This document shows positions 1 to 64,000 of a stretch of 64,000 bases of DNA, in pieces. Numbering within the stretch: position 1 is the first letter of the stretch; the number at the start of each line of letters is the position of its first letter. The DNA comes from an uncultured bacterium. GTDB lineage: Bacteria > Hydrothermota > Tepidihabitantia > SM23-42. Under the pieces are notes generated by a model. That model was not told the DNA's origin. It saw nothing but the letters and a program-made list of their open reading frames with translations, and searched no databases. The stretch lies in the NCBI GenBank assembly GCA_965603515.1, contig CBFDDH010000005.1, forward strand, positions 27,886 to 91,885. The letters are read 5' to 3'. The position numbers and the translations under genes are program-made.

Positions 1-2061
1 TTTTTCAATGGCGTGATTGCTGATTAGATATATGCCCTTTTTTTGGAAGAACTTCCTGATTTCCACAATAGATTTGCCTGAACGAACCATACGAACAATA
101 CTGGGATCGAATTTCAAAACTTCATATAGCCCTTCACGTCCAAAATACCCAGTATTATGACACTTCGCACAGCCGACTGGATGAGCGATACGCACCGGAA
201 TATCATTAGTAAAAGGCATGAGTATATTCCGTTCATTCGAAGAAATCTCCGTTACTTTCTTGCAGCATGAACAGAGTTTCTTGACCAATCTCTGCGCAAC
301 TACACAGATAACTGCATCTGCTATAACGCCGCTCTCAATGCCCAATCTTTCAAGTCGGAAAACAGCTGTCGTCGTATCAGTTGTATGCAGCGTCGTTAAA
401 GTAAGATGGCCTGTACTTGCAAAATCCATTGCCATTTTTGCAGAATATTGATCTCTAATCTCTCCAAGAAAGATTACATCCGGGTCCAATCTCACCACTG
501 ATTTAAGCAATGTCTTAAATGTTATACCAGCTTTTTCATTTACCTGCTGTTGATTTGCAAAAGGCATAAGATACTCAACCGGGTCTTCAATCGTCACAAG
601 ATTTCCTACCTTGCATTCTATGTGTGAGAGTAAACTATAAATCGTTGTAGTCTTGCCAGACCCTGTTGGTCCAACAACCAAAATCAGACCACGTGTTCGA
701 TTGATGACATCCATCATTGTATCAGCCTGTTCATTAGTCATCCCAAGCTCGTTCAATTTTTTTGGTTTGGCATACGGTTGCAGCATTCTTATTACGATAT
801 TCTCACCCTCTGGTGTTGATGCAGTAGCTAAACGGAGTTTATAATTCTTGTCGTCAATCACCGCTTCCAAGGCACCATCCTGGGGTCTTCGTCGCTCAGC
901 TATATCCATACCGCTAATTGCCTTGAAACGACCTATTAACATAAAGCCCATTTTCTTTTCCAGAGTAAACATATTTCTCATATCACCATCTATTCTAAAA
1001 CGAATAGTGCAATCGTTTTTCTTTAGCTCAATGTGTACATCACTTGCTCTTTCTGATGCAGCCGCGAATAGTAGTCTGTTTGCAATGCCAGAAGTCGATT
1101 GATCTTCAGTATCCAGATTGTAAGACGGAGTAGTAGTTTTTGGATCAACAGGCTCAACGAGCCCCTCTACTTCATTGGTACTGAAATCCTGAGATCGTAC
1201 TGTATCATCTTCGTCTTGATTAGTATGCAATATTGATTCAATATTTATTGGCGGAGTAATCGTAAGCCTCAGTCTTTCGTTTTGTGAGTAGAATCTCTCC
1301 AAAATATCAATGACTTCTAGATTAAAGGGGTTGCTCAATACAAAGGTACATTTTCTATCTTTTTGCTTTAATGCAACAATAAGATTCGATTTACAGAATG
1401 GAACGGGAAGTATACCCAGCTCAACATCATCTGGTTTGATCTTAGGTAAAAAAGGAAGTTTTAGATAATCTGCGATATACACCGACATGCTTGTATTATC
1501 AATACCGATTCCATGTGCTGTTGAATAGAGACTTGAATGGTGCATCATATCCAGTTTATATTGCTGTTCAGGCGATAGATTTAGTTTGTCAGACAGAAAT
1601 TCTTTGAATTGAATGAAATTAGATGAAGTAAGACTGACGTCTGACTTAACCGCATCTCCCCGGAAATCTTTCCATCGCAGGGCAGTTTTGAGATGATAAC
1701 GAACGTTTTCAAACAAGATGTCTTTCTTTATAGGCTTAACAAGATAACCCACCGCGCCGAGGGCGAATGCCTTTGTTCGATCTTTTTCCTTTTTTAAAGC
1801 AGTCACAAATACAACCGGAATGAAGGCGGTTTCTGATTTTTCCTGGAGTTTGTAGCAGAAGTCATAACCATCCATTTCCGGCATCATAATATCAAGCAGA
1901 ATAAGATCGGGCGTGACATCTCGGAGTATCTCCAAACCATGGAACCCACTTTCCGCAATCATAACATCATAACCTTCACCGCTCAATAAACTCTTGGTTA
2001 GCTTTAGTATATTACTGTCGTCGTCGACAACCAGAATAAGTGGTTTAGCTGAACTATTCAT
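1..2061 (-). CDS. REC (response-regulator receiver) domain fused to a GspE/PilB-family type II secretion / type IV pilus assembly ATPase. The C-terminus runs off the window start (3' partial). Not in the ORF track because no stop codon lies inside the window.
   Basis: Manual minus-strand translation from ATG (complement 2061..2059): MNSSAKPLILVVDDDSNILKLTKSLLSGEGYDVMIAESGFHGLEILRDVTPDLILLDIMMPEMDGYDF... (REC: DD pair, phospho-Asp in LLD, T and K downstream). Then a GspE N-domain-like segment. ATPase motifs: Walker A GPTGSGKTTT (~640-690), LVTIEDPVEY, Walker B DVIFLGEIRD, His-box TGHLTLTTLHT, C-terminal tetracysteine CSCC...CAKC zinc motif. Frame checked codon by codon; it is open from 2061 down to nt 1. 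Confidence 0.8.
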   Translation of the reverse strand, partial: MNSSAKPLILVVDDDSNILKLTKSLLSGEGYDVMIAESGFHGLEILRDVTPDLILLDIMMPEMDGYDFCYKLQEKSETAFIPVVFVTALKKEKDRTKAFALGAVGYLVKPIKKDILFENVRYHLKTALRWKDFRGDAVKSDVSLTSSNFIQFKEFLSDKLNLSPEQQYKLDMMHHSSLYSTAHGIGIDNTSMSVYIADYLKLPFLPKIKPDDVELGILPVPFCKSNLIVALKQKDRKCTFVLSNPFNLEVIDILERFYSQNERLRLTITPPINIESILHTNQDEDDTVRSQDFSTNEVEGLVEPVDPKTTTPSYNLDTEDQSTSGIANRLLFAAASERASDVHIELKKNDCTIRFRIDGDMRNMFTLEKKMGFMLIGRFKAISGMDIAERRRPQDGALEAVIDDKNYKLRLATASTPEGENIVIRMLQPYAKPKKLNELGMTNEQADTMMDVINRTRGLILVVGPTGSGKTTTIYSLLSHIECKVGNLVTIEDPVEYLMPFANQQQVNEKAGITFKTLLKSVVRLDPDVIFLGEIRDQYSAKMAMDFASTGHLTLTTLHTTDTTTAVFRLERLGIESGVIADAVICVVAQRLVKKLCSCCKKVTEISSNERNILMPFTNDIPVRIAHPVGCAKCHNTGYFGREGLYEVLKFDPSIVRMVRSGKSIVEIRKFFQKKGIYLISNHAIEK

Positions 2062-2371
2062 AAATGACCTCGATTCGTTCAAGATAATCCTTCAACTTAT
2101 CTACACACTTCCTTATCTGCTCTTCATTTCTTTCTTGTGCTGCTTGTTCAAGAAATTCGCCGATTTCACTTATCACATCAAATCCATATGCACCGCCAGA
2201 ACCACTCAAACCATGTCCCAATGTTTCGATTCTCACAAAATCATGATTCTCTAATAAAACTAAAATCACATCGACTTTGTTGTTGATGTCTACGAGATAA
2301 CCAGGAATCAGATCTTTTATCTCGGCTAAAGCATATACAATTATTCTATTACCATTTTTGTGGCTTAGCAT
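2054..2371 (-). CDS. Small putative Hpt (histidine phosphotransfer) domain protein
   Basis: 105 aa. The segment LGHGLSGSGGAYGFD resembles the Hpt phospho-His motif HxLKGSSxxxGA. Stop TAG 2054-2056 lies 2 nt before the REC-GspE ATG, and the upstream gene stops 1 nt before this ATG (translational coupling). Confidence 0.45.
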   Translation of the reverse strand: MLSHKNGNRIIVYALAEIKDLIPGYLVDINNKVDVILVLLENHDFVRIETLGHGLSGSGGAYGFDVISEIGEFLEQAAQERNEEQIRKCVDKLKDYLERIEVIYE

Positions 2372-2372
2372 A

Positions 2373-3059
2373 TCAATTTTGAGCTAATTGAGTTAATTCA
2401 TTCATATACTGTAAAAGCTCATTATACTTTTTTTTATACTCTAAGAACAAATCCTTATAGTTATTATCGTTTTCGTCATCCACCATCTCTCTTTCTTCAT
2501 CAGCGATCATCTTTTCAAGCGATGGTATAAATTCTTCTATTTCCTTGCCGTCATACTCAGTCTGTTTTTTCTGACTAGGTTCTAAGAATCCTTCTTCTTC
2601 AAGCCACTTGCGAGGATCGATGAGGTCCTGAGATTCTTCTTTTTGTAACCATATTTCCTTCGCTTTGTTGACATCAGCAATCACCGCGGGATAAAATCCT
2701 CTTACTTCAGATATATACAACTTCGGGAAATCAATATTTTTCTCATCGTACTTGATGAGTTTATACTGTTTAAAATATTTCTGAAATTCACTTTTCGCGC
2801 TTTCATCAGCCTCACTATACAGTCCTACTATTGGTGGAATATCAATATCGAGTTTCTGACAAAGTCTAAATAGTGTCCCCTGCATAATTATTTCAAGCAA
2901 CAGATTAATATTTGCTATAATTATGTTGAATCTATTTTTGAATCTACAAATCATCTCGAGTGTTTCAGAACGAGTCCCGATTGCTATTATCCGCTCCCTG
3001 CAGAGTAGATCGCATAATTTTTTTCTTATATCTTTATCCGGCTCGATTAGAAGAATCAC
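2373..3059 (-). CDS. Pseudo-receiver-like protein, paralog A (REC-like N-terminus lacking the canonical DD / phospho-Asp; acidic, coiled C-terminal half)
   Basis: 228 aa. N-terminus MILLIEPDKDIRKKLCDLL reads like REC beta1-alpha1, but with E-P-D in place of DD, and IIIANI where the phospho-Asp strand should be. About 55-60% identical to the 5529..6224 product (shared ...GTLFRLCQKL..IPPI...YPxVIADxNKAxExWL..EES...RKWLEEEGFLE). Confidence 0.5.
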   Translation of the reverse strand: MILLIEPDKDIRKKLCDLLCRERIIAIGTRSETLEMICRFKNRFNIIIANINLLLEIIMQGTLFRLCQKLDIDIPPIVGLYSEADESAKSEFQKYFKQYKLIKYDEKNIDFPKLYISEVRGFYPAVIADVNKAKEIWLQKEESQDLIDPRKWLEEEGFLEPSQKKQTEYDGKEIEEFIPSLEKMIADEEREMVDDENDNNYKDLFLEYKKKYNELLQYMNELTQLAQN

Positions 3060-3165
3060 ATATTATTATGAAATGAAAAGAATGATGTAGCAACCAAAGA
3101 GAATACGTATTTATCTCTAGGCGGTTCTACCCAAGGAGTGAAGATCCGTTAGTTGATAAGTGGAT

Positions 3166-3257
3166 GGGGTCAAATCTTGAATAGTGAATACATAGCCAGA
3201 ATTTAGATATTGCGAAGGAATAGAAAGTACGCTATTCACTATTCAAGATTTGACCCC
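3166..3257. repeat. Perfect 25-bp inverted repeat (GGGGTCAAATCTTGAATAGTGAATA ... TATTCACTATTCAAGATTTGACCCC) with a 42-bp spacer, in the divergent intergenic region
   Basis: Arms at 3166-3190 and 3233-3257 are exact reverse complements. Each arm contains TTGACC reading outward on its own strand. Confidence 0.85.
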
Positions 3258-3305
3258 AGTAACCCCCAGTAATTATACCTATGTGGGAATAAGCACTTTC
3301 CATCA

Positions 3306-3333
3306 TTGTCTTATATTAGTATGACCATATAAT
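3306..3333 (+). promoter_or_regulatory. Putative sigma70-type promoter (TTGTCT-N16-TATAAT) giving a leaderless or near-leaderless transcript for the REC gene
   Basis: -10 TATAAT at 3328-3333 ends 7 nt before ATG 3341. -35-like TTGTCT at 3306-3311. Confidence 0.35.
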
Positions 3334-3340
3334 TCAGTAA

Positions 3341-3700
3341 ATGAAAAAACGAATCTTGGTTTGTGACGATGAGGAATCGATCAGATTATTACTCAGTGAG
3401 GCGCTAAATGACACCTACGAAGTAATCGAAGCATCTGATGGCCGCGAGGCAGTGAAAATGATCACGAAAGAACCCTTTGATCTACTCATTACCGACATAA
3501 AGATGCCGAGGACACATGGTTTTGAGGCAATTGAACGTATCCGAGAAAGAAATAAATCAATACCCATCGTTATCTGCTCTGCTTACCGACTGATGAAAGA
3601 TGATGTTGTAGTAACTACCTCGGATGTGGCGGCTTTCTTTACGAAGCCGATCGACATGAAGGCACTTAAATCTAAAGTGCTTGAACTCATCGGTACGTAG
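3341..3700 (+). CDS. Single-domain CheY-like response regulator (REC)
   Basis: 119 aa. MKKRILVCDDEESIRLL (DD), LLITDIKMP (phospho-Asp), VICSAY, FFTKP (conserved K). Stop TAG directly abuts the next ATG. Confidence 0.85.
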   Translation: MKKRILVCDDEESIRLLLSEALNDTYEVIEASDGREAVKMITKEPFDLLITDIKMPRTHGFEAIERIRERNKSIPIVICSAYRLMKDDVVVTTSDVAAFFTKPIDMKALKSKVLELIGT

Positions 3701-4294
3701 ATGAAACCCCGCATTGGCGAGCTTCTCGTCAAGAACGGCATAATCACTGAAGCCCAACTAAAAGAGGCTCTTGTGCTCCAGAGAGAACAAGAAAAAAGAC
3801 TCGGTGAAATCCTTATTGAATTGGGTCACCTGTCTTCAAAAGACTTGGTCTGGATACTTAGTGAACAGGCTGACATACCGTTCGTAGAAATCCGACCTGA
3901 AATGTTAGATAAGAAGCTCATTAACGCTTTCCCGGAGAATATCCTCTATGATAATAGCATATTACCGCTTTACGAAACTGAGGACAAGATTTACGTCGCA
4001 TTAGGCAACCCTATTGATACAACAGCCACACAAGCAATCAAGCGCTTCACCACAAAAGAGGTGGTTACCTCAGGCACTGACCCTTATAAAATCGAAAAGT
4101 TGCTGAACAAATTTTTTCTATCTGAGCAAATGGAAGAAAGTCTAGGACAAGAGAAAATTGACAAAACAGCTGTTAAGATCGTGACCGAAAAGGCAACCAT
4201 TGAATTCATTGATGAGTTGGGTAAGGTAACGACAAAAAAAGCCCCTCTTGAGATTATCATGACTATTAAAAAGGAAGATGGAGATGCAGAATAA
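3701..4294 (+). CDS. Stand-alone GspE N-terminal / MshEN-type domain protein (putative c-di-GMP receptor)
   Basis: 197 aa. Two tandem 24-residue MshEN motifs: RIGELLVKNGIITEAQLKEALVLQ and RLGEILIELGHLSSKDLVWILSEQ. Both match RLGxx(L/V/I)(L/V/I)xxG(L/V/I)(L/V/I)xxxxLxxxLxxQ. These are followed by the T2SSE_N beta subdomain (ILPLYETEDKIYVALGNPIDTTATQAIKRFT). No ATPase domain. Confidence 0.7.
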   Translation: MKPRIGELLVKNGIITEAQLKEALVLQREQEKRLGEILIELGHLSSKDLVWILSEQADIPFVEIRPEMLDKKLINAFPENILYDNSILPLYETEDKIYVALGNPIDTTATQAIKRFTTKEVVTSGTDPYKIEKLLNKFFLSEQMEESLGQEKIDKTAVKIVTEKATIEFIDELGKVTTKKAPLEIIMTIKKEDGDAE

Positions 4295-5325
4295 TGGATG
4301 AAATGCAACAATTACTGCAACGGACGGTTGACATGAAAGCGAGCGATCTTCATATTAGTGCTGGCTCACCGGTCATGTTACGAGTCCGTGGCTCAATGAA
4401 AAATCTAAATGCAAAACCCATTAGCCAAGAAACTGCACAAAATCTAATAAACCAAATACTCACTAAGGAACAAATCACTACTCTCAAAAAAGATCATGAA
4501 ATCGACTTCTCCCTTGACCTTCCTGATACAGGACGATTTCGAGTAAATGTCTTTCATCAACGACAAGGACTTAGCGGGGTTTTCAGAAGCATACCACATG
4601 ATATGCCCGCAATAGAAGAACTTGGTCTGCCAAAAATAATTAAAGAACTAGTCGATTTGGACTGCGGGCTCATTCTCGTAACCGGACCTACCGGCAGCGG
4701 GAAATCTACCACGCTTGCCGCAATGATAGACTATATCAATAATAATAAAGATGGTCATATAATAACCATTGAAGATCCTATTGAATTCATTCACTCTTCA
4801 AAAAAATGCGTTGTCAATCAACGCGAGGTGGGAAGCAATACCCATTCATTTGCCGATGCCTTGAGGAGTGCTCTAAGAGAAGACCCTGACTACATATTGA
4901 TCGGTGAAATGCGGGACTTGGAGACAATCGCCCTCGCACTTACTGCGGCCGAAACAGGACACTTGGTCTTTGGAACTCTCCATACTTCGAGTGCACCAAA
5001 AACAATCACCCGAGTCATAGATGTCTTCCCAATGACACAACAAGACCAGATAACAACACAGCTTTCAGAATCGCTTCAGTGTGTAATCGCCCAAAAACTG
5101 TACCCACGAATGGACGAATCTGGGCGTATTGCAGCATTCGAGATAATGATTGCAACTCAGGCAGTGCGTAATCTTATTAGAGAGAAAAAGATATTTCAAA
5201 TCGAATCAATCATACAAACCGGACGCCAACTCGGCATGCAAAATATGGAACAGTCAAAAAGGAGACTTGTTTCAGAAGGTAAGCTCTCTCCTGAATTCCT
5301 GAAGGAACGGCTGAGTCTATATTGA
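4294..5325 (+). CDS. pilT: Type IV pilus retraction (twitching motility) ATPase PilT
   Basis: 343 aa. Walker A GPTGSGKSTT, Asp box ITIEDPIEF, Walker B DYILIGEMRD, His box TGHLVFGTLHT, and the PilT C-terminal motif AFEIMIATQAVRNLIRE. Start overlaps the upstream stop (TAATGG). Confidence 0.9.
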   Translation: MDEMQQLLQRTVDMKASDLHISAGSPVMLRVRGSMKNLNAKPISQETAQNLINQILTKEQITTLKKDHEIDFSLDLPDTGRFRVNVFHQRQGLSGVFRSIPHDMPAIEELGLPKIIKELVDLDCGLILVTGPTGSGKSTTLAAMIDYINNNKDGHIITIEDPIEFIHSSKKCVVNQREVGSNTHSFADALRSALREDPDYILIGEMRDLETIALALTAAETGHLVFGTLHTSSAPKTITRVIDVFPMTQQDQITTQLSESLQCVIAQKLYPRMDESGRIAAFEIMIATQAVRNLIREKKIFQIESIIQTGRQLGMQNMEQSKRRLVSEGKLSPEFLKERLSLY

Positions 5326-5436
5326 GCACGTGTAGTCCCATACAAAATAGTCAGTCAACTATAGCACCAACCCCTTTCTATTAGAATACAGGTATTAGAA
5401 TTGTTAGCATTCGTTAAGCAATCATTGCCAACGATA

Positions 5437-5468
5437 TCATTTTGTCAATTAGCAAAATGACAAAATGA
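5437..5468. promoter_or_regulatory. 11-bp perfect inverted repeat TCATTTTGTCA-N10-TGACAAAATGA (operator-like), followed by a tandem CAAAATGA
   Basis: 5437-5447 and 5458-5468 are reverse complements. The repeat lies about 23 bp upstream of a -35 box. Confidence 0.6.
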
Positions 5469-5490
5469 GATGGCGCTCAATTGTAGATCC

Positions 5491-5518
5491 TTGACAATCA
5501 AGATTCTGTTTCTATAAT
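5491..5518 (+). promoter_or_regulatory. sigma70-type promoter TTGACA-N16-TATAAT for pseudo-receiver paralog B, near-leaderless
   Basis: TTGACA 5491-5496, TATAAT 5513-5518, ATG at 5529. No Shine-Dalgarno sequence. Confidence 0.5.
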
Positions 5519-5528
5519 TGCCATACTT

Positions 5529-6224
5529 ATGATCCTTTTGATCGAACCAAATAAACGTATCAGAAAACGCCTTTGTGATCTTTTGAGTCGTGAAAGAATT
5601 CTCGCTATTGGTACTTATCCTGAGACATTGGAGATGATCGCAAAGTTTAAAAATAGAATAAATATTATTATAGCAAGTATTCGTATGTTTAAAGATATAC
5701 TTTTACGGGGAACGCTCTTTCGGCTCTGCCAGAAGCTCTATATAGAAATCCCTCCCATTCTGGTTTTTTACAGAAGGGGTGATGAGAAGATCAAGGAAGA
5801 ATTTGAGACGAACAAAGTACACTGTTCAATTATTAAGTTTGATGGTGAAGATACGAGTTTCCCCGAGCGATATATTGCGGCTATAAAAACCCTGTATCCA
5901 GAGGTCATCGCTGATATCAACAAGGCTACTGAGATGTGGTTAAAAGGCGAGGAGTCAGAAACACCGAAAGATCATCGAAAGTGGCTTGAAGAAGAAGGGT
6001 TCCTCGAGGCAATGGAGAATCTGAAGATTGGGAAATTGACCAGAGACGTAGAACAAATAATCCCGCTGATGAGGAAAATGTTGTCCGAGGAGAAAAAAGG
6101 ACCGAAAGAAAAAAAACAAAAAAAGAAACAAGAAGCTGATTACAAACGTATGTATCTTGAACTTAAACGAAAACATGATGAGCTTTTGAAGTATGTAAAG
6201 GAATTAGTCGATCTTTCAAAATAG
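5529..6224 (+). CDS. Pseudo-receiver-like protein, paralog B, with a Lys-rich tail (KKGPKEKKQKKKQ)
   Basis: 231 aa, paralog of 2373..3059. Shares the same non-canonical N-terminus MILLIEPNKRIRKRLCDLL. Confidence 0.5.
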   Translation: MILLIEPNKRIRKRLCDLLSRERILAIGTYPETLEMIAKFKNRINIIIASIRMFKDILLRGTLFRLCQKLYIEIPPILVFYRRGDEKIKEEFETNKVHCSIIKFDGEDTSFPERYIAAIKTLYPEVIADINKATEMWLKGEESETPKDHRKWLEEEGFLEAMENLKIGKLTRDVEQIIPLMRKMLSEEKKGPKEKKQKKKQEADYKRMYLELKRKHDELLKYVKELVDLSK

Positions 6225-6225
6225 A

Positions 6226-7767
6226 ATGTTTTCTGTTTTAATAGTAGTAATACTCTTCATCATCCCTCAAATTGTCACAGGACAAAATATATTTAAAGAT
6301 GTGCAAAATCGCTACCCGCGGGTGCGCCAAGCTCGAGAGAACTGTGAATACGATATTGACTCGCTTTTTCAAACGAGGGGCATTAACTATCCACCAGAAG
6401 AAATTTTAATAGTAGCTTATAAAAAAGAACGGCTTATTCACTTATGGGCACGCTCTGACACCAATAAAACTCTTCTTTTTATCAAACAATATCCCTTTAC
6501 TGCATTTTCCGGCACGCTCGGACCGAAACGTAAACAGGGTGATCTCCAGATACCTGAAAGCTTTTATTATATCAATCATTTTAATCCTTATTCCAACTTT
6601 CACTTATCCATGAAGATAAGCTATCCAAATCAATCAGATAGCATACTTGGTAAAAAAGGCAGTCTCGGCAATGAAATACGTATTCATGGAAGTTTTGTAA
6701 CTATCGGCTGTATTCCGATCGGCGATGAATCAATCGAAGAACTGTATATAATATGTGTTGATATGAAATCAAAAGGGCAACACAAGATACCGGTTTATGT
6801 CTTTCCAGGAAAGATGGACAAACAAAATTGGTCAGGATTAAAGCAAGTAGCCGGTCAGGATAGTATCCTGCTCAATTTCTGGCATAATTTGCGACAAGGC
6901 TATGATATCTTCACGGCAACACACCGAAAATTGAGTTATCGAGTTAACCTAAAAGGGCAGTATATTTACTCGTACGATCACTCACATTTAAATTCATTTC
7001 CGTGGCTCGATGTGCATAATGTCCAAAATTGCTTATTCAATAGGCTTGAACCACCCGCAGACTATGAACGGACATACTGTCCTCTCGGTTCTTTTGAAGA
7101 TTGGCTAAGACATTTACCTTTGAAACCAGGTAATCCACAGGTATACCTGTATAATGGGAATGAGAAATCCTATCAGAGTGGTCACTATGCAGTAGTCGAT
7201 ATTGACGTCGGGCAAGAAGATCTGCAGCAATGTGCCGATGCGATAATCAGACTTTATGCAGAATATCTGTTTTCAAAAAACTGTCTTGATAATATCATTT
7301 TTGATCTAACTAATGGTGATGCGGTTGGTTTCAGAAAATGGGTTTCAGGGTATCGACCATTAGTCAGTGGGAATACTGTAACCTGGCACAAACGTGCGGC
7401 TTCAGATTCTTCGTATGATACATTCCGTGCATATCTGAAATTCATTTTTGCATACGCTGGAACTTATTCGATAAGTCAGGAGACACAACGTATTGAAAAC
7501 CACCGTGATATGGTGATCGGTGATATATTTATCCAAGGCGGCTTTCCCGGCCACGCAGTCCTGGTTACTGATATGGCGACAAACCCCCGAACCGGTGAAA
7601 AAGTATTCTTGCTTAGCCAGAGTTATATGCCTGCCCAGGATATACATATTTTAAAAAATCTAAATGACCCGGATCTGAACCCCTGGTATAAACTGGATTT
7701 TGGCAATACCCTGCACACTCCAGAATGGACATTTGATACTGATGACTTAAAACGGATCACCCCTTGA
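6226..7767 (+). CDS. Secreted L,D-transpeptidase-like (YkuD-fold) protein with a large uncharacterised C-terminal domain
   Basis: 513 aa. N-terminal hydrophobic signal/anchor. GPKRKQGDLQIPESFYYI and IRIHGSFVTIGCIPI resemble the YkuD His/Cys catalytic core (HG[ST]...GC[IV]). Confidence 0.45.
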   Translation: MFSVLIVVILFIIPQIVTGQNIFKDVQNRYPRVRQARENCEYDIDSLFQTRGINYPPEEILIVAYKKERLIHLWARSDTNKTLLFIKQYPFTAFSGTLGPKRKQGDLQIPESFYYINHFNPYSNFHLSMKISYPNQSDSILGKKGSLGNEIRIHGSFVTIGCIPIGDESIEELYIICVDMKSKGQHKIPVYVFPGKMDKQNWSGLKQVAGQDSILLNFWHNLRQGYDIFTATHRKLSYRVNLKGQYIYSYDHSHLNSFPWLDVHNVQNCLFNRLEPPADYERTYCPLGSFEDWLRHLPLKPGNPQVYLYNGNEKSYQSGHYAVVDIDVGQEDLQQCADAIIRLYAEYLFSKNCLDNIIFDLTNGDAVGFRKWVSGYRPLVSGNTVTWHKRAASDSSYDTFRAYLKFIFAYAGTYSISQETQRIENHRDMVIGDIFIQGGFPGHAVLVTDMATNPRTGEKVFLLSQSYMPAQDIHILKNLNDPDLNPWYKLDFGNTLHTPEWTFDTDDLKRITP

Positions 7768-8549
7768 TGAAAAAACGCCAGTTGAATAAAGAACAGGATA
7801 CTCGTCGTTTATATAACGATCTTGCCTGGACCTGGCCTATTATAAGCCCACCCGAAGATTATATCGAAGAGGGAGAAAAATACAGAAGTCTGATAAAAAG
7901 ATATTCGAAGATACCAGTATCAACCCTGCTCAATCTTGGCTGCGGCGGTGGTCATGTTGACTGGGTGCTGAAAAAATATTTCAGGATCACAAGTATTGAT
8001 ATTAGTACAAATATGTTGAAACTTGCAAAAAAATTGAATCCAGATGTAATCTATAAAAAGGGCGATATGAGATCTATTAGATTAAAAAAAGCATTTGATG
8101 CGGTCTTGATCCTTGATTCAATCAACTATATGCTCACTAAAAAAGACCTGTCATCCGTATTTAAAACAGCTTACGAACATCTCAACCCAGGTGGCATGCT
8201 TTTGACTTTCGCAGAGGAGTATAATAAAATAGAACAGCACAAACTATCGTGGTCAACTCATAAAAAGGGTGATACTGAAATAACATTCATCGAGCATTAT
8301 TATGATTCAGACCCGACCGATACTACATTCGAATGCATTTTTGTTTACTTGATACGCAAAAACAAAAAACTGGACATTCAGACCGATCGCCATCTTGGTG
8401 GTATATTCAGTCTGAAGACCTGGCTTCAATTATTAGAAGAAATCGGGTTCAAAGTGAAGAAATTGGGGCTTGGACATTCATCTTTCCCAAAAGGGACTAC
8501 GATACCAACCTTTATTTGCACAAAACCTCTTCCAGCTTCAAAAAGCTAA
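7764..8549 (+). CDS. Class I SAM-dependent methyltransferase
   Basis: 261 aa. Motif I LNLGCGGGHVD, post-I SIDIS, motif II FDAVLILDS. 4-nt overlap (ATGA) with the upstream gene. Confidence 0.75.
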   Translation: MMKKRQLNKEQDTRRLYNDLAWTWPIISPPEDYIEEGEKYRSLIKRYSKIPVSTLLNLGCGGGHVDWVLKKYFRITSIDISTNMLKLAKKLNPDVIYKKGDMRSIRLKKAFDAVLILDSINYMLTKKDLSSVFKTAYEHLNPGGMLLTFAEEYNKIEQHKLSWSTHKKGDTEITFIEHYYDSDPTDTTFECIFVYLIRKNKKLDIQTDRHLGGIFSLKTWLQLLEEIGFKVKKLGLGHSSFPKGTTIPTFICTKPLPASKS

Positions 8550-8573
8550 CCCATAAACCATCTTCTTACATAC

Positions 8574-8602
8574 ATTGACATCGATGGCTTTTTTGTTAAA
8601 CT
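8574..8602 (+). promoter_or_regulatory. Possible promoter TTGACA-N17-TAAACT upstream of the A2M gene
   Basis: TTGACA 8574-8579. Weak -10 at 8597-8602. GGAGG RBS 8606-8610. ATG 8619. Confidence 0.3.
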
Positions 8603-8618
8603 ATTTGATGGAGGTAGT

Positions 8619-11600
8619 ATGAAAAGATCATTTATATTATTCATATCAATATTTACAGCATTCACATTATCATGTCAAAAAAAGAAAGCTTTTCAAGCTG
8701 GGTTTGAAATCCCGGAAGGACAAAAAAGAGACGTAGAAGTCCTCTATATAACACCGGAAGGCGGGACCGAAGGACTGAGTGAAGTAGGCGAAATACTCGT
8801 CTCCTTTAATCAGCCGATGGTTCCCCTCCAAGGCGTACCAGAATTTGAAAAGAGTGGACCACTTGAAATCAAACCGGAAATTAAAGGTAGATTCAGATGG
8901 CGCGGGACATCCACCGTATTTTTTATTCCGGATCAACCATTGGTCGGTGGAACCCAATACACATGCAAGGTTCCCAAAGGCACAAAATCCTTAACCGGAA
9001 CGCAGCTCAAAACAGACTACACCTGGCAGTTCACTACCGCACGACCACAGCTCAATACTTCGAACCCATATCACAATCAGAAATGGGTTGAGCTGGAGCA
9101 CAAAATATATCTTCTTTTCAATCAACCGATGTCACCGGGAAAAGTGAAATCCTTTATCAAGTTACTCGTGCGCGACGAAAAGAGTTTCGAAAAACCAGTT
9201 TCATTTAAAACACGATCCATGACTGACAAAGAGAAACAGGGGATCGGTGCCTACTGGAAATCAGAAAGAACGATCGTTATCAACCCAGACCAAGACCTGC
9301 CAATTGAAAGTGAGGTGATGATTAAATTGCTCGAGGGTTTACCCGGAGCTTCAGGTGACTATGGCATGGAACATGAACGAACCATAACCTTTCGAACCTT
9401 TAACTATTTTAGATTTGAGGGTCTTGATAATACTATACAAAACCCCCAGGAATCAGTAAGGTTCGAGTTCAGCAACCCCGTGGTATACCAGGATTTTATC
9501 AAACACATCAAATTTAACCCGGAAATAAAAATACCTGAGCATTATAAGAACTGGACACATTCCTCGACGCGACTCTATGTCTATGTAGACCTTAAACCCG
9601 ATACTAAATATCAAGTGTTTATTGACAAAGAACTGACTGACCGTTTCAACAATAAACTCGGTGAGGATATTGTCGCGACGTTCAAAACAACAGATTATGA
9701 ACCCCAGATCAAAATAGCTACTGGTCGCGGGATCGTTGAATCGTATTCAGCAAAGCGACATCCAATTACTGTTATCAATGTAAACCGGGTCGGTAAAAAA
9801 ATGGCGCTTTTGGAACGAAGTGAGATAATCCCCACGGTCCTTAGTAGTGGCGTATTTTATGGATGGCGCAAGTACAACCCGGTGTTTAATTATGACATTA
9901 ATGAAAAATGGAAAATCAATGGCGAAAGAAACAAACGGATCACGGTGCCACTTGAACTTAAGGATGTTCTACAGAACAAAGACGCTGGTTATGTTTTCTT
10001 TGAGATCGATGCATACAAAAAGCTCCGCTATGGGCGGCGATATTACCGAGGCTTACTCCAGATAACAAATATCGGCATTTCTGCTAAATTCTCGTCGGAA
10101 AATAATCTGGTATGGGTTACGACCTTGAAAGATGCCCAACCCCTCTACAATGCGCAAGTCGAATTACGTGACGATAAAAATCGCGTGCTCTGGCAAGGCA
10201 AAACTGACCAGGACGGTCTGGTCCAAACACCAGGGTGGAAACCATTAGGTCTAGTCCCCGAGAACGACTGGAACAAACCACGGATTTGGGTATTTGCCAG
10301 AAGCGGTAATGATGAAACATTTATTGTGTCAGATGAAGGCACTGGTGTTTATCCATATGAGTTTGGTATCTCATATGACTGGAGTCCTGAACCAGAGAAG
10401 TATCAAACTTATATCTTCACTGAGCGGGGTATCTACAAAAGCGGCGAAGATGTTTATATTAAAGGTATCATAAGAGAAAAACATAAGGGTACGTGGCGGA
10501 TATCCCGTAGTGTCAAAACCGTTGACCTCGAGATCTACAATTCGCGGGATGAACAGATATATAACAGGACAACCACTGTTTCAAAATATGGTTCCTTTGA
10601 CATCAAACTCCCTATTGCATCAGATGCTCCCACTGGTTGGTATGAAATAACTGCTGACCTACCTGGTGTTAAACCTAATTTCTACGGTTCATTCAGGGTC
10701 GAAGCTTACCGACCTGCACAATTCGAAGTAAAGGCACAGAGCGAAAAAGAAGAATACATCTTTGGCGATGAATTCGAGGGCGAAATAAAGGGGACTTATC
10801 TCTACGGCGGGCCGATGGCCGGAGAGAGTGCCGAGTGGATAATAACCCTTGATCATTCATATTATACACCACCTGGTCATAAAGGCTATCGATTTGGTCC
10901 ATCTTATTGGTACGATGATGAGGATTGGGAATTCGAAGGGGTTATTGGATCAGATGCTGGTGAACTTGACCAATATGGCAAAATGAAGCTACAAAAGAAA
11001 CTCGCTCAGGAAGATATACGAAGAACAATGCTACTTACTCTTGAAGGATCAGTGACTGCCGAAAATCGACAAACCCTTTCAGGACGAACAAATTGCCTGA
11101 TCCATTGTGGTGAGTATTATATCGGAATAAAACCCCAGAAAACGTTCATCGAAATAAAAAAATCAAGCCAGTTCGAGTTTATCACAACAAGACCCGATGG
11201 GGAATTGACCGTCAAGAAAAACATTAGCGTCGAGATCATCCGAAGGGAATGGATAAGTGTACGCAAAGCTGGTGTTGAAGGTAGATTCGAATGGATTACT
11301 GAGAAGAAAGACAGTATTGTCAGCAAATTCAAAGTGAAGACCAGCGAAAGTCCAGTCGCTAAGTCCTTTACGCCTGAAAGAACTGGCTTTTACATAATCA
11401 AAGCTCAGGGTAAGGATTCCCGTAACAATACCATCATTACGAGTACCTACTTTTACGTAACTGGTGCTGGCTATATATCTTGGCGAAGAAACGACGACGA
11501 CCACGTGGAGATTATCCCGGATGAAGAAAAGTACAAACCTGGCGATGTCGCAAAAATACTCGTTAAGTCGCCCTATGAAAAAACCCTTGCCTTAGTTACG

Positions 11601-14294
11601 ATCGAACGTGAGTTCATTATTGACAGATTTACTCAGGAGCTGATCGGATCGAGTGATCTCATTGAAATTCCGATTAATGAAAATTACTTACCCAATGTCT
11701 ACGTCTCGGTTATCCTCATCCAAGGTAGAAAAGGATTTGATAAATTTGATGAAGCAGGTAAGGATATTGGCAAACCATCTTTTAAAATTGGTTACACAAA
11801 TCTTAAGGTAGACCCTGGGACAAAACATCTTGATATTACAATTACTACTAACAAAGATGAGTATAGGCCTCAAGATTCAGTGATGGTGAAACTGAAGGTC
11901 GCTGACCATAAAGGTCAGGGGGTTAAATCAGAGATCATCCTCGCAGTAGTAGACGTTGGGGTACTGAACCTTATTGGTTTTGAAACACCTGACCCATTCC
12001 CCATGTTCTATGGCTCCAGACAACTCTCTGTACAAACTGCCGAGAGCCGACTGCATATTATAGGTCAAAGAACTTATGATGAAAAAGGCGAGAACCGTGG
12101 CGGCGGCGGAACAGCGGCGGCGCCCTTTGCCTACCGCTCTGAATTCTTGACAACCGCATATTATAATGCTCGTATCTATACGAATTCAAAAGGTGAAGCA
12201 GTAATACGCTTCAAATTACCCGATAACCTCACGACCTTCCGGCTCATGGCAGTCGGACACACTAAGGCCTCTTGTTTTGGTTCAAGTGATTCAAAGATCC
12301 GGGTGAAAAAACCGCTTTTGTTGCTTGAGGCATTACCCCGATTTGTCCGGCTCGGCGATGAATTCGAAGCCGGTATTGTTGTCCACAATAATACGAACGT
12401 TTCTGGTAACGTGGTGGTCGAAGCCTCGGCTGATAATATCACACTCGTTAATGAAAGCAAAGAAACGCTGGAAATCCCTGACGGTCAAGAAAAAGAAATA
12501 CGCTTTGAGTACCGCGCTCACCAGGTCGGTCAAGCAACCTTCAGATTCAAAGTGACCATGGGACAGGAATCAGATGGGGTTGAATTAAAAATACCCGTGA
12601 TCTCACCGCGTCTGACCGAGGCTGTTGCATTGTATAGCCAGACCATAGACAAAATCGCTGAAGCAATCACTGTACCAAAAGACATATACCCAGATGTTGG
12701 CTATATTGAGTTTACAACTTCGTCATCAGCGCTTGTCGGACTTGAAGGTGGTGTTGAATACCTTATTAAGTATCCGTATGAGTGTCTTGAGCAGAAGACA
12801 TCGAGGATTCTACCGTTCATCCTCGCTGAAGATTTAATCAATTCTTTTGACCTTTCTGAGCTGAAGGGCAAAGACCTTAGAAAAGAAGTCCAGAATACTC
12901 TAAAAGAATTCAAAGATTTTCAACATTACAATGGTGGCTTCAAGTTCTGGCCGGACTCCTGGTATCCATCACCATGGTTAACTGCTTATGCTGTAAATGT
13001 GCTCGCAAAAGCAAAAAAGAAAGGCTATTACGTTGACATGAACATGCTCAATAGAGCAATAGACTACTTGAAAGATGTACTACGCCGCAGCGATGTTGAT
13101 TGGGAATATCCCTATAATAAAAATGTTCAACTCACCACCAAATGCTTTATCCTGTATTCACTCGTGCTATGGGATGTCTACGACCACGGCTATATGTCCA
13201 GACTCTTTGACAAACGTGACCAGATCTCACTTTTTGGCAAAACCTTGTTGCTAAAATCAGCCCATATCTACGGAAATTCATATTACAGGAAAGAACTACG
13301 GAGGATGATCCTCAACAAAATACATATGGCATCGACTACTGCTCATTTTGAAGAACCGGATGCGATCGGCATGGCTTGGATATGGCACTCCAATGTCAGA
13401 ACTACTGCGCTTATTCTCCAGGCATTGCTCGAAACTGGCGGTGAATTTGCCAATGCGGAAAAGATAATCAAGTGGTTAGTAACCGAAAGGAAAATCGGTC
13501 GCTGGCGTTCAACTCAAGAAAATATCTATGTCTTTGATGCATTCAATACATATTTTAGAATCTACGAAAAACAAACCCCCGATTTCATGGCGACTGTCTA
13601 TCTTGAGAATAAGGAAATCCTAAAAGAAATCTTCAAAGGCAGGGAACTACAGATACGAAGAAAAGAAGTGGGATTAGGTGATCTGACAAAAGGCAAAAAA
13701 CTGCCGGTTAATATTGAAAAAAGTGGTGACGGACGACTATACTATGGTCTGCGCATGCTTTACGCCCCCACGCGCGAACTCAAACCACGGGATGAAGGTC
13801 TCGCAGTATTCAAAGTGGTGGAGCCGCTCGCTGAAGGACTCTCTGGTGATGAATTGAGCGCCGGTAAAATCTACAAGGTAACGCTCAGTATTGTTACGCC
13901 CCAAGAACGTAATTTCGTAGTAGTCGATGATCCGCTTCCAGCTGGTGTTGAGGTCATAAATACATCATTTGATACTGAAAGCAAACAACTCCTCAAAATG
14001 ATGGATGGTAACATGGACTACTATGATGAATATTATGTAGAAGATTATTACGGCGGTGAGTATGATGACTACTACTATTACTATCCATCATGGGGTACAT
14101 TCGACCACTGGGAAATCTATGATGAAAAAGTTCTTTTGTTTGCTGATGCCTTAAGAGCAGGCGAGCATACCTTCTCTTATCTCGTACGTGCAATGACATT
14201 TGGGAACTTTACAATGCCACCAACCAAAGCCGAGGAGATGTATACACCTGAGGTTTTTGGGTATAACAGGCAACGAAGACTGGTGGTCAAGTAG
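8619..14294 (+). CDS. Bacterial alpha-2-macroglobulin family lipoprotein (ECAM/YfhM-like) with an intact thioester motif
   Basis: 1891 aa. Signal peptide plus Cys (MKRSFILFISIFTAFTLSC). Thioester YPYECLEQKTSR (bacterial CLEQ form) around nt 12770-12800. Gly/Ala-rich putative bait region GENRGGGGTAAAPFAY about 230 aa upstream of the thioester. Many MG-domain-like beta-rich repeats. Unusual Tyr/Asp/Glu-rich C-terminal insert. Confidence 0.8.
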   Translation: MKRSFILFISIFTAFTLSCQKKKAFQAGFEIPEGQKRDVEVLYITPEGGTEGLSEVGEILVSFNQPMVPLQGVPEFEKSGPLEIKPEIKGRFRWRGTSTVFFIPDQPLVGGTQYTCKVPKGTKSLTGTQLKTDYTWQFTTARPQLNTSNPYHNQKWVELEHKIYLLFNQPMSPGKVKSFIKLLVRDEKSFEKPVSFKTRSMTDKEKQGIGAYWKSERTIVINPDQDLPIESEVMIKLLEGLPGASGDYGMEHERTITFRTFNYFRFEGLDNTIQNPQESVRFEFSNPVVYQDFIKHIKFNPEIKIPEHYKNWTHSSTRLYVYVDLKPDTKYQVFIDKELTDRFNNKLGEDIVATFKTTDYEPQIKIATGRGIVESYSAKRHPITVINVNRVGKKMALLERSEIIPTVLSSGVFYGWRKYNPVFNYDINEKWKINGERNKRITVPLELKDVLQNKDAGYVFFEIDAYKKLRYGRRYYRGLLQITNIGISAKFSSENNLVWVTTLKDAQPLYNAQVELRDDKNRVLWQGKTDQDGLVQTPGWKPLGLVPENDWNKPRIWVFARSGNDETFIVSDEGTGVYPYEFGISYDWSPEPEKYQTYIFTERGIYKSGEDVYIKGIIREKHKGTWRISRSVKTVDLEIYNSRDEQIYNRTTTVSKYGSFDIKLPIASDAPTGWYEITADLPGVKPNFYGSFRVEAYRPAQFEVKAQSEKEEYIFGDEFEGEIKGTYLYGGPMAGESAEWIITLDHSYYTPPGHKGYRFGPSYWYDDEDWEFEGVIGSDAGELDQYGKMKLQKKLAQEDIRRTMLLTLEGSVTAENRQTLSGRTNCLIHCGEYYIGIKPQKTFIEIKKSSQFEFITTRPDGELTVKKNISVEIIRREWISVRKAGVEGRFEWITEKKDSIVSKFKVKTSESPVAKSFTPERTGFYIIKAQGKDSRNNTIITSTYFYVTGAGYISWRRNDDDHVEIIPDEEKYKPGDVAKILVKSPYEKTLALVTIEREFIIDRFTQELIGSSDLIEIPINENYLPNVYVSVILIQGRKGFDKFDEAGKDIGKPSFKIGYTNLKVDPGTKHLDITITTNKDEYRPQDSVMVKLKVADHKGQGVKSEIILAVVDVGVLNLIGFETPDPFPMFYGSRQLSVQTAESRLHIIGQRTYDEKGENRGGGGTAAAPFAYRSEFLTTAYYNARIYTNSKGEAVIRFKLPDNLTTFRLMAVGHTKASCFGSSDSKIRVKKPLLLLEALPRFVRLGDEFEAGIVVHNNTNVSGNVVVEASADNITLVNESKETLEIPDGQEKEIRFEYRAHQVGQATFRFKVTMGQESDGVELKIPVISPRLTEAVALYSQTIDKIAEAITVPKDIYPDVGYIEFTTSSSALVGLEGGVEYLIKYPYECLEQKTSRILPFILAEDLINSFDLSELKGKDLRKEVQNTLKEFKDFQHYNGGFKFWPDSWYPSPWLTAYAVNVLAKAKKKGYYVDMNMLNRAIDYLKDVLRRSDVDWEYPYNKNVQLTTKCFILYSLVLWDVYDHGYMSRLFDKRDQISLFGKTLLLKSAHIYGNSYYRKELRRMILNKIHMASTTAHFEEPDAIGMAWIWHSNVRTTALILQALLETGGEFANAEKIIKWLVTERKIGRWRSTQENIYVFDAFNTYFRIYEKQTPDFMATVYLENKEILKEIFKGRELQIRRKEVGLGDLTKGKKLPVNIEKSGDGRLYYGLRMLYAPTRELKPRDEGLAVFKVVEPLAEGLSGDELSAGKIYKVTLSIVTPQERNFVVVDDPLPAGVEVINTSFDTESKQLLKMMDGNMDYYDEYYVEDYYGGEYDDYYYYYPSWGTFDHWEIYDEKVLLFADALRAGEHTFSYLVRAMTFGNFTMPPTKAEEMYTPEVFGYNRQRRLVVK

Positions 14295-14572
14295 AGCGTA
14301 ATGCGTAAAGAGTAGCGCGTAGGGCGAAAAACATACTCTTCGAGTAAGTTCCGAGCTTCGCGAGAGACGCATCGAGAAGTACCTTAATGTATGTTCTCCC
14401 GCACACAGCACACGGGATGCTCATTGCTGCAATCACACTAAAACTGTGAGCAGTATTGGCATCGACAAAGCTCGCCTGTCTCGAACAAGGTGAGAGGAAC
14501 AGTAATTATTCATCCCTCGAACAAAGCCTCTTCTAATTATGCCTCGAGCGAGCAGAGCGCTTGTCCGCTAAG

Positions 14573-15514
14573 TCATGCAGAGGAAGTCGAGAAGTTGCTA
14601 GCAAAATATACGGCGCCGAGTATCCCCGCGTCGTCGCCGAGCTTACCCGGGATGATCTTGAACTTACGGTATTGAGCACCCATGATTCGCTGCTCTGCTG
14701 TCTTTCTCATCGATTCAAACAGGACCTTTCCTGCCCTTGAGATACCTCCTGAAACAATAATCACCTCAGGGTCAAACAAAGAGATGATATTCGATAAACC
14801 GACACCGATATAGAACCCGATCTCAGTAAATATCTCCTTGGCAAGAGCATCACCCCTTTTTGCTTCTTGTGCAATAATACGTGGCGTTATCTTTTTGTAT
14901 TTTCTCAGGCTACTTTTCCGTTTTTTCATCCGGCGGCGTGCACGTGCAACGATATAGCACGCACCTACATATCCCTCAAGATGACCAAACTGATTGCAAG
15001 TACATCTTTTACCATCATACTTGATCACGGAGTGACCAAACTCACCGGCAAACCCGTTTGCGCCAAATAATAGCTTTCCTTCGCATACCGCAGCACCGCC
15101 GACACCCGTGCCAAGAGCAAAAAGGAATATATTATTGTATCCCTTGCCCGCACCGAATTTCCATTCACCTAAGCATATCGCATTCACGTCATTGAGGATC
15201 TTTACTGGCACTTTAAATTTCTTATTAATTGTCTGGGCAAGCTCTACATTAGTCCAGCCGGCAAAATTAGGTGAGTATCTCACAATACCTTTTTTTGAAT
15301 CAATAATGCCTGCAATACCGATACCGATATGTGATATTGGTTTTGTAAAGGTCTGAATAGCATTTTTAATCTGATCGACGACAGCACCTGGCCCCTGCTC
15401 AGCATGGGTCAAAACTTTTACTCGTTTGATGATCTTGTCATCTCTTACAAGTGCAGACTTTATATTTGTCCCGCCGACGTCCACACCAATGCAATATCTC
15501 TTACCCATGGTCAT
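14573..15514 (-). CDS. ROK-family sugar kinase (glucokinase-like)
   Basis: 313 aa. IGVDVGGTNIK ATP motif. ROK signature with CxCGxxGCLE-like zinc motif (CTCNQFGHLEGY). Contains a basic insert ARARRRMKKRKSSLRKYKK. Confidence 0.8.
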   Translation of the reverse strand: MTMGKRYCIGVDVGGTNIKSALVRDDKIIKRVKVLTHAEQGPGAVVDQIKNAIQTFTKPISHIGIGIAGIIDSKKGIVRYSPNFAGWTNVELAQTINKKFKVPVKILNDVNAICLGEWKFGAGKGYNNIFLFALGTGVGGAAVCEGKLLFGANGFAGEFGHSVIKYDGKRCTCNQFGHLEGYVGACYIVARARRRMKKRKSSLRKYKKITPRIIAQEAKRGDALAKEIFTEIGFYIGVGLSNIISLFDPEVIIVSGGISRAGKVLFESMRKTAEQRIMGAQYRKFKIIPGKLGDDAGILGAVYFASNFSTSSA

Positions 15515-15557
15515 ATCATAACTGTAAATACATCACCAAACTAAACTCCTTTATAGA

Positions 15558-15713
15558 TTATTTCTTTTGTTCTTTGTTGGCGTCTTTCTCTTTTATAATA
15601 CGAATACTATTGGAACCGCACTTGGGGCATTGCCTTTCTATCATCTTACCTTTTTCATAAGGGTATTTATTAATTGCGCCGCATCTCAAGCACTTGAAGT
15701 CTTTTTCTTCCAT
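15558..15713 (-). CDS. 51-aa zinc-ribbon protein (CxxC-N17-CxxC). Below the ORF-track size cut-off. Last gene of the hdr operon.
   Basis: Manual translation: MEEKDFKCLRCGAINKYPYEKGKMIERQCPKCGSNSIRIIKEKDANKEQKK. GGAGG sits 6 nt upstream of the ATG (complement 15713..15711). Confidence 0.5.
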   Translation of the reverse strand: MEEKDFKCLRCGAINKYPYEKGKMIERQCPKCGSNSIRIIKEKDANKEQKK

Positions 15714-15857
15714 GCTTTAACCTCCTGCTTAGTAAATCTGGGGGCATTGCGAATAACCGAAGGAAGCATGGCAATCTCATCTTCTTAAAACAGTCGAGAT
15801 TGCTTCGTCGTCCCACCCTTCCAAGATTGGCGGGATTCCTCGCAATGACACAACCAA

Positions 15858-18335
15858 CTATTGCTTCTGCTTAAGCTTTTCCAGTTTTTGTTTTTTCTTC
15901 TCTTCTTCTTCGGTTAAAACCTTGATCGTATGTTCGATCTCCTCTTTGGTAACCTTTTTTCGTAATTCTTCGACATCCTGCATGGTTTTCTGGAATCTCT
16001 TGCCTTCTGCCGCGCTGATCCATTCAAGCAACAACCTTTCTGGACGTATCCCCAATTTTTCCAATTTATCCCAGAGCTTCTCTACCCTCTTCTGGGTCCA
16101 GCGGTTAGCATCGATGTAGTGACAGTCAACATAATGACACCCAGATACAACAACCATGGGCGCACCGTTTCTAAATGCACTGAGGATGAATTCTTCATGG
16201 ACCCGTCCGCTGCACATCGTGCGGATGAGTCGCTGGTTGGATGGATACTGTAATCGGGCTCCACCACATGTATCAGCACCTGCATATGAACACCAGTTGC
16301 AAGCAAAAACGATCACCTTATCCTGTGGGTCTTCAGTCAGATGTGCATCGATCTGGGTTATGATTTGATCGTCTGTAAAATGTTTCATCGAAAGTGCACC
16401 AAAACGACATTCAGCTGCACACGTGCCGCAGCCTTTGCATAAAGCTTCAACATAGGTGATCGTTTTATTCTTCGGATCGACCGTGAAAGCATTATAAGGA
16501 CAAACTTTCGAGCACATAGCACAGTATCGGCAGAGATCCTGATTCAAGGTTGATGTTATCGCCTCGAGTTTGACCTTACCTGCAGAAAGCAATGTTTCAG
16601 CCCGTGCTGCCGCTGCACTCGCCTGAGTAACCGAATCCTTCACATCCTTGGGCGCTTCAGCACAACCGGCAAAGTACACTCCAGTCGTAGTTGCATCAAC
16701 AGGTTTTAGTTTCGGATGTGCCTCCATAAAGAAACCGTCCGGGCTCTTGGATAGCGTAAGGAGTTTCTGCACCTCGGGCATATCAAGTCTTGGTGTCACG
16801 CCAACAGAAAGTACCATCATATCAAATTCATGTTCTTCGATTTTATTGGCCGTGGTATCCTCAACCATAACCTTTAAATCGTGTGTCTTTGGATCCTCAA
16901 TTATATCACCAGGGATACCTCTGATATATGCAACACCGGCTTCCTTGCTGCGTTTGAAAAGATCTTCAAAACCTTTACCAAATGCTCTAATATCGATGTA
17001 AAAAACTTTGGCTTCAATGTCAGGATAGTGGTCTTTCAGTAATAATGTGTCCTTGATCGTGTTCATACAACAGATATTACTGCAGTATGGTTTGCCGATC
17101 TTCTCGCACCGGGATCCGACACATTGAATAAAACCAACGGTCTTGGGTCTTTTTCTATCGGTAGGTCTGATAAAATGGCCGTCTGAAGGTCCACCTGCTG
17201 ACATAAGCCGTTCATATTCCATGCTTGTTATGACGTTTTCGTATTTTGTATAACCGTATTCATCTAATTCTGTAGGATCATACACATCCATACCAGTAGC
17301 AACGATTACCGTACCTACATCAAATTTAATAACCTCATCTTTCATGTCGTAGTCAATACATTTCTTGTCACATTTCTCAGCACATTTACCGCAGGCGATC
17401 GGATTTATGCCAAGACAGGATTCCATATCAATGATTGAAGCAGAGGGTATGGCCTGAGGGAACGGGATATAAATCGCCTTGCGACATGAGAGTCCCTGTT
17501 GATACTCGTCAGGGATGATCACCGGACAGACTTCAGCACAATCACCACATGCTGTACATTCTTCTGCGTTTACATAACGGGCTTTCTTGAGCACATTAAC
17601 ATGGAAATTCCCCACGTAACCCGAGATAGATTCTACCTGGCTATGTGTTAAGAGTGTTATGTTGGGATGTCGACCGACATCCATCATTTTCGGACCGAGT
17701 ATTCATATCGCACAATCCATAGTAGGATAGGTCTTTGCCAGCTGAGCCATTATACCACCGAGAGCTGGGTTTTTCTCAACCAGATATACTTTGTAACCAG
17801 CATCAGCAAGATCAAGACTTGATTGCATACCAGATATGCCACCACCGATAACGAGCGTTGCTTTAGTCACTGGTATTTCTGTCTCATCCTGAGCTTCGAG
17901 ATAACGAGCTCGAGCAATATAAGCTTTCATAATATCTTTTGCTTTCTTTGTCGCGGCTCCACGATCGTCCATATGAACCCAAGAACATTGTTCACGGATA
18001 TTCGCCATATCAACGAGATAAGGGTTAAGACCTACTGAAGAAACACACTCCCGAAATGTCGGCTCATGCATACGTGGCGAACATGCAGCAACAATAACAC
18101 GGTTGAGTTTTTGTTCTTTGATCGCCTTTTTTATCTCTGCTTGCCCAGGTTCAGCACACATATATCGGTTCTTTGCCGTGTATACGACATTACCGATTTC
18201 TTTAGCATCCTCGACGAGTTTGTCGACATCGACTGAACCAGCTATATTCGTACCACATTCGCACACAAAAACACCAATCCTTAAATCATCCTGCGGCACT
18301 TTAATCACCTCCTTTGTGGATAAGGTTATCCTCAA
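15858..18335 (-). CDS. hdrA: HdrA (heterodisulfide-reductase subunit A family flavoprotein) with a C-terminal MvhD domain. Selenoprotein: the in-frame TGA at 17703-17705 is read as Sec. The ORF track splits it into 17703..18335 and 15858..17687.
   Basis: Across the TGA the protein reads ...[26 protein letters not shown]. This aligns to the canonical HdrA ...[25 protein letters not shown], where Sec takes the place of the second Cys. N-terminal CxCGxNI 4Cys domain. GGGISGMQSSLDLADAG FAD motif. Multiple CxxCxxCxxxCP ferredoxin motifs. C-terminal MvhD (FACNWCSYAGAD...VVSGCHYVDCHY). Confidence 0.8.
17665..17682 (-). promoter_or_regulatory. SECIS-like hairpin in the mRNA: GGAUGUC-GGUC-GACAUCC (7-bp stem, GGUC loop), 20 nt downstream of UGA 17705..17703
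   Basis: Perfect stem. The GGUC apical loop resembles the SelB-binding loop of the E. coli fdhF SECIS. The identical 18-nt sequence occurs after the second in-frame UGA, at 25630-25647. Confidence 0.55.
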
Positions 18336-18338
18336 TCT

Positions 18339-19223
18339 TCATACTTTCACACTTCCATTTATCTTCTCCAATACTTTGTCTGCTTTTATTCGATGGGTAT
18401 GCAGACCAACCTGCTCGACAGTCAAACCCTGTGCAAGACCGAGCAGCTGGAAAAGATAAATAACCGGAATATTATAGCTCTTTCCCTTTTTACGGGATAT
18501 CATTATTTGACCTAAATCAAATGAAGAAAAACATGTCGGGCAGATCAAACCCATACAATCAGCACCACTTTTCTCGATCGATGCAAAGATCGCTTCAGTC
18601 ATTTCCAAGGGCAGTTCATCATCCATACATCCTTTTCCGCAACATAATACTTTTTCATGATGTTCAAGCGGGATTGCACCCATGGCAGTTATAAAGTCTT
18701 CAAGTATATCCGGGTAATCAGCATCATCAACATGCATAACCTGACTCGGTTTTAATATGTGACAACCATAATGAATCGCCACGGTAATTTCTTCAAGGGA
18801 TTTTTTTATTGATTTCTTTACTGCTTCGAGACCAAGATCATCTCTTATCATCTCAACGGCATGCTTTATTATTATCTTACCTTTATATTCCCGATTAATT
18901 CTCTTCAATCGTTTATTCACCTCATCTTTCAATGCTGGGTCTTCATTAAGGAGAAATTGTGCTTCTTTCAGAGTTGAGATACACCCGGAGCACATCGTAA
19001 TCAGCATATGTCCAGTCTCTTCAGCTACCGCTAAATTTCGAGTGGCCGTTACCAACCATTTCATCTTATCACGTGACTTGAAGTAAATAGGATCGGGGCA
19101 ACATGTAAAATTTTCAATATCAACAAGCTCAACACCTAATAGCGGTAAAGTGTTTCTCAGTGCCAATTCCATTTGAGGGTATTTGAGAGGCATCATACAA
19201 CCCCAGAAAGGCACGACCTTCAT
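18339..19223 (-). CDS. hdrB: HdrB-like subunit (two CCG cysteine-rich domains)
   Basis: 294 aa. CCPD...C and LCCGKGC / CPTC motifs typical of HdrB CCG domains. Confidence 0.75.
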   Translation of the reverse strand: MKVVPFWGCMMPLKYPQMELALRNTLPLLGVELVDIENFTCCPDPIYFKSRDKMKWLVTATRNLAVAEETGHMLITMCSGCISTLKEAQFLLNEDPALKDEVNKRLKRINREYKGKIIIKHAVEMIRDDLGLEAVKKSIKKSLEEITVAIHYGCHILKPSQVMHVDDADYPDILEDFITAMGAIPLEHHEKVLCCGKGCMDDELPLEMTEAIFASIEKSGADCMGLICPTCFSSFDLGQIMISRKKGKSYNIPVIYLFQLLGLAQGLTVEQVGLHTHRIKADKVLEKINGSVKV

Positions 19224-19273
19224 GATCGTACCACGGCTTTCTTTTCACATAATTCAATCAACACAGCAGCTCC

Positions 19274-19795
19274 TTATTTATCGATCGTTTCATCGGCTGG
19301 TGTTACTTCTTTATCTTCAAGGATTGTATTTAACTCATCGATCGGGATCGTCTTCAGTACTGGAAGCCCTAATTGCTCTCTTCTTCTGTTGATTGCTGAA
19401 GATACTGTCACACTCATGCCGGTTTTCGCAATATTATCTGAAAGCTTGGCCAAGTTGACAGGTGCAGTTCCTTTTTCTACGGCCATGTTCTTGAGGGCAA
19501 CAATCACCTCAATAGGACGCACGTCCTGCGGGCATCTTTCATAACAGGAATAGCAATTCGTACAGAGCCATATCGCTGAATCCTGACCCAGGAGTTCTTC
19601 TTCCATACCCAACAATGCCTTTAATAATATTTTTCGCGGGTTGAACTCTTTTGAAAACCTTGCGGTTGGACAGACTGCAACACAGGCACTACATTGATAG
19701 CAATAGTTATGATGCTTTCCGCCGGATACCTTATTTAGCTTTTCGCGAAATCGGTAATTTACTACTATTTTATCTTTTGCCATTTTAGCCACCAT
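19274..19795 (-). CDS. hdrC: HdrC-like 4Fe-4S dicluster subunit
   Basis: 173 aa. CYQCSACVAVCP and CTNCYSCYERCP. Confidence 0.75.
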   Translation of the reverse strand: MVAKMAKDKIVVNYRFREKLNKVSGGKHHNYCYQCSACVAVCPTARFSKEFNPRKILLKALLGMEEELLGQDSAIWLCTNCYSCYERCPQDVRPIEVIVALKNMAVEKGTAPVNLAKLSDNIAKTGMSVTVSSAINRRREQLGLPVLKTIPIDELNTILEDKEVTPADETIDK

Positions 19796-20927
19796 CTAAC
19801 AAATCTGCAATAAGCGTAACCAATTGGATGGTTTCAATCTTCACATCCTCACCTACTTTATCATCCTTCATCGCACAATTAAAGTGAATCTCACATTTTG
19901 GGCAAGCCAGCACCAAAAGGTCTGCTCCAGTCTGTTTTGCCTCTTTCAAACGTGCAAGTTGTATACTCTTCGAATATGTAGAACAGTTAATCCATGCACT
20001 GACACCACAACATATTGCACTCTTTCTGCTTCTTGCCATTTCTTTCAATTCCAATTGTGGAACCGAAGTAATGGCTTTTCTTGGTTCATCATAAATACCA
20101 AGATGCCTTCCAAGTCTGCAGGGATCCTGATAAGAAACGGTTTTGGCGAGTTCCTTAAGTTTTATTTTTCCTTGATCGATCGCTTCAGCTATGACTTCAG
20201 TAATATGTTGCACTTCAAAATTGCATTCAAAATATTTGGGATAATCAATTTTGAATGTCCGATATCCCTCAGGACACGAAAAAATAATCTTTTTTACCCC
20301 TACTTTATTGATTTCATTAATATTGTATTGCGCCAGTCTTTTGAAATTATCCAGTTCTCCACCCCATAAGAGATCATGTCCACAACAGCGTTCATTGGGT
20401 AACACTACTGGTGTGATACCTAAATGATTGAGAATTTTTATGCTGGCTTTGGCAGCTTTTATTGTATTGATCTCGATATCTTTAAAAAGGACATCAAAAT
20501 AAGGCAAGCATCCAACGAAATATAGTGTCTCACCTGATCCGGCAACCTTCAAATCATTATCGATCCAATCCATGCGTTTCTGTTGAAGATCTGGTGTCGA
20601 CATAATACGCATCAATGATTGTGCAGCACCACCATGCGAACAGATCGCTTCTTCACCGATTTTCTGTGCTTCCTGACGGGTAGCAAGGGTCAGATCGATA
20701 TAGTCGATATTGGCCGGACATCTTTCATCACAGAGTTTGCATGTCAAACAAGCCCAGATATTCTTGTCCTTTAATAACTCAAGCTGACCACTACGAATTG
20801 CTTTATTAACTAATATGCGTGGCGAATAGCCATGATTAAATCGTGATATTGGACATGAACCCGTACATTTACCGCATTCAAGACATAAATAAGCTCTGGA
20901 TTCTTTTATCGCCTTTTTAATACTCAC
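19785..20927 (-). CDS. HdrD-like fused iron-sulfur (HdrC-type) + two-CCG-domain (HdrB-type) protein
   Basis: 380 aa. CLECGKCTGSCP and CLTCKLCDERCP, followed by CCGHD... and CCG-type motifs (ICCGVSAW, CPKCEIHFNC). Confidence 0.7.
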   Translation of the reverse strand: MSIKKAIKESRAYLCLECGKCTGSCPISRFNHGYSPRILVNKAIRSGQLELLKDKNIWACLTCKLCDERCPANIDYIDLTLATRQEAQKIGEEAICSHGGAAQSLMRIMSTPDLQQKRMDWIDNDLKVAGSGETLYFVGCLPYFDVLFKDIEINTIKAAKASIKILNHLGITPVVLPNERCCGHDLLWGGELDNFKRLAQYNINEINKVGVKKIIFSCPEGYRTFKIDYPKYFECNFEVQHITEVIAEAIDQGKIKLKELAKTVSYQDPCRLGRHLGIYDEPRKAITSVPQLELKEMARSRKSAICCGVSAWINCSTYSKSIQLARLKEAKQTGADLLVLACPKCEIHFNCAMKDDKVGEDVKIETIQLVTLIADLLDGG

Positions 20928-21385
20928 TTTACATCCTCAACCTGATTATCTGATACTTTAATGACCTTCTTAATGGAACTCGGACCAAGTTTTCTGATCG
21001 TCGCGGTGAATGCTTGAGCAACCTTGGCAAACTTTGTGGCTTCGGCCGATGAAATCCAATCAAGCATGAGTCTTTCTTTTTCAATACCGATCATCGCAGT
21101 AAGTTGCTCAGTGATCTTGTGAACATCAGCTGCCTTTTTTGCACCAAACATATAATGACAATCTTCAAAATGGCATGTGGCAACCAAAACACCATCAGCA
21201 CCCAATTCAAATGCCTTCAAAACCAACCCCGGGGTCACTCTGCCACCGCACATAACCCGCACAATGCGGATATTTGTAGGATATTGAAGTCGCGAAACAC
21301 CCGCACCATCGGCAGCTGGATAAGAACACCAATTGCAGCAGAATGCGACTATCTTTGGCTCAAAATTCTCCTTTGGTAAATCCAT
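20924..21385 (-). CDS. mvhD: Stand-alone MvhD (methyl-viologen-reducing hydrogenase delta subunit-like) [2Fe-2S] electron-transfer protein
   Basis: 153 aa. FCCNWCSYPAADGAG...RVMCGGRV...VATCHFEDCHY. Confidence 0.8.
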   Translation of the reverse strand: MDLPKENFEPKIVAFCCNWCSYPAADGAGVSRLQYPTNIRIVRVMCGGRVTPGLVLKAFELGADGVLVATCHFEDCHYMFGAKKAADVHKITEQLTAMIGIEKERLMLDWISSAEATKFAKVAQAFTATIRKLGPSSIKKVIKVSDNQVEDVK

Positions 21386-21431
21386 TATTTAATCATTCAA
21401 CCTTTCAACCATTTTGTAACCATTCAACTAT

Positions 21432-24400
21432 TTAACCAAATAATGCTTCCAGCTGTGCTTCGATTTGTTCGCTCATGAAATGTTTCAAGTCAATTGCACC
21501 GGTCGGGCAAGCAGGTACGCAAGTTCCACAACCTTTACACAGTGCTTCATTGACCTGGGCGACAAAAATACCTTTTTCTTTTTCAATAAGTTCAATTGCA
21601 TGGAATTCACAGACTTCTGCACACCGACCACAACCGCGGCAATAGACCTCATCAACGATCGATGTTATCGGTGCCAGACTTATTTTATCACGGCTCAGCA
21701 GTCCAGACACTTTCGATGCAACTGCGGATGCCTGAGATATTGAATCCCCAATGTCTTGCGGGAATTGACAACAACCACATAAAAACACTCCTTCAACTGT
21801 AGTTTCAACCGGACCGAATTTCGAATGACGTTCCAGGAAGAATTTATCTGGACCCCTTGGTACTTTTAATAACTCAGAAAGGCGCAAAGAATCCTCAGCA
21901 GGAACCATGCCTACGGAAAGCACAATGAGGTCGACTGGCACACTGATCTCAGCATTGAGGTCCACTGACGAAACCGTTATCTGGTTAGCCATATCAGTAC
22001 CGGAAATCTCCGGTTCATCCTCATACGGTAAAAAGAGCACACCTAATTCCCGTGCTTTCCGATACATCCGTTCGGCACCTTTTGAATAAACCCTGACGCC
22101 GCGGTTTAATATCGCGACATCAATGCCTTTTTCTTTAAGATATATCGCCTCTTTTATTGCGGCTTGACAACAGTATCGAGAACATCCTGGATTACCAGCA
22201 TCCCCTCTCGACCCAACGCACTGTACAAAGGCAACTGATTTGATATTCTTAATATCACCCTTCAGGATCTTCTCTTCCAATTCCATATTGGTTATCACAT
22301 TCTTATATCGACTATAACCATATCTTTGGGCTGGATCGTAAAGACTAGCCCCAGTAGCTAAAACAATAGCACCTACTGTAAATTCGGTTTCTTTTCCTTT
22401 AATGTTCAGTTTTACCTGAAAATTCCCAACATAACCAGTGACATCTGTCAGCTCTGCAGAAATTAAGAATTCGCCACCTGCTTTGGTGAATTCATCGATC
22501 AATTTAGTGATAATGTCTTTACCCGGCTTGAAACTTGGATAAATACTCGATAAATCACGCACCAAACCGCCGGGAGCTTCATTCTTCTCAATGATCTTAA
22601 CCTTAAAGCCACGCAAAAGCAGGTCAAGTCCACACCTTAACCCGGTTATGCCACCACCGATTATTGCAACATCCCGGTTAACTGACAGTTCTTTCAAGTA
22701 GAGCGGTTTGAGTTCTCTGACACGCGCGACTGACATTCTTACCAATTCCTTGGCCTTGGCAGTTGCTTTTTTAGGTTCTTTCTGGTGCACCCACGAACAT
22801 TGATTTCTAATATTCGCGATATCGAAAAGGTAAGGATTTAGACCAATCATAGTCAACGAATCCTGAAAACTCGGTTCATGTGTTTTAGGCGTACAGGCAG
22901 CGACCACGACTCTATTGAGTTTGTTTTCGGCGATACGCTCCTGCAGCTTACGTTGGTCAGTTTCTGAACAGGCGAAAGTATAATCTTCCGCAAAAACCAC
23001 CCCCGGCAAAGTCTTGGCATATTCTACTACTGACTTCACATCAACGACCTTTGAAATATTGGGTCCACAATGGCAGACAAAGACACCGACTCTTGGCGGT
23101 CCGGAAATATCGACTTGTTCGATATCTGGCTCTTCAATCTCCAGTTCTTGTCCTTTGAGAAAAAGCGATGCTTTAACCGCTGCTCCGCTGGCTTCAGCGA
23201 TCGAGTCAGTAATGTCTTTGGGCCCGGTTGCACATCCGCAGACCAAAATTCCTTGTTTCGTGGATTCCAGAGGTTTAATTGCTGGCTCTGCATTCTTGAA
23301 AAAGCCATCTTGGTCAGTTTCAACACCAAGCACATCGGCCAGTTCCTGGCAACCATTGGGTGGGATCAAAGCTGAAGCTAAACAGACAGCGTCAAAAACC
23401 ATTTTTGATGAGTATCCCTGGTCGTCCTCATAATGAATGATCAAATCACCATTTTCATCTTCAATGACCTTGGATGGCTTTCCTTTAATATATTTCACGC
23501 CTTTTTCTACTGAACGATTATAGAATTCTTCAAAACCCTTACCAAATGCCCTTATATCAATATAGAACACAGTGATTTCAATATCTGGATAGTGTTCTTT
23601 CAATACCAGACTGTCTTTTATCGTATTCATACAGCATATGCGACTACAATAATTAATATCCCGGCGCATATTACGTGAACCAACACATTGAATAAATGCA
23701 AAACGGATAGGTCCTTTTCTTTCTTTGTCAAGAGCAAGTTCACCATTAGTTGGACCATCTTCACTCATTATTCTTTCCAGCTCAAAAGAGGTATAGATAT
23801 TTTTGAAACGTTTATAACCATATTCACTCGCTTCTTTAGGATCGAGATAATCGATTCCCGTCGTCACAACGATCGAGCCAATATCAAGATCAATGAATTC
23901 ATCTTCCATGTCATGAACAATAGCTTGAGGCTCACAGGCCTTTACACACTCCAAGCACTCAGCACACCCTGCGCAGTTGAGACAGCGGTCAGCTTCTTTT
24001 TTTGCTTGTAGTGCAGAAAATCCCAGCGAGACTTCATCAAAACTCTTTTTGGACTTTTCCAGATCAAGAACTGGCATTTTTTTCCGAGCGGTTGTCTCGA
24101 GACCATCCGGTATATCGATGTCTTCATCCACAACGCGCGCCGGTTTTTTCTCTCTTCCTTCTTTAAGATCAACTCCTCTAATGAATCTATCTATTGATTC
24201 AGCAGCTTCTTTCCCCGCTGCAATTGCCTCGATTACGGTTGCTGGTCCGGTCACAACATCACCACCAGCAAAAACGCCAGCAATAGTTGTTTGCAGTGTA
24301 TCTGGGTCAACTTTGAATGTTCCCCAGCGTGTTAACTCAAATTGATTTTCCTTGTTTAGAAATGAAACATCGACAGCTTGACCAATTGCCATAATAACCA

Positions 24401-25835
24401 TATCAAGATCTATGGTGAATTCAGAACCTTCAATTGGTACCGGTCTTCTTCTTCCCGAGGCATCTGGTTCACCAAGTTGCATCTTTACACACTCTATCCC
24501 GGTAACCTTGCCATCTTCACCAAAAACCTTGGTTGGCGCCGCCAAGAAATGGATTTTAATCCCTTCCTTCTCAGCTTCCAGCACTTCTTCTTCATTAGCC
24601 GGCATCTCTCGCTGTGACCGGCGATATACAATAAAAACTTCTTCTGCACCTAAACGCAAAGCAGTACGGGCAGCATCAATCGCGGAATCCCCACCGCCAA
24701 TCACAGCAACTTTTTTACCAACCGTGGTCTTATCGTCCATAATCGTTTTTTTAAGAAACTCGACACAGAATTCCACCCCCTTTAAATCCTCACCTTCGAT
24801 CCCCATGGATTTTTCCTTTGCAGCGCCTACGCCAAGGAAGATTGCCTTAAAATCTTGATCGAAGATATCTTGAATTCCGAAATCTTTACCAAGCGCAATA
24901 CCGGTTTTAATCTCAACACCCCAGCTCTTTATATAATCTAAATCGCGTTTAAGGGATTTTTCAGGTAACCTGAATCTGGGGATTGCCCAGTATAGGAGTC
25001 CTCCAGGATGATCAGTGGCTTCATAGACGGTTGAGCAGTACCCTTGTTTAGCAAGAAAATAGGCAGCCGACAAGCCAGCAGGTCCAGCACCAATAATGGC
25101 GATTTTTTCTTTGGTCAATTTTGGCATTGCCGCTGGTTCATTATCTACTGGTTCTTGGTCAGCAATGAAACGTTTTAACTGTGCTATTGCTAAAGGTTCA
25201 TCAATATCTTTACGTTTACACTCTGATTCACAAGGGTGAGTGCATACTCTTCCGCAAACTGATGGAAAGGGATTGTCACGTCTTTCTAAATCCAATGCTT
25301 CCTGTGATTTACCTTGAGATATAAGAGCAACATAGCCCTGCACATTAACCCCAGCCGGACAAGCATACCGGCACGGTGACCATCCTTTTTTATCAATAAT
25401 GAATTTATTCGGAACGGCTTGCGGATACTGACGGTATATTGCCTCATGCTTCGACAAATCCAGTTCAAACTCGTTGTCGAGTTTCACTGGACAAACTGAA
25501 GGACATTCACCACAGCCAGTACACTTATTCCAGTCAACATAAGTGGATTTGTGTTTGATCTTCACTTTAAAATTTGGAGCTTCCCCGTCGACTTGAACCA
25601 CTTCGCTGTTTGTGAAAAGTTCAATGTTCGGATGTCGACCGACATCCATTAACCGAGGACCGAGGATTCAACCAGTGCAATCCATCGAGGTGAAGATCTT
25701 ATGGATTTGTGAAGTCCGACCGCCAAGACATGGACCATGCTCAATAAGATAAACCTTAAAATCAGCATGTGCCAAATCCAAAGCTGATTGGATACCAGCC
25801 ACCCCTCCACCGATTACTAATGCTCCTTTTTGCAT
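21432..25835 (-). CDS. HdrL-like giant flavoprotein: HdrA N-terminal FAD module (with Sec), an NfnB/GltD-like NAD(P)H:ferredoxin module, a second HdrA-like module, and ferredoxin domains. The ORF track starts it at 25649, after the Sec codon.
   Basis: Real start is ATG at complement 25835..25833: [56 protein letters not shown](TGA 25670..25668)[14 protein letters not shown]. GltD-like CRYACPAG...[13 protein letters not shown] plus [19 protein letters not shown] and [16 protein letters not shown] Rossmann folds. Second HdrA core [19 protein letters not shown]...[12 protein letters not shown]-terminal 2x[4Fe-4S]. Confidence 0.75.
25630..25647 (-). promoter_or_regulatory. SECIS-like hairpin GGAUGUC-GGUC-GACAUCC, 20 nt downstream of UGA 25670..25668
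   Basis: Identical at nucleotide level to the hairpin at 17665-17682, with the same spacing from the UGA. Confidence 0.55.
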
Positions 25836-25866
25836 TATTTTTATCTATTCCTTTCTTAGATTAAAA

Positions 25867-26424
25867 TTATTGTGGATCCTTTTGTTTTTTTAGAAGTTCA
25901 AGACCAAAATTATAGCCGTGTTTAAAAGCCTTTATGTTTAAATCCAGAGCTTTTTCAGGAACTGAGCCAGGCAAAGCCTTTTCCATGGCTTCGCATGTCA
26001 CTATCCCGGTTATCGCAGTGAAGAACCCCAACATAACAACATTAGCCACAATTTTCTTGCCGAGCTGTTCAGCAAAACGCGTTGCCGGAATAAGATGGAC
26101 CTTAATATTCCCCCGGGGTGACTTGTGCTTCACTAAATTTTCGTCAACGAGTAATATACCGTTTTCTTTGAGTTCCGGTTCGAACTTATCATAACCCTCC
26201 TGGGACATGACAACCAAAACATCAGAATTAGTGACATATGGATATAGTACTTTGGTTTCTGATACCACGAGCTGAGAGCTGCAAGCACCACCCCTTGCTT
26301 CCGGGCCAAAGGATTGACTCATTGTACCATATTTGTTATCATAAAGCGAAGCTGCCTTACCGACAATTATCCCGGATCTTATAATACCTTGACCACCGTA
26401 ACCGGCGAATCTAATCTCCGCCAT
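25867..26424 (-). CDS. 2-oxoacid:ferredoxin oxidoreductase gamma subunit
   Basis: Likely start MAEIRFAGYGGQGIIRSGIIVGKAA (GGAGG 5 nt upstream), not the longer track ORF. Gamma/PorC-like fold. Confidence 0.7.
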   Translation of the reverse strand: MAEIRFAGYGGQGIIRSGIIVGKAASLYDNKYGTMSQSFGPEARGGACSSQLVVSETKVLYPYVTNSDVLVVMSQEGYDKFEPELKENGILLVDENLVKHKSPRGNIKVHLIPATRFAEQLGKKIVANVVMLGFFTAITGIVTCEAMEKALPGSVPEKALDLNIKAFKHGYNFGLELLKKQKDPQ

Positions 26425-27196
26425 TTTTGCCTCCGGGATCCGCTCCTGATCTGATTCCATGTGGGGTGAATTTCTCTCCCAACACACTGCTGAGCTGAGC
26501 ATTATATTGGTCGATAAATGTTGGTCTTTCTTTGCTTGTGAATTTGCCCACGATAATTTTGCTATCCGGTTTGATCCCCACATTCTTCGGGTCTTCACTA
26601 TTCCTTATCTCCGAGTTATCATAGTAAAAACGTACCAGATCAATATTCACCTTGCTAATACTGGTATAATAGTCAGGGCCTGGCGCCAGAATTTCAATAA
26701 CTGACAGACCTTTTTTGCCCAATGCCTCGGCAATCGAAGCGGCGAGTTCCTCAGTATGCAAAGCTGTCCAACGTGCGGTATATATTGCACTGCACGAGTT
26801 TCCAAGATGTGGGATATTGAATGGTTCTTCAAAGGTTGAATAGGGTGAGAATTTCTGAGCCGCAGAGGGTACTGATTTACCGGCGATTTTTCTGTACACA
26901 AAATTATTAATACATATCACCGTAAGTTCCATATTTCTTCGACTGCCATGCACAAAGTGATTGCCACCGATCGTCATAAGGTCACCTGCGAAGGGGACAA
27001 CTTTGAGAGCAGGGTTGGCTAATTTTAGACCAGTTCCAAAAGCAATGGCTCGACCGCGTGTCGTATGGAAATAATCAAAACCGAACCGTTTGACTGTCTC
27101 TGGTTCAAACAAAATGTCTGAAGGCACACAAACCTGGTCAGGTTTCACCCCAGCCTTTTCAAGGGCTTGGGCAAATGTCGTGATTATTTCATTCAT
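26411..27196 (-). CDS. 2-oxoacid:ferredoxin oxidoreductase beta subunit (TPP-binding), copy 2
   Basis: GDLMTIGGNHFVHGSRRN (TPP Mg-binding GDG-like). 261 aa. Confidence 0.8.
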   Translation of the reverse strand: MNEIITTFAQALEKAGVKPDQVCVPSDILFEPETVKRFGFDYFHTTRGRAIAFGTGLKLANPALKVVPFAGDLMTIGGNHFVHGSRRNMELTVICINNFVYRKIAGKSVPSAAQKFSPYSTFEEPFNIPHLGNSCSAIYTARWTALHTEELAASIAEALGKKGLSVIEILAPGPDYYTSISKVNIDLVRFYYDNSEIRNSEDPKNVGIKPDSKIIVGKFTSKERPTFIDQYNAQLSSVLGEKFTPHGIRSGADPGGKNGGD

Positions 27197-28434
27197 TCCT
27201 TTGATTTGGGACCTCCTCCGAAGACTGATATCTCCAATCTTGTTTTGAATTCAATGACCTCTTCGATTTTTCGCTCTTCCTTCGCTACTGATACAATTGC
27301 ATCACATATGTCATCCGGGATATGAACACCAGCACCACCATGCGGGACGAGCACAACATTTGCATTACCGTGACAGCACCTTGCAACATCAAAAACAACC
27401 TGTCCGTAATTGATCTCAGGAACTACAAGCGCCTTTACTTTCTTGGCTATTTCAGTGATCCGTTCATCGGGGAATGGCCAGACAGTAACGAGTCTTAGAC
27501 TACCAACTTTTATCCCTCTTTCTCTCGCCATTTCGATACCGCGTACTGCAACCCTCGATGAGATACCATAAGATACGACGACTACATCTGCATCATCAAT
27601 CTGTTCTTCTTTTAACTCAATGATTTTGTCTTTATTGCACTTTATTTTATCTACTAATCTTCTCACATACTTCAGTTTATAATGCTCATCGTCAACTGGG
27701 TAACCGCGTTCATCATGGAGCCTTCCGGAAATGTATAGCTTGTGACCTGATCCGGCCTTAACCATTCTTGGGACAAGGTCTTCATCCGGTTTGAATGGCA
27801 GGTACTCATCAGGTGGACCTGTATACCACCGCCTTGGTTCAATCTCGATTTCTTCAGCTGGCGGGATAACGACTTTCTCGGTCATATGACCAACGCATTC
27901 ATCAGACATTATCATAACTGGACAACGATATTTTTCTGCCAGATTAAAGGCCTTTATTGTGTAATCAAACAGTTCCTGAGGAGATTCCGGCGCTATGACG
28001 ATGAGCCCATAATCACCGTGTGAGCCCCAACGCGCCTGCATCATATCTGCTTGCCCGGTCTTAGTTGGAACCCCAGTTGAAGGACCACCGCGCTGGATAT
28101 TAAGCAGTACAAACGGCGTCTCAAGCATTGCCCCAAATCCGACCGTCTCCATCATCAAGGAATAACCAGGTCCAGATGTTATGGTCATCGTCTTCGCGCC
28201 TGCCCATGCCCCGCCGACGATTGCTGATACTGAAGCAAGTTCATCTTCCATTTGAATGAACAAGGCACCGTTTTTTGGGGCGATACGCGCAAAAGCCTCA
28301 GCCGCTTCAGTTGATGGTGTAATCGGATAACCGGCGACGAACTTACACCCCGCAGCAAGCGCCCCATAACCAGAGGCAACATCACCATCAATGTAGTAGA
28401 CGCCGCTGAGCACATCTCTTTGATCAGCCTTCAC
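27193..28434 (-). CDS. 2-oxoacid:ferredoxin oxidoreductase alpha subunit, copy 2
   Basis: 413 aa. YPITPSTE, GGPSTGVPTKTGQADMMQARWGSHGD motifs of KorA/PorA. Confidence 0.85.
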   Translation of the reverse strand: MKADQRDVLSGVYYIDGDVASGYGALAAGCKFVAGYPITPSTEAAEAFARIAPKNGALFIQMEDELASVSAIVGGAWAGAKTMTITSGPGYSLMMETVGFGAMLETPFVLLNIQRGGPSTGVPTKTGQADMMQARWGSHGDYGLIVIAPESPQELFDYTIKAFNLAEKYRCPVMIMSDECVGHMTEKVVIPPAEEIEIEPRRWYTGPPDEYLPFKPDEDLVPRMVKAGSGHKLYISGRLHDERGYPVDDEHYKLKYVRRLVDKIKCNKDKIIELKEEQIDDADVVVVSYGISSRVAVRGIEMARERGIKVGSLRLVTVWPFPDERITEIAKKVKALVVPEINYGQVVFDVARCCHGNANVVLVPHGGAGVHIPDDICDAIVSVAKEERKIEEVIEFKTRLEISVFGGGPKSKE

Positions 28435-28526
28435 CCGTCAGACCTCCTTTCAACCATCTTTCAATATAACGCTTACCTATTCCAAACGTTAAATGTTTTT
28501 TCTCTGTACCGCTATCTTCATAAGGT

Positions 28527-29420
28527 CTAACCGGGTTCATTTTCACCATCCTTGATCTCGGATAACCACTCGTTATAGCGATCTGTATAACTCGGTCTTT
28601 CTCGGTCGACGAACTTACCCATTATAATCTTTCCCTGTAAAGCTATATCAAGATTCTTGGTATCCTCATCATGACGTATTTCCGTATTATCATGGTAGAA
28701 ACGCATCATATCAAGGCCATCCCCTAATCGGTTGATCCTTGAGTAATATTGGGCACATGGCGATATAGCTTCAACTACAGAAAATCCTTTTTTATTGAGT
28801 GCTTCAACAAAAGAATTCATAAGCCGACGGACATGAAGCGTGGTCCAACGCGCCACATACACAGCACCTGAAGATTCTGCCAAATATGGTATATTAAAAG
28901 GCGGCTCAACACACCCAAAAGGACAGGTTGTGGCATACGCAGTGAGCGGTGTTGTCGGAGCAACCTGACCACCAGTCATCGCGTAGATGAAGTTGTTTAC
29001 GCATATGACGAGCATATCGATATTTCTTCGCGCTGCATGGATAAAATGATTTCCACCGATCGCAATAAGATCACCATCGCCAGAGAAAACCACGACTTTC
29101 ATGTCCGGGTTGGCAACTTTAATACCCGTAGCAAAAGCGATCGCCCGCCCATGAGTAGTGTGGAATGAATCGAGCTTCACATACCCGGCAACCCTGCCTG
29201 TACAACCAATACCAGAAACAATAGCTACCTTATTAAGATCTATCTCGGCTTTTTCAAGCGCCGCTGCAAACGCAGTAACTGCTAAACCAATTCCACAACC
29301 CGGGCACCAAATATGTGGTATCCTGTCCATGCGAAGCACATTTTCCATCGGATGGATTATGTCCATACCTGATCGACCAGATTGGGTCTCCTCTTGCTGC
29401 ATTGTTTTTGGTATTTCCAT
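28527..29420 (-). CDS. 2-oxoacid:ferredoxin oxidoreductase beta subunit, copy 1
   Basis: 297 aa. WCPGCG, GDGDLIAIGGNHFIHAARRN. Confidence 0.8.
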   Translation of the reverse strand: MEIPKTMQQEETQSGRSGMDIIHPMENVLRMDRIPHIWCPGCGIGLAVTAFAAALEKAEIDLNKVAIVSGIGCTGRVAGYVKLDSFHTTHGRAIAFATGIKVANPDMKVVVFSGDGDLIAIGGNHFIHAARRNIDMLVICVNNFIYAMTGGQVAPTTPLTAYATTCPFGCVEPPFNIPYLAESSGAVYVARWTTLHVRRLMNSFVEALNKKGFSVVEAISPCAQYYSRINRLGDGLDMMRFYHDNTEIRHDEDTKNLDIALQGKIIMGKFVDRERPSYTDRYNEWLSEIKDGENEPG

Positions 29421-29431
29421 TCTACACTCCC

Positions 29432-30649
29432 TTATCTAAGCTCAACGATCCGGTCTATGATTCTATCATCTTGGACCGCTTGATTTATCGCCCTGAGGAT
29501 ATCCTCGGTGTCTTCAACACCTTTTCCACCATGTGGGATGAAGAACACATTTGATTTACCATAACTACACCGTTCGACTTCCAGAACAACCTGTCCGAAA
29601 TTCATTTCTGGCACGACAAATGCATTAACTTTCCCGGCGAGTTCGGCTACGCGCTTCCCGGGAAATGGCCACACCGTTACCAATTTTAGACTTCCAACCT
29701 TTAACCCTAAACCCCTTGCTTGTTCCATCGCTTTCAATGCAGCCCTTGATGATACTCCATATGAAACAATAACAATATCAGCGTCTTCAATATTGGCTTC
29801 CTGCACTTCAATAATTTCATCCGTATAATCCCGTATTTTCTTTACCAGTGGATGCACATTGTACTCCTGGCATTCTTCATTCATGATCGGATAGCCACGA
29901 TCATCATGGGTCAAACCAGTCACGTGGAATTTATACCCCTGACCTATATCAACCATGCGTGGGATTAAATCTTCATCTCTTTTAAATGGCAAATAACTAC
30001 CTTTCGGACCATCGAAATATCGGCGCGGTTCAAGTGTGATGTCTTCCGCGCGCGGAATCACCACCTCTTCCTGCAAATGGGCGACGTATTCGTCGGACAT
30101 CACAGCCACGGGGATACGAAAGCGTTCTGAAAAATTAAATGCTTTTATTGTAAAATCAAACATCTCCTGTGAAGAACTCGGCGCAAGCGCAATCAACTCA
30201 TAATCGCCATGTGAACCCCAGCGTGCCTGCATCATATCTCCTTGAGACGGCTGGCTGGGCAACCCAAGACCCGGACCGACCCTTTGAACATCAACGATTA
30301 CACAGGGTGTCTCCAGCATTATGCCAAGCCCGAGATGTTCCATCATCAGTGATAATCCAGGGCCAGAAGTCACGGTCATTGATTTCTTACCAGTCCATGA
30401 AGCGCCGATAACTGCCGCGAGGCTTGAAATCTCATCCTCCATCTGAATAAAGGTTGCGCCCGCCTTTTTCGCTCGTTGAAGAAACCTTTCACTGACCTCC
30501 AGTGCTGGGGCAATAGGATAAACCCCTAAAAACCGACATCCTGCGGCCAATGCGCCTTCTGCACAAGCACAATTGCCGCTAAGATTATATGTACCAGTCA
30601 AAACACCACTTGGATCTGCCTTCACCCCGTTTGACCTCCTTTTAACCAT
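29432..30649 (-). CDS. 2-oxoacid:ferredoxin oxidoreductase alpha subunit, copy 1
   Basis: 405 aa. YPIAPALE, VGPGLGLPSQPSQGDMMQARWGSHGD. Confidence 0.85.
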   Translation of the reverse strand: MVKRRSNGVKADPSGVLTGTYNLSGNCACAEGALAAGCRFLGVYPIAPALEVSERFLQRAKKAGATFIQMEDEISSLAAVIGASWTGKKSMTVTSGPGLSLMMEHLGLGIMLETPCVIVDVQRVGPGLGLPSQPSQGDMMQARWGSHGDYELIALAPSSSQEMFDFTIKAFNFSERFRIPVAVMSDEYVAHLQEEVVIPRAEDITLEPRRYFDGPKGSYLPFKRDEDLIPRMVDIGQGYKFHVTGLTHDDRGYPIMNEECQEYNVHPLVKKIRDYTDEIIEVQEANIEDADIVIVSYGVSSRAALKAMEQARGLGLKVGSLKLVTVWPFPGKRVAELAGKVNAFVVPEMNFGQVVLEVERCSYGKSNVFFIPHGGKGVEDTEDILRAINQAVQDDRIIDRIVELR

Positions 30650-30731
30650 CTAATAACATAACATTTGCTTATCATAAACTTCAAACATTTTTTCTCTGTG
30701 CTCCCGTCTTTATAATATCTAACGGGATTCA

Positions 30732-31028
30732 TTATTTCCCTTCCCCGGAATTCACTCCAACAGGATTTTCGTCTTTTTTTAACGTCACATAGATCGCAAA
30801 TTCTGGACATAACATCTCACAAAGATGACACTCAACACAATCATCAGGATTCGTGATCTTGGGTGGATGATATCCTTTGGTATTGAACTCCTCGGACATT
30901 TCAAAAACATCTTTGGGACAGTACTCAACACAAAAGCTACATCCTTTACACCGTTCTTCTATTATATGAATTTCACCACACGGAATCTTAATTTCATCCA
31001 AATCAAAAGGTTTTCGCCAAAGTTTCAT
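30732..31028 (-). CDS. 2-oxoacid:ferredoxin oxidoreductase delta subunit (2x[4Fe-4S] ferredoxin)
   Basis: 98 aa. CKGCSFCVEYCP and CVECHLCEMLCP. AAGGAG RBS. Confidence 0.8.
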   Translation of the reverse strand: MKLWRKPFDLDEIKIPCGEIHIIEERCKGCSFCVEYCPKDVFEMSEEFNTKGYHPPKITNPDDCVECHLCEMLCPEFAIYVTLKKDENPVGVNSGEGK

Positions 31029-31114
31029 ATCAACTCCTTAATGATCATTTTAGCCGAGACATCTATAATAGATATTTTGTCTTCCCTAAGCTCCCCAACT
31101 CCCATTCCACATGC

Positions 31115-31142
31115 ATTATAGTAAAATAGGCTTAAATGTCAA
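31115..31142 (-). promoter_or_regulatory. Near-consensus sigma70 promoter TTGACA-N16-TATAAT driving the OFOR-Hdr operon
   Basis: Minus strand: TTGACA = complement 31142..31137. TATAAT = complement 31120..31115. About 80-nt leader with AAGGAG RBS. The leader contains the palindrome ATCTATAATAGAT (31059-31071). Confidence 0.6.
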
Positions 31143-31153
31143 GAACAAGTAAC

Positions 31154-31819
31154 TTATTTCTGTTTCTCGGCATGGTGTTTAATAACACGCGCTTGAGCGA
31201 TATATATGACATCTTCGCAAATATTCGTTGCCAAATCGGCAATGCGTTCAAGATTCTTGGCAACCAAGAGAAGTGGTATGGCCGAACCAATTTTATCTGG
31301 CTGTTCAAGCATGTAAGTAAGCAGTATCCTCATTGTCTCATCCCTCATTTCATCCACCACGTTATCTCTTTCACAGACTTGCTGAGCCATTTCCGCATCA
31401 TTGTTCATAAAACTCTTGACGCTGTCATTGAGCATCTTTTTTACCTCAACGACCATTGACCAGATATTACTTACCGGCTTGATACGCGGTTGTTCAATCA
31501 AAAAAGCGACTGAACCGGTAATATTCACCGCATGATCACCCATTCTTTCCAAATCATTGTTCATCTTAATGACCCCGATCAAGAATCTTAAATCAGTACC
31601 TACTGGCTGGTGGCGTGCAATAAGTTCGACGCACTGATCCTCAATAGCAATCTCGAAACGATCGATTCTATGATCGATTTCTTTGACTTCCGACGCCATC
31701 TTGAGGTCTCTATTCTTAAGCGCTTCCAGCGCTTTGGTAATCGATTCGTCAACCATTGAGGCCATTTCTAAAAGGTTCTTTTTCACCTTTTGCAGTTCTT
31801 CATCAAAATGGCGATCCAT
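31154..31819 (-). CDS. phoU: Phosphate transport system regulator PhoU
   Basis: 221 aa, two PhoU repeats (…DxxID…). Confidence 0.85.
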   Translation of the reverse strand: MDRHFDEELQKVKKNLLEMASMVDESITKALEALKNRDLKMASEVKEIDHRIDRFEIAIEDQCVELIARHQPVGTDLRFLIGVIKMNNDLERMGDHAVNITGSVAFLIEQPRIKPVSNIWSMVVEVKKMLNDSVKSFMNNDAEMAQQVCERDNVVDEMRDETMRILLTYMLEQPDKIGSAIPLLLVAKNLERIADLATNICEDVIYIAQARVIKHHAEKQK

Positions 31820-31873
31820 TATACCCCCTTACTTTTTAGCCATTAGCAATTAGCCACTGGCTATCAGCAAAAC

Positions 31874-32623
31874 TCATCCAAATCTCCCTGAAATGTAATC
31901 AAACGTACGTTTGTCTGATGGGTTGGTAAAAATCTTCTTCGCACTATCGAACTCAATCAATTCACCAAGAAGCATGAAACCAACCTCATCAGCAATACGC
32001 GCAGCTTGTTGCATATTGTGAGTTACTATTATGATCGTATATTTTCGTTTTAGTTCCAGCATTAGTTCCTCGATCTTACCAGTAGCAATAGGATCGAGGG
32101 AAGAGCAGGGTTCATCCATAAGTAGTATTTCCGGCTCAACTGCGAGAAGTCTGGCAATACATAGTCTCTGCTGTTTTTCTGCCGAAAGGCTTAGTGCCGA
32201 TTCTCTTAGCCGACCTTTCAATACACCAAACAGATCAACTGCAGCAAGTGAACGTTCAACAATGTCCCGCAATGTTTTCTTATCAGTAATACCCCAAACC
32301 CTTGGACCATAAGCGATATTGTCAAATATCGATAATGGAAAAGCATTGGGTCGTTGAAAGACCATACCTACTTTTTTGCGCAATAGAATAAGGTCGCAGA
32401 TCGATGAATGTATGTCCTCACGATCAATCAACACCGCACCGGTGATTCTTGCACCCCGGATCAAATCGTTCATCCTATTGAAAACCCTGAGCAAAGTTGA
32501 TTTACCACAACCCGACGGCCCAATAATTCCAGTAATCAAGTTTTCTTTGATCGATAGATCGATATCTTTCAAAGCGTGGAAACTCCCGTAGTAAAGATTC
32601 AAATTCGCTGTTTTAACGATCAT
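31874..32623 (-). CDS. pstB: Phosphate ABC transporter ATP-binding protein PstB (second tandem copy)
   Basis: GPSGCGKST Walker A, LSGGQQQRL-like signature (LSAEKQQRL), 249 aa. Confidence 0.85.
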   Translation of the reverse strand: MIVKTANLNLYYGSFHALKDIDLSIKENLITGIIGPSGCGKSTLLRVFNRMNDLIRGARITGAVLIDREDIHSSICDLILLRKKVGMVFQRPNAFPLSIFDNIAYGPRVWGITDKKTLRDIVERSLAAVDLFGVLKGRLRESALSLSAEKQQRLCIARLLAVEPEILLMDEPCSSLDPIATGKIEELMLELKRKYTIIIVTHNMQQAARIADEVGFMLLGELIEFDSAKKIFTNPSDKRTFDYISGRFG

Positions 32624-33363
32624 CCAAACCTTCCTCGAATATAGCCATCGGTCCTTGCATCGGCTGGTTTCGTAAAGATCTTTTCAGTCTTGTTAACCTC
32701 AATTAGTTCACCACCCAGAAAAAAAGCAGTCCGGTCTGCAGTTCTTGCTGCTTGTTTTGTATTATTAGTTACTAATATGAAAGTGTATATTTTTTTCAGC
32801 TCAAGCATTGTTGCTTCAATCTTGGCCGTTGAAATTGGGTCTAAACCTGAGCATGGTTCATCCATCATAATCACTTCAGGGTTCATTGCTAAGGTCCTTG
32901 CGATGCATAAACGTTGCTGCTGACCACCTGACAGAGTTGATGCTGACTCGTATAATCTGTCCTTCACCTCTTCCCAGAGATTAGCTGCCTGCAACGCGTC
33001 AGCAACCGTATCATTGAGTTCCCGTTTCTTTATTTTCCTGTGGAGTTTTGGACCGTAGCTCATATTTTTTAAAATCGTACCCGGTAGGACAACCGGTGTT
33101 GCAAAAATCAACCCTACCCGCCTTCTGAGGTCATTGATAGGTATATCAAAAATATCTTCCCCATCCAACCTTATCTTGCCCGAAATACGAGCATAATCGA
33201 TCTCGTAAAGACGATTAATGGCACGCAATAAAGAACTCTTACCCGCATTGGCTGGACCAATAACACCAAGGATTTCCTTTTCGTGAACTGCCAGATTCAC
33301 ATCAGTTAAGACCTGGTTTTGCCCATAAAAAAGACTCAGTTGATCAATTACAATCTTCGGCAT
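32620..33363 (-). CDS. pstB: Phosphate ABC transporter ATP-binding protein PstB (first tandem copy)
   Basis: GPANAGKSS Walker A, LSGGQQQRL, 247 aa. 4-nt overlap with the downstream pstB. Confidence 0.85.
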   Translation of the reverse strand: MPKIVIDQLSLFYGQNQVLTDVNLAVHEKEILGVIGPANAGKSSLLRAINRLYEIDYARISGKIRLDGEDIFDIPINDLRRRVGLIFATPVVLPGTILKNMSYGPKLHRKIKKRELNDTVADALQAANLWEEVKDRLYESASTLSGGQQQRLCIARTLAMNPEVIMMDEPCSGLDPISTAKIEATMLELKKIYTFILVTNNTKQAARTADRTAFFLGGELIEVNKTEKIFTKPADARTDGYIRGRFG

Positions 33364-33366
33364 ATT

Positions 33367-34209
33367 CTAGTAATACTTGGCCATGAAACGATGCATTAAC
33401 CGGTAAGCAACGAGGTTGACAAAGAGGATGATAATAATAAGAACCGTAGCTGTAGCATAAGCCTTAGGCATAGATATCCCTTCGCGGGCAAGGATATAGA
33501 AGTGAACCGCCAGGGTCCGCGTCGATGAAAATACTGAAGTCGGCATACCCAAAGAAGAACCAGCCGTAAATATGACTGCGGCAGTTTCACCGATCGCACG
33601 ACCGATGCCGAGAATAACACCGGTTAAAATACCAGGCAGTGATGTAGGTAGAACAACCTTCAATATCGTATCAAGCTTACCACCGCCTAATGAGTAACTG
33701 ATTTCACGATAGGATTGAGGCACTGCTTTTATAGCTTCTTCACTGGTGCGTATAATGGTCGGTATGATCATTACCGCAAGGGTCAAACTGCCTGACAGAA
33801 TACTCCAGCCTAATTTCAATTGTATTACAAAAAATATAAAACCAAATAAACCAAAGATAATAGAAGGAACACCGGCAAGGCAATCTGCTCCAAAACTGAT
33901 TATCTTGCGCAATAATCCGCCTCTAGTATATTCGACAAGATAAACAGCACTTCCAACGCCCAAAGGTGTTGCAATAATTATGGCAAGAACCGTGATAAAC
34001 AACGTACCGACTATCGAAGGTAAGATACCCCCTTCTTTACCCATTTCCCTGGTTCTATCGGTTAGGAATTCAAGACTCAGTTGAGCAAAGCCGTTCTTGA
34101 AAACATACCCGATTATGAAAAATAGCACGATAACGGTAACGATCGTCATAAGTAAAAGGATAATATGAGCTATTATTTGGCTTGTTCGCGGACCGATCCT
34201 AAAAGTCAT
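33367..34209 (-). CDS. pstA: Phosphate ABC transporter permease PstA
   Basis: 280 aa polytopic membrane protein. EAA-like motif GIGRAIGETAAV. Confidence 0.8.
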   Translation of the reverse strand: MTFRIGPRTSQIIAHIILLLMTIVTVIVLFFIIGYVFKNGFAQLSLEFLTDRTREMGKEGGILPSIVGTLFITVLAIIIATPLGVGSAVYLVEYTRGGLLRKIISFGADCLAGVPSIIFGLFGFIFFVIQLKLGWSILSGSLTLAVMIIPTIIRTSEEAIKAVPQSYREISYSLGGGKLDTILKVVLPTSLPGILTGVILGIGRAIGETAAVIFTAGSSLGMPTSVFSSTRTLAVHFYILAREGISMPKAYATATVLIIIILFVNLVAYRLMHRFMAKYY

Positions 34210-35042
34210 TCTCGACGTCCAGTTATCCTTATTGCAATAATATTTAAGGTTATTATAATAATGAAAAGAAAAGCACCGCAGGCAAAAAGTGCGGCGCGGT
34301 GATCACCGGTTGCATAACCTAATTCCAAAGCGATCGTCGAAGTCAGAGTACGAACTGAATCCAATATTGAATGAGGTATTTTTAGTGCATTACCAGCGAT
34401 CATAATCACCGCCATAGTCTCACCGATCGCTCGACCCATACCAAGGATAATACCGGCTACGATACCTGAACGAGCCGCTGGTATAAGCAGCTTAACTACG
34501 GTCTGCCATTTGGTTGCGCCTAATGCATAAGACCCCTCACGATAGGTATTGGGCACCGCAATTAGTGAATCATAGGATATACTGACGATAGTCGGCAAGA
34601 TCATTATGCCTAAAATAATACTCGAAGCCAGCACTGAAAACCCTGGTCCTCCAAAATGAGTGCGAATAAACGGCACCAGGATAACAATGCCTATAAAACC
34701 ATAGACCACTGAAGGAATACCAGCTAATAGTTCAATGATCGGCTTTAATGTCTTTTGAACCATCTTTGAGGAGAATTCAGCGAGATATATTGCGCAGGCA
34801 AGGCCAAAAGGAATACCAACGATCAGGGCACCGATCGTGACCATTAAGGACCCGATAATCATCGATAAAATACCAAATTGACCTCTGGTTGGCGACCAGT
34901 GCATTGAGAAGAAATTACCCAATCCAATCTTGAAAATCAACGGAATACCCTGTTGAAAAATAAAGAAGGTAATGAGAAGAAGTGAACCGATTGCAGAAAA
35001 AGCAATGAAGAGTAAGAGCTTCTCAGCGATCTTATCTTTCAT
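34206..35042 (-). CDS. pstC: Phosphate ABC transporter permease PstC
   Basis: 278 aa. GMGRAIGETMAVIM. Confidence 0.8.
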   Translation of the reverse strand: MKDKIAEKLLLFIAFSAIGSLLLITFFIFQQGIPLIFKIGLGNFFSMHWSPTRGQFGILSMIIGSLMVTIGALIVGIPFGLACAIYLAEFSSKMVQKTLKPIIELLAGIPSVVYGFIGIVILVPFIRTHFGGPGFSVLASSIILGIMILPTIVSISYDSLIAVPNTYREGSYALGATKWQTVVKLLIPAARSGIVAGIILGMGRAIGETMAVIMIAGNALKIPHSILDSVRTLTSTIALELGYATGDHRAALFACGAFLFIIIITLNIIAIRITGRRE

Positions 35043-35045
35043 ACG

Positions 35046-35837
35046 CTAGTACTTACCTATTTCTGTAGCTGATATCAAACCATCACTTTTTAATATATCC
35101 TGACCTTTTTCAGAAAGCACAAATTCAATGAATTTCTTCACTTCACCAGTCGGTTCTTCAAGTAGTAAAAAGAGAAAAGGTCTGGTAAAACCGTATCGGC
35201 AGCTTAGCAAATTAGCAAGCGTCGGTTTATTGCCATCTATTGCCAAAGCTTTTTCCCGTTCGTCAACCAAGCCAACTGAAATGTAGCCGATCCCTTGAGG
35301 TGTTGTGGCAATTATTTCACGGACCGCCCCGTTTGAATCCTGCACCAGACAGGCATCACTGATCGCGTGCTCACCCATAACCATATCTTCAAACGCACCT
35401 CTGGTACCTGACCCTTCTTCTCTGGTAACCGGAATAATCTCTCCACTTTCACCTCCGAGTTCTGACCAATCCTTATGGGTTCCAGCAAAGATACCCTGTA
35501 TCTGTTTGATGGTCAAATCATCTATTGGATTATCTTTGTGGACGATGATCGCAATGCCATCAATTGCGATCAAAAATTCACGTAGTTCTTTTTCATCACC
35601 CTTAAGGTTTCGCGATGAGGTGCCGATATGACAAGTATTATTAAAGGTCGCCTGAATCCCTGCAGTTGATCCGCCACCTTGAATATTTACATGGATACTC
35701 GGGTTTTCTTCTGTAAAACGTTCGGCGACTCTTTCGATGAAAGGTAGAACTGACGTAGATCCGGCAATAATGATTCCATCCTTTCTCTGGGAACAGGTTG
35801 TGAGGAAAAGCATGCAAACAATGGCGAGATAGCGCAC
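35046..35837 (-). CDS. pstS: Phosphate-binding protein PstS
   Basis: 263 aa. Signal peptide. GSTSVLPF...GGGS-TAGI motif of PBP superfamily phosphate binders. Confidence 0.8.
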   Translation of the reverse strand: MRYLAIVCMLFLTTCSQRKDGIIIAGSTSVLPFIERVAERFTEENPSIHVNIQGGGSTAGIQATFNNTCHIGTSSRNLKGDEKELREFLIAIDGIAIIVHKDNPIDDLTIKQIQGIFAGTHKDWSELGGESGEIIPVTREEGSGTRGAFEDMVMGEHAISDACLVQDSNGAVREIIATTPQGIGYISVGLVDEREKALAIDGNKPTLANLLSCRYGFTRPFLFLLLEEPTGEVKKFIEFVLSEKGQDILKSDGLISATEIGKY

Positions 35838-36001
35838 TGTGCGGTAATTATAATCAGAATCTAACCTGCGTCAACTACTTTTAACATATACCACGATCTC
35901 AACAATTCACTGTTTCCCAATTACTTAATTACTGAATAACTTAACAACCAAATGCCTTGTCTTGTATTGACTTCGCACACCCTGTGAATATCATATAAAC
36001 C

Positions 36002-38824
36002 ATGATCAATGACATCCGGGTCAAAGGCGCGCGCGTTCACAACCTCAAGAACATTGATATCACTGTACCACGCAATAAATTCGTTGTCATCACCGGTATT
36101 TCCGGGTCTGGCAAATCATCTTTGGCATTTGATACGCTTTATGCAGAAGGTCAACGCCGCTATGTTGAGTCACTTTCTGCCTATGCTCGTCAATTCCTCG
36201 GCATGATGGATAAACCCGATGTCGATGAAATAACCGGTCTTTCGCCAGCGATCGCTATTCAACAACGTAGCGCTTCAAAAAACCCACGCTCCACAGTCGG
36301 TACAGTCACTGAGATCTATGATTATCTACGGGTTCTGTTTGCTCGCATTGGTACCCCCTATTGCTATAAATGCGGACGCAAAATTCAATCCCAGACAACT
36401 GATCAGATAGTCGATGCAATTATGGCTTTGCCAATCAACTCAAGGATCGAAGTCTTAGCACCAGTGGTGCGTGGTCGTAAAGGTGAATACAAGGAATTCA
36501 TTGCCCGGCTTAAACGACGCGGTTATGTACGAGCAAGGGTTGACGGAAAAATCTACGAAATCGAAAAAATCCCTCTACTTGAACGTTATAAGAAACACGA
36601 TATAGAAATCGTTATTGACCGCATTGTTATGAAAACTGGTATCAGAAAACGGCTTGCTGACTCAGTTGAAATTGGTTTAAAAGAAGCTGACCGAATCCTA
36701 ACAGTTATTATCAACGGCAAAGAAACCATAAGGTTTAGTCAGAAACTCGCATGTATGCACTGCTCCATAAGCTATCCAGAAATCGCGCCACGTATGTTCA
36801 GTTTTAACTCACCTTATGGCGCGTGTGCAACCTGTGATGGTTTAGGCACAAAAATGGAAATCGATCCTGATAAGGTCATCCCAAATAAAAAGTTATCCAT
36901 AAATCAAGGTGCCATAGCACACTACGGCATGCACAGCAACTGGCGTCGCTCCAAACTCGTGGGACTTGCAGAGGAAATGAAATTCAACCTTGATATACCG
37001 TTCCATAAACTTGGGGCAAAAGCGAGAGAGGCCATTCTTTATGGCGACAACATACAAATAACGGTAAAATACGTACGTACTGATGGCACAGGCCACGGTG
37101 AGTTTGAGGAATATTTCGAGGGTGTAGTGCCAGAACTGATGCGTCGTTATCACGAAACTACATCTCAGGCGATCCGTCAATACATCGAAGATTTCATGAC
37201 CATCACAAAGTGTCCTTTATGTCACGGCGCGCGCTTAAGACCAGAAAGTCTGGCGATTAAAATTGGTCACAAGAATATCGCTCAGGTCACTGAGCTATCA
37301 ATAAAAAGTGGCTATGAATATTTCCAGAACCTGAAATTGTCGACGACCGAGCAGAAAATTGCGGGTGAAATGATAAAAGAGATCAAAAGACGCTTGAAGT
37401 TCCTCATCGCGGTTGGTCTTGACTATCTCACCTTAGACCGGCCTACAGAAACTTTGGCTGGAGGTGAAGAACAACGTGTCCGCCTTGCCACCCAGATCGG
37501 CTCAGGGCTCGTTGGCGTACTCTACATACTCGACGAACCTTCAATTGGACTCCATCAACGAGACAATATAAGATTGCTCAATACATTAAAAGCACTGCGC
37601 GACCTCGGCAACACGGTGCTCGTCGTTGAGCATGATGCAGAAACAATCCTCAGTGCTGATCATATTATTGACCTGGGTCCAGGAGCAGGTGAACAGGGCG
37701 GTCAGGTAGTTGCTACCGGTACAGCAGACCAGATTTCCCGAACCAAAAAATCGATAACTGGCAAGTATCTTTCGGGTAAGAGAAAAATTGAAGCACCAGA
37801 GCGACGCAGACTAAGATCTGCGCGTAGCCTTATCATAAAGGGCGCTCAGGCGAATAACTTAAAGTCAATTGATGCTGAAATCCCTTTGGGGTTGTTTGTT
37901 ATCATAACCGGGGTCTCTGGTTCTGGTAAATCAACACTCATTGTCGACACCTTATATCGTGCCCTGGCACAAAGGTTCTACAATAGCAAGTATCCAGCCG
38001 GACAACATAAGGAAATCAAAGGGTTGGAATATATTGATAAAGTCGTAAACATAGACCAGTCACCGATCGGTCGAACACCACGCTCAAACCCGGCAACCTA
38101 TACAAGCGCATGGACACCGATACGCGAATTATTTGCGCAATTACCCGCATCAAAGGTACGTGGCTACAAACCCGGACGGTTTTCCTTCAATGTACCTGGT
38201 GGCAGATGTGAACAATGTGAAGGCGACGGCTTGCTGCGCATTGAAATGCACTTCTTGCCTGATGTTCACATCACCTGTGATGCCTGTCATGGTAAACGTT
38301 TTAATCGAGAAACTTTGGATATCAAATATAAAGGAAGAAATATCAACGATATACTGAATATGTCGATAAATGAAGCGCGTGAGTTCTTCCAAAATATCCC
38401 CAGAATCAAGAGAAAACTCAAACTTCTGCACGACGTAGGTTTGGGATATATCAAACTTGGACAATCTGCAACAACGTTATCAGGTGGCGAAGCACAGCGT
38501 ATAAAATTGTCAAAAGAGTTGAGCAAAATCGCTACTGGCAAAACCCTATATCTTCTTGATGAACCTACAACCGGACTGCATTTTGAAGATGTCAATCTCC
38601 TTTTGCGCGTTCTGAACCGTTTGGTTGATAAGGGCAATACTGTAATCGTTATTGAACATAATTTAGAGGTCATTAAGTGCGCCGACTGGATTATTGACCT
38701 TGGACCTGAGGGCGGTGATCATGGCGGCGAGATCGTGTGTCAAGGAACTCCTGAACATATAGCTTCTGTAAAAAAATCATATACTGGCAAATTCCTAAGA
38801 AGAATGCTGACCGTCGTATTTTGA
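36002..38824 (+). CDS. uvrA: Excinuclease ABC subunit A
   Basis: 940 aa. Two ABC modules (GISGSGKSSLAFDTLYAEGQRRYVESLS; GVSGSGKSTL) and zinc-finger Cys clusters. Confidence 0.95.
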   Translation: MINDIRVKGARVHNLKNIDITVPRNKFVVITGISGSGKSSLAFDTLYAEGQRRYVESLSAYARQFLGMMDKPDVDEITGLSPAIAIQQRSASKNPRSTVGTVTEIYDYLRVLFARIGTPYCYKCGRKIQSQTTDQIVDAIMALPINSRIEVLAPVVRGRKGEYKEFIARLKRRGYVRARVDGKIYEIEKIPLLERYKKHDIEIVIDRIVMKTGIRKRLADSVEIGLKEADRILTVIINGKETIRFSQKLACMHCSISYPEIAPRMFSFNSPYGACATCDGLGTKMEIDPDKVIPNKKLSINQGAIAHYGMHSNWRRSKLVGLAEEMKFNLDIPFHKLGAKAREAILYGDNIQITVKYVRTDGTGHGEFEEYFEGVVPELMRRYHETTSQAIRQYIEDFMTITKCPLCHGARLRPESLAIKIGHKNIAQVTELSIKSGYEYFQNLKLSTTEQKIAGEMIKEIKRRLKFLIAVGLDYLTLDRPTETLAGGEEQRVRLATQIGSGLVGVLYILDEPSIGLHQRDNIRLLNTLKALRDLGNTVLVVEHDAETILSADHIIDLGPGAGEQGGQVVATGTADQISRTKKSITGKYLSGKRKIEAPERRRLRSARSLIIKGAQANNLKSIDAEIPLGLFVIITGVSGSGKSTLIVDTLYRALAQRFYNSKYPAGQHKEIKGLEYIDKVVNIDQSPIGRTPRSNPATYTSAWTPIRELFAQLPASKVRGYKPGRFSFNVPGGRCEQCEGDGLLRIEMHFLPDVHITCDACHGKRFNRETLDIKYKGRNINDILNMSINEAREFFQNIPRIKRKLKLLHDVGLGYIKLGQSATTLSGGEAQRIKLSKELSKIATGKTLYLLDEPTTGLHFEDVNLLLRVLNRLVDKGNTVIVIEHNLEVIKCADWIIDLGPEGGDHGGEIVCQGTPEHIASVKKSYTGKFLRRMLTVVF

Positions 38825-38935
38825 AGTTTTGAGGTTACGAGGTTCAGAACATCTGAATTTCTTAGCTTCATAAGTTCATCTTTTCCCAACCTCCTCTACC
38901 GTCATCGTCCGACTTGATCGGATGATCCAGACTGG

Positions 38936-38958
38936 ATTCCCCGGTTGCACCGGGGAAT
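38936..38958 (+). terminator. Perfect 10-bp stem hairpin ATTCCCCGGT-TGC-ACCGGGGAAT downstream of uvrA (no U-tract)
   Basis: Seen directly. GC-rich stem followed by GACAAGAAAAC. Confidence 0.4.
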
Positions 38959-39434
38959 GACAAGAAAACCCGGGAACCCTTACAAACTATGGGGTAAAAT
39001 CTCAAAATCTAACAATTTGTTACCTGCTTCCGTTTTGTCAGAACATGTAGGTCATTTGTATTTCTGATTTTTATAAACATGCTATTATTTAACGGGGCGA
39101 GCCTAAAGGCTCTACTCCAAGAGATTTCGATATTCTCGGTCCGCCTGTTGACCCCATAAATAAGCACAGTTTTTGTGCACTGATCACGGATTCTATGCAT
39201 TAAAACAGTTTTTACCTCTAAATTACATCGATTTCTCTGGCACATTCCTTGCATATAAAAAGTGTAATTGTGCCTTGTGCACATTTCAAGATTTTTTAAA
39301 AAATGAGCCGCGTGATCACGCCGCTATACTGAAAAATCTTGCGATGTTATAATATCAGATGTTTACCCCGTTTAGATAGTGAACATCTAACGGGGTTTGG
39401 ACATTTAGGTATCTAATCTATTCTAGGAGGTAAT

Positions 39435-40055
39435 ATGCAAAGCATAGGTCTAATCTTCATGGTTTGCCAGCTGACTTATCAGGGTAATTTTAACACGAAT
39501 GCCAATTATATACGTATCAGCCCCAAAGAGCGAGAAGATGAAACGTTGTTACATAGGAGAACTACTATCAGTCTTTTTGGCGGCCCGATCGTTAAATTCA
39601 CTGAAATCAATGATGATTTCGCAGTCCTTGTCGGCGGTCGCGGCGGACTGATCATAAACCATGCGTTTAGCATTGGGGCTGGTGGTTATGGTCTGGTAAA
39701 TAATATCATGGTTGATAACATTCCACCCCGCCAAGATTATTTCCTGGAATTTGGCTATGGTGGACTGGTCTTGGAATACATATTGCGGTCGAGAAAACTC
39801 CTTCATCTCAGTGTACACACGCTCATTGGTGGCGGTAGTCTCTGTTATCGCGATGACTGGTATGAACCATGGGATGATGATAATTTCTTTGTTGCTGAAC
39901 CAGGTTTGGATTTGATGTTGAATGTAACAAAGTGTTTCCGGATCGGTATCGGAGGTTCTTACCGCTATATTGCTGGCGTAGGTTTGGACGGACTCACAAA
40001 TGATGATGTGAGCGGGGCAACTGCTGGATTAACATTTAAATTCGGCAGGTTCTAA
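39435..40055 (+). CDS. Hypothetical Gly-rich protein (possible small outer-membrane beta-barrel)
   Basis: 206 aa. AGGAGG RBS. Ends ...GLTFKFGRF (C-terminal Phe). Alternating Gly/hydrophobic strands. Confidence 0.4.
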   Translation: MQSIGLIFMVCQLTYQGNFNTNANYIRISPKEREDETLLHRRTTISLFGGPIVKFTEINDDFAVLVGGRGGLIINHAFSIGAGGYGLVNNIMVDNIPPRQDYFLEFGYGGLVLEYILRSRKLLHLSVHTLIGGGSLCYRDDWYEPWDDDNFFVAEPGLDLMLNVTKCFRIGIGGSYRYIAGVGLDGLTNDDVSGATAGLTFKFGRF

Positions 40056-40057
40056 CC

Positions 40058-40153
40058 GAAGCGGGTAGATTTTCCTCGTCAATATGTAATACATTTTATT
40101 CATCTCTGTCATCAATCTCTTATCATTGCAATCAAGGGGACCTTTTCAACAGA
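40058..40153 (+). repeat. 96-bp intergenic repeat, copy A. Its 3' end forms the hairpin GGGGAC-C-TTTTC-AACA-GAAAA-C-GTCCCC. A TTGACA -35 box follows immediately.
   Basis: About 92% identical to 45645-45740. The hairpin portion is 100% conserved. Confidence 0.7.
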
Positions 40154-40211
40154 AAACGTCCCCCATCTTGACATATTATCTGCTAACGTTATAATTATCT
40201 ATGAGGAAAAG

Positions 40212-41705
40212 ATGAAGAAAATTATTGTTCTATCTACTTGTTTTGTTGTTGCAGGGTTTTTAAATATATCTTCACTAATTTCTACCACCTTCAACACCTC
40301 TCTTTATGCAGATACCTTAGTCTATTGGGAACCAGAGCAGAGGGTGACTTATGACAGCATTGGCCAGGTTGACTGTCGGGTCTGGGCTTCTGATTCATTT
40401 GTGCATATACTTGTGAATTATGACTTCCCCGCGATGTATCTAAGGAGTTCAGATTATGGACAGACCTGGTCAGATACGATCCGTCTCAGTGTTGAAAGTT
40501 CTAACCATCTTCAGACTCTCATTCAGCAAGATTCCGTGGTCTATTTTACCTGGAGTGAGTTTCGGGATGGTCCACCAAGCATTACCCAGGTTGATACTAG
40601 CTATGCCTTCTTTAAAAGAAGCAATGATTATGGGATGACACTGGACAGTGTGGTATTTTTGGGTAAGGGATGCTGGATAAGTATTGATGCAAAAAGGGAA
40701 TCGGTATTTGTTGACCCTGTTGTTTGGAATTCACCTCCTCCTGTTGGGGGCTCTTATCTTACATATAGCTTTGATGGAGGCTTTAACTGGTCTGGATATT
40801 TCCCAATTGTTGATTCTGCTACTCAACCCAATGTCGCTTATCGCAATGGTATTCTTCACTTTGCAGGTTGGCGCGATTATAAAATAATCTATACCCGCTC
40901 AACTAACCTTGGAACTACTTGGGCTGCTCCAATTGAGATAACTGCGCCTAATACAGTTTTACCAAAAAGGCCCAATCTTACCGTTGGACCTAATCAGGAT
41001 GTTTACATTGCATGGACTGACAATAAGTTTGGTGGTGGGATGCTATTTGATGATGTATTGTTCAGAAAAAGTACTGACGATGGTTTGACCTGGGGGCCGG
41101 AGCAACGACTAACCCCTGATTTTAAATGTGATGCAGGTGGTGCCCTGGATATGGTAAGTCAGGATAGTTTAATATTTATTGTCTGGGATTATAACGGGAT
41201 TGGATCACCAGCACCTTGCTCTTTGTTTTTGCTGGCGACCACTGATTGCGGTGAGAGCTGGCGACCAAGAAAAGGGGTTGCAGGTGGAGAAGGATATGCG
41301 CTTAATGATGCTAATGTTGCAGTTGCTCAAAATTTTGTTTATGTAGTATGGAGAGACCCTCATCCTCTAATAGGATCACCACCTGAACTTTACTTCCGTC
41401 GCGGGGGTTTTATACCACCAGGGATAGAAGAAAGAACACCAGTATCTGTTTCTTCTGTAAATGTTTATCCTAATCCATTTAGAACAGATATCAGATTACA
41501 GATCCCGGATGGTAGATATAAAGAAATAGAAAATATAAGGATGTTTGATATAAGTGGAAAGGAGGTGTTTTATGAGGTGGAACAGAATAAAATGAAAGGT
41601 GAAATGGTGAAGATTAATACCAAAGACCTGCCGAGCGGCGTATATTTTGTATGTATAGAAGCAGGTAATGAAAGGGTATTCAAAAAAGTAGTAAAACTAA
41701 AATAG
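40212..41705 (+). CDS. Secreted BNR/Asp-box repeat (sialidase-like beta-propeller) protein with a T9SS C-terminal sorting domain
   Basis: 497 aa. Signal peptide. SxDxGxTW boxes (SSDYGQTWSD, STDDGLTWG, TTDCGESWR, STNLGTTWAA). C-terminal VNVYPNPFRTDIRLQI...LPSGVYFVCIEAGNERVFKKVVKLK. Confidence 0.7.
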   Translation: MKKIIVLSTCFVVAGFLNISSLISTTFNTSLYADTLVYWEPEQRVTYDSIGQVDCRVWASDSFVHILVNYDFPAMYLRSSDYGQTWSDTIRLSVESSNHLQTLIQQDSVVYFTWSEFRDGPPSITQVDTSYAFFKRSNDYGMTLDSVVFLGKGCWISIDAKRESVFVDPVVWNSPPPVGGSYLTYSFDGGFNWSGYFPIVDSATQPNVAYRNGILHFAGWRDYKIIYTRSTNLGTTWAAPIEITAPNTVLPKRPNLTVGPNQDVYIAWTDNKFGGGMLFDDVLFRKSTDDGLTWGPEQRLTPDFKCDAGGALDMVSQDSLIFIVWDYNGIGSPAPCSLFLLATTDCGESWRPRKGVAGGEGYALNDANVAVAQNFVYVVWRDPHPLIGSPPELYFRRGGFIPPGIEERTPVSVSSVNVYPNPFRTDIRLQIPDGRYKEIENIRMFDISGKEVFYEVEQNKMKGEMVKINTKDLPSGVYFVCIEAGNERVFKKVVKLK

Positions 41706-41714
41706 GAGGCGATC

Positions 41715-44700
41715 ATGTTTAAGAAAAGAGTAATCTTTATATTATCTCTGGGTCTATGTGCTTTGGTCTCAGGGAACTGGTCCTTTTATGGAGGACCATG
41801 GTGTGCAGAAAACTTGGCTGATGTTGCAGTCGGTATGGTAAGTGGTTCACCAGTTATTTATGGTGTGAATAAGGATTATTCACTGGTTAAAAGCACTGAT
41901 GAAGGGCAATCCTGGACAGTATTTTTGGAAGATGTTGATATCAGATGTGTTACCTGTGACCCTAATAATGGTAATCTGGTTTATATTGGTCGCAAGAGTA
42001 GTGATGGTGGAATGATGTATAGCATCAATGGTGGCAATAATTGGACCCAAATAAATTCAGGACTTCCTGTAAGTTTTACGCCAGCCAGTATAGCAATGCG
42101 TGATCAAGATCATATTGTTTTGGGACTAGAGCCACACTCAGCAGATCATTATAGTATTTATTACTGGGATGTTAACCAGTGGAGACCTGCAATTATGAGT
42201 GGTAGCCAAACAGGCTTCCGGGTCACTGATTTGAAATGGGATTCGAGACCAGGTTATGAATGGTTTATTTACGCCTCCTCAGACACTGTTGCTCAAGGTG
42301 GAAATCCGGATTACATTGGTGTGTATAAAAGTACAAATAATGGCGTAAACTGGTCGCAAATCGGTCATCCAAATCCTGGACAACCACAGGGTTATATGTC
42401 TCGTCCTGAAGCACTCTCTGTTGATTGTGGTGGAAATGGATATATCTATGCTGGCTACAGACCTCATGGAGGTAGTCACGATGATGGTGGTGTGATGAAA
42501 ACAATGGACGGTGGTGCAACCTGGACTAGAGTTCTTCATAAGGAATGGCTGCCAGTGACAGATGTTCTGGGTGATCCGATTAATCCTGACAAAGTTTATG
42601 CTGCATTCGGTTCAGGAGATTATTCTTACGATGGCTTAGGGGTTTACGAGAATATGAGTGGTGGTGAAATTGCATTATGGCATCCGATTAACCAAGGTTT
42701 GACTGATTTGTACACCAATGTTCTCATAACCTTTGAAGTCAATTTTCAACACTTTTTGTATTTAGGCACTGATAACAGTTTCTATGTAAGAAATCTCACG
42801 ACTCCAACAAATTGGCTTGAAAGAGTTAAAGGAATGCATACGCCCAAGGTGATTGCGGTCGAGCCAAGAATACCAAATTTCTTTTCTTTCTCAGATAAGG
42901 CAAATTATGCAAGTTTAGATAATGGTTCAAGCTGGTCTACGCGCTCAACCGTTGCTGCAGTTTCTGAGAACCTTTCAGCTGAGGTTCATCCGAGTTTAAA
43001 TAATGAGATGCTTATGTGGACAAAGGTATTTTTACCTGATAAAAATTACGACCTTTGCCATAGCAATAGTGGCGGATTTAACTGGGATCCAGTCTATAGT
43101 GAAGAAAATGACGTCATTCCACCCATTCCAAATATTGACTATAGTTATTATTCGCCAGAGAGAGTATATACATTTACTAATCATGCTAATCACCAACGGT
43201 ATCTATTGCGCAGTGATAATGCAGGCCTTACATGGACTGAATATCTTACTGACTTATGGGCAGCAAAAATGATGTGTGTTACCTGTGATCGTACGCCTAA
43301 TAGTGCAAATCATGTTTTTATAGCAGGACCATTACTTATTCACGAAAGTACTGATGGCGGTGAGACCTGGATCTACAAATGTCATCCATTAGAATTTCCT
43401 TGGGTTGAAATTCTTTTTCATCCTTATAGTGGCACCTCACTATTAGCTGAATTAGAAGGACCGGACTTTTATATTACATTTACACAGACAACCGACTGTG
43501 GTGAAAATTGGCATGACCTTTCATTATTTGATGCTACATATTATGACCCAGGTTTCTTTACAATTGACCCTGAAGAACCGAGTCTTGTTTACTTTGCTCC
43601 TCTTAATTTCAATACTAATTATAACGAGTTCTATTTTAGTGTAGATTATTGCCGCGTGTGGATCCAGGGAAATAATGAACTTCCTAATACTCGCATTTGG
43701 GATTTAGAGGTTGACCCTAATGCAGCAGAATATCTATATGCAGGCACAGACTCAGGAGTCTATTATTATAACCCACCATTTATTAATAAGCACCTGGTTT
43801 CGTCTTCTGATTTGGCTACCGCCTATAATCAGGCTAAAAAATTAGTAAAGGTGGAAAATGAACATTGGCTCTGTTATGAAAGTGGGGGCGCAGTCTATGC
43901 GGTTCACTCAATTGATTTCGGCGAAACTTGGTCACGGAAGATGGAAATCGCCGAAGGACATTATCCGGCAATCAGCATGAGGACTAATGTTCCAGGTGCC
44001 CCGCCAGGTATTGTCTGGCGGGCAGATGGTTCACAAAGAGATACCATCTATTTTGCAAGATATATCAGTGGTGAGAAATGGACTGCACCCATACCAGCTG
44101 TTATTTCAGACCAGGGTGTTGATTTTAGCCCCCCATCATTTGCTATCGGCACTGATAATTATGGTCATTTATCCTATTCAGATGGCACGAATGCCTATTA
44201 CACCCAATTTTACATATATAATCCAGAACCGGGAATACCCGAAGAGATTGGTTCGGGAGAAAATCCGAGCATTGGATTTATGCTACCAAGTCCAAGGACC
44301 CCAGAAATTCATATATGCTGGGAGAATAATTCTACGGTATTTTATCGGTCAAGGACGCTTTCCGGCGTATGGGGTGACCCGGTCACTGTTATGGGAGGTA
44401 TTCATCCAAGTATTGAGATAGTTGGCAATGCTGCCCATGTGGTCTGCGAGAATGCTGGTGATATTTACCGTTGCTATGTCTATTATCGATATGGTTCGCC
44501 TTCCTGGTCAAGAATCGAGCGGATATGTTGCACACTGTTTCCTTCAGTCTATCCTGAACTTACTGGTAGCAGTGCCTGTGTTTGGGTTGAGCAGCTTCTG
44601 GATGACTATGAAATTTATTTCAGCTATTACGACCCTGAAATTGGTTGGGTATCGCCGATTAATATCAGCAATACAAATGAGTGTTCAAACTATCCACATA

Positions 44701-45509
44701 TTACTCATCGACAGACACTGGGGAGCACGACTGTATATTTTATCTGGACAGAAAAAGATGAACCACCTTATGATATAAGATTCGAATCTTATTCTTTCGG
44801 TGGCGATGAGGATCTTGCATTTTATGTAGCCGATGCAGGTGAGGAAGATCCATCGCCCCATAATTTTCATCGTGGAGGTTTTACGCAATACGGTAGTGAA
44901 CCTTACAAGCGGATAGACCTTGATTGTGAATATCTCGAATATCAATTTGAGGGCTTGAATCCAGAAAATGAATATGCCCTGGCAGCGTATGCATATCAAG
45001 AAGGATATAATAATCTGCCGATTACGGTTAAGGTTGATAATATTCAGATTGGTGGGATTACACTACCACCGGATACCCTGATTATCTGTAAACAGATGTT
45101 GCCATTAGAGTTGTACACTGACAGTGCAGTCAATATCAAGATATTTGGTAACGATGCAGTGAGTGCAGCATTGGCAATCTATGAATATGAGAATGATTCA
45201 AGCGGTGGTGGCGGCCCACAAGCTCTTGGGGATTTACCACTTAATTTTGACAGTCCAATAATGAGAGTCTTTCCAAATCCAGTACAGAAAGAAATCAATA
45301 TTCAGTACACTCTGTTCAGGGAAACTAGAGTCAATCTGTCGATCTTTGATGTGGCTGGTCGATCAGTTAGAAATGTTATTAGCAAGAATCAGATATCTGG
45401 TACTTATCATAAGAGCCTCAGTATAGCTAATTTGCCACAAGGTGTGTACTTCATCAAACTGGATACCAGTGATGATGCCATCGTACAAAAAGTGATTTTC
45501 ATAAAATAA
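41715..45509 (+). CDS. Large secreted BNR/Asp-box repeat protein with a T9SS C-terminal sorting domain
   Basis: 1264 aa. At least 8 Asp boxes (STDEGQSWT, SINGGNNWTQ, STNNGVNWSQ, TMDGGATWTR, SDNAGLTWTE, STDGGETWI, TTDCGENWHD, SIDFGETWSR). C-terminal MRVFPNPVQKEINIQYTL...LPQGVYFIKLDT...VIFIK. Confidence 0.7.
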   Translation: MFKKRVIFILSLGLCALVSGNWSFYGGPWCAENLADVAVGMVSGSPVIYGVNKDYSLVKSTDEGQSWTVFLEDVDIRCVTCDPNNGNLVYIGRKSSDGGMMYSINGGNNWTQINSGLPVSFTPASIAMRDQDHIVLGLEPHSADHYSIYYWDVNQWRPAIMSGSQTGFRVTDLKWDSRPGYEWFIYASSDTVAQGGNPDYIGVYKSTNNGVNWSQIGHPNPGQPQGYMSRPEALSVDCGGNGYIYAGYRPHGGSHDDGGVMKTMDGGATWTRVLHKEWLPVTDVLGDPINPDKVYAAFGSGDYSYDGLGVYENMSGGEIALWHPINQGLTDLYTNVLITFEVNFQHFLYLGTDNSFYVRNLTTPTNWLERVKGMHTPKVIAVEPRIPNFFSFSDKANYASLDNGSSWSTRSTVAAVSENLSAEVHPSLNNEMLMWTKVFLPDKNYDLCHSNSGGFNWDPVYSEENDVIPPIPNIDYSYYSPERVYTFTNHANHQRYLLRSDNAGLTWTEYLTDLWAAKMMCVTCDRTPNSANHVFIAGPLLIHESTDGGETWIYKCHPLEFPWVEILFHPYSGTSLLAELEGPDFYITFTQTTDCGENWHDLSLFDATYYDPGFFTIDPEEPSLVYFAPLNFNTNYNEFYFSVDYCRVWIQGNNELPNTRIWDLEVDPNAAEYLYAGTDSGVYYYNPPFINKHLVSSSDLATAYNQAKKLVKVENEHWLCYESGGAVYAVHSIDFGETWSRKMEIAEGHYPAISMRTNVPGAPPGIVWRADGSQRDTIYFARYISGEKWTAPIPAVISDQGVDFSPPSFAIGTDNYGHLSYSDGTNAYYTQFYIYNPEPGIPEEIGSGENPSIGFMLPSPRTPEIHICWENNSTVFYRSRTLSGVWGDPVTVMGGIHPSIEIVGNAAHVVCENAGDIYRCYVYYRYGSPSWSRIERICCTLFPSVYPELTGSSACVWVEQLLDDYEIYFSYYDPEIGWVSPINISNTNECSNYPHITHRQTLGSTTVYFIWTEKDEPPYDIRFESYSFGGDEDLAFYVADAGEEDPSPHNFHRGGFTQYGSEPYKRIDLDCEYLEYQFEGLNPENEYALAAYAYQEGYNNLPITVKVDNIQIGGITLPPDTLIICKQMLPLELYTDSAVNIKIFGNDAVSAALAIYEYENDSSGGGGPQALGDLPLNFDSPIMRVFPNPVQKEINIQYTLFRETRVNLSIFDVAGRSVRNVISKNQISGTYHKSLSIANLPQGVYFIKLDTSDDAIVQKVIFIK

Positions 45510-45516
45510 CTCTGCT

Positions 45517-45543
45517 AAGGGGGTGGCTATTTGCCACCCCCTT
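45517..45543 (+). terminator. Rho-independent-type terminator hairpin AAGGGGGTGGC-TATTT-GCCACCCCCTT followed by CTGGTTTG
   Basis: 11-bp perfect GC-rich stem, 8 nt after the stop codon of the 41715..45509 gene. Confidence 0.6.
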
Positions 45544-45644
45544 CTGGTTTGAGTTTCATTAAGAATTTCTGTAACACTACACAGTGTAAAGTTCTATATT
45601 CAACTTCAAACCAAGTAATTTTAGTGATATAACCAGAGCGAGTT

Positions 45645-45740
45645 GATTTTCCTCGTCAATATATAACACATTTTATCTATCTCTGTCACCAATCTCTTAT
45701 CGCTGTAATCAAGGGGACCTTTTCAACAGAAAACGTCCCC
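45645..45740 (+). repeat. 96-bp intergenic repeat, copy B (same hairpin). A TTGACT -35 box follows, then N16, then TAGAAT.
   Basis: See copy A. -35 at 45741-45746, -10 at 45763-45768. Confidence 0.7.
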
Positions 45741-45768
45741 TTGACTTTCGACTCTTTTTTCATAGAAT

Positions 45769-47343
45769 TTGATTATGCGTCTTGTCACCAACGAAGAGAT
45801 GAAAAAAATAGACAAGTGGTCGATCAAAACCCTTGGTATACCTGGTTGTATTTTGATGGAAAATGCTGGCCGCGGTTGTGTAAATGTCCTTGAAGAGTAT
45901 TTTGATCTTGAAAATCTCGCCGTATTGATCGTTTGCGGTAAGGGCAATAACGGTGGTGATGGTTTTGTCATTGCCCGACATTTGCAGAACCGGGGGTCGT
46001 TTGTCAAAATAGTCCTTATTGGTCGTGGTAAAAGTCTGAAGGGCGATGCACTGCTAAATTATAAACTCGCCCGGCATGCAAAAATCGAAATTCACGAAAC
46101 AGTTGATGTCGCAAGGATCAAAAGAATTTTGAATTCATTCAACCCGGATATTATTGTTGATGCTATTTTTGGTACTGGGTTTGAAGGACCGACAAAAGGG
46201 ATGCATACTCGTTTGATCAATATGATCAATAATACTGAAAAGTTTGTGCTCTCAGTTGATATCCCTTCAGGCATTCATGGTAATGACGGTCATTTTATCA
46301 ATACCTGTATTATTGCCGACGCCACAGCAACAATGTGCTTGCCTAAACGCGGCAATTATTTGTACCCGGGCCGGGAATTGTGCGGTGATTTATACATTGT
46401 TGATATTGGCGTACCGTACAAGCTGATCAACGACGGGTTTCCCCAGGTAGTTGAATTTGATAACATATATCATTTGATGCCACCACGACCACCAGATGGG
46501 AATAAGGGAACTTTTGGTAATGTTTTGATCATTGCCGGCGCCCAGGGATTTTCAGGTGCCGCAGCAATGGCTGCGATATCTGCTTTAAAGGTCGGAGCTG
46601 GCCTTGTACGCCTGGCTGCGCCAAAAAGCATTCTAAATGCTTTGGCAGCAAAGCATTTAGAAATCGTCAAGGTGCCACTATCTGAAACCAAGGAACAAAC
46701 AATCAGCCCAGACGCTGTAAATGATCTATTACCTCATCTTGACAAAACAGATGTTGTGGTCATTGGTCCGGGTATCACGACTAACTCAAAAACTGCGGAA
46801 TTCCTGTTCAGGTTCCTGCCTCAAGTCACTGTACCACTTATTATCGATGCGGATGCTATCAATATCATCTCTAAAAATATCAGATTTTTGAAAAAACTTA
46901 ATGCACCATTTATCCTTACACCCCATCCAGGAGAACTGTCCCGGCTGATCAAACTCAGCCCGCAAGAAATAAACTCAAAACGCCTTGACTTGGCGCCATT
47001 ATTAGCCAAGAAATTCTCTGGTGTCCTTGTTCTCAAAGGTGCACCCACGATCATTGCATCATCGAGCAAAGAAACCTATATAAATCCGACCGGTAATTCT
47101 GGTCTTGCTTCAGCCGGTTCAGGTGATGTATTGGTCGGCATGATCAGTGGTTTTCTTGCCCAAAACCTCTCATTAACTGAAGCTTCAACCCTCGGTGTCT
47201 TCTTGCATGGTCTATGTGCTGACCTGGCAATGGAGAAAAACAATGAATATTCGTTGACCGCTGAAGATCTAATAGCTTATATCCCCGATTCTATAAACTA
47301 CATAATAAGGAGAGAATTTGTAGAAGATAAAAGTGATGATTAG
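45769..47343 (+). CDS. nnr: Bifunctional NAD(P)H-hydrate repair enzyme Nnr (N-terminal YjeF epimerase + C-terminal ADP-dependent dehydratase)
   Basis: 524 aa. VLIVCGKGNNGGDGFVIARHL (YjeF-N). GNVLIIAGAQGFSGAAAMAA and GSGDVLVGMISGFLAQ (carbohydrate-kinase-like C-terminus). The track start is TTG at 45769. ATG 45775 (MRLVTNEEM) would be leaderless relative to the promoter. Confidence 0.85.
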   Translation: MIMRLVTNEEMKKIDKWSIKTLGIPGCILMENAGRGCVNVLEEYFDLENLAVLIVCGKGNNGGDGFVIARHLQNRGSFVKIVLIGRGKSLKGDALLNYKLARHAKIEIHETVDVARIKRILNSFNPDIIVDAIFGTGFEGPTKGMHTRLINMINNTEKFVLSVDIPSGIHGNDGHFINTCIIADATATMCLPKRGNYLYPGRELCGDLYIVDIGVPYKLINDGFPQVVEFDNIYHLMPPRPPDGNKGTFGNVLIIAGAQGFSGAAAMAAISALKVGAGLVRLAAPKSILNALAAKHLEIVKVPLSETKEQTISPDAVNDLLPHLDKTDVVVIGPGITTNSKTAEFLFRFLPQVTVPLIIDADAINIISKNIRFLKKLNAPFILTPHPGELSRLIKLSPQEINSKRLDLAPLLAKKFSGVLVLKGAPTIIASSSKETYINPTGNSGLASAGSGDVLVGMISGFLAQNLSLTEASTLGVFLHGLCADLAMEKNNEYSLTAEDLIAYIPDSINYIIRREFVEDKSDD

Positions 47344-48787
47344 TCTACAACTTTGTACCATATTATTTGCTATAAGCACTAGCCCGCAAAATATTTTCAT
47401 GGACCGCTACACTCTTATGCCACCCCTTGGCAATATAAAATCAATCTGCGCCACACCCTTGAATGTCTTTGCAATAAGCGATAATTATCTGCTGATATTT
47501 GACAAACCGAGCTTAAACCTGGAAAAATCCATAGATTTTGACGAGGATATTGAGCTTGTGGGCTATGACCAGCAGTCCAATGACCTTTGGATCACCAGTT
47601 CTTCAAACATAATTAGATTCACCATCGCCACATATAGTATAAGAGGATACCCGATCACCAATGACGTAGAGCGCATCGGCATTGGTCTTAACTATGTCTA
47701 TCTGGATGGTTCAAAAAACTATTCATTGAACAAGCGAACTGGCGAATTAAAAAGTATAACATCATTTCCTGGCGATCTAACATGGTCCAAAAGAACTACT
47801 GATGAAGAGATCAAAACCTATAGTTTTCTCACACCCTACTATTATTTTGATGATCTCAATGAGACCCAATCACCATTTACTAAATTCTACATAAGTGCTA
47901 TCTTTGACGACGGCATCGACCTCTACGTAGGCACGAATGGCTATGGATTACTAAGATACAACAAAGTTTCCTGGTTAAAAGACCGTATTGTTTATGGACC
48001 ATTAGATAAACGAATAAAGAAAGCAAAAAAAGTCGGCGATAAAATAGCCTTCATATCAAACCTCGGTATATCATACCTCGAAGATACTGATAAAGCCTGG
48101 CAGTACCAGCGCTTCACCCATCAAATCGCTGATGTTCTATACCAAGGCCATAATTTCATTGTCTCCTTTGAAAACCTGATTTCCCGAACTCATGGAGGAG
48201 TACTTATCACCATCAGTAATATGGATGACAATATCCTCTGTCTTAGCAGCGATGATACACTAGTGTATATCGGTACATCATCTGGGTTATATAAAATGTA
48301 TCATGGTATGTCTAAAGTGATGCCTTTTGGGCCCTATAAATTCGCCGTGCATTCGGTTTATCCAATGAACAATGAAATATTTGTCGGTGGTGAGACTGGT
48401 TTTTTCAAGTATGACAAAACAAACAAAAAATGGACAAAAGAACTGGGGTTTGGTGTAAAGCATATCGTAGAATTGAATAAAACGCTCTACCTACTTGCCA
48501 CGAACAACCAAATAATACAATACAAGAAGATGAAACAAGATCTAAACACTGATACTACCGAGATTCTCTTGCCATATTTTAATATCTATGATATCGCATC
48601 AGACGAGGAGGTCATCTACTGCGCCTCCTATGCTGGCATCTACTATTTTGAACCGGAAACCGACGCATATCGGGTAGTCTATAATCTACCGCGCATTAAG
48701 TTTGATCACGTCTTTGTACTTAATGACAACATCATCGCCGTATCCGCTAAAAATATCTATTCTCTGCCCATAAAGTACCGGGATTGA
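47333..48787 (+). CDS. Hypothetical secreted protein (signal peptide; probable beta-propeller-like repeats)
   Basis: 484 aa, no recognisable catalytic motif. 11-nt overlap with nnr. Confidence 0.45.
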   Translation: MMISLQLCTILFAISTSPQNIFMDRYTLMPPLGNIKSICATPLNVFAISDNYLLIFDKPSLNLEKSIDFDEDIELVGYDQQSNDLWITSSSNIIRFTIATYSIRGYPITNDVERIGIGLNYVYLDGSKNYSLNKRTGELKSITSFPGDLTWSKRTTDEEIKTYSFLTPYYYFDDLNETQSPFTKFYISAIFDDGIDLYVGTNGYGLLRYNKVSWLKDRIVYGPLDKRIKKAKKVGDKIAFISNLGISYLEDTDKAWQYQRFTHQIADVLYQGHNFIVSFENLISRTHGGVLITISNMDDNILCLSSDDTLVYIGTSSGLYKMYHGMSKVMPFGPYKFAVHSVYPMNNEIFVGGETGFFKYDKTNKKWTKELGFGVKHIVELNKTLYLLATNNQIIQYKKMKQDLNTDTTEILLPYFNIYDIASDEEVIYCASYAGIYYFEPETDAYRVVYNLPRIKFDHVFVLNDNIIAVSAKNIYSLPIKYRD

Positions 48788-48828
48788 CACTGATTACATT
48801 TTTCAAAAGATGATAACTAATTACTATT

Positions 48829-49578
48829 ATGTCTGGGAATAGAATAAGTTTTATTGATCATCTCGAAGAATTAAGGAAAAGAATACTATATTCGATAATC
48901 TGCATCGGTGCATTCTCAATAATCGGCTTTTTCTTTGCAAGAAATCTACTGAACATAATCATTAATCAAGCACAACTTGGATCGACTTACTTCTTTACAC
49001 CGCTCGAGGCTTTTACCACGCATATCAAAATAGCGATATTCATCGGCATATTCGTAGCTTTTCCATTTATCCTGTATCAAAGCTGGGCCTTTATTGGACC
49101 AGGTTTAACTAGAACCGAAAGGAAAATTTCCTTTTCCTATATGTTTTTCGGTCTTCTATTATTCCTCATTGGAAATATGTTCGGTTATTTTATACTCATA
49201 CCGTTAGGCCTCAAGTTCCTCTTGGGTTTTGGCACTGAGTATCTCCAACCGCTTATGAACGTCAGTAAGTACATTGGTTTCATATTCTGGTGTCTTTTGG
49301 GATCAGGCATACTTTTTCAGTTACCGCTCATGCTTTTTTTCCTAATTAAACTGGGTGTAGTTGACGTAGAGACAGTCAGGAAACACCGGCCCGAAGCGAT
49401 CGTCATAATCCTTATATTATGTGCTATCATAACACCTACTGGTGATTTCTTCACGCTTTTGCTTATCACGGTTCCCTTACTATTTTTATTTGAATTGAGT
49501 GTGTTTATTGCTGGAATCACTCAAAAGAAGCCAAAGAAGAACAAGCTGACCGAGAATCAGAACTTCCCAGCTTCTTAA
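48829..49578 (+). CDS. tatC: Twin-arginine translocase subunit TatC
   Basis: 249 aa, 6 TM segments. SFIDHLEELRKRIL N-terminus typical of TatC. Confidence 0.85.
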   Translation: MSGNRISFIDHLEELRKRILYSIICIGAFSIIGFFFARNLLNIIINQAQLGSTYFFTPLEAFTTHIKIAIFIGIFVAFPFILYQSWAFIGPGLTRTERKISFSYMFFGLLLFLIGNMFGYFILIPLGLKFLLGFGTEYLQPLMNVSKYIGFIFWCLLGSGILFQLPLMLFFLIKLGVVDVETVRKHRPEAIVIILILCAIITPTGDFFTLLLITVPLLFLFELSVFIAGITQKKPKKNKLTENQNFPAS

Positions 49579-49641
49579 GTTCATTTTTCCCATTAAACCA
49601 TAGCCCATAATAGGACGTCTTATTAACTGAGAGGAGGCAAT

Positions 49642-50559
49642 ATGAAATACGCGAAAATGCTAATGCTTTTGCCGCTGATTGCAGTATTTGTAGTCGGTTG
49701 TGCCAAAGAGAACGATGAAGATGCAATTCAGGCTTTGCTTGAGTCTTCATGGTTTGTCGGCGACGGTGCGATCCGCAGCGCTGATGACAGTACCAATGTA
49801 CCAGAGGGTCAGGATGGACCTGATTTTCTCGCTGACACGATCGGTTATGTCCGTTGGGTAAGATGGATTGAACGCCCAGTCGAGCGCGAATTCTACATAG
49901 TCGTAAATGGTGATAGTGCTGATGTAACGATCACCGCACATTTCCATGGTGAGCCGTTTGGTTATGGCATTTTCGTAAATAATGATCCACTTGGTCCAGT
50001 ATACCAACGTGCCATATCAGACAGTGTCATCCGCAAGGTTAAACTTTACCGAGACGATAATAACCGCTGGCGCCTTGCAAGCTTCACGGTAGCTGATATT
50101 TACACAATTGGGACAGATAATCCTGTGACGATCACTGAACTCAGAGCGAGAGTTGAAAGCCGCGACTATGAATTTATCGTGACCAGCGCAGACACATATT
50201 TTGAAAAAGATGAGTTGCCCATTTTCTACCCGTCAGATACTGTTTTGGTCTCAGTAATATGTAGTTGTCAGGATGATTCAACATGGGCATTCCTGCACCA
50301 CGGCACTGGTCACCGACCTGGTGCTGGTTTCCATATCAGACAACCATTCTATCGTGATAATACAACGGAATTTAGCAGAACCTGGATAATCGCTGAGGAT
50401 TCTATTATCCACACACCCGCGGTCAGACACAGTGCAACCGATATCCTAGGTTGGCAAACCCTGTTTGGCGATTCAGCTGCAACATACTATGCCAGGGCAT
50501 GGTGTTTGCCCTATATTGTCATGGAACCGGGTGAGGAAATGCCCGACGACGAAGAATAA
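49642..50559 (+). CDS. Hypothetical lipoprotein
   Basis: Signal peptide + lipobox-like VVGC. GAGGAGG RBS. 305 aa. Confidence 0.5.
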   Translation: MKYAKMLMLLPLIAVFVVGCAKENDEDAIQALLESSWFVGDGAIRSADDSTNVPEGQDGPDFLADTIGYVRWVRWIERPVEREFYIVVNGDSADVTITAHFHGEPFGYGIFVNNDPLGPVYQRAISDSVIRKVKLYRDDNNRWRLASFTVADIYTIGTDNPVTITELRARVESRDYEFIVTSADTYFEKDELPIFYPSDTVLVSVICSCQDDSTWAFLHHGTGHRPGAGFHIRQPFYRDNTTEFSRTWIIAEDSIIHTPAVRHSATDILGWQTLFGDSAATYYARAWCLPYIVMEPGEEMPDDEE

Positions 50560-50570
50560 AAAAGGGAAAT

Positions 50571-50603
50571 ATGCTAGAGGGGGCCTAATGCCCCCTCTAG
50601 CAT
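50571..50603 (+). terminator. 14-bp perfect-stem hairpin ATGCTAGAGGGGGC-CTAAT-GCCCCCTCTAGCAT after the lipoprotein gene
   Basis: Seen directly, 12 nt after the stop codon. Weak U-tract. Confidence 0.5.
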
Positions 50604-50643
50604 TTAAGGTTCCATGCCTCAACCCGGCAACTATTTTTCTCCT

Positions 50644-50670
50644 TGACTTTCCATTTTTTTATTATATAAT
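50644..50670 (+). promoter_or_regulatory. Candidate promoter for tRNA-Ala (TTGACT ... TATAAT). A second TATAAT at 50681-50686 sits 6 nt before the tRNA.
   Basis: TTGACT 50644-50649, TATAAT 50665-50670 (short 15-nt spacer). Alternative -10 at 50681-50686. Confidence 0.35.
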
Positions 50671-50691
50671 TTCTTTGTTTTATAATATAAT

Positions 50692-50764
50692 GGGGCCGTA
50701 GCCCAGTTGGGAGAGCGCTTGACTGGCAGTCAAGAGGCCACGGGTTCGAATCCCGTCGGCTCCA
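50692..50764 (+). tRNA. tRNA-Ala (anticodon GGC)
   Basis: Cloverleaf folded by hand. Acceptor stem GGGGCCG/CGGCUCC with the G3:U70 alanine identity pair. Anticodon stem CUUGA/UCAAG, loop CU-GGC-AG. T-loop GGTTCGAATCC. Discriminator A. CCA not encoded. Confidence 0.85.
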
Positions 50765-50786
50765 TAACTTAAGAAATGGAGGTATA

Positions 50787-51989
50787 ATGAACATGATCCT
50801 AAAAGCAAGATATTTGGTCTTTATTTTGGTAGGCTTAATTGTCATCAGTTGTGCACCTATTCAGACAACAAGCAAACCGGATATTCAAGACCCCATTGTC
50901 CAACCTACGGAAGAAAACCCTGAAGCTTTATATGCTTTTGCTCTGGAATACTATAAGCAAAGCAATTTTGATGAAACGATCAATAAATGCCAGGAAGCCA
51001 TAAAGATAAAACATGATTACTATGCAGCATATATTCTTCTGGCCAAAGCTTATCGTGCCAAGCGTGACCTTGTCAATGCCGAGGCGACCTATGCCGCAGC
51101 TAAAAAAACAGACCCTATGGATCCGAGGGCATATGAAGGACTCGCAGCATTGTATGCGGAAACTCAACGGTATGGTGAGGCGATCATAGAATATCAAAGT
51201 GGTTTAATGGCTGATTCCACGAGTGTCAATCTGCTCAATGGTCTCGGTTATATCTATATGAAAACAAAAGAATACGACAAAGCCCTTTCATATTATAATA
51301 AAAGCCTTAAATATGAACCAGATAATCTTTCGACCCAGTTCGCTATAGCCTCGGTCTATATTGAAAAAGATAAACCCAACAAAGCCATTTCGTATCTCGA
51401 AGAACTGGTGAAGTTGAAACCAAAAAACCTCGAGGTAAGAACAAAACTTGCCGAGACCCTCGTTGATTTAAAGCGTTACAAAGAAGCAGCTGTACAGTAC
51501 GAGTATCTAGTAGCGCAAGAACCTGACAACTACCTTTTCAGACTCAAATTAGGACTCGTCTGTCAGCGTCAGAAACAATATACGAAAGCAGAAGTTGAAT
51601 ACAAAGAGGCGCAAAAACTGGAACCTAATAAAGCCTTACCTTTATTCTATCTTGCCGATCTCAATATCTCGCGGGGCAAATATGGTTCAGCTGAGAGCTA
51701 TATCAAAGAAGCTCGGAAAATTGAACCAAATAACCTTTATGCCTATGTCTTGCTCGGTGATATCTATGAAAGAAGGGGCTGGGCAGCCAAACAAGCATGG
51801 GATAAAAATAAAGCCAAGAAGAGCTGTCCAACATTACACGCGGCTTTGAGTAATTTTCGCAGTGCGATCGCCTATTATTCAAAGGCCCGGGTTGACAGCA
51901 AATACAGCTCCTATGCGGGTAATGAAATAACGCGTTGCAATAAATGGATAAAAGGGCTTGAAGAAGATAAATGGTTCTATTGTAAATAA
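50787..51989 (+). CDS. TPR-repeat lipoprotein
   Basis: 400 aa. Signal peptide + Cys (VISCAP). More than 8 TPR-like 34-aa repeats (AYxxLAxxY periodicity). Confidence 0.7.
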   Translation: MNMILKARYLVFILVGLIVISCAPIQTTSKPDIQDPIVQPTEENPEALYAFALEYYKQSNFDETINKCQEAIKIKHDYYAAYILLAKAYRAKRDLVNAEATYAAAKKTDPMDPRAYEGLAALYAETQRYGEAIIEYQSGLMADSTSVNLLNGLGYIYMKTKEYDKALSYYNKSLKYEPDNLSTQFAIASVYIEKDKPNKAISYLEELVKLKPKNLEVRTKLAETLVDLKRYKEAAVQYEYLVAQEPDNYLFRLKLGLVCQRQKQYTKAEVEYKEAQKLEPNKALPLFYLADLNISRGKYGSAESYIKEARKIEPNNLYAYVLLGDIYERRGWAAKQAWDKNKAKKSCPTLHAALSNFRSAIAYYSKARVDSKYSSYAGNEITRCNKWIKGLEEDKWFYCK

Positions 51990-52368
51990 CCGTGGGGGAA
52001 ATATGAAAAACAAAGGCATTTCTGGTTTTGGCGCCATCATAATAATACTAATTATACTGGTAATTGGATATGGCGCCTATCAAATCTTCAGGGTCCACCT
52101 GACCCGCAGCACAATCGCGGAAAAGGTTACACATGCTGCAAAGATTGGTTATGCAATGCGGGATAATGAAATAATCAACCAGCTTACGAAAGAAGCAAAA
52201 GAGGCTAACGTTATGTTGAACCCGGATTCAATTTTCATCGATCGAACGGTAACGGATTCATTGAGGATTTATGTTGCTTATGATGATTCAACCAGTATTC
52301 TGGGATTATTCACATATTCGAAACATTTTGTTGTCGATAAAATAGAGCTAATTGAGATCAAATTCTAA
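51958..52368 (+). CDS. Small membrane-anchored hypothetical protein (likely start at M 52003)
   Basis: Single N-terminal TM (ISGFGAIIIILIILVIGYGAYQIF). Confidence 0.4.
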   Translation: MKKINGSIVNNRGGNMKNKGISGFGAIIIILIILVIGYGAYQIFRVHLTRSTIAEKVTHAAKIGYAMRDNEIINQLTKEAKEANVMLNPDSIFIDRTVTDSLRIYVAYDDSTSILGLFTYSKHFVVDKIELIEIKF

Positions 52369-52874
52369 TGCTCCGGACGCCAGTCCTGCTGTTAAACCAA
52401 AACTATGAACCATTAACGATATTGCGCGTCAAAAGGGCGATTACATTACTGATTTTAGATAAAGTAGACCTCATAGAAAACATAGATGGTATCCTGATTC
52501 ACACCATCAGTATTACGTACCGCGTTCCATCAGTGATCAGGCTGAAGTATTATGTCTGCATCAAACGTAAAGAAATATCATTGACCAAGAAGAATATTAT
52601 CAAACGCGATAATCATCAATGTCAATACTGCGGTAAGAAAACCGGTATTATGACAACCGACCATATAATACCTAAAGCCCTCGGTGGAAGTGACACATGG
52701 GAGAACCTTGTATGCGCGTGTCTGGAGTGCAACAACAGAAAAGGAAATCGGGTACCAAAGGATGCTTCAATGAAACTATTTAGAAAATCGAAGAAACCGA
52801 ATTATTTCACTTTCGTGTTGAATGAATTCGGTCCGCCCAAAACAAAATGGCGACCCTTTCTATTTCAATCATAG
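52368..52874 (+). CDS. HNH endonuclease family protein
   Basis: 168 aa. NHQCQYCGKK...TTDHIIPKALGGSDTWENLVCACLECNNRKGN (HNH with zinc-finger Cys pairs). Confidence 0.8.
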   Translation: MLRTPVLLLNQNYEPLTILRVKRAITLLILDKVDLIENIDGILIHTISITYRVPSVIRLKYYVCIKRKEISLTKKNIIKRDNHQCQYCGKKTGIMTTDHIIPKALGGSDTWENLVCACLECNNRKGNRVPKDASMKLFRKSKKPNYFTFVLNEFGPPKTKWRPFLFQS

Positions 52875-52886
52875 TACTGTGCAACA

Positions 52887-54185
52887 TTGTTAGACGTTCT
52901 TAACTTCCTGCTCTTTTTATCAATGTCGAATATGCAGCAAGATATTGTAATTGAAATCCACGGTAACCGATTTTTTTCATCACAGTACTTACTCAAAGAA
53001 AAAAACGGAACAACAAACAGCTCTGACGTGGAAAAATTAACAAAAGCCATTATCCGCAAGTATGCAGAAGCGGGGTTTGCTTTCTGTCGCATCTATCCGT
53101 CGGTTATTTATAGTGATAACATCATTGAAAAAGTGGTTCTTATGGTAGAAGAAAATAAGCGAATAATGGTCGCTGATTATCTTTTTGCTATCCATGGCCG
53201 TACTGATCTAGGTCCCGTACGTAAAGTCGCAGACATTGAACCGGGAACCTATTTCTCCAGCCGGGCTCTTACCCGTACTAAAAAAAACCTCATCAAAACC
53301 GAGGTCTTCAGTTCAGTCCAAGAGAACATTGTATTGAGAGATGGTGACTACTATGTCTTACTCGAACTAAAAGAAGAACCAAGTGATAATTTGACTGCCT
53401 ACGGTGCGTTGAGTGAAGATAAGTACGATTTTAGTATTATTTACAGTACTAAAAACCTACTCGGTACCTTACGCCGATTGAGTTTTCTGTATGATTATGA
53501 GACCCTCTTTTCACTCGATTTCACAGAACCGATCCTAATACACCCGATCGCCTTAAACGGCAATTTTTCGCTCTGGACATATGACAGTGTTCGTCTCGTC
53601 AAATTTACTGGTCAGGTAACCGCGCCGATCGGTGAATACTTTGACGTTTCTTTGATATCCGGGGTTGAATCCTTTTCGTATTTTGGTGAGGATAGTTCCA
53701 GCCAACGATATTCTGATAAGTTCGTAGGTATTGGCCAGGACTTTAATTACGAATCATCATTTTGGTCGTATTCTCAGCAGACTAGGTATGAATACCTTCT
53801 GCGCCAATACGACCGGTGGCGGTTTCAATATGATGCTGAATTTCAAATCGTGAAAATGAATGTAAGACCCCACTACCACTTTGTAGAAACCGATTCATTC
53901 GAGTATTTTGATTACTACCGAATTGGCGGTGCACAAGATCTACGTGGTTATCTTGAAGAAGAATTCTATCTTAGAAGTGCTGTTTGGGTCAACTTCGAAT
54001 ACAAGAAACTCTTTATCTACCCGTTGTTTGATATAGGCTGGATCCAGGATGAAATAAAGTACTCCTACGGTTTTGGTATAACAATAGCATCTAATGCGCT
54101 GGACGCCGCAATCATCTTTGCGTGGCCAAAACAGAGTACCTGGCAAGACGGCAAGATTCATTTAATGTTAGAAAAAGGGTTTTAA
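52887..54185 (+). CDS. Putative outer-membrane protein (POTRA-like N-domain + beta-barrel, Omp85/TpsB-like; tentative)
   Basis: 432 aa, ends ...LMLEKGF. Alternating beta-strand pattern in the C-terminal 250 aa. Confidence 0.4.
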   Translation: MLDVLNFLLFLSMSNMQQDIVIEIHGNRFFSSQYLLKEKNGTTNSSDVEKLTKAIIRKYAEAGFAFCRIYPSVIYSDNIIEKVVLMVEENKRIMVADYLFAIHGRTDLGPVRKVADIEPGTYFSSRALTRTKKNLIKTEVFSSVQENIVLRDGDYYVLLELKEEPSDNLTAYGALSEDKYDFSIIYSTKNLLGTLRRLSFLYDYETLFSLDFTEPILIHPIALNGNFSLWTYDSVRLVKFTGQVTAPIGEYFDVSLISGVESFSYFGEDSSSQRYSDKFVGIGQDFNYESSFWSYSQQTRYEYLLRQYDRWRFQYDAEFQIVKMNVRPHYHFVETDSFEYFDYYRIGGAQDLRGYLEEEFYLRSAVWVNFEYKKLFIYPLFDIGWIQDEIKYSYGFGITIASNALDAAIIFAWPKQSTWQDGKIHLMLEKGF

Positions 54186-54306
54186 TATAATGTCAAATAA
54201 CAAATGAATGCCAAATGTTTGAATTACAGAAATTTGTCCATTGGGTTTTTGAAATTGAATTGACCTTTGAAATTTGGTATTTGTCATTAATAAATAGGAG
54301 GTTTTA

Positions 54307-55662
54307 GTGTTATTATTTATTTTGCTCACCTATACGATCCCACCTGACTCACCGATAATGGATAATATTGAATATTTGCAGATTAGAGGTCTTATTGACA
54401 TTCCTTCGATAAGACCCTATGAAGCAGAGTGGGTCATTTCGCAGATAGATGAGCTCCTTATCAATGATGTCAAACTCAATCCATTAGACCGAAAAATCAT
54501 ATCACTTTTCAACCTGATTCTAACAAAAAACCAGGATTTCTCATATCTGGTTCACCTTAGTGGCGCCTACCAATTAGAACCAGAATATGGACATGGTTTT
54601 CTCGATGCGCGCTTAGGTGGACAATTAGCTAAAAACATCAAATTCTCCCAGGCATTGAGGCTTCAGCGGGCTTCAGACATCGATACATCCGGACCAAAAC
54701 CCTGGCATGACTTCCAGTTTTATCTAACTGAAGGATTAATGAAAATGGAATCTGGTATCGTACATTTTGATATCGGCCGTAGAAATTACGTACTTGGCTT
54801 TGGTGACGATAATGACCTCCTTTTCTCGCTTGACTCTGAAGGATATGACAGTTATTTGTTATTCATACCTACTCGCTACTTTGAATTCTTCAATATCTTT
54901 TCGGTTCTCGATATTTCCCAAAACCGCTACATCTCAATCCACCGTATTGGAATAGACCTGAAGAAATTCCTGAAACTAGGGTTTAGCGAAACCCTGCTCT
55001 TTGGCCAATCGCTTGAACCACTATATTTGAATCCTTTTTTGCCCTTTTATCTATCGCAATGGGGACTGGACCGCAATGATAATATCATGTGGTGCTTTGA
55101 TGTCCAGTTACGACTGTTCAAATCTGTTCTCTACGGTGAATTGCTGATCGATGATTATATGTATGAAGATGATCCATACCCTGATAAGCTGGCTTACAAA
55201 ATAGGTTTTAAATCAGTAGTACTTAACAATTTTTTAGTGAAGCTAAACTACACCTTTGTTGATAAGTGGGTGTATACGCACCGGATACAGGACAATATTT
55301 ATGTACGCGGTACCCATCCCCTGGGTTTTCCCCTGGGCAATGATGTTGACCAGTTATCCTGCAGTGTAAAATTCATGAATCGATTCGATCTATACCCTAA
55401 ACTTGAGATTGAATATGTAAGAAAAGGACAGGGGAGTATCTTTTTGCCTTACGAGCAAGAAGGTGGCACATGGAAACCTCCTTTTCCATCTGGTATAGTT
55501 GAGAAAAAACTCCAGATCGATTTTGGATTTGACTATATGCTCCGTTATAATTTCTATCTTAAAGTCAAGGCTGGTCAACGCTTTTGGCGCAATCACGGGC
55601 ATTTATCAGGTAATGACCTGAATGATACAACCTTTGATCTCAGCTTGTGGGCTGTACTTTAG
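54307..55662 (+). CDS. Hypothetical protein (GTG start), probably an outer-membrane beta-barrel
   Basis: 451 aa. AGGAGG RBS 8 nt upstream of the GTG. Aromatic-rich beta-strand periodicity. Confidence 0.4.
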   Translation: MLLFILLTYTIPPDSPIMDNIEYLQIRGLIDIPSIRPYEAEWVISQIDELLINDVKLNPLDRKIISLFNLILTKNQDFSYLVHLSGAYQLEPEYGHGFLDARLGGQLAKNIKFSQALRLQRASDIDTSGPKPWHDFQFYLTEGLMKMESGIVHFDIGRRNYVLGFGDDNDLLFSLDSEGYDSYLLFIPTRYFEFFNIFSVLDISQNRYISIHRIGIDLKKFLKLGFSETLLFGQSLEPLYLNPFLPFYLSQWGLDRNDNIMWCFDVQLRLFKSVLYGELLIDDYMYEDDPYPDKLAYKIGFKSVVLNNFLVKLNYTFVDKWVYTHRIQDNIYVRGTHPLGFPLGNDVDQLSCSVKFMNRFDLYPKLEIEYVRKGQGSIFLPYEQEGGTWKPPFPSGIVEKKLQIDFGFDYMLRYNFYLKVKAGQRFWRNHGHLSGNDLNDTTFDLSLWAVL

Positions 55663-55977
55663 TCATAGTACGGTAAACTTCTCGACTCTTCCCGCGATGC
55701 GGGAATCGCTCGAAGGTTAATGTCATTATTGTTCGAGCAACCCCGCACTTTGTTAGACAAATACTAATATATTACACATAAAGCTTATTTGGGTTCTACA
55801 AGAACAGCATACGCATTCATAAAACCTGATTCAAAACAAAGACGGGGGCGTCGAGAACTACATTGCGGAACTTCTTGACTTCTTATGCGAAACTCCAAAT
55901 TCAAACGACCAAAACAATTTGGAATTTTGAAAATTCGAGACTGGAATTTGGGGCTTGGCTCTTGGAGCTTTTCTTTT

Positions 55978-57435
55978 CTAGTGCCTGAAATGCCTCATGT
56001 GCGTGAAGACCATCGCCATATCATGTTCATTACACGCATCAATCACTTCCTGATCACGTTTTGAGCCACCCGGTTGGATCACTGCGGTCACACCACTTTT
56101 CACGGCGGTATCAACGCCGTCGCGAAAAGGAAAGAAAGCATCTGAACCCATAACAATACCGGCGCTTCTGTCAATGGACTGCTGCACCGCGATCTCTACG
56201 GCACCGACCCTTGAAGTCTGGCCCGCGCCGATACCCACAGTCCTTCCTTTTATCGCAAAAACCACTGAGTTTGACTTGGTCCATTTGACTACTTTCCAGG
56301 CAAATTTCAAGGCTTCAGTCTCATAGTCATCAGGCGCTCTCTTGGTAACTACTTCCCAATCCTTGACATCTCCTTTATCACGTTCCTGAACCAAGATACC
56401 ACCAAAAACCGGACGATACACAATCGGCAATATCAGTTCAGGCGACAATTCTACAATTCTTAGGTTTTTCTTGGTCTTCAGGATGTCGAGTGCATCTTTT
56501 TCAAAATCCGGGGCAATAATAACTTCGAAGAAGTGCTTTTTAATCAACTCAGCAGTTGGTCCAGTGACTTTCTGGTTAAATCCCACGAGACCGCCAAAAG
56601 CAGACATTGAATCAGCCATATATGCGCGCTCAAATGCCTCTTCCTGGCTTTCTCCGATCGCAACACCACATGGTGTCTGGTGCTTGATAACTGCACAAGC
56701 TATCTCATCAACAAATTCATTTGCTGTACCAAATGCAACTTCGGCATCAAGGATATTGTTATAGGAGATCTTTTTGCCACCATGTATTATAAAACCATCT
56801 TGTTGTAGTTTATTGAGATAGAAAGCTGCTTTTTGATGCGGGTTTTCGCCATAGCGCATGGGGATAAACCGCTCCGCACCAACCGAGAAATATATCTGTC
56901 TATCAATGTCCTCACCAAAATATTCAGCAATAATAACGTCATACCAGGCGATATAGCGGAATGATTGTTTTGCCAGGTCCAAGCGAAAGTCCTCAGTAAA
57001 GCCATCATTCTTCAGCACCTCGATGATCTCGTTGTACTGCACTGGGTCATAGGCAACTCCAACTTTCTTATAATTTTTTGCTCCTGCCCGTAGCAAAGTC
57101 ACGCCACCAATATCAATGAACTCAACCATTTCATCTAAGGATTTACCTTTTTGCTCGAAAAAGGGATAGAGGTTACAGACCACAAGGCCGATTTCTCCGG
57201 TCTCAAGGATTTCTTTTGCAATCTTTTGACTGAGCGTTTTTACCCGTTCGCTTTCTGAACCACCTGTATAATCACTTATCTTAACTGCTTCAATACCATT
57301 TTCTTTCAGCAACTTATGAGTACCGCCCGTAGCGATTATTTGAAAACCAAGGTTTGCCAAAGATTTGGCAAAATCAACAATACCTTCTTTATTAGCCACA
57401 GATATAAGGGTTTTTTTATTTATTTTTTGTACCAT
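55978..57435 (-). CDS. purH: Bifunctional AICAR transformylase / IMP cyclohydrolase PurH
   Basis: 485 aa. N-terminal MGS-like domain (ALISVSDK-type: LISVANKEG...ATGGT) and AICARFT domain. Confidence 0.9.
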   Translation of the reverse strand: MVQKINKKTLISVANKEGIVDFAKSLANLGFQIIATGGTHKLLKENGIEAVKISDYTGGSESERVKTLSQKIAKEILETGEIGLVVCNLYPFFEQKGKSLDEMVEFIDIGGVTLLRAGAKNYKKVGVAYDPVQYNEIIEVLKNDGFTEDFRLDLAKQSFRYIAWYDVIIAEYFGEDIDRQIYFSVGAERFIPMRYGENPHQKAAFYLNKLQQDGFIIHGGKKISYNNILDAEVAFGTANEFVDEIACAVIKHQTPCGVAIGESQEEAFERAYMADSMSAFGGLVGFNQKVTGPTAELIKKHFFEVIIAPDFEKDALDILKTKKNLRIVELSPELILPIVYRPVFGGILVQERDKGDVKDWEVVTKRAPDDYETEALKFAWKVVKWTKSNSVVFAIKGRTVGIGAGQTSRVGAVEIAVQQSIDRSAGIVMGSDAFFPFRDGVDTAVKSGVTAVIQPGGSKRDQEVIDACNEHDMAMVFTHMRHFRH

Positions 57436-57437
57436 GA

Positions 57438-58631
57438 TTAAGCTCCAAATTTGTTTATTTTTAATGCATGTGCCAATAATAACGGCATCAAATCAAGTGA
57501 CCTCATCCTACCTAAAGTACCAGTTACGCAATTCCTTTCAGTGAAATCCTTCTTTTCCGGAAAGACATATTTCGAATATATTAACAAGGGATTTGGATGC
57601 CATGAATGTGAGTGGAGCAAGGCAGGGGTGGAGTGATCTGCTGTAATACAAAGAACTTCAGGCTTCAATTTCAGGATATCAGGTAATTTATTGTCAAATG
57701 CTTCAATGCATTTAACCTTCATCCTCTGGTCACCATCCTCACCAGCTTTATCAGTTCCTTTGATATGAAAAAAGAAAAAGTCAAATTTCAGATAATTCTC
57801 CTTTAAGGTTTTTATTTGATCGGAGATCGTCTCACCGGTTTTCAAAACGGTCATGCCGACTAACCGGGCAAGACCCCGATACATTGGGTATGTTACAATC
57901 GCTGCTGGGTTTATACCGAACTGTTTGTCCATAGACTCCAGGTTAGGGTTCCTTGCATATCCTCTGAGCAGAACATAGTTTGCCCTTTCTTCATCCTTGA
58001 GAATCAAAGCAGCAGTTTTTATAAAAGTATTAATGACTTCTGCGGACTTTTCAGCGACTTTGTTCTTTGCCCTGACAAATACACGAGGTTGGTTTTCCTT
58101 TTGTGGATCAGCATCAGTTAGGTCCTGAGAAAGCTCTGCATCCTGAAATTTCACCACAAATCTATGTTCTTTAGCCGGTTTGATGATCAGTGGAATCCCT
58201 TCAATCGTTTTGATCGCAGCCTGTAATTTATTGCATAACCTGGTACATTCTTCAGTTGAAATACGTCCGGCCCGGCGATCCGTGATAACCTTATCACTTA
58301 TCGTTGCAAAATTCCCCCGTATTGCCAAATCCTTTTCCTCGACATCCAGACCAATACCTAAAGCTTCAAGCACACCGCGCCCGATCTGGTGCTCTATGGG
58401 ATCATAACCAAACATAGCAAGGTGTGAAGGACCGCTGCCTGGTGTAATACCAGAGGCAATAGGGGTTGTTAACCCAAAACTGCTTTTCTTTGCCAGTTTA
58501 TTCAGGTTAGGGGTTTTCGCCATCTCCAAAGCGGTCTTGTCCGGGTTTGGCAAATCGCCCAGCCCATCTAGGACAATAAGCATTATCCTGTTTTCATTTT
58601 TGGTCAATAGGTCTTGCAGAATCTTTGACAT
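57438..58631 (-). CDS. apgM: Cofactor-independent phosphoglycerate mutase, archaeal-type (ApgM family)
   Basis: Start taken at MSKILQDLL (GGAG RBS). Metalloenzyme motifs LIVLDGLGD, ...ADHSTP. Confidence 0.75.
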
Positions 58632-58861
58632 ACCCACTCCTTCTCGTTGAGTCATTACTATATCCGAAAAAAGCAGCAAGTCAAGATGAAAGGAAGGAAG
58701 TTAGGTTTAGGTTAGGAAACGAGAATATACTATATCCAGCATCTTAGCCCCTTGCCCATCTTCCATATTCTCTAGATTCCAAACCCAAAGCCATCATCTA
58801 TTTTTATCAGTTGACTATTGTACGGGGGCTGTATATAATACTGAAAGAAAGGAGCAAAATA

Positions 58862-60331
58862 ATGAAAAAAATTCTTGGTATAGTTATAATCATCGTGATA
58901 TTTGCGGTAAGCATTTACCTGATATTGAAAATACCAAAACCGGAAAAGCTCGTTGTCGATCAGAACCAACTATCTACCGAACTGGAGAATACTGAGGAAT
59001 GGCTTGGTATCTTCCTCCAGGGACAACGCATCGGTTATTCCTTTACTAAAATTATAAAAACTGATACTGGTATCGTTGTTGAAAATCGCAGCCGTATGAG
59101 CTTGATGATGATGAACGCTCAAAGGACTGTTGATACGCATATTTATAGTCATACTAATAAGGAATACGTCTTAAAAGAATTTAAACTGCATCTTGAAACT
59201 CTCGGTCATGAATCAAAGATTGAAGGTAAGGTACAAGGGAAGAAGCTCCTCTTAACCGCCTATTCACAGGGCACACCAGAAACCCACACCATGATACTGA
59301 AAGAAACACCATATCTGCCCAGTGCTATTGAAGAAGTGATAAAAAACAAAAAGATGAAAGCCGGCGACGAAATCACCCTCCCCTATTTTGATCCAACTAC
59401 CCAATCCTCAGCTCAGGCCCATATCAAAATGTTTAATAAGGAAAAAGTAACTGTGTTAGGTGAGGTATATCTTGGAACAAGAGTGGAAATCGATATTATG
59501 GGGTTAAGTGAAATAGCATGGTTTGATGACGATTTCAAATTGATCAAACGAGCCTCGCCAGCAATGGGCATGGAAATGATACCTTTGTCAAAAGAAGAAG
59601 CGCTCGCCGATATAGAACCATCTGAAGCATTTGATCTCCTTTCTTTCTTTTCAGTAAAACCAGACAAACCACTTGGCGACGCTGGAAAACTAGCTTTTCT
59701 AAAACTCAAGCTCGGAGATATTACACCCAGTGGTCTGGACCTCGATGATGATTTTCAGAAATTGGTCAGTCAAGAACCCCTTATCCTGGAATTTTACTTA
59801 CCAAAGCTCGCTGAATTACCTGAATTTAACACACCCATCAAAGAACACGATGAATTCCTCAAGTCGTCACTCTACATACAATGCGAAAATGCACAGATAA
59901 TTGCCAAGGCAAAGGAAATTGTTGGTGGCGAAAAGAACGCCAAGAAAATTGTTGCCAAGCTCGTGACTGGCGTGTACAGGATGCTCAAAAAGAACCCTAC
60001 GGCATCCTTACCATCAGCCATTGATGTATTGAAAACAAAAGAGGGTGATTGCAATGAACATGCAGTGCTGTTTGCCGCTTTGGCGCGTGCTTCGGGTATT
60101 CCAACTAAGATCTATGTGGGTTTGGTCAGTCTCCAGGGTTCGGCATATTTTTATCACGCATGGTGCGCTGTTTGGATTGGGAAATGGGTTCCAGTTGATC
60201 CAACATTCAATCAATTTCCCGCTGACATCGGTCATCTAAAATTGAAAGAGGGAGAAGTCTCTGAATGGGCGAAAGTCCTGAAAGTTGTCGGCAAATTGCA
60301 GATCAACGTGCTTGATTCGAAACTAAAATAA
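58862..60331 (+). CDS. Transglutaminase-like (Cys-protease fold) domain protein, N-terminally membrane-anchored
   Basis: Start at MKKILGIVIIIVIF (GGAG RBS). Catalytic-core-like EGDCNEHAVLFAALARASGIPTKIYVGL...YHAWCAVWIG...VDPT. Confidence 0.65.
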   Translation: MKKILGIVIIIVIFAVSIYLILKIPKPEKLVVDQNQLSTELENTEEWLGIFLQGQRIGYSFTKIIKTDTGIVVENRSRMSLMMMNAQRTVDTHIYSHTNKEYVLKEFKLHLETLGHESKIEGKVQGKKLLLTAYSQGTPETHTMILKETPYLPSAIEEVIKNKKMKAGDEITLPYFDPTTQSSAQAHIKMFNKEKVTVLGEVYLGTRVEIDIMGLSEIAWFDDDFKLIKRASPAMGMEMIPLSKEEALADIEPSEAFDLLSFFSVKPDKPLGDAGKLAFLKLKLGDITPSGLDLDDDFQKLVSQEPLILEFYLPKLAELPEFNTPIKEHDEFLKSSLYIQCENAQIIAKAKEIVGGEKNAKKIVAKLVTGVYRMLKKNPTASLPSAIDVLKTKEGDCNEHAVLFAALARASGIPTKIYVGLVSLQGSAYFYHAWCAVWIGKWVPVDPTFNQFPADIGHLKLKEGEVSEWAKVLKVVGKLQINVLDSKLK

Positions 60332-60349
60332 TCACCATTAAGAAGAAAT

Positions 60350-61093
60350 ATGAAAACCCTCGTTATAAGAAAACTGCGCAAGCGCTTCGGTAAAGCATGG
60401 GCGCTCAAAAATCTTAACATTGAATTAGACCGCGGCGAGATCTTTGTACTTTTAGGACCTAATGGCGCTGGTAAAACAACGACACTTAAACTTATTGCTG
60501 GTCTTTTCCACCCTACGCACGGTGATATATTTATCAAAGGCATGAATTTAGCTGAAGAACCATTGAAAGCAAAGCGCTTGACCGGCTACATTCCAGATGA
60601 ACCTTTCATTTACAACAAATTGACCGGTCGTGAATTCATTAATTTCATCGCTGGTATCTATAAGATCAACAAGGACCAATATGAAAGCCGAATGAATTCG
60701 CTTTTGCGGAAACTCGATATTGGTGGATGGATCGATGATTTCTCTGAAACCTATTCCCACGGCATGAAACAAAAGATAATAATGTGCCAACTATTTCTCC
60801 ATAACCCTGACTTGATATTGATCGACGAACCGCTTGTTGGGTTAGATCCGAAATCCAGTAAATCAGTGCGCGAAACCTTTTTGCAACTGAGAACACAAGG
60901 TAAGACCCTGTTTATCTGCACTCACACGCTATCATTTGCCAAAGAAATCGCGAGTAAGATCGGCATTATTAATAAAGGCGAATTAAAATTTATCGGCACG
61001 CTCAGTGAACTTTCAGAGATCTCAGGAAAAAAAGATATTGAGGAAATATATCTTAAGCTCTCCCAAGAGACTCCTGTAGAACCTGAGGTATAG
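60350..61093 (+). CDS. ABC transporter ATP-binding protein
   Basis: Walker A GPNGAGKTT, signature YSHGMKQK, Walker B LILIDEP. Confidence 0.85.
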   Translation: MKTLVIRKLRKRFGKAWALKNLNIELDRGEIFVLLGPNGAGKTTTLKLIAGLFHPTHGDIFIKGMNLAEEPLKAKRLTGYIPDEPFIYNKLTGREFINFIAGIYKINKDQYESRMNSLLRKLDIGGWIDDFSETYSHGMKQKIIMCQLFLHNPDLILIDEPLVGLDPKSSKSVRETFLQLRTQGKTLFICTHTLSFAKEIASKIGIINKGELKFIGTLSELSEISGKKDIEEIYLKLSQETPVEPEV

Positions 61094-61108
61094 ACAAACC
61101 CCTGAACA

Positions 61109-62761
61109 ATGAGAGATTTTTTCATCATAATTTTCACCCGCATTAAGATAATCGTCAAATCTTTACTTTCAATGCATGCCATTGAACTACTATCATTCGT
61201 CATTGTGATCGGTTGTTTTCTTTTCGGCTCTTATTATGTATTCTTCCGTATCTTCAAGTATCTGGTGACCGTCGAGGCGATTGGTCTTGCACTCATGGAT
61301 CGAATAATTGAAATGGCTTTTTTTGTCTTCTTTACTATGCTCTTATTCAGTAATGTAATAACATCATTCTCAACTTTCTATAATAATAAAGAACTGGATT
61401 TTCTGTTTTCCTTACCGATCCAGCCGACGTCAATATACCTTAGTAAACTGTTTGAAAATTGCATTTATGCATCTTGGGCAACAATGATCCTTGCCCTGCC
61501 TTTGCTTTCTGCTTATGGAATAGTAACCCATGCACCGGTTTTTTACTACCCTCTGTCGATTGTTAGTATCTTGATCTACTTGATCATCCCCGCCACAATG
61601 GCGTCCTTATTGATCTTCGCCATTTTCCGGATTTTTCCTAAGTTGACTTCAAGAGATGTAATAGTCCTATCGGTCACTCTTATCATCGGGTTGACCTACT
61701 TATTCGTTAAAACCAATAACCCCGAACTCCTCAAGGTCTTTGAGACTGACAACGAACAAGAACTTTTGAGGTTTGCCACCAATCTAACAACGGTGGGCGG
61801 TACTTTTGTTCCATCAACTTGGCTAACCAATATAATAAAGCGTCTGAGCGGTCGCGCAAATCTAGGTTTTTTCTATTTTGCATTGCTTTTCTTCACTAGT
61901 CTAAGTATGACGATCATCGCTTTTTTCGCGGCCCGACTTCTCTATGCAAAATCCTGGGCACTTATCAATGAACACGGGACAAAAACAAAACGAAGGAAAT
62001 CACGCCTCCATGAATATAAATATAATCAGTCAAGTACATTATTCTTCAAAGACTTGCTCGTTTTTATCCGTGAACCTATTCAATGGGTACAGCTGTCGAT
62101 CTTCATAATACTATTAGTCGTATATATGATTTCTCTGAAGAGAACCCCTCTATACTTCACTTTTCCCGTATGGCGCACTATTGTATCGTTCCTCAATTTT
62201 ACCTTTGTCACTTTTGTATTGGCAACCGTGGGCGTAAGGTTCATATTTCCAGCGATAAGTCTTGAACGTGCTGGCATTTGGTTTATCTGTTCTTCACCGC
62301 TTTCTTTGAGCAAGGTCATGAAGATCAAGTACTATGCAAACCTAATAATGGCGATATTGATCCTGGAGAGTCTTTTGATCATCTCGAATCTATTCATCAA
62401 AACTGACTCCCAGATGTATATCTTGATGCCTGCAATAGCGTTGTTTGTTGCCGCATCTTTAGTCTCGATAAACCTCGGTTTAGGTGCGCGGTTCCCGCAA
62501 TTCAACGAAACCAATCCATCAAAAATCGCGGCGGGCGGCGGCGGGGTTATTGCTGCTCTTGCAAGCATCGCCTATGTAGGGATCTCGATAATAATTCTTG
62601 CCACGCCAGCGTATCATTATATAACAAGTAAATACTATGATCGGCCCGTCAACCACCTCATGATATTGGTTCCTCTGATAGTCTTTCTCATCCTTAATAC
62701 AATTACGATCATCTTTCCTTTGCGCATGGGTCTCAGATCCCTTGAGCAAAGAGACTTCTGA
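61109..62761 (+). CDS. Large polytopic membrane protein, probable permease partner of the adjacent ABC ATPase (putative ABC-exporter type)
   Basis: 550 aa, at least 10 predicted TM helices, no ATPase motifs. Confidence 0.5.
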   Translation: MRDFFIIIFTRIKIIVKSLLSMHAIELLSFVIVIGCFLFGSYYVFFRIFKYLVTVEAIGLALMDRIIEMAFFVFFTMLLFSNVITSFSTFYNNKELDFLFSLPIQPTSIYLSKLFENCIYASWATMILALPLLSAYGIVTHAPVFYYPLSIVSILIYLIIPATMASLLIFAIFRIFPKLTSRDVIVLSVTLIIGLTYLFVKTNNPELLKVFETDNEQELLRFATNLTTVGGTFVPSTWLTNIIKRLSGRANLGFFYFALLFFTSLSMTIIAFFAARLLYAKSWALINEHGTKTKRRKSRLHEYKYNQSSTLFFKDLLVFIREPIQWVQLSIFIILLVVYMISLKRTPLYFTFPVWRTIVSFLNFTFVTFVLATVGVRFIFPAISLERAGIWFICSSPLSLSKVMKIKYYANLIMAILILESLLIISNLFIKTDSQMYILMPAIALFVAASLVSINLGLGARFPQFNETNPSKIAAGGGGVIAALASIAYVGISIIILATPAYHYITSKYYDRPVNHLMILVPLIVFLILNTITIIFPLRMGLRSLEQRDF

Positions 62762-62884
62762 GCCTCGCTTCGCTTGATTTTCTTCTCCCAAAGAAGGTGT
62801 GTTTTGAAAATTTGAATTTAGGATTTATGTATTATTTAGAGTTTAGAATTTTGATATTAGGATTTGACCGACCTGCCGTGAGGT

Positions 62885-63709
62885 TCAACCAGGATATTTT
62901 TTCTTTATAAAACTGATAACCTCTTCAACCTGCTCCTTGGGGGTTGACGCACCAGCGGTCACGCCAATACTCTTGACACCTTCAAACCAGTCAATTATGA
63001 CATCATCAACAGATTCAATGTGATAGGATGGTTTTATTTTCTTGCACATTTGGTAGAGCCGCGTTGTATTGGCGCTGTTCTTACCACCAACAACCAGCAT
63101 CATATCAGCTTTCTCTGCAATACGCATAGCCTCTTTAGTACGCAGAATCGTTGCCTTGCAGATTGTGTTGTAGATTTTCATCTCTGACACACTGGGAATG
63201 AGATTGGCGATCGCCTCATTCAGATGGACTAAATCAAGCGTTGTTTGTGGAACCACGCCGATTTTATGTTTTTTGAGCTTCAGGTCCTTTGAGTACATCA
63301 CTGCTCTGTTACCTGCATAGCCCAGGAGACCTTTTACTTCAGGATGATCTTTTTCACCAATGATTACAACATAATAACCTTCAGTGATGAGGCTTTCTAC
63401 ATAACGTTGAGCCCGACGCACCCTTGGACATGTTGCATCGATTATTTCAAACTTTTTTCTTTTCAGTTTCTTAAGAAGCACTGGTGGTATCCCATGCGAA
63501 CGGATTATTACTTTTCCGCTCTTGATATCACTGATTTTGTCCACCGTAATAATACCTTGCTTTTTTAGACTCTCGACTGCCACCCGATTATGAATCAATG
63601 GACCAAGCGAATAGACTTTGCTTTGCTTTCTTGTGGCTTTAAGTGCCGTCTCAATCGCCCTTTTTACACCAAAACAAACTCCTCCGTAACGTGCGCGATA
63701 AATTTTCAT
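62885..63709 (-). CDS. ispH: 4-hydroxy-3-methylbut-2-enyl diphosphate reductase
   Basis: 274 aa. RARYGGVCFGVKRAIE, HNRVAVESL, and three conserved Cys. Confidence 0.9.
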   Translation of the reverse strand: MKIYRARYGGVCFGVKRAIETALKATRKQSKVYSLGPLIHNRVAVESLKKQGIITVDKISDIKSGKVIIRSHGIPPVLLKKLKRKKFEIIDATCPRVRRAQRYVESLITEGYYVVIIGEKDHPEVKGLLGYAGNRAVMYSKDLKLKKHKIGVVPQTTLDLVHLNEAIANLIPSVSEMKIYNTICKATILRTKEAMRIAEKADMMLVVGGKNSANTTRLYQMCKKIKPSYHIESVDDVIIDWFEGVKSIGVTAGASTPKEQVEEVISFIKKKYPG

Positions 63710-64000
63710 CTCAGTTTCAATACCTCTTCTTTCAATCTCTGACTAAACCGCTCCATATCTTCACGGTTATTCTCATAACCTGCAGGAGAGATGGGCTTGC
63801 CAAAGCTGATTTTAAGTCTATCTGAACGCAGAACAAGTCGCAAAAACCGCTTATTAGAATTCGCTATGTACGTCGGAATAACCGGGATCCCCATATTTGT
63901 TGCAAGATAACTGACGCCAGGATTAAACGGTAGCATATGTCCTTTTTTTGACCTCGTACCCTCTGGGAAAATAACGACTACCGCACCCTTTTTTAGTAAT
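63706..64000 (-). CDS. 1-acyl-sn-glycerol-3-phosphate acyltransferase (PlsC family). N-terminus lies beyond the window end (5' partial).
   Basis: Reverse translation of 63937-64000 gives ...LLKKGAVVVIFPEGTRSKKGHM (acyltransferase motif III FPEGTR), continuing into the track ORF MLPFNPGVSYLA... 4-nt overlap with ispH. Confidence 0.6.
   Translation of the reverse strand, partial: LLKKGAVVVIFPEGTRSKKGHMLPFNPGVSYLATNMGIPVIPTYIANSNKRFLRLVLRSDRLKISFGKPISPAGYENNREDMERFSQRLKEEVLKLR

Follow-up and report, generated by a model that had tools for sequence, protein, structure and literature searches.

Two pilus-type motor ATPases beside phosphorelay and c-di-GMP sensor genes in Candidatus Stahlbacteria: a probable juxtaposition of three separately conserved modules

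Background

The activity of PilB or PilT is modulated through binding of small c-di-GMP receptors, CheY-like proteins or pseudo-receivers. Regulators of type IV pilus motors that act in trans include FimX-PilZ-PilB of Xanthomonas, PilG/PilH of Pil-Chp, DrdR and the cyanobacterial PATAN response regulators. DrdR, which has a pseudo-receiver as well as a true receiver, stimulates both ATPases (PMC13507683). In the MshE/PilB-type ATPases (V. cholerae MshE, PDB 5HTL; T. thermophilus PilF), a GspE/PilB motor core is preceded by an N-terminal regulatory region. Wang et al. (2016, PMC5013675) mention MshEN domains that co-occur with REC domains, but describe no system of the present kind. Stand-alone Hpt proteins such as YPD1, LuxU, ArcB-HPt, P. 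aeruginosa HptB and Caulobacter ShpA are small four-helix proteins with the histidine in an HxxKG-like motif. FrzS of Myxococcus xanthus has a receiver fold without the phospho-acceptor Asp, a helical C-terminal part and a type IV pilus regulatory context (PMC9811614).

A 64,000-nucleotide stretch of a Candidatus Stahlbacteria (WOR-3) genome (the window) was analysed, and all positions refer to it. Its first 7.7 kb carry two pilus-type motor ATPases beside phosphorelay and c-di-GMP sensor genes. The assembly-type ATPase has the motor core and N-terminal regulatory region of the MshE/PilB type, and a 197-aa MshEN protein has, like MshE, two RLGxxLLxxG..LxxxLxxQ motifs and the MshE-N fold. Unlike in MshE, a gene of its own, coupled to that of PilT, encodes the c-di-GMP module, and the ATPase has a receiver before a degenerate MshEN remnant. 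The locus would share regulation of type IV pilus motors in trans with FimX, PilG/PilH, DrdR and the PATAN proteins, but none of them is known to be covalently fused to its motor, to use a dedicated Hpt or to be a stand-alone MshEN beside PilT. No sequence relationship was found between regulators of these types and the two pseudo-receiver paralogs of the locus, paraA and paraB. The Hpt protein resembles the small four-helix Hpts, and relatives of the locus have the upstream hybrid kinase and downstream REC-containing output of stand-alone-Hpt phosphorelays. The output here, in contrast, is no transcription factor or diguanylate cyclase but a secretion/pilus-type hexameric ATPase; in the clade of the window's Hpt, Ser takes the place of the motif Lys three positions after the His, and a hybrid kinase is not adjacent. 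Homology aside, paraA and paraB share the FrzS features listed above; they differ in length (228-231 aa), in having a single short C-terminal helix, in belonging to a small, apparently WOR-3-confined family, and in that paraB is linked most consistently to a periplasmic LdtF-like/DUF4846 gene and an alpha-2-macroglobulin (A2M) gene, not to pilus genes.

Organisation of the locus

All gene and domain calls of a first-pass annotation were borne out by Pfam and the other searches, with every component at the position given for it. That annotation had read the span as one signalling island and left unmentioned a 513-aa secreted LdtF-like/DUF4846 protein encoded within it. The 7.7 kb are better described, with fair probability, as three independently conserved transcription units that are adjacent solely in this lineage: M1 (paraA-Hpt-REC-ATPase), M2 (CheY-MshEN-PilT) and M3 (paraB-LdtF-like/DUF4846-A2M). 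The Hpt, the acid pocket, the Hpt-ATPase coupling and the MshEN signature of the earlier interpretation were retained; the unified island and the name extension ATPase were not.

M1: paraA, Hpt and the REC-ATPase

The REC-ATPase gene (1..2061, minus strand) runs past the window edge; the full length of 715 aa was taken from L001, the last 28 codons lying beyond nt 1. Pfam matches were Response_reg (residues 9-120, 96.8 bits), MshEN (205-285, 36.7 bits) and T2SSE (325-677, 348 bits). Walker A (GPTGSGKTT), the Asp box (DPVEY), the His box and a tetracysteine set (C597/C600/C631/C634) were found, and Walker B (IFLGEIRD), which the motif pattern search did not match, was read by eye. The acid pocket of the receiver is intact (D13, D14, D57, T87, K109), and D13, D57 and K109 are invariant across the family. 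A c-di-GMP motif was absent in a motif search of the protein. The proposal that a receiver replaces the first half of the regulatory N-domain held as to the receiver, but the second c-di-GMP motif is degenerate rather than removed; the MshEN match corresponds to a retained N1D-like half. The nearest solved structures were GspE/EpsE, PilF and PilB, with about equal scores, and the protein fell short of the curated equivalog cutoffs for both GspE and PilB, so that its earlier description as an extension ATPase partnered with the neighbouring PilT is unproven. It represents a reduced form within a GspE/PilB-like motor ATPase family that is very widespread and uncharacterised (about 7000 members, mostly outside WOR-3). 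In this family a receiver domain has taken the place of the c-di-GMP-binding half of MshEN, or that half has degenerated behind it.

The stand-alone Hpt (2054..2371, minus strand, 105 aa, His53) was identified by Pfam Hpt at 26.6 bits against a cutoff of 24.6, in line with the original call, and by a family profile. The Pfam score barely exceeds its cutoff. The profile, built from 20 family members, matched YPD1, ArcB-HPt, CheA-P1 and plant AHPs in the PDB, and H53 is invariant within the motif GH(S/G)(M/L)(K/S)GSGGxYGF. The stop of the Hpt gene overlaps the ATG of the ATPase gene by 8 nt (ATGAATAG). The translational coupling proposed earlier proved deeply conserved: of the 35 loci sampled, from more than 10 phyla, at least 27 have Hpt directly upstream of the REC-ATPase, with an overlap of typically 4-11 nt. 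Among the hosts are Syntrophorhabdaceae, Omnitrophota, Nitrospirales, Chloroflexota, Coriobacteriia, Elusimicrobiota and WOR-3.

The paraA gene (2373..3059, minus strand) ends 1 nt before the Hpt start. Neither paraA nor paraB matched Pfam, and paraA had no NCBIfam match either. [quoted passage not shown] Alignment of paraA to a REC alignment with hhalign (E=3.9e-6) placed E6, P7 and N50 on the three Asp positions, Asn50 replacing the phospho-Asp; DPRKWLEEEGF is a conserved motif of the protein, which also has a C-terminal helix. The paraA family comprises only 64 representative clusters, and its named members are WOR-3. The earlier call of two pseudo-receiver paralogs was thus upheld as a receiver fold with Asn at the phospho-acceptor position. 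Both are receiver-fold proteins that are not phosphorylatable and probably serve as adaptors or decoys; possible docking partners of paraA are Hpt and the ATPase.

M1-type loci elsewhere usually add a hybrid kinase and a second, C-terminal REC on the ATPase, and often a lectin-type pilin. Hybrid kinases were directly upstream of Hpt in some relatives, and kinase-family genes, of unassigned hybrid status, were upstream in further loci. Pilin-like (N_methyl + 3keto-disac_hyd) and Zn-ribbon proteins were encoded downstream in about 10-12 of 30 REC-ATPase loci; about a third of relatives have a Zn-ribbon membrane protein and a lectin-domain pilin in the M1-type unit. Because these units carry their own pilin partners, the REC-ATPase motor would belong to a type IV filament-like system of its own and need not be a partner of the neighbouring PilT. 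Among sampled loci, PilT was not seen near REC-ATPase family members in other phyla, and a PilC-type platform gene was not found beside any member. M1 of the window is without a C-terminal REC, a pilin or a Zn-ribbon partner. Pilin, PilC and kinase genes had been suggested to lie upstream of nt 1; neither a pilin nor a PilC gene was found in the window's 64 kb or in the 12 kb recovered beyond nt 1. A PAS kinase is present there, but it resembles AtoS and pairs with an AtoC-like regulator, and a hybrid kinase is absent near M1 in this genome.

M2: CheY, MshEN and PilT

M2 is a WOR-3-wide operon on the plus strand. It begins with a CheY-like single-domain response regulator (3341..3700, 119 aa; Response_reg 89.4 bits; D9, D10, D52, K102), followed by the stand-alone MshEN protein (3701..4294, 197 aa), a predicted c-di-GMP receptor, and a PilT-family retraction-type ATPase (4294..5325, 343 aa), whose start overlaps the MshEN stop by 1 nt. 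PilT was assigned with T2SSE (175 bits) and TIGR01420 (477.4 against a cutoff of 319.1), and Walker A, Walker B, the His box and AVRNLIRE are present. The MshEN protein matched Pfam MshEN (45.8 bits) and NF053729 (64.6 against a cutoff of 38), and phmmer matched it to MshE 5HTL. The protein has both strict 24-residue c-di-GMP motifs, at residues 4-27 and 33-56 with a 5-residue spacer; the AF2 model (pLDDT 84.5) consists of a four-helix motif module, an N1D-like domain and a C-terminal beta-hairpin, with 5HTL as best fold match (TM 0.75-0.77). The complete signature and the fold agree with the earlier reading of this protein as a c-di-GMP module, for which binding is predicted.

CheY orthologues (67-100% identity) precede MshEN-PilT in L013, L014, L015, L106 and L107, where the three genes overlap or abut; PilT orthologues in L013-L015 are 69-73% identical. 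A PAS-HisKA kinase gene lies directly upstream of M2 in L013, L014, L015 and L107, with L106 the exception. HD-GYP genes, too, usually precede the operon in WOR-3.

M3 and its flank

M3 is an envelope unit. A promoter-like site, TTGACA-16-TATAAT (5491..5518, plus strand), matches the consensus at 12/12 positions 10 nt before the paraB ATG and, on this consensus match alone, suggests a separate transcription unit. The paraB product (5529..6224, plus strand, 231 aa) was recognised by alignment to paraA, to which it is 51% identical. The next gene (6226..7767, plus strand) encodes the secreted protein, with a YkuD/LdtF(DpaA)-like N-terminal and a DUF4846 C-terminal domain (Pfam DUF4846 327 bits; YkuD weak; NF040599 LdtF_DpaA_YafK 118.9 bits, under cutoff). 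It is followed by a SAM-dependent methyltransferase (7764..8549, plus strand; Methyltransf_25/11), which is missing from the corresponding position in L106, and by a 1891-aa bacterial alpha-2-macroglobulin (8619..14294, plus strand; bMG3, MG2, A2M_BRD, A2M, TED, bMG10).

A DUF4846 gene immediately follows paraB in the window, L102-L105 and L106, and the alpha-2-macroglobulin gene is syntenic with this pair in L102-L106. The gene paraB, which had been counted among the pilus signalling components, groups with DUF4846/A2M and not with PilT. In the window, L106 and L107 it comes after PilT; in L014 PilT is about 1.5 kb upstream of it.

Insertion of M1 and the conservation of the modules

A REPIN-like element with a perfect 26-nt inverted repeat and a 42-nt spacer (3165..3258, unstranded) lies in the divergent intergenic region between paraA and cheY. 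The repeat recurs flanking a Y1_Tnp (RAYT-like) gene beyond nt 1. In the close relative L106 (CheY 100%, PilT 92% identity), synteny with the window breaks at about window 3235, and the blocks that flank M1 are contiguous at a REPIN where the present genome has about 9.1 kb. M1 thus sits in a REP/RAYT-bounded segment inserted right before cheY, with 3165..3258 as its right edge. That this insertion joined the modules in this lineage only is the reading we consider likely.

The distribution of the modules agrees with it. M1 occurs without neighbouring M2 in L050, L096 and L007, and the L050 locus (ATPase 91% identical) has neither paraA nor CheY-MshEN-PilT adjacent. M2 occurs without M1 in L106, L107, L013, L014 and L015; L106 has CheY-MshEN-PilT-paraB-DUF4846 without Hpt/REC-ATPase. 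Clustering exceeds chance for each module, as the modules recur in many genomes, but not for the whole 7.7 kb, and the neighbourhood is not conserved as a unit.

An integrated island is rather unlikely. In that reading all eight genes would be a single regulon serving one type IV pilus, with the REC-ATPase as Hpt-gated extension motor, PilT as antagonist, MshEN as c-di-GMP input to either or both and the pseudo-receivers as adaptors. In its favour, the genes are adjacent around a common divergent intergenic region, the locus has an ATPase of the assembly type and another of the retraction type, and the only cultured WOR-3 isolate bears pili (PMC12285271). Several hints link the modules functionally and argue against their strict independence: the paralogs paraA and paraB flank both motors, paraB or a paralog follows or lies near PilT in 3-4 genomes, and in WOR-3 locus L009 a DUF4846 gene 60% identical to that of the window follows a REC-ATPase/pilin cluster. 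Against one regulon stand the separate occurrence of M1 and M2, the absence of the inserted segment at the syntenic L106 site, the ATPase score under the PilB equivalog cutoff, and the own pilin-like partners of the family in other phyla, away from PilT.

It is improbable that the stand-alone MshEN restores in trans the c-di-GMP module lost by the REC-ATPase, with PilT not its target. Both c-di-GMP motifs are in the MshEN protein and neither in the ATPase, the two genes are 1.6 kb apart, and trans-acting c-di-GMP adaptors of PilB are known (FimX-PilZ-PilB; PDB 7LKO was among the fold matches). But in each of the six genomes examined, translational coupling joins MshEN to PilT and not to the ATPase, and five of these genomes have no REC-ATPase nearby; the ATPase has its own N1D-like half, which would make the second half of MshEN redundant; and the stand-alone MshEN family looks WOR-3-restricted, whereas the REC-ATPase family is mostly not.

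There is equally little probability that the REC-ATPase is no filament motor here but either a signalling ATPase left orphaned or a decaying remnant that a mobile REP-bounded segment carries, a reading favoured by the missing partners and platform gene, by the REP copy that supplies the last 7 codons and stop of its gene and by the adjoining RAYT-like gene, but opposed by the intact catalytic motifs and Zn-binding cysteines and by 714-716 aa forms (57-91% identity) that keep the Hpt coupling in several samples, indicating purifying selection.

Proposed mechanism

With the three modules taken as separate units, the most likely mechanism is that phosphorylated Hpt gates the REC-ATPase and that c-di-GMP-bound MshEN acts on PilT. 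A kinase, possibly hybrid, would pass phosphate to His53 of the coupled Hpt and thence to Asp57 of the ATPase receiver, switching the motor on or off. The detached MshEN would bind c-di-GMP and act in trans on the hexamer of the PilT encoded 1 nt downstream; direct MshEN-PilT contact is conjectured from the gene coupling. CheY may provide a second input to the PilT system, fed by the PAS kinase that precedes M2 in relatives. HD-GYP/GGDEF genes also lie near M2 in relatives, and such neighbours would set the c-di-GMP level for M2.

Gene content and order

Eight tightly packed genes were located at the left end of the window from the ORF list and the minus-strand translation. On the minus strand, the REC-ATPase gene (<1..2061) runs past the window edge and encodes Response_reg, MshEN (second half only) and T2SSE domains in Pfam. 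Upstream of it lie a gene for a 105-aa Hpt protein (2054..2371), whose stop overlaps the ATPase ATG by 8 nt (ATGAATAG), and the gene for paraA (2373..3059, 228 aa, no Pfam match), which ends 1 nt before the Hpt ATG. On the plus strand, cheY (3341..3700, 119 aa, Response_reg) abuts a gene for a stand-alone MshEN protein (3701..4294, 197 aa, Pfam MshEN), which overlaps a PilT gene (4294..5325, 343 aa, T2SSE) by 1 nt. After a gap of 203 nt, these are followed by the genes for paraB (5529..6224, 231 aa, no Pfam match) and a 513-aa LdtF-like/DUF4846 protein (6226..7767; Pfam DUF4846, YkuD weak). The domain calls of the first-pass annotation (REC/MshEN/T2SSE, Hpt, CheY REC, MshEN and PilT-type T2SSE) were all matched by Pfam; its gene inventory was incomplete, having left out the DUF4846 gene. 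Comparison loci and contigs are designated by L numbers.

The REC-ATPase and its family

The full-length REC-ATPase (715 aa) was read from L001, a 37.9 kb contig that extends past nt 1 and was found by exact look-up of the Hpt protein. Its REC domain scored 96.8 bits against Pfam PF00072. The acid pocket on which the first-pass reading of this receiver depended is intact (D13, D14, D57, T87 and K109), and D13, D57 and K109 did not vary among the 19 sequences of a family alignment. Walker A, Asp box and His box were located with motif patterns; Walker B (IFLGEIRD) was missed by its pattern and identified by eye. The tetracysteine zinc motif (C597, C600, C631 and C634) is intact and is invariant in the family.

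The T2SSE domain scored 348 bits in Pfam, placing the protein in the GspE/PilB superfamily, and the core is about equally close to GspE (EpsE), PilF and PilB structures. Since the protein fell below the equivalog cutoffs of both GspE (TIGR02533, 381.8 vs 630.25) and PilB (TIGR02538, 366.1 vs 675.65), its sequence assigns it to a distinct subfamily. Strict and relaxed patterns found no c-di-GMP motif in the ATPase. What is left of the second motif, degenerate and with an insertion, was placed at about residues 168-200 by profile-profile alignment of MshEN with the ATPase family, an alignment that was weak (E = 0.0033, probability 9.6%) and served only for this placement.

Among 8000 scored candidates, 7121 matched the family at E ≤ 1e-20. 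Most members are about 850 aa long and carry a second, intact C-terminal REC; the window ATPase and its close relatives (714-716 aa) are without it. Current annotation is mixed, with 'response regulator', 'TadA' and 'PilB' used indiscriminately.

The Hpt protein and the neighbours of the Hpt-ATPase pair

The 2054..2371 product is Hpt-like, as had been proposed. Its Pfam PF01627 score is above the cutoff by a marginal amount (26.6 vs 24.6 bits), the L009 and L011 orthologues have unmarked Pfam Hpt matches, and the family profile matched YPD1, ArcB-HPt, CheA-P1, plant AHPs and LuxU in the PDB. A His is invariant in 20 aligned orthologues, within the motif GH(S/G)(M/L)(K/S)GSGGxYGF. In terms of the HxxKG motif, H53 and G57 are invariant and Lys is present in most family members; in the window protein and L050 (a relative with a 91% identical ATPase) Ser takes its place, and in L007 Phe. 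The Ser of the window clade, three residues after the His, is a mild deviation.

Loci were sampled as one genome per species plus exact look-ups, and those with the Hpt-REC-ATPase pair span more than 10 phyla. Hpt was directly upstream of the REC-ATPase in at least 27 of the 35 loci with enough upstream sequence, and the two genes mostly overlapped by 4-11 nt. Kinase-family genes were recurrent near the pair, in 21 loci. A hybrid kinase gene lies one gene further upstream of Hpt in L011 and directly upstream in L009 (WOR-3), where H-NOX (HNOB) and hybrid kinase genes (6984-9685) precede Hpt-REC-ATPase-REC. The L009 pair hints at a gas (NO/O2) input to the relay.

In three distant REC-ATPase loci, L011 (9051-9677), L018 (9047-9709) and L022 (9932-10636), the gene directly upstream of Hpt encodes a small response regulator in which a true REC is combined with a coiled coil and, at the C-terminus, a Cys-rich domain (FPxCAxCKKIRD...HGICPDC). 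These regulators may act as the relay's intermediate receiver. The REC proteins of about 210-230 aa encoded upstream of Hpt in distant loci were rejected as paraA homologues, being true receivers with a Cys-rich C-terminal domain.

Two extra genes follow the ATPase in about one third of the loci with enough downstream sequence (L009, 12564-13648; also L019, L023, L034, L038, L047, L048 and others). The product of the first, about 180 aa long, begins with a CxxC..CxxC zinc ribbon, has a single TM helix and ends in a domain that contains Cys; it had no Pfam match. The second encodes a pilin-like protein in which a prepilin N_methyl motif is joined to a lectin-like globular domain of the 3keto-disac_hyd/DUF1080 type. 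The window REC-ATPase is without any of the family partners (pilin-like, Zn-ribbon, C-terminal REC).

CheY, MshEN and PilT

The CheY protein scored 89.4 bits against PF00072 and has the acid-pocket residues D9, D10, D52 and K102. A promoter-like site (10/12, 3306-3333) stops 7 nt before the cheY ATG.

Two 24-residue motifs, RIGELLVKNGIITEAQLKEALVLQ (residues 4-27) and RLGEILIELGHLSSKDLVWILSEQ (33-56), are separated by a 5-residue spacer in the 197-aa MshEN protein (pattern RLGxx(L/V/I)(L/V/I)xxG(L/V/I/F)(L/V/I)xxxxLxxxLxxQ). The NCBIfam model for the MshE-related c-di-GMP motif (NF053729) scored 64.6 bits against a cutoff of 38, and the protein aligns to V. cholerae MshE-N. Its AF2 model (pLDDT 84.5) comprises a four-helix module, an N1D-like domain and a beta-hairpin; the best Foldseek matches were 5HTL chains (MshE-N with c-di-GMP), at TM 0.75-0.77 and rmsd of about 3.1-3.3 Å. 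Both motifs, the NF053729 pass and the MshE-N fold of the model bear out the earlier call of a stand-alone MshEN domain, and the protein is a predicted MshEN-type c-di-GMP receptor.

The PilT protein scored 477.4 bits against TIGR01420 (cutoff 319.1) over residues 4-334 of 343. Walker A (GPTGSGKST), Walker B (ILIGEMRD), the His box (GHLVFGTLH) and the AIRNLIRE signature helix (AVRNLIRE) were all present.

The CheY-MshEN-PilT trio, with abutting or overlapping genes, was recovered from five WOR-3 contigs besides the window's, their MshEN proteins being 47-87% identical to this one; named homologues of the MshEN protein are from WOR-3/Stahlbacteria. A PAS-HisKA kinase gene was directly upstream of the trio in four of the five contigs, HD-GYP or GGDEF genes were beside it in all five, and a REC-ATPase was found within 10 kb in none. 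Because the trio is kept in these contigs with no REC-ATPase nearby, gene context favours PilT rather than the REC-ATPase as the partner of MshEN.

The pseudo-receivers and the envelope unit

Neither paraA nor paraB matched Pfam Response_reg. In the AF2 model of the paralog, the N-terminal domain (pLDDT about 88) is a (beta-alpha)5 sandwich, and its PDB matches were almost all receiver domains. Alignment with a REC alignment in hhalign (E = 3.9e-6) placed E6, P7 and the nearly invariant N50 at the three REC Asp positions. With these positions replaced and the REC fold present in the model, the first-pass description of the two as pseudo-receiver paralogs held, and both are predicted to be non-phosphorylatable.

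The family is small, with 79 clusters in a word-seeded search and 64 representative clusters at E ≤ 1e-3 in a full profile search of 1.84 billion proteins. Its named homologues are from WOR-3/Stahlbacteria. A metagenome scan with a 9-sequence paralog alignment gave 10 loci. A paraA-type gene precedes Hpt-REC-ATPase in the window, L096 and L007/L097, and none was found in L050. A paraB-type gene follows PilT in the window, L106 and L107, and lies near PilT in L014. In the window and L102-L106, it is followed at once by a DUF4846 gene and then by a gene for an A2M protein of about 1900 aa.

A sigma70 consensus (TTGACA-16-TATAAT, 12/12) at 5491-5518 stops 10 nt before the paraB ATG. Together, the predicted promoter sites at 5491-5518 and 3306-3333 suggest very short or absent leaders for paraB and cheY. 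By eye, the DUF4846 protein starts with a signal-peptide-like sequence; it also has an LdtF/DpaA/YafK-like domain (119 bits, below the NCBIfam cutoff). A 60% identical DUF4846 gene lies 3' of the REC-ATPase/Zn-ribbon/pilin cluster of L009 (WOR-3), and because of this placement there may be some functional link between the modules.

The string of paraB, secreted LdtF/DpaA-like+DUF4846, A2M (about 1900 aa) and a ROK-family-sized gene (about 310 aa, opposite strand) is conserved in WOR-3 (window 5529-14294 and L102-L106). The string, headed by a cytoplasmic pseudo-receiver that adjoins genes of exported proteins of the envelope, recalls the proteobacterial A2M-PBP1c 'defence and repair' pairs.

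A REP-bounded segment and the single-island reading

Beyond the ATPase gene, L001 carries genes for a Y1_Tnp protein, a PAS-HisKA-HATPase_c kinase (366 aa), an archaemetzincin, a sigma54-type regulator, a GcvH-like protein and a REC-PAS-GGDEF-REC-HD-GYP protein. The best NCBIfam scores of the kinase and the regulator were AtoS/AtoC-like, and on these scores the two are probably a pair of their own. The kinase was rejected as the obvious Hpt/CheY donor: it is about 29% identical to the relatives' pre-cheY kinases, is AtoS-like and adjoins the AtoC-like regulator.

Between paraA and cheY, at 3165-3258, a 26-nt REP/REPIN-like repeat (TGGGGTCAAATCTTGAATAGTGAATA) occurs as a perfect inverted doublet. 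Further copies were located in L001 (8750-8841, 12075-12093, 13134-13152 and 17833-17899), L050 (12131-12149) and L106 (about 9506-9570). The 3' end of the REC-ATPase gene, its last 7 codons plus the stop (..LGSNLE*), is formed by one copy, here and in L050. Inverted copies flank the RAYT-like gene just past nt 1, which has a precomputed Pfam Y1_Tnp match; no NCBIfam model matched its product. A Y1 transposase-like gene between inverted copies of a dispersed palindromic repeat is the arrangement of a REP/RAYT system. The repeat is also present at the far end of the segment that bears paraA-Hpt-REC-ATPase.

This segment was delimited against L106, a close relative whose CheY, PilT and paraB are 100%, 92% and 91% identical to those of the window. 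In L106, a GGDEF/HD-GYP gene is separated from cheY by 19 nt, and the junction bears a REPIN-like element. In the window genome, the two blocks that match L106 (75% and 90% nucleotide identity) lie about 9.1 kb apart. The intervening segment extends from about -5877 to 3235 in window coordinates (2070-11182 of L001 in window orientation), has REP copies at both ends, and meets its right boundary at about 3235. It holds paraA-Hpt-REC-ATPase, the RAYT-like gene, the AtoS/AtoC-like pair, the archaemetzincin gene and the GcvH-like gene. Since paraA-Hpt-REC-ATPase lies within this REP-bounded segment, the density of signalling genes is partly a product of insertion or rearrangement. The first-pass annotation had proposed a single signalling island at 1-7767. 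Conservation of such an island is lacking, the flanking blocks being 19 nt apart in L106 and about 9.1 kb apart here, and on current evidence the 7.7 kb are not one island.

Search for pilin, platform and kinase genes

Pilin, PilC and secretin genes were searched for with Pfam on ORFs of at least 150 aa across 14-53 kb and with a six-frame prepilin-motif scan of the window; the window was also searched by tblastn, the relatives' pilin-like and Zn-ribbon partners serving as queries. No pilin, PilC or secretin genes were found in the window or in the contig extensions at both ends. The six-frame scan found no prepilin motif near any ORF start in the 64 kb. Neither a GspF/PilC platform nor (pseudo)pilins were found in the window alongside the ATPase, and the 64 kb window together with the 12 kb recovered beyond nt 1 yielded no PilB, PilC or pilins for PilT. 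It had been suggested that the missing genes may lie upstream of nt 1. In those 12 kb a kinase was indeed present (AtoS-like, next to its probable AtoC-like partner), and pilin and PilC genes were absent. No PilC-like family recurred in the relatives' loci; ten spot-checked neighbours of family ATPases were unrelated enzymes (Pfam T2SSF, 0/10).

Proposed mechanism and relation to known systems

In the proposed relay, phosphoryl groups would pass from a kinase, with or without an intervening REC, to Hpt His53 and on to Asp57 of the ATPase. The ATPase receiver would occupy the regulatory place of the c-di-GMP-binding four-helix module of MshE/PilB. As an adaptor or decoy, paraA may dock onto either Hpt or the ATPase. 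In the CheY-MshEN-PilT module, c-di-GMP-bound MshEN would dock on PilT and modulate retraction, and CheY~P would be the second input.

Motors of type IV pili and type II secretion are controlled by c-di-GMP through an MshEN domain of their own or through small trans-acting proteins. The nearest functional analogues of the locus are MshE, FimX-PilZ-PilB, Pil-Chp PilG/PilH, DrdR and FrzS. All parts are of known kinds (REC, Hpt, MshEN, PilT and GspE/PilB-type ATPase), and co-occurrence of MshEN with REC domains was noted by Wang et al. (PMC5013675). Searches of a full-text literature library returned no description of REC-GspE/PilB fusions, of a conserved Hpt-REC-ATPase(-REC) unit with pilin-like partners, of a CheY-MshEN-PilT operon or of the paraA/paraB family, which is not proof of absence.

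Two designs are suggested. In the first, the GspE/PilB-like motor would itself be the terminal response regulator, the endpoint of a His-Asp-His-Asp phosphorelay; this motor-as-regulator design, with a dedicated, translationally coupled Hpt, would extend to thousands of proteins in many phyla. In the second, a detached MshEN receptor paired with PilT would place retraction, rather than extension, under c-di-GMP. The findings are widespread and entirely in silico, and the island reading is weakened because the gene arrangement is unconserved. A broader reading, which is considered rather unlikely, is that Hpt, the REC-GspE/PilB-like ATPase(-REC), the Zn-ribbon membrane protein and the lectin-domain pilin form an unrecognised, phosphorelay-gated type IV filament-like system of more than 10 mostly anaerobic phyla, in which the motor serves as the response regulator, without a dedicated PilC-type platform gene beside it; its WOR-3 version would be connected, by pseudo-receiver adaptors of a lineage-specific family, with both a PilT under c-di-GMP/MshEN control and an envelope-remodelling unit (LdtF-like/DUF4846+A2M).

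Other features of the window

Two large proteins (40212-41705 and 41715-45509) carry Por_Secre_tail domains (type IX secretion C-terminal sorting), and the organism therefore probably has a T9SS. On the minus strand, a long redox block (15858-30649) carries genes for two sets of 2-oxoacid:ferredoxin oxidoreductase subunits, for FlpD/MvhD-like and HdrB/C-like CCG proteins and for a multi-flavin/FeS oxidoreductase of 1405 aa; an operon for Pst/PhoU phosphate uptake (31154-35837) comes next.

Follow-up and report, generated by a model that had tools for sequence, protein, structure and literature searches.

The 64,000-nucleotide stretch of DNA analysed here (the window) derives from an uncultivated candidate-division WOR-3 bacterium. 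At its start, the minus strand carries most of a gene for a secretion-type ATPase that begins with a receiver (REC) domain. The gene and its features are listed below, and the coordinates of the individual residues and motifs were verified.

1-2061, minus strand: REC-MshEN-T2SSE ATPase, codons 1-687 of 715 aa (open frame, identical gene on contig L001, Pfam REC, MshEN and T2SSE matches above cut-offs)
1687-2040, minus strand: REC domain, residues 8-125 (PF00072; (beta-alpha)5 in the AF2 model)
2017-2025, minus strand: acid pocket of the REC, D13-D15
1891-1893, minus strand: predicted phospho-acceptor of the REC, D57
1801-1803, minus strand: T87 of the REC
1732-1737, minus strand: K109-P110 of the REC
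1228-1626, minus strand: degenerate MshEN, residues 146-278 (Pfam MshEN, AF2 secondary structure)
1102-1224, minus strand: acidic disordered interdomain linker, residues 280-320 (pLDDT 23-39; poor conservation in alignments)
1-1095, minus strand: N2 and C-terminal ATPase domains, residues 323-687 (PF00437, match to EpsE 1p9r, Foldseek, invariant motifs)
643-672, minus strand: Walker A, GPTGSGKTTT
571-594, minus strand: Asp box, TIEDPVEY
451-486, minus strand: Walker B with catalytic Glu, DPDVIFLGEIRD
382-414, minus strand: His box, TGHLTLTTLHT
160-273, minus strand: tetracysteine C597/C600/C631/C634

An intact gene that runs past the window edge

Translation of the minus strand from an ATG at 2061 proceeds through 687 codons to position 1 without a stop. 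The closest in-frame stop upstream is at 2094, a TTG at 2082 is the sole alternative start in between, and the N-terminus that follows from the ATG (MNSSAKPLILVVDDD) lines up with the N-termini of homologues. On contig L001 (ENA ERZ25073479 NODE_165), which is identical at all 2061 nucleotides, the frame reads on to a stop to yield a full-length gene of 715 aa (L001:9946-12093). The window thus lacks the final 28 codons and the stop, which is 84 nucleotides past its edge. The 715-aa gene is also intact, with 36 nucleotide differences, in a second assembly (L002; Logan SRR31055114).

An earlier note on this DNA had taken the frame for a real gene, missing from the list of open reading frames (ORFs) solely through a stop outside the window, and this reading holds. 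The gene is absent from the list because its frame runs past the window edge, and re-calling on the extended contig recovers it complete. Because it is intact in both of these independent assemblies, the possibility that a frameshift or stop would emerge on re-sequencing can be set aside. The same note dismissed three plus-strand ORFs (218-451, 653-844 and 848-1102) as antisense artefacts. The sequences fit this interpretation, given that none of the three matches a Pfam family and that their positions and lengths are not kept in a 61%-identical orthologue.

A receiver domain with the residues needed for phosphorylation

The N-terminal CheY-like REC described in the earlier note is borne out by a Response_reg match (PF00072) over residues 9-120, which scores 96.8 bits (cut-off 30.2). 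The AF2 model has the expected (beta-alpha)5 order of strands and helices (E8-12/H16-28/E32-36/H39-46/E53-57/H65-74/E83-87/H95-101/E103-108/H113-133), with pLDDT values over the domain mostly of 65-92 and a minimum near residues 90-100. When 55 homologues are aligned, D13, D57, K109 and P110 never vary, and conservation is 90% or more at D14 and T87; D13, D14 and D57, the positions proposed for a conservation check, are among these. Judged from its sequence, the REC carries every residue required for Asp phosphorylation and is predicted to be phosphorylatable.

A complete ATPase core outside the GspE and PilB equivalogs

Residues 325-677 match T2SSE (PF00437) at 348.2 bits (cut-off 24.9), and the Walker A motif, the Asp box, the Walker B motif with its Glu, the His box and the four cysteines are invariant in the family, as seen in the same 55-homologue alignment. 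All of these motifs lie within the window, which upholds the description of a complete secretion-ATPase core with a tetracysteine. By motif content the core is catalytically complete, and the tetracysteine is predicted to bind zinc.

The best match in the PDB by sequence is EpsE (1p9r, 4.7e-77). By fold, Foldseek returns GspE, PilF and PilB at 1e-40 to 1e-34 versus about 1e-22 for PilT, with target TM-scores of up to 0.83 for the GspE/PilF/PilB group and of 0.81-0.83 for PilF and PilB. Sequence and fold matches alike rank the extension ATPases EpsE, PilF and PilB above PilT. The best NCBIfam profile, the GspE equivalog TIGR02533, scores 381.8 bits, which is below its cut-off of 630.25, and the PilB equivalog TIGR02538 scores 366.1 bits, below its cut-off of 675.65; the ATPase qualifies as an equivalog of neither GspE nor PilB. 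Its top NCBIfam matches are to GspE, PilB, TfpB and ComGA, with no TadA model among the best 25, and the predicted zinc site favours a GspE/PilB type over a TadA/CpaF type. TadA/CpaF is the NCBI name of several homologues. For annotation, the gene needs calling on the full contig, and the names GspE, PilB or TadA should be applied to its product only with qualification.

The degenerate MshEN domain between the receiver and the core is modelled by AF2 as a four-helix bundle (residues 146-200) followed by an alpha/beta N1-like subdomain (205-278), and residues 205-285 match MshEN_C/T2SSE_N1 (PF05157) at 36.7 bits (cut-off 23.1). An MshE-type c-di-GMP receptor is defined by two tandem 24-residue motifs of the form RLGxx(L/V/I)(L/V/I)xxG...LxxxLxxQ. 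The profile for this motif, MshEN_N NF053729, finds no match at E<=10 in residues 125-325 of the ATPase, and a 197-aa MshEN protein encoded nearby serves as a positive control at 64.6 bits. The two MshEN domains share weak homology (E 0.002), with the motif residues substituted in the ATPase. On this evidence its MshEN-type N1 domain has lost the c-di-GMP motif, and c-di-GMP binding by the ATPase was rejected because the motif is absent.

An Hpt gene, a pseudo-receiver and a divergent pilT operon

The ATPase gene is preceded by two further minus-strand genes and stands head-to-head with an operon that encodes a REC protein, a c-di-GMP-binding MshEN protein and PilT.

2054-2371, minus strand: Hpt phosphotransfer protein, 105 aa (PF01627, 26.6 bits against a cut-off of 24.6)
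2373-3059, minus strand: 228-aa pseudo-receiver, REC-like fold with C-terminal helices and no phospho-Asp (AF2, Foldseek)
3341-3700, plus strand: stand-alone REC, 119 aa, first in the divergent operon (PF00072, 89.4 bits)
3701-4294, plus strand: stand-alone MshEN protein, 197 aa (NF053729, 64.6 bits against a cut-off of 38)
4294-5325, plus strand: PilT/PilU-family retraction-type ATPase, 343 aa (TIGR01420, 477.4 bits against a cut-off of 319.1)

The stop of the Hpt gene overlaps the ATPase ATG by 8 nucleotides, overlaps of 8-14 nucleotides are found in five aligned loci, and the two genes are translationally coupled. The Hpt histidine lies in the motif GH-x-[LM]-x-GSGG-x-YGF and is conserved in five orthologues. 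An Hpt is adjacent to the ATPase or fused nearby in all eight family loci examined.

The 228-aa gene opens a 228-Hpt-ATPase cassette that is conserved in another locus, L087. Its product has no match in Pfam or NCBIfam. AF2 nevertheless predicts a (beta-alpha)5 fold at a pLDDT of about 90, the top Foldseek matches are almost all receiver domains, and E6 and N50 are nearly invariant at the positions of D and D57.

Within the divergent operon, the 119-aa REC is a candidate for the intermediate receiver of a phosphorelay, and the 197-aa MshEN protein has both c-di-GMP-binding motifs intact (RIGELLVKNGIITEAQLKEALVLQ and RLGEILIELGHLSSKDLVWILSEQ). The PilT gene lies 2.2 kb from the ATPase gene, an adjacency that is not kept in L087. 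A gene for a 231-aa pseudo-receiver paralogue and its DUF4846 partner were considered as members of the PilT operon and rejected, as the pair occurs without PilT in two other loci (L093 and L094) and a consensus promoter in front of the 231-aa gene counts against its membership. Counts from a promoter and terminator scan were no higher than shuffled expectation, and an Rfam scan of positions 1-9000 gave one sub-threshold microRNA chance match and nothing else. An exact-protein look-up of a 1405-aa ORF came back empty, probably from a different start call.

The presence of a genuine pseudo-receiver paralogue pair at this locus is one of several observations that would fit a different role for the REC of the ATPase, namely regulation by protein-protein contacts, as a structural or pseudo-receiver module and without phosphorylation. 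Type IV pilus proteins are indeed regulated by REC domains that cannot be phosphorylated, as with FimX (PMC11656802), and in this genome the ATPase gene has no cognate hybrid kinase gene beside it. We consider such a role quite improbable, however, because D13, D14, D57, T87 and K109 are all kept and are conserved family-wide, and because the Hpt whose gene is translationally coupled to that of the ATPase has a conserved His, with Hpt linkage in every locus examined.

A widespread and catalogued family

The fusion of a REC to an ATPase of this kind had been described as uncommon, a view that must be given up. The fusion is present in 120 of the 120 closest homologues (116 of which have a second, C-terminal REC), and the family-specific linker recurs in no fewer than 196 clusters at 50% identity. 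The ATPase is less unusual than the earlier note held because it belongs to a widespread, already-catalogued family, and this family is experimentally unstudied. Its members carry public annotation labels such as 'response regulator' or 'PilB-like protein/DNA-binding response regulator'. In the literature searched, a REC-GspE/PilB-type fusion is not described, apart from a general remark on MshEN with REC (PMC5013675), and there is no experimental study of the family; phosphotransfer, ATPase activity or a filament has been demonstrated for no member. A reference-genome scan, dominated by a generic REC peptide pattern and returning mostly unrelated response regulators, contained full-length relatives only in L007 (Alloalcanivorax, 38%) and L009 (Paceibacterota, 33%).

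The two-REC homologues (WOR-3 HEC77907.1/P0005, 853 aa, and proteins from Desulfobacterota MAGs) are 49-57% identical over the full window product and share its REC-MshEN-ATPase layout and an Hpt gene that overlaps the start. They differ in their second C-terminal REC and, often, in having H-NOX and a hybrid kinase upstream and zinc-ribbon/TM and pilin-like genes downstream, all of which are absent here. Across relatives, hybrid or PAS/GAF histidine kinases adjoin the ATPase, L090 and L092 have H-NOX upstream, and pilin-like (N_methyl) and zinc-ribbon/TM genes lie directly downstream in L090, L092 and L095. The single-REC subfamily, represented by the window and L087, is without adjacent pilin-like genes and without an adjacent hybrid kinase.

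A Y1_Tnp (IS200-like transposase) gene overlaps the 3ʹ end of the ATPase gene by 15 nucleotides. This overlap, the lack of the C-terminal REC seen in nearly all of the closest homologues and the lack of downstream pilin-like genes could together indicate a decaying remnant, in which a Y1 insertion truncated a two-REC ATPase operon and removed the C-terminal REC and the pilin genes. However, 714-aa orthologues at 62% and 58% identity have the identical C-terminal end point with no transposase nearby, the wider family includes 26 full-length clusters with a single REC, and the frame is intact with its catalytic residues all kept. Since there are single-REC orthologues with no transposase, pseudogene formation or truncation by the transposase was rejected, and decay of the operon is very improbable.

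Comparison with known pilus and secretion motors

Motors of type IV pili and type II secretion are regulated in trans by c-di-GMP via MshEN, by PilZ/FimX and by stand-alone response regulators. The ATPase has in common with MshE and PilB (V. cholerae MshE, M. xanthus and Geobacter PilB; PMC5013675) the N2/C-terminal core, Walker A and B, the Asp and His boxes and the tetracysteine, and it likewise places an N-terminal regulatory sensor module ahead of an MshEN-type domain. Here, in contrast, the input module is a predicted phosphorylatable REC, the two 24-residue c-di-GMP motifs are lost, the TIGR02538 cut-off is failed, and there are no adjacent pil genes. GspE/EpsE (PDB 1p9r, 4pht) resembles the ATPase in its zinc tetracysteine and N1-like alpha/beta subdomain, whereas the N-terminal REC is absent from canonical GspE and gspC-M genes are absent here.

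Fusions of REC with MshEN have already been recognised. The Bdellovibrio response regulator Bd2402 comprises a REC N-terminal to an MshEN-type module (MshEN_N) with a functional c-di-GMP site (KD 0.4 uM; PMC5013675 supplement), but, unlike the protein studied here, it is without an ATPase domain and keeps that site. Receivers are also known to act in trans on PilB/PilT, as do PilG/PilH of P. aeruginosa (PMC11656802), the PATAN-REC proteins PixG/PilG of Synechocystis (10.1101/2021.06.11.447907) and DrdR of X. campestris (PMC13507683). The logic is alike in that receiver phosphorylation controls type IV pilus motor ATPases. In the present case, by contrast, receiver and ATPase form one covalent chain, and the phosphate would come from an Hpt instead of a CheA-type kinase.

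A proposed phosphorelay output with a probable motor function

The earlier note had further proposed direct phospho-control of pilus or pseudopilus assembly, and the two halves of this proposal fare differently. Phospho-control has become more plausible because the Hpt gene is translationally coupled to the ATPase gene and linked to it family-wide. The pilus or pseudopilus output is less well supported: neither the 64 kb nor the adjoining 10 kb encodes a PilC/GspF platform, PilMNO, a secretin, a prepilin peptidase or a pilin, the 64-kb window has no gsp genes, and both equivalog cut-offs are failed. Platform and pilin-machinery genes (PilC/GspF, PilMNO, secretin, prepilin peptidase, pilin) are likewise absent within 7-10 kb of the homologues sampled, and the neighbourhoods across family loci are rich in signalling genes (GGDEF, HD-GYP, EAL, PAS kinases).

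These observations suit a phosphorelay-controlled NTPase that serves as a signalling or regulatory switch, for example for exopolysaccharide production, through nucleotide-dependent conformations and with no filament motor. Such a switch would account for the lack of platform, pilin and secretin genes over about 74 kb here and within 7-10 kb of seven other loci, for neighbourhoods dominated by signalling genes, and for the scores below the GspE and PilB cut-offs. We regard it as unlikely, given that none of the motor motifs varies, nor does the zinc site typical of extension ATPases, that pilin-like and membrane-protein genes lie directly downstream in three of eight loci, and that a PilT gene adjoins here. 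Moreover, genes for pilus machinery are often scattered across genomes.

Our preferred reading, to which we assign a probability of roughly 0.65, is that the protein is a response-regulator-type ATPase of the GspE/PilB superfamily that is controlled by a phosphorelay and probably drives a type IV pilus-like or pseudopilus motor. We infer, with good support because of the Hpt linkage in eight of eight loci, a His-Asp phosphorelay that ends on the ATPase. Phosphate would pass from a sensor kinase to a receiver, then to the Hpt and finally to D57 of the ATPase; in relatives, the kinase would be the adjacent hybrid kinase, sometimes paired with H-NOX. Against our preferred reading, the product of the gene just before Hpt is a pseudo-receiver, which is not phosphorylatable. 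Phosphorylation of the REC might alter hexamer assembly, ATP turnover or motor docking, and this phospho-input would take the place of the c-di-GMP input that reaches MshE/PilB through MshEN. We infer more weakly that the motor output is probably a type IV pilus-like or pseudopilus filament.

In a bolder scheme, which we hold to be rather doubtful, the family would form the terminal output of a widespread phosphorelay (hybrid kinase, with the gas sensor H-NOX in some lineages, to Hpt to REC-ATPase(-REC)) that gates a minimal pilus-like motor with its own pilin-like and zinc-ribbon membrane partner and no PilC nearby. The present locus would then hold the single-REC form, with phosphorylation governing extension and c-di-GMP governing retraction.

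Members of the family are plentiful in lineages of anaerobic sediments and the subsurface, WOR-3 and Desulfobacterota among them. With its receiver covalently joined to the ATPase and a dedicated Hpt to feed it, such a fusion would represent the most direct wiring of a two-component system to a motor of this type, and it would provide a simple in vitro system for studying the switching of a PilB-type hexamer by a regulatory domain at its N-terminus.

A complete receiver-fused secretion ATPase gene

The minus strand of the window is stop-free for 687 codons, from an ATG at nt 2061 to nt 1. The closest in-frame upstream stop lies at 2094, with TTG 2082 as the sole alternative start between the two, and the N-terminus encoded from the ATG (MNSSAKPLILVVDDD) lines up with the N-termini of all aligned homologues. 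That this frame is a real gene, as the earlier note claimed, is borne out by two other assemblies, neither of which contains a frameshift or internal stop. A 37.9-kb contig (L001; ENA ERZ25073479 NODE_165) is identical across the 2061 nt and reaches a stop codon to give a complete product of 715 amino acids, whereas a second assembly (L002; Logan SRR31055114) carries an intact 715-aa gene with 36 nt different. Comparison with L001 places 28 codons beyond the window edge. The mechanical ORF list does not show the gene, since ORFs that extend past the end of the sequence are excluded from it, which is the reason the note had given. The exact protein is already present in NCBI and ENA. The plus-strand ORFs opposite the gene (218-451, 653-844 and 848-1102) matched no Pfam family, and the antisense open stretches of a 61%-identical orthologue differ from them in position and length. 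These ORFs are best read as antisense artefacts, in agreement with the note.

Regions of the 715-residue protein (Pfam matches, all above gathering thresholds, and parts of the AlphaFold2 model)
Residues 9-120: Response_reg, 96.8 bits; modelled as a (beta-alpha)5 receiver (REC)
Residues 135-143: disordered
Residues 146-200: four-helix bundle
Residues 205-285: MshEN, 36.7 bits; modelled as an alpha/beta subdomain (205-278)
Residues 280-320: disordered acidic linker
Residues 325-677: T2SSE, 348.2 bits; the linker is followed by the N2 and C-terminal domains

The N-terminal domain is thus the CheY-like receiver that had been proposed, and carries D13-D14-D15, D57, T87 and K109-P110. An alignment of 55 sequences shows no variation at D13, D57, K109 or P110, and at least 90% conservation of D14 and T87. 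The secretion-ATPase core is likewise as complete as claimed, with Walker A (GPTGSGKTTT), an Asp box (TIEDPVEY), Walker B with its catalytic Glu (DPDVIFLGEIRD), a His box (TGHLTLTTLHT) and a tetracysteine motif (C597/C600/C631/C634), all of which are invariant in the same alignment.

The closest solved structures by sequence are Vibrio cholerae EpsE (4.7e-77), Thermus thermophilus PilF and Geobacter PilB. When the AlphaFold2 model (mean pLDDT 78.5) was compared with the PDB using Foldseek, GspE, PilF and PilB led the matches (E 1e-40 to 1e-34; target TM-scores of at most 0.83), and PilT ranked lower at about 1e-22. Scores against the NCBIfam equivalog models for GspE (381.8, cut-off 630.25) and PilB (366.1, cut-off 675.65) fall below threshold. 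The protein is classified as an extension-type ATPase outside both canonical subfamilies.

The receiver and the c-di-GMP input

MshE and PilB receive c-di-GMP as a sensory input through MshEN (PMC5013675). The MshEN module of the fused protein is weakly homologous to a stand-alone 197-aa MshEN protein encoded nearby (E 0.002). The latter matches the c-di-GMP-motif model NF053729 with 64.6 bits (cut-off 38), and residues 125-325 of the ATPase give no match to this model even at E<=10. At the positions aligned with the second c-di-GMP motif, Arg, Gly and Gln are replaced in the ATPase; its MshEN module has lost the motif and, it is predicted, c-di-GMP binding with it. The missing match and the replaced residues suggest that the receiver now serves as sensor in place of c-di-GMP, which plays this part in MshE and PilB.

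A catalogued family with one or two receivers

A word-indexed search returned 7672 matches, the best 120 of which align over the full query with 49-91% identity. All 120 carry REC and T2SSE domains. Using HMMs made from our own alignment, 116 of these were classified as REC-MshEN-core-REC proteins of about 850 aa, and four (P0001, P0002, P0003 and P0014) as single-REC proteins of about 715 aa. The family linker (residues 125-325) was also searched exhaustively against 1.84 billion representatives at 50% identity. This search gave 196 clusters at E<=1e-3, of which 113 also pass E<=1e-10, and the match nearly always begins at residue 125-150 of the matched protein. Among the best 150 linker clusters, 80 have an N-terminal REC and the core; 31 of the 80 carry a second REC at the C-terminal end, and the other 49 lack it and include 26 full-length single-REC clusters. 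Public labels for homologues include ‘response regulator’, ‘ATPase, T2SS/T4P/T4SS family’, ‘Flp pilus assembly complex ATPase component TadA’ and ‘PilB-like protein/DNA-binding response regulator’. The note's view that such fusions are uncommon does not survive these counts: only a minority of secretion ATPases have the REC fusion, yet this architecture is neither rare nor new to databases, and the window gene is a new single-REC representative of a catalogued family.

Fusion of MshEN to REC was described by Wang et al., whose example, Bd2402 (REC plus MshEN_N), lacks the ATPase domain that the window protein possesses (PMC5013675). A 2024 review of PilB regulation covers trans-acting regulators only, namely c-di-GMP, PilZ/FimX, PilG/PilH and phage inhibitors (PMC11656802). 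Stand-alone receivers that contact PilB or PilT are known from Synechocystis (10.1101/2021.06.11.447907) and Xanthomonas (DrdR; PMC13507683). The literature searched, outside which most subscription-journal papers lie, yielded no functional work on GspE/PilB ATPases fused to REC.

Genomic surroundings

Genes flanking the fused gene (window coordinates unless a locus is named)
L001:12079-13080, convergent, past window position 1: Y1_Tnp (IS200-like or REP-associated tyrosine transposase), 333 aa
2054-2371 (-), directly upstream: Hpt, 105 aa, PF01627 26.6 bits (threshold 24.6); 8-nt overlap between its stop end and the ATPase ATG
2373-3059 (-), upstream of Hpt: 228-aa protein, no Pfam or NCBIfam match
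3341-3700 (+), divergent from the ATPase cassette: stand-alone REC, 119 aa
3701-4294 (+): stand-alone MshEN, 197 aa, c-di-GMP motifs intact
4294-5325 (+): PilT-family ATPase, 343 aa, TIGR01420 477 bits (cut-off 319)
5529-6224 (+): 231-aa paralogue of the 228-aa protein (49% identity, E 5e-78)
6226-7767 (+): DUF4846 protein with a weak YkuD-like N-terminal region

The N-terminal domain of the 228-aa protein is confidently predicted to have a (beta-alpha)5 fold, and the protein's PDB fold matches are almost solely receivers. Because E6 and N50 occupy the expected acidic-pocket and phospho-Asp positions, this protein is a pseudo-receiver. Both it and the 231-aa paralogue combine a REC-like fold, with Glu and Asn at these positions, and a C-terminal coiled-coil-like helix. 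They belong to a small family of 79 proteins lacking any Pfam domain, and all named members are from WOR-3. The 231-aa type usually occurs together with DUF4846, a pairing that does not depend on any ATPase (L093 and L094).

The abutting REC, MshEN and PilT genes (3341-5325) reproduce the domain order of the fused protein split in three, although this set ends in a retraction-type ATPase, unlike the fused gene. A perfect sigma-70 consensus (5491-5518 (+); TTGACA-16-TATAAT, 12/12) lies 11 nt before the 231-aa gene and suggests that this gene is transcribed as one unit with DUF4846, apart from PilT, with promoter-like sites overall being no more numerous than shuffled expectation. A DUF4846 gene also lies near the REC-ATPase of a WOR-3 relative (L090:13748-15256), which may reflect conserved WOR-3 synteny instead of a functional link.

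The Y1_Tnp gene overlaps the ATPase 3' end by 15 nt in L001 and is also present in L002. Beyond it in L001 are genes for a PAS histidine kinase, a sigma-54 response regulator and a REC-PAS-GGDEF-REC-HD-GYP protein. Recent truncation as the origin of the single-REC form was excluded: the cassette of 228-aa protein, Hpt and ATPase is kept at the locus of a 62%-identical orthologue (L087), where the transposase is absent.

The remaining window genes are housekeeping in character and include UvrA, TatC and PurH. Relatives of this UvrA that carry an organism name, with 74-80% identity, come without exception from candidate division WOR-3. A gene for a bacterial alpha-2-macroglobulin (8619-14294 (+), 1891 aa; Big_5, MG domains, bait region, TED, bMG10) precedes a convergent ROK-family kinase gene, as at L094. 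A large anaerobic redox cluster (15858-30649 (-)) encodes two FlpD/MvhD-domain proteins, HdrB/C-like CCG and Fer4 proteins within its Hdr/Mvh-type oxidoreductases, a 1405-aa fusion oxidoreductase (Fer4_20/Pyr_redox_2 + FAD + Fer4) and two successive 2-oxoacid:ferredoxin oxidoreductase subunit sets. ORFs 25867-26598 and 26411-27196 share 188 nt, probably through a mechanical start placed too far upstream. A complete phosphate-uptake operon (31154-35837 (-); PstS-PstC-PstA-PstB-PstB-PhoU) has two tandem PstB genes. Two adjoining secreted proteins of 497 and 1264 aa with BNR/sortilin-like repeats (40212-45509 (+)) both end in the Por_Secre_tail sorting domain, which indicates that the organism uses a type IX secretion system, consistent with an FCB-group/WOR-3 origin. 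The sole tRNA is tRNA-Ala(GGC) (50691-50765 (+)), about 1.6 kb downstream of which is a stand-alone HNH endonuclease gene (52368-52874 (+), 168 aa).

Conserved coupling to Hpt and a possible phosphorelay

Eight loci were compared (window/L001, L087, L090, L091, L092, L095, L096 and L097). An Hpt gene immediately precedes the ATPase gene in six, overlapping its start by 8-14 nt in the five that were aligned; these five Hpt proteins are orthologues sharing the motif GH-x-[LM]-x-GSGG-x-YGF. L096 likewise has a 108-aa gene in the place of Hpt and of its size, with no Pfam record, and in L097 the Hpt forms part of a hybrid kinase encoded directly downstream of the ATPase. Sensor kinases adjoin in six of the eight loci, and GGDEF, HD-GYP or EAL genes are common nearby.

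Two-REC operons (sensor kinase, Hpt, REC-ATPase-REC, zinc-ribbon/TM protein of about 170-183 aa, prepilin-type (N_methyl) protein)
L090:6984-13648 (WOR-3): begins with consecutive H-NOX and hybrid kinase genes
L092:6937-13588: begins in the same way
L095:2289-10927: PAS kinase and REC-GGDEF genes upstream of Hpt in place of H-NOX/hybrid kinase

The main rival reading is that the ATPase is a signalling NTPase without a filament, and it is favoured by the lack of machinery genes near the ATPase. No PilC/GspF gene occurs within 7-10 kb at any of the eight loci; the rest of the 64-kb window contains no T2SSF/PilC, pilin, PilMNO or secretin gene, and a six-frame search for the prepilin signature G-F-T-L-I-E gave a single match, a chance one within an oxidoreductase. 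That the motor drives a type IV pilus-like filament is suggested, more tentatively than the signalling steps, by the extension-type core, the pilin-like neighbours of some relatives and the adjoining PilT operon.

Phospho-control of the ATPase, which the note had proposed, is a reasonable idea and is better supported than before because of the Hpt coupling. A His-Asp-His-Asp relay would terminate at D57 of the ATPase, with one of the nearby PAS kinases as candidate sensor and the stand-alone REC (3341-3700) as candidate intermediate receiver. Phosphorylation of D57 would then switch the hexameric motor by altering how it assembles, turns over ATP or docks, and the motor might in turn power the filament. 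In relatives with two receivers, the operons at L090, L092 and L095 may represent a minimal pilus module that senses gas or redox state.

Follow-up and report, generated by a model that had tools for sequence, protein, structure and literature searches.

A stand-alone MshEN protein with a predicted c-di-GMP-binding site, encoded between a CheY-like receiver and the retraction ATPase PilT in WOR-3 bacteria

Introduction

In the literature that we searched, control of type IV pili by c-di-GMP is described for the extension side, where it is exerted through the MshEN domains of MshE and PilB and through the FimX-PilZ-PilB system. The original prediction for the locus analyzed here held that MshEN is known only as the N-terminus of MshE/GspE ATPases, but this part of it does not stand. 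ATPase-less architectures that include MshEN or MshEN_N have been published, namely, PA3740, cce_1044, Bd2402, NfrB, FrgA and MshEN-REC (Wang et al. 2016, PMC5013675, Supplementary Table 4), some ATPase-less MshEN proteins bind c-di-GMP experimentally (PMC5013675), and such forms turned out to be common in our own sequence survey. Combinations with receiver domains are on record as well: REC-MshEN-T2SSE, MshEN-REC and REC-MshEN_N are all published architectures (PMC5013675).

The locus described here, within a 64-kb stretch of DNA from an uncultured bacterium (hereafter, the window), encodes a 197-aa MshEN protein (hereafter, MshEN197) between a CheY-like receiver and PilT. The fold, the tandem 24-residue motifs and the 5-residue spacer are common to MshEN197 and Vibrio cholerae MshE (5HTL, PMC5013675); however, in MshE, the domain is located in cis on an extension ATPase, whereas MshEN197 is a separate protein that additionally contains a C-terminal hairpin and is encoded beside the retraction ATPase. 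In the FimX-PilZ-PilB system of Xanthomonas and Pseudomonas, the c-di-GMP receptor is likewise a separate protein and reportedly acts on a pilus motor ATPase by contact (PMC8389850, PMC5595344). Unlike MshEN197, this system employs a degenerate EAL domain and PilZ folds, and its target is the extension ATPase PilB rather than PilT. Our literature search, which covered a subset of the journals, returned no description of a stand-alone MshEN/PilT pair or of WOR-3 pili, nor of a dedicated c-di-GMP receptor for the retraction ATPase PilT.

Results

An ATPase-less MshEN gene with tight junctions on both sides

The gene for MshEN197 occupies positions 3701..4294 of the plus strand of the window (197 aa, from ATG to TAA). 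The stop codon of the receiver gene, TAG at 3698-3700, is followed directly by the ATG at 3701, and the two genes lie in one frame, with this single TAG between them. At the other end, the TAA at 4292-4294 has one base in common with the ATG of pilT at 4294-4296 (TAATG), and a GGAG is located about 10 nt 5' of the pilT ATG. The gene thus abuts the CheY gene and overlaps the start of pilT, as originally predicted. The same prediction had taken the product for an independent protein lacking an ATPase, and both points hold: the gene is a separate ORF with its own TAA and is unfused in all 30 loci compared below, and Pfam and NCBIfam profile searches yielded no T2SSE or P-loop match in the 197-aa protein. 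Three subdomains can be delineated in MshEN197, namely, a c-di-GMP-binding-type four-helix bundle (residues 4-56), an MshEN_C (N1E-like) alpha/beta subdomain (61-148) and a beta-hairpin (155-190). By sequence, motif and fold, the protein belongs to the MshEN family and lies outside the MshE/PilB/GspE ATPase class.

The c-di-GMP-binding motifs

The MshEN motif consists of 24 residues, RLGxx(L/V/I)(L/V/I)xxG(L/V/I/F)(L/V/I)xxxxLxxxLxxQ, and occurs twice, with a 5-residue spacer. In MshEN197, motif 1 reads R4-I-G-E-L-L-V-K-N-G-I-I-TEAQ-L-KEA-L-VL-Q27, motif 2 reads R33-L-G-E-I-L-I-E-L-G-H-L-SSKD-L-VWI-L-SE-Q56, and the spacer is REQEK (5 residues). A phmmer search of PDB sequences aligned residues 2-113 to residues 7-118 of V. 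cholerae MshE (PDB 5HTL) over 112 residues (E = 6e-14); because this alignment contains no gaps, every motif residue is in register, and misalignment of the motifs, a weakness that the original prediction had proposed to look for, is not observed. The NCBIfam profile NF053729 ('cyclic di-GMP-binding domain, MshE-related'), which describes the 53-residue site, matches residues 4-56 over its full length (profile positions 1-53) with 64.6 bits and E = 5e-18, against a cut-off of 38 bits, and Pfam MshEN (PF05157) matches residues 58-142 (E = 5.9e-12).

A single residue, His43, deviates: it occupies position 11 of motif 2, where the motif has L, V, I or F, V. cholerae MshE has Phe and 53 of the 58 family members have Tyr; therefore, the relaxed published regular expression fits motif 2 of MshEN197 only when His is tolerated. 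Thus, the claim that both motifs are intact stands as far as register and the profile match are concerned, but not for His43, which is off-motif.

Across the 58 family members, G6, Q19, L20, A23, L24, Q27, G35, E36, L49, S54 and Q56 do not vary at all, and at least 90% conservation is seen at L9, G13, L34, L38 and G42, so that the Gly, Leu and Gln positions that contact the ligand are invariant or nearly so. Mean column conservation in the same 58 sequences is highest in the motif region (0.75), followed by MshEN_C (0.66) and the hairpin (0.50). The first position of motif 1 is Leu instead of Arg in 13 of the 58 members, some members carry K at position 33, the first position of motif 2, and the relaxed expression fits twice in only 28 of the 58. 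In PilF, the GSPII-B module shows such first-position substitutions (K or L) and yet binds c-di-GMP at 6 nM (PMC11731258), so L at position 4 or K at position 33 is compatible with binding. Taken together, the in-register motifs, the wide margin of the NF053729 match and the strong conservation of the contact residues bear out the assignment of a genuine MshEN domain, and binding of c-di-GMP by MshEN197 is strongly predicted from its sequence.

Predicted structure and the C-terminal hairpin

The AlphaFold2 (AF2) model of MshEN197, built with 58 homologues (pLDDT 86.5), comprises a four-helix bundle (residues 5-57), an alpha/beta subdomain (61-148) and a long hairpin formed by strands 155-170 and 176-190. 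The top match in a Foldseek search of the PDB is the MshE/c-di-GMP complex 5HTL (TM-score of 0.79-0.81 on the target, rmsd of 2.6-2.7 Å), followed by the N-terminal domains of PilB and PilF; no PDB counterpart of the hairpin was detected in this search.

Among the matches listed in an hmmsearch against 1.84 billion representative sequences, only proteins of about 197-202 aa are full-length matches with the hairpin, and the longer matches that reach profile positions 170-190 are PilB-type ATPases with multiple MshEN domains. The hairpin (155-190) is found only in the subfamily linked to REC and PilT and in no other operon context; it co-occurs with an upstream receiver in 29 of 29 loci. The stand-alone MshEN proteins of Omnitrophota, which are encoded beside PilT (see below), lack both the hairpin and the receiver, and hence the hairpin tracks the receiver rather than PilT as such. 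It may be a receiver-coupling element, in a comparison that involves only two clades.

Receiver and PilT

The upstream gene (3341..3700, plus strand) encodes a single-domain CheY-like receiver of 119 aa (Pfam Response_reg, E = 2.3e-25). The acidic pocket (D9 and D10), the phospho-acceptor D52, S80 and the K102-P103 pair are all intact, and D9, D10, D52, S80 and K102 are invariant in 20 orthologues; judging by these residues, the receiver is predicted to be phosphorylatable. A promoter-like site, TTGTCT-16-TATAAT (10 of 12 consensus positions), is located at 3306..3333 on the plus strand, just 5' of the receiver start, and is weak as a product of a consensus scan; the same type of scan found no terminator-like site on the plus strand between the receiver and the end of pilT.

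The downstream gene (4294..5325, plus strand) encodes a canonical PilT retraction-type ATPase of 343 aa. It scores 477 bits with TIGR01420, for which the PilT/PilU cut-off is 319 bits, aligns end to end with Pseudomonas aeruginosa PilT (3JVU; E = 6e-115) and contains no additional domain, in agreement with the prediction that this PilT has no sensor domain of its own. Its motifs include the Walker A sequence GPTGSGKST, the Walker B/Asp box, a His box and AVRNLIRE (of the AIRNLIRE type), and the sequence also contains GEMRD and HLVFGTLHT. One gene caller places the start of pilT at the second ATG, at window position 4303; the orthologues favor the 343-aa form.

Conservation of the gene triplet

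We identified about 80 full-length homologues of MshEN197 (193-203 aa, 45-100% identity), all from metagenome-assembled genomes of WOR-3, Stahlbacteria or TA06. PilT is encoded directly downstream of the MshEN gene in all 30 loci compared, and an intact receiver gene lies directly upstream in 29 of these (WOR-3, Stahlbacteria and TA06); in the 30th locus, the receiver is reduced to a 38-codon remnant. As to whether orthologous loci keep the three genes apart or fuse them, a point raised by the original prediction, the genes are separate in 29 of the 30 loci and fused in none, and the best 150 of the 29,562 profile matches obtained in the survey below include no fused MshEN-hairpin-PilT protein.

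The junctions are tight in nearly all loci, from -11 to +7 nt between the receiver and MshEN genes and from -17 to +6 nt between the MshEN and PilT genes; values outside these ranges, seen in a few loci, stem from automatic start-codon calls. We also considered stop-codon read-through of REC-TAG-MshEN and rejected it: the frame and the length of the junction differ among the loci, and with junctions that vary in this manner over 29 loci, there is no conserved read-through context.

In 24 of 29 loci, the gene immediately preceding that of the receiver encodes a PAS-HisKA-HATPase histidine kinase; 18 of 29 have HD-GYP-type genes at a distance of up to 6 kb, and 2 of 29 have GGDEF genes. The kinase-REC-MshEN-PilT operon and the C-terminal hairpin are the features that are specific to this family.

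The divergent operon and the remainder of the window

The organism of the window lacks the kinase upstream of the receiver and, in its place, has a divergent operon of three genes that runs on the opposite strand out of the same intergenic region as REC-MshEN-PilT. Its first gene (2373..3059, minus strand) encodes a 228-aa protein, and the second one (2054..2371, minus strand), an Hpt phosphotransfer protein of 105 aa, whose match to Pfam Hpt (7.4e-6) exceeds the gathering score. The third gene (1..2061, minus strand) encodes a REC-MshEN_C-T2SSE ATPase of the PilB/GspE type with a tetracysteine; the window includes the N-terminal 687 codons of this 715-aa protein, and the 3' end lies beyond the window edge. 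A motif scan detected no c-di-GMP motif in this PilB-like ATPase and, accordingly, MshEN197 is the sole c-di-GMP receptor found by the scan among the seven signaling and ATPase proteins of the locus. The PilB-like neighbor is present only in the lineage of the window organism (L001).

Downstream of pilT, a further gene (5529..6224, plus strand) encodes a 231-aa pseudo-receiver, in the AF2 model of which a CheY fold without the phospho-acceptor Asp is followed by a long C-terminal helix; the 228-aa protein of the divergent operon is its paralogue (49% identity). A consensus scan placed a perfect sigma-70 consensus promoter of this gene at 5491..5518 (plus strand). Homologues are encoded after PilT in two loci (L002 and L008) and nearby in another (L006), all in close relatives. 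A match of the 231-aa protein to bacterial STING (7EBL; phmmer, E = 0.025) was rejected: the paralogue has no such match, and the AF2 model has the receiver fold. Elsewhere in the 64-kb window, pilC, pilM, pilQ and pilin genes are absent, and the remaining 55 kb consists of metabolic and housekeeping genes.

Other stand-alone MshEN proteins

At E <= 0.001, the profile search against the 1.84 billion representatives retrieved 29,562 cluster representatives, and proteins of 150-460 aa without an ATPase domain are numerous among these. Stand-alone MshEN genes of 146-167 aa, located between pilT and two pilB genes, were found in at least 14 loci of Omnitrophota and Planctomycetia (L049, L050, L058, L059, L062, L064, L072, L076, L078, L081 and L083-L086). 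These pilT-mshEN-pilB-pilB clusters resemble the window in having an ATPase-less MshEN protein beside PilT; in contrast to MshEN197, the MshEN proteins of these clusters have neither a hairpin nor a REC neighbor, their genes follow pilT and precede pilB, the first residue is K in one motif and L or I in the other, as in GSPII-B, and their identity to MshEN197 is about 30%. The MshEN domains of the PilB proteins encoded just downstream score low (23-47 bits). The position of the MshEN gene between pilT and pilB makes PilB an equally plausible target in those clades. Hairpin-less MshEN paralogues of 146-154 aa are also present in WOR-3 and TA06 genomes; these have no REC or PilT neighbors and, in both TA06 loci examined (L034 and L036), adjoin DUF6982 proteins.

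Discussion

What is new in this locus is the arrangement, REC-MshEN-PilT; the parts themselves are all known domains. Given its location between CheY and PilT in 29 loci, MshEN197 gives the impression of an accessory sensor in pilus control, and a functional coupling of the modules is supported by published proteins in which REC is fused to MshEN, or MshEN to an ATPase of the secretion superfamily. We lean towards the interpretation that MshEN197 is a free-standing MshEN c-di-GMP receptor in a WOR-3 kinase-REC-MshEN-PilT operon that gives PilT two inputs. Under this scenario, the HD-GYP and GGDEF enzymes that are often encoded alongside would set the c-di-GMP level, c-di-GMP would load MshEN197, and the loaded protein would dock on PilT, on the phosphorylated receiver or on both, via the N1E-like subdomain and the C-terminal hairpin. 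PilT would thereby receive a phosphorylation input along with a second-messenger input and would, in effect, obtain in trans the N1 sensor domain that is a cis module of PilB and MshE. In MshE and PilB, piliation and attachment are favored by high c-di-GMP; by analogy, our guess is that high c-di-GMP would restrain retraction. The more specific proposal, that MshEN197 is a detachable c-di-GMP receptor that controls retraction in WOR-3 by docking on PilT or by bridging PilT to phospho-CheY via the hairpin, is tentative, and we give it rather less than an even chance. Gene order speaks for co-expression of the receiver, MshEN197 and PilT, not for contact between them. Conserved gene order and translational coupling are what point to PilT as a candidate direct target, and MshEN197 might equally well bind the receiver, a PilB-type ATPase or the pilus platform. 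Also weighing against our preferred reading are the off-motif His43, the absence of further pilus genes from the window, so that a functional pilus in this organism is presumptive, and the fact that the window organism lacks the upstream kinase that most relatives possess.

Among the alternatives, the one that retains the most weight, although we consider it unlikely, is that MshEN197 binds c-di-GMP but acts on the pilus platform (PilM/GspL/PilC-like) or on a PilB-type extension ATPase, the co-transcription with pilT serving merely to coordinate expression. MshEN197 could then be the sensor half, in trans, for the REC-N1E-T2SSE neighbor, or else compete with the N1 domain of PilB for the platform. 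The adjacent 715-aa PilB-like ATPase, in which MshEN_C is present but the four-helix c-di-GMP motif is lacking, would fit the former variant, and the solved MshEN_C/N1E complexes that appear among our Foldseek matches have GspL or PilZ, not ATPase cores, as the partners (4PHT, 7LKM). Likewise, the MshEN genes of Omnitrophota and Planctomycetia are located directly 5' of pilB genes whose own MshEN domains score low (23-47 bits). Against this, the PilB-like neighbor is limited to the L001 lineage, whereas REC and PilT are conserved over 29 loci.

Less probable still is the possibility that MshEN197 is mainly an output of the receiver, that is, a coincidence detector of REC~P and c-di-GMP that acts on a non-pilus target, for example a different system of the envelope or of secretion, or the c-di-GMP turnover enzymes. 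The association of the hairpin with an upstream receiver in 29 of 29 loci and its absence from the stand-alone proteins that have PilT but no receiver beside them are in line with such a role, as are the clustering of HD-GYP genes with the operon and the existence of ATPase-less REC-MshEN fusions, Bd2402 and Glov_2262 (PMC5013675). However, the correlation between hairpin and receiver comes from two clades only, and the presence of an overlapping or nearly abutting pilT gene downstream in 30 of 30 loci is hard to square with PilT being irrelevant.

It is very improbable that the domain does not bind c-di-GMP at all and that its helices are structural or serve in docking, as in the N1 domains of XpsE and GspE and in GSPII-A of PilF. 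The non-canonical His43, the Leu in place of Arg in 13 of 58 members and the two regular-expression matches in only 28 of 58 would be expected under this reading. Yet the known non-binder XpsE has lost several key residues (G11V, L29R, R38G, G40L, L54H, L58C and Q61V), whereas in the 58 members of this family the contacts are invariant or at least 90% conserved; GSPII-B, in which K or L is the first residue of the motif, still binds at 6 nM (PMC11731258), and NF053729 is passed by a wide margin (64.6 versus 38 bits). Finally, the notion that the three ORFs are an artefact of assembly or of a frameshift, or the fragments of a single decaying REC-MshEN-ATPase gene, can be dismissed: although the receiver and MshEN genes are in one frame with a single TAG between them and fused REC-MshEN-T2SSE proteins exist, 29 independent assemblies contain the three separate ORFs, with junctions of 0, ±1, 2, 3, 5-7, -4 and -11 nt, PilT falls in the PilT/PilU clade, which never has an N1 domain, and purifying selection acts on each of the three proteins.

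An operon with a predicted c-di-GMP receptor and a CheY-like switch in front of pilT offers a concrete, testable candidate for a PilT receptor and, in an uncultured phylum, WOR-3, a candidate receptor for the HD-GYP and GGDEF enzymes encoded beside the operon. If MshEN197 indeed docks on PilT or bridges it to phospho-CheY, it would be the first dedicated second-messenger receptor for the PilT retraction motor and would bring to this motor, in trans, the kind of sensor that PilB and MshE have fused to the ATPase; phosphorelay and second-messenger inputs could then be combined on one motor. In that case, Omnitrophota and Planctomycetia, with their pilT-mshEN-pilB clusters, would have arrived at the same solution independently. 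The value of the finding is limited because all parts are known domains, ATPase-less MshEN proteins are already documented and the contact with PilT is only inferred.

Among the known systems, PA3740, cce_1044, Bd2402, FrgA and NfrB are like MshEN197 in having MshEN without a T2SSE ATPase. The likeness to PA3740 lies in this shared property, and none of the published ATPase-less MshEN proteins is described in a REC-MshEN-PilT operon or reported with this hairpin. REC-MshEN-T2SSE ATPases, such as Gmet_3473 of Geobacter metallireducens, contain the same modules in the same order as the triplet, that is, a receiver, MshEN and an ATPase of the secretion superfamily; however, these are single fused proteins with a PilB/GspE-type ATPase, whereas the window encodes the modules in three genes, with PilT as the ATPase. 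The fused REC-MshEN_C-T2SSE neighbor in the window, for its part, differs in having no c-di-GMP motif. Thus, in kind, MshEN197 most resembles the published ATPase-less MshEN proteins and, in module content, the triplet most resembles the REC-MshEN-T2SSE ATPases.

Pseudo-receivers and the opposite-strand ATPase

The genes around the receiver (REC), the stand-alone MshEN protein and PilT include two paralogues (49% identity), one of 231 aa (5529..6224, forward strand) and one of 228 aa (2373..3059, reverse strand), positioned either side of both ATPase operons. Each is predicted to adopt a receiver (CheY) fold, which a disordered linker connects to a long helix at the C-terminus, and the predicted fold lacks the acidic pocket and the phospho-acceptor Asp in both. 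At least 81 homologues were found in WOR-3, none of them with a match to Pfam or NCBIfam; these proteins look like a so far undescribed family of pseudo-receivers.

A perfect TTGACA-16-TATAAT site (5491..5518, forward strand) lies 10 nt ahead of the ATG of the 231-aa gene, and a site matching this pattern at 10 of 12 positions (3306..3333, forward strand) ends 7 nt ahead of the REC ATG. Provided that WOR-3 promoters are of the sigma-70 type, both sites would give rise to leaderless or near-leaderless mRNAs.

On the reverse strand, the window opens with a partial gene for a PilB/GspE-type ATPase (1..2061; the whole gene spans 4214-6361 on the reverse strand of L001, the locus of the window organism's lineage). 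The ATPase has a receiver at its N-terminus as well as an MshEN_C subdomain and a tetracysteine motif, and lacks the four-helix c-di-GMP motif. Its gene is preceded by an Hpt gene and a pseudo-receiver gene. This arrangement suggests an extension or secretion ATPase under phosphorelay control.

Other genes in the window

Two nucleotides past the stop codon of the 231-aa pseudo-receiver starts a 513-aa protein (6226..7767, forward strand) with a DUF4846 domain at its C-terminus (E 9e-98) and an N-terminal region that weakly resembles YkuD; a methyltransferase gene (according to the L001 gene table) and a 1891-aa bacterial alpha-2-macroglobulin gene (8619..14294) follow. A large block of redox genes occupies 15858..30649 on the reverse strand. 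It encodes FlpD/MvhD-like and CCG (Hdr-like) proteins, together with a multi-domain flavin/Fe-S oxidoreductase of 1405 aa and two sets of 2-oxoacid:ferredoxin oxidoreductase. The block fits an anaerobic lifestyle and is unrelated to the REC–MshEN–PilT finding. Two proteins with C-terminal Por_Secre_tail (type IX secretion) sorting domains are encoded at 40212..45509 (forward strand); therefore, the organism probably has a T9SS, which bears on which surface machinery PilT serves.

MshEN genes in other genomes

In the closest other species (L008, 86% identity), the gene order is kinase, REC, GGDEF, HD-GYP, HD-GYP, REC, MshEN, PilT, pseudo-receiver; genes for both synthesis and breakdown of c-di-GMP share one gene string with REC–MshEN–PilT. 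In one WOR-3 MAG, the receiver upstream of MshEN has shrunk to a 38-codon remnant (L013:1883-1996); MshEN and PilT are intact there.

WOR-3 and TA06 also have MshEN paralogues of 146-154 aa (L034:6001-6465; L036:1200-1652 and 4371-4811; also L031-L033) that lack the C-terminal hairpin and have no REC or PilT neighbours. In the two TA06 loci examined (L034, L036), these adjoin DUF6982 proteins, which could be another pairing linked to c-di-GMP; Pfam confirms the domain in two adjacent genes, and three further neighbours are similar in N-terminal sequence.

Omnitrophota and Planctomycetia clusters (L049, L050, L058, L059, L062, L064, L072, L076, L078, L081, L083-L086) show the order pilT, stand-alone mshEN (146-167 aa), pilB, pilB, and the PilB genes' own MshEN matches are low (23-47 bits). 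In these stand-alone proteins, one motif starts with K and the other with L or I, resembling the motif starts of PilF GSPII-B, a 6-nM binder.
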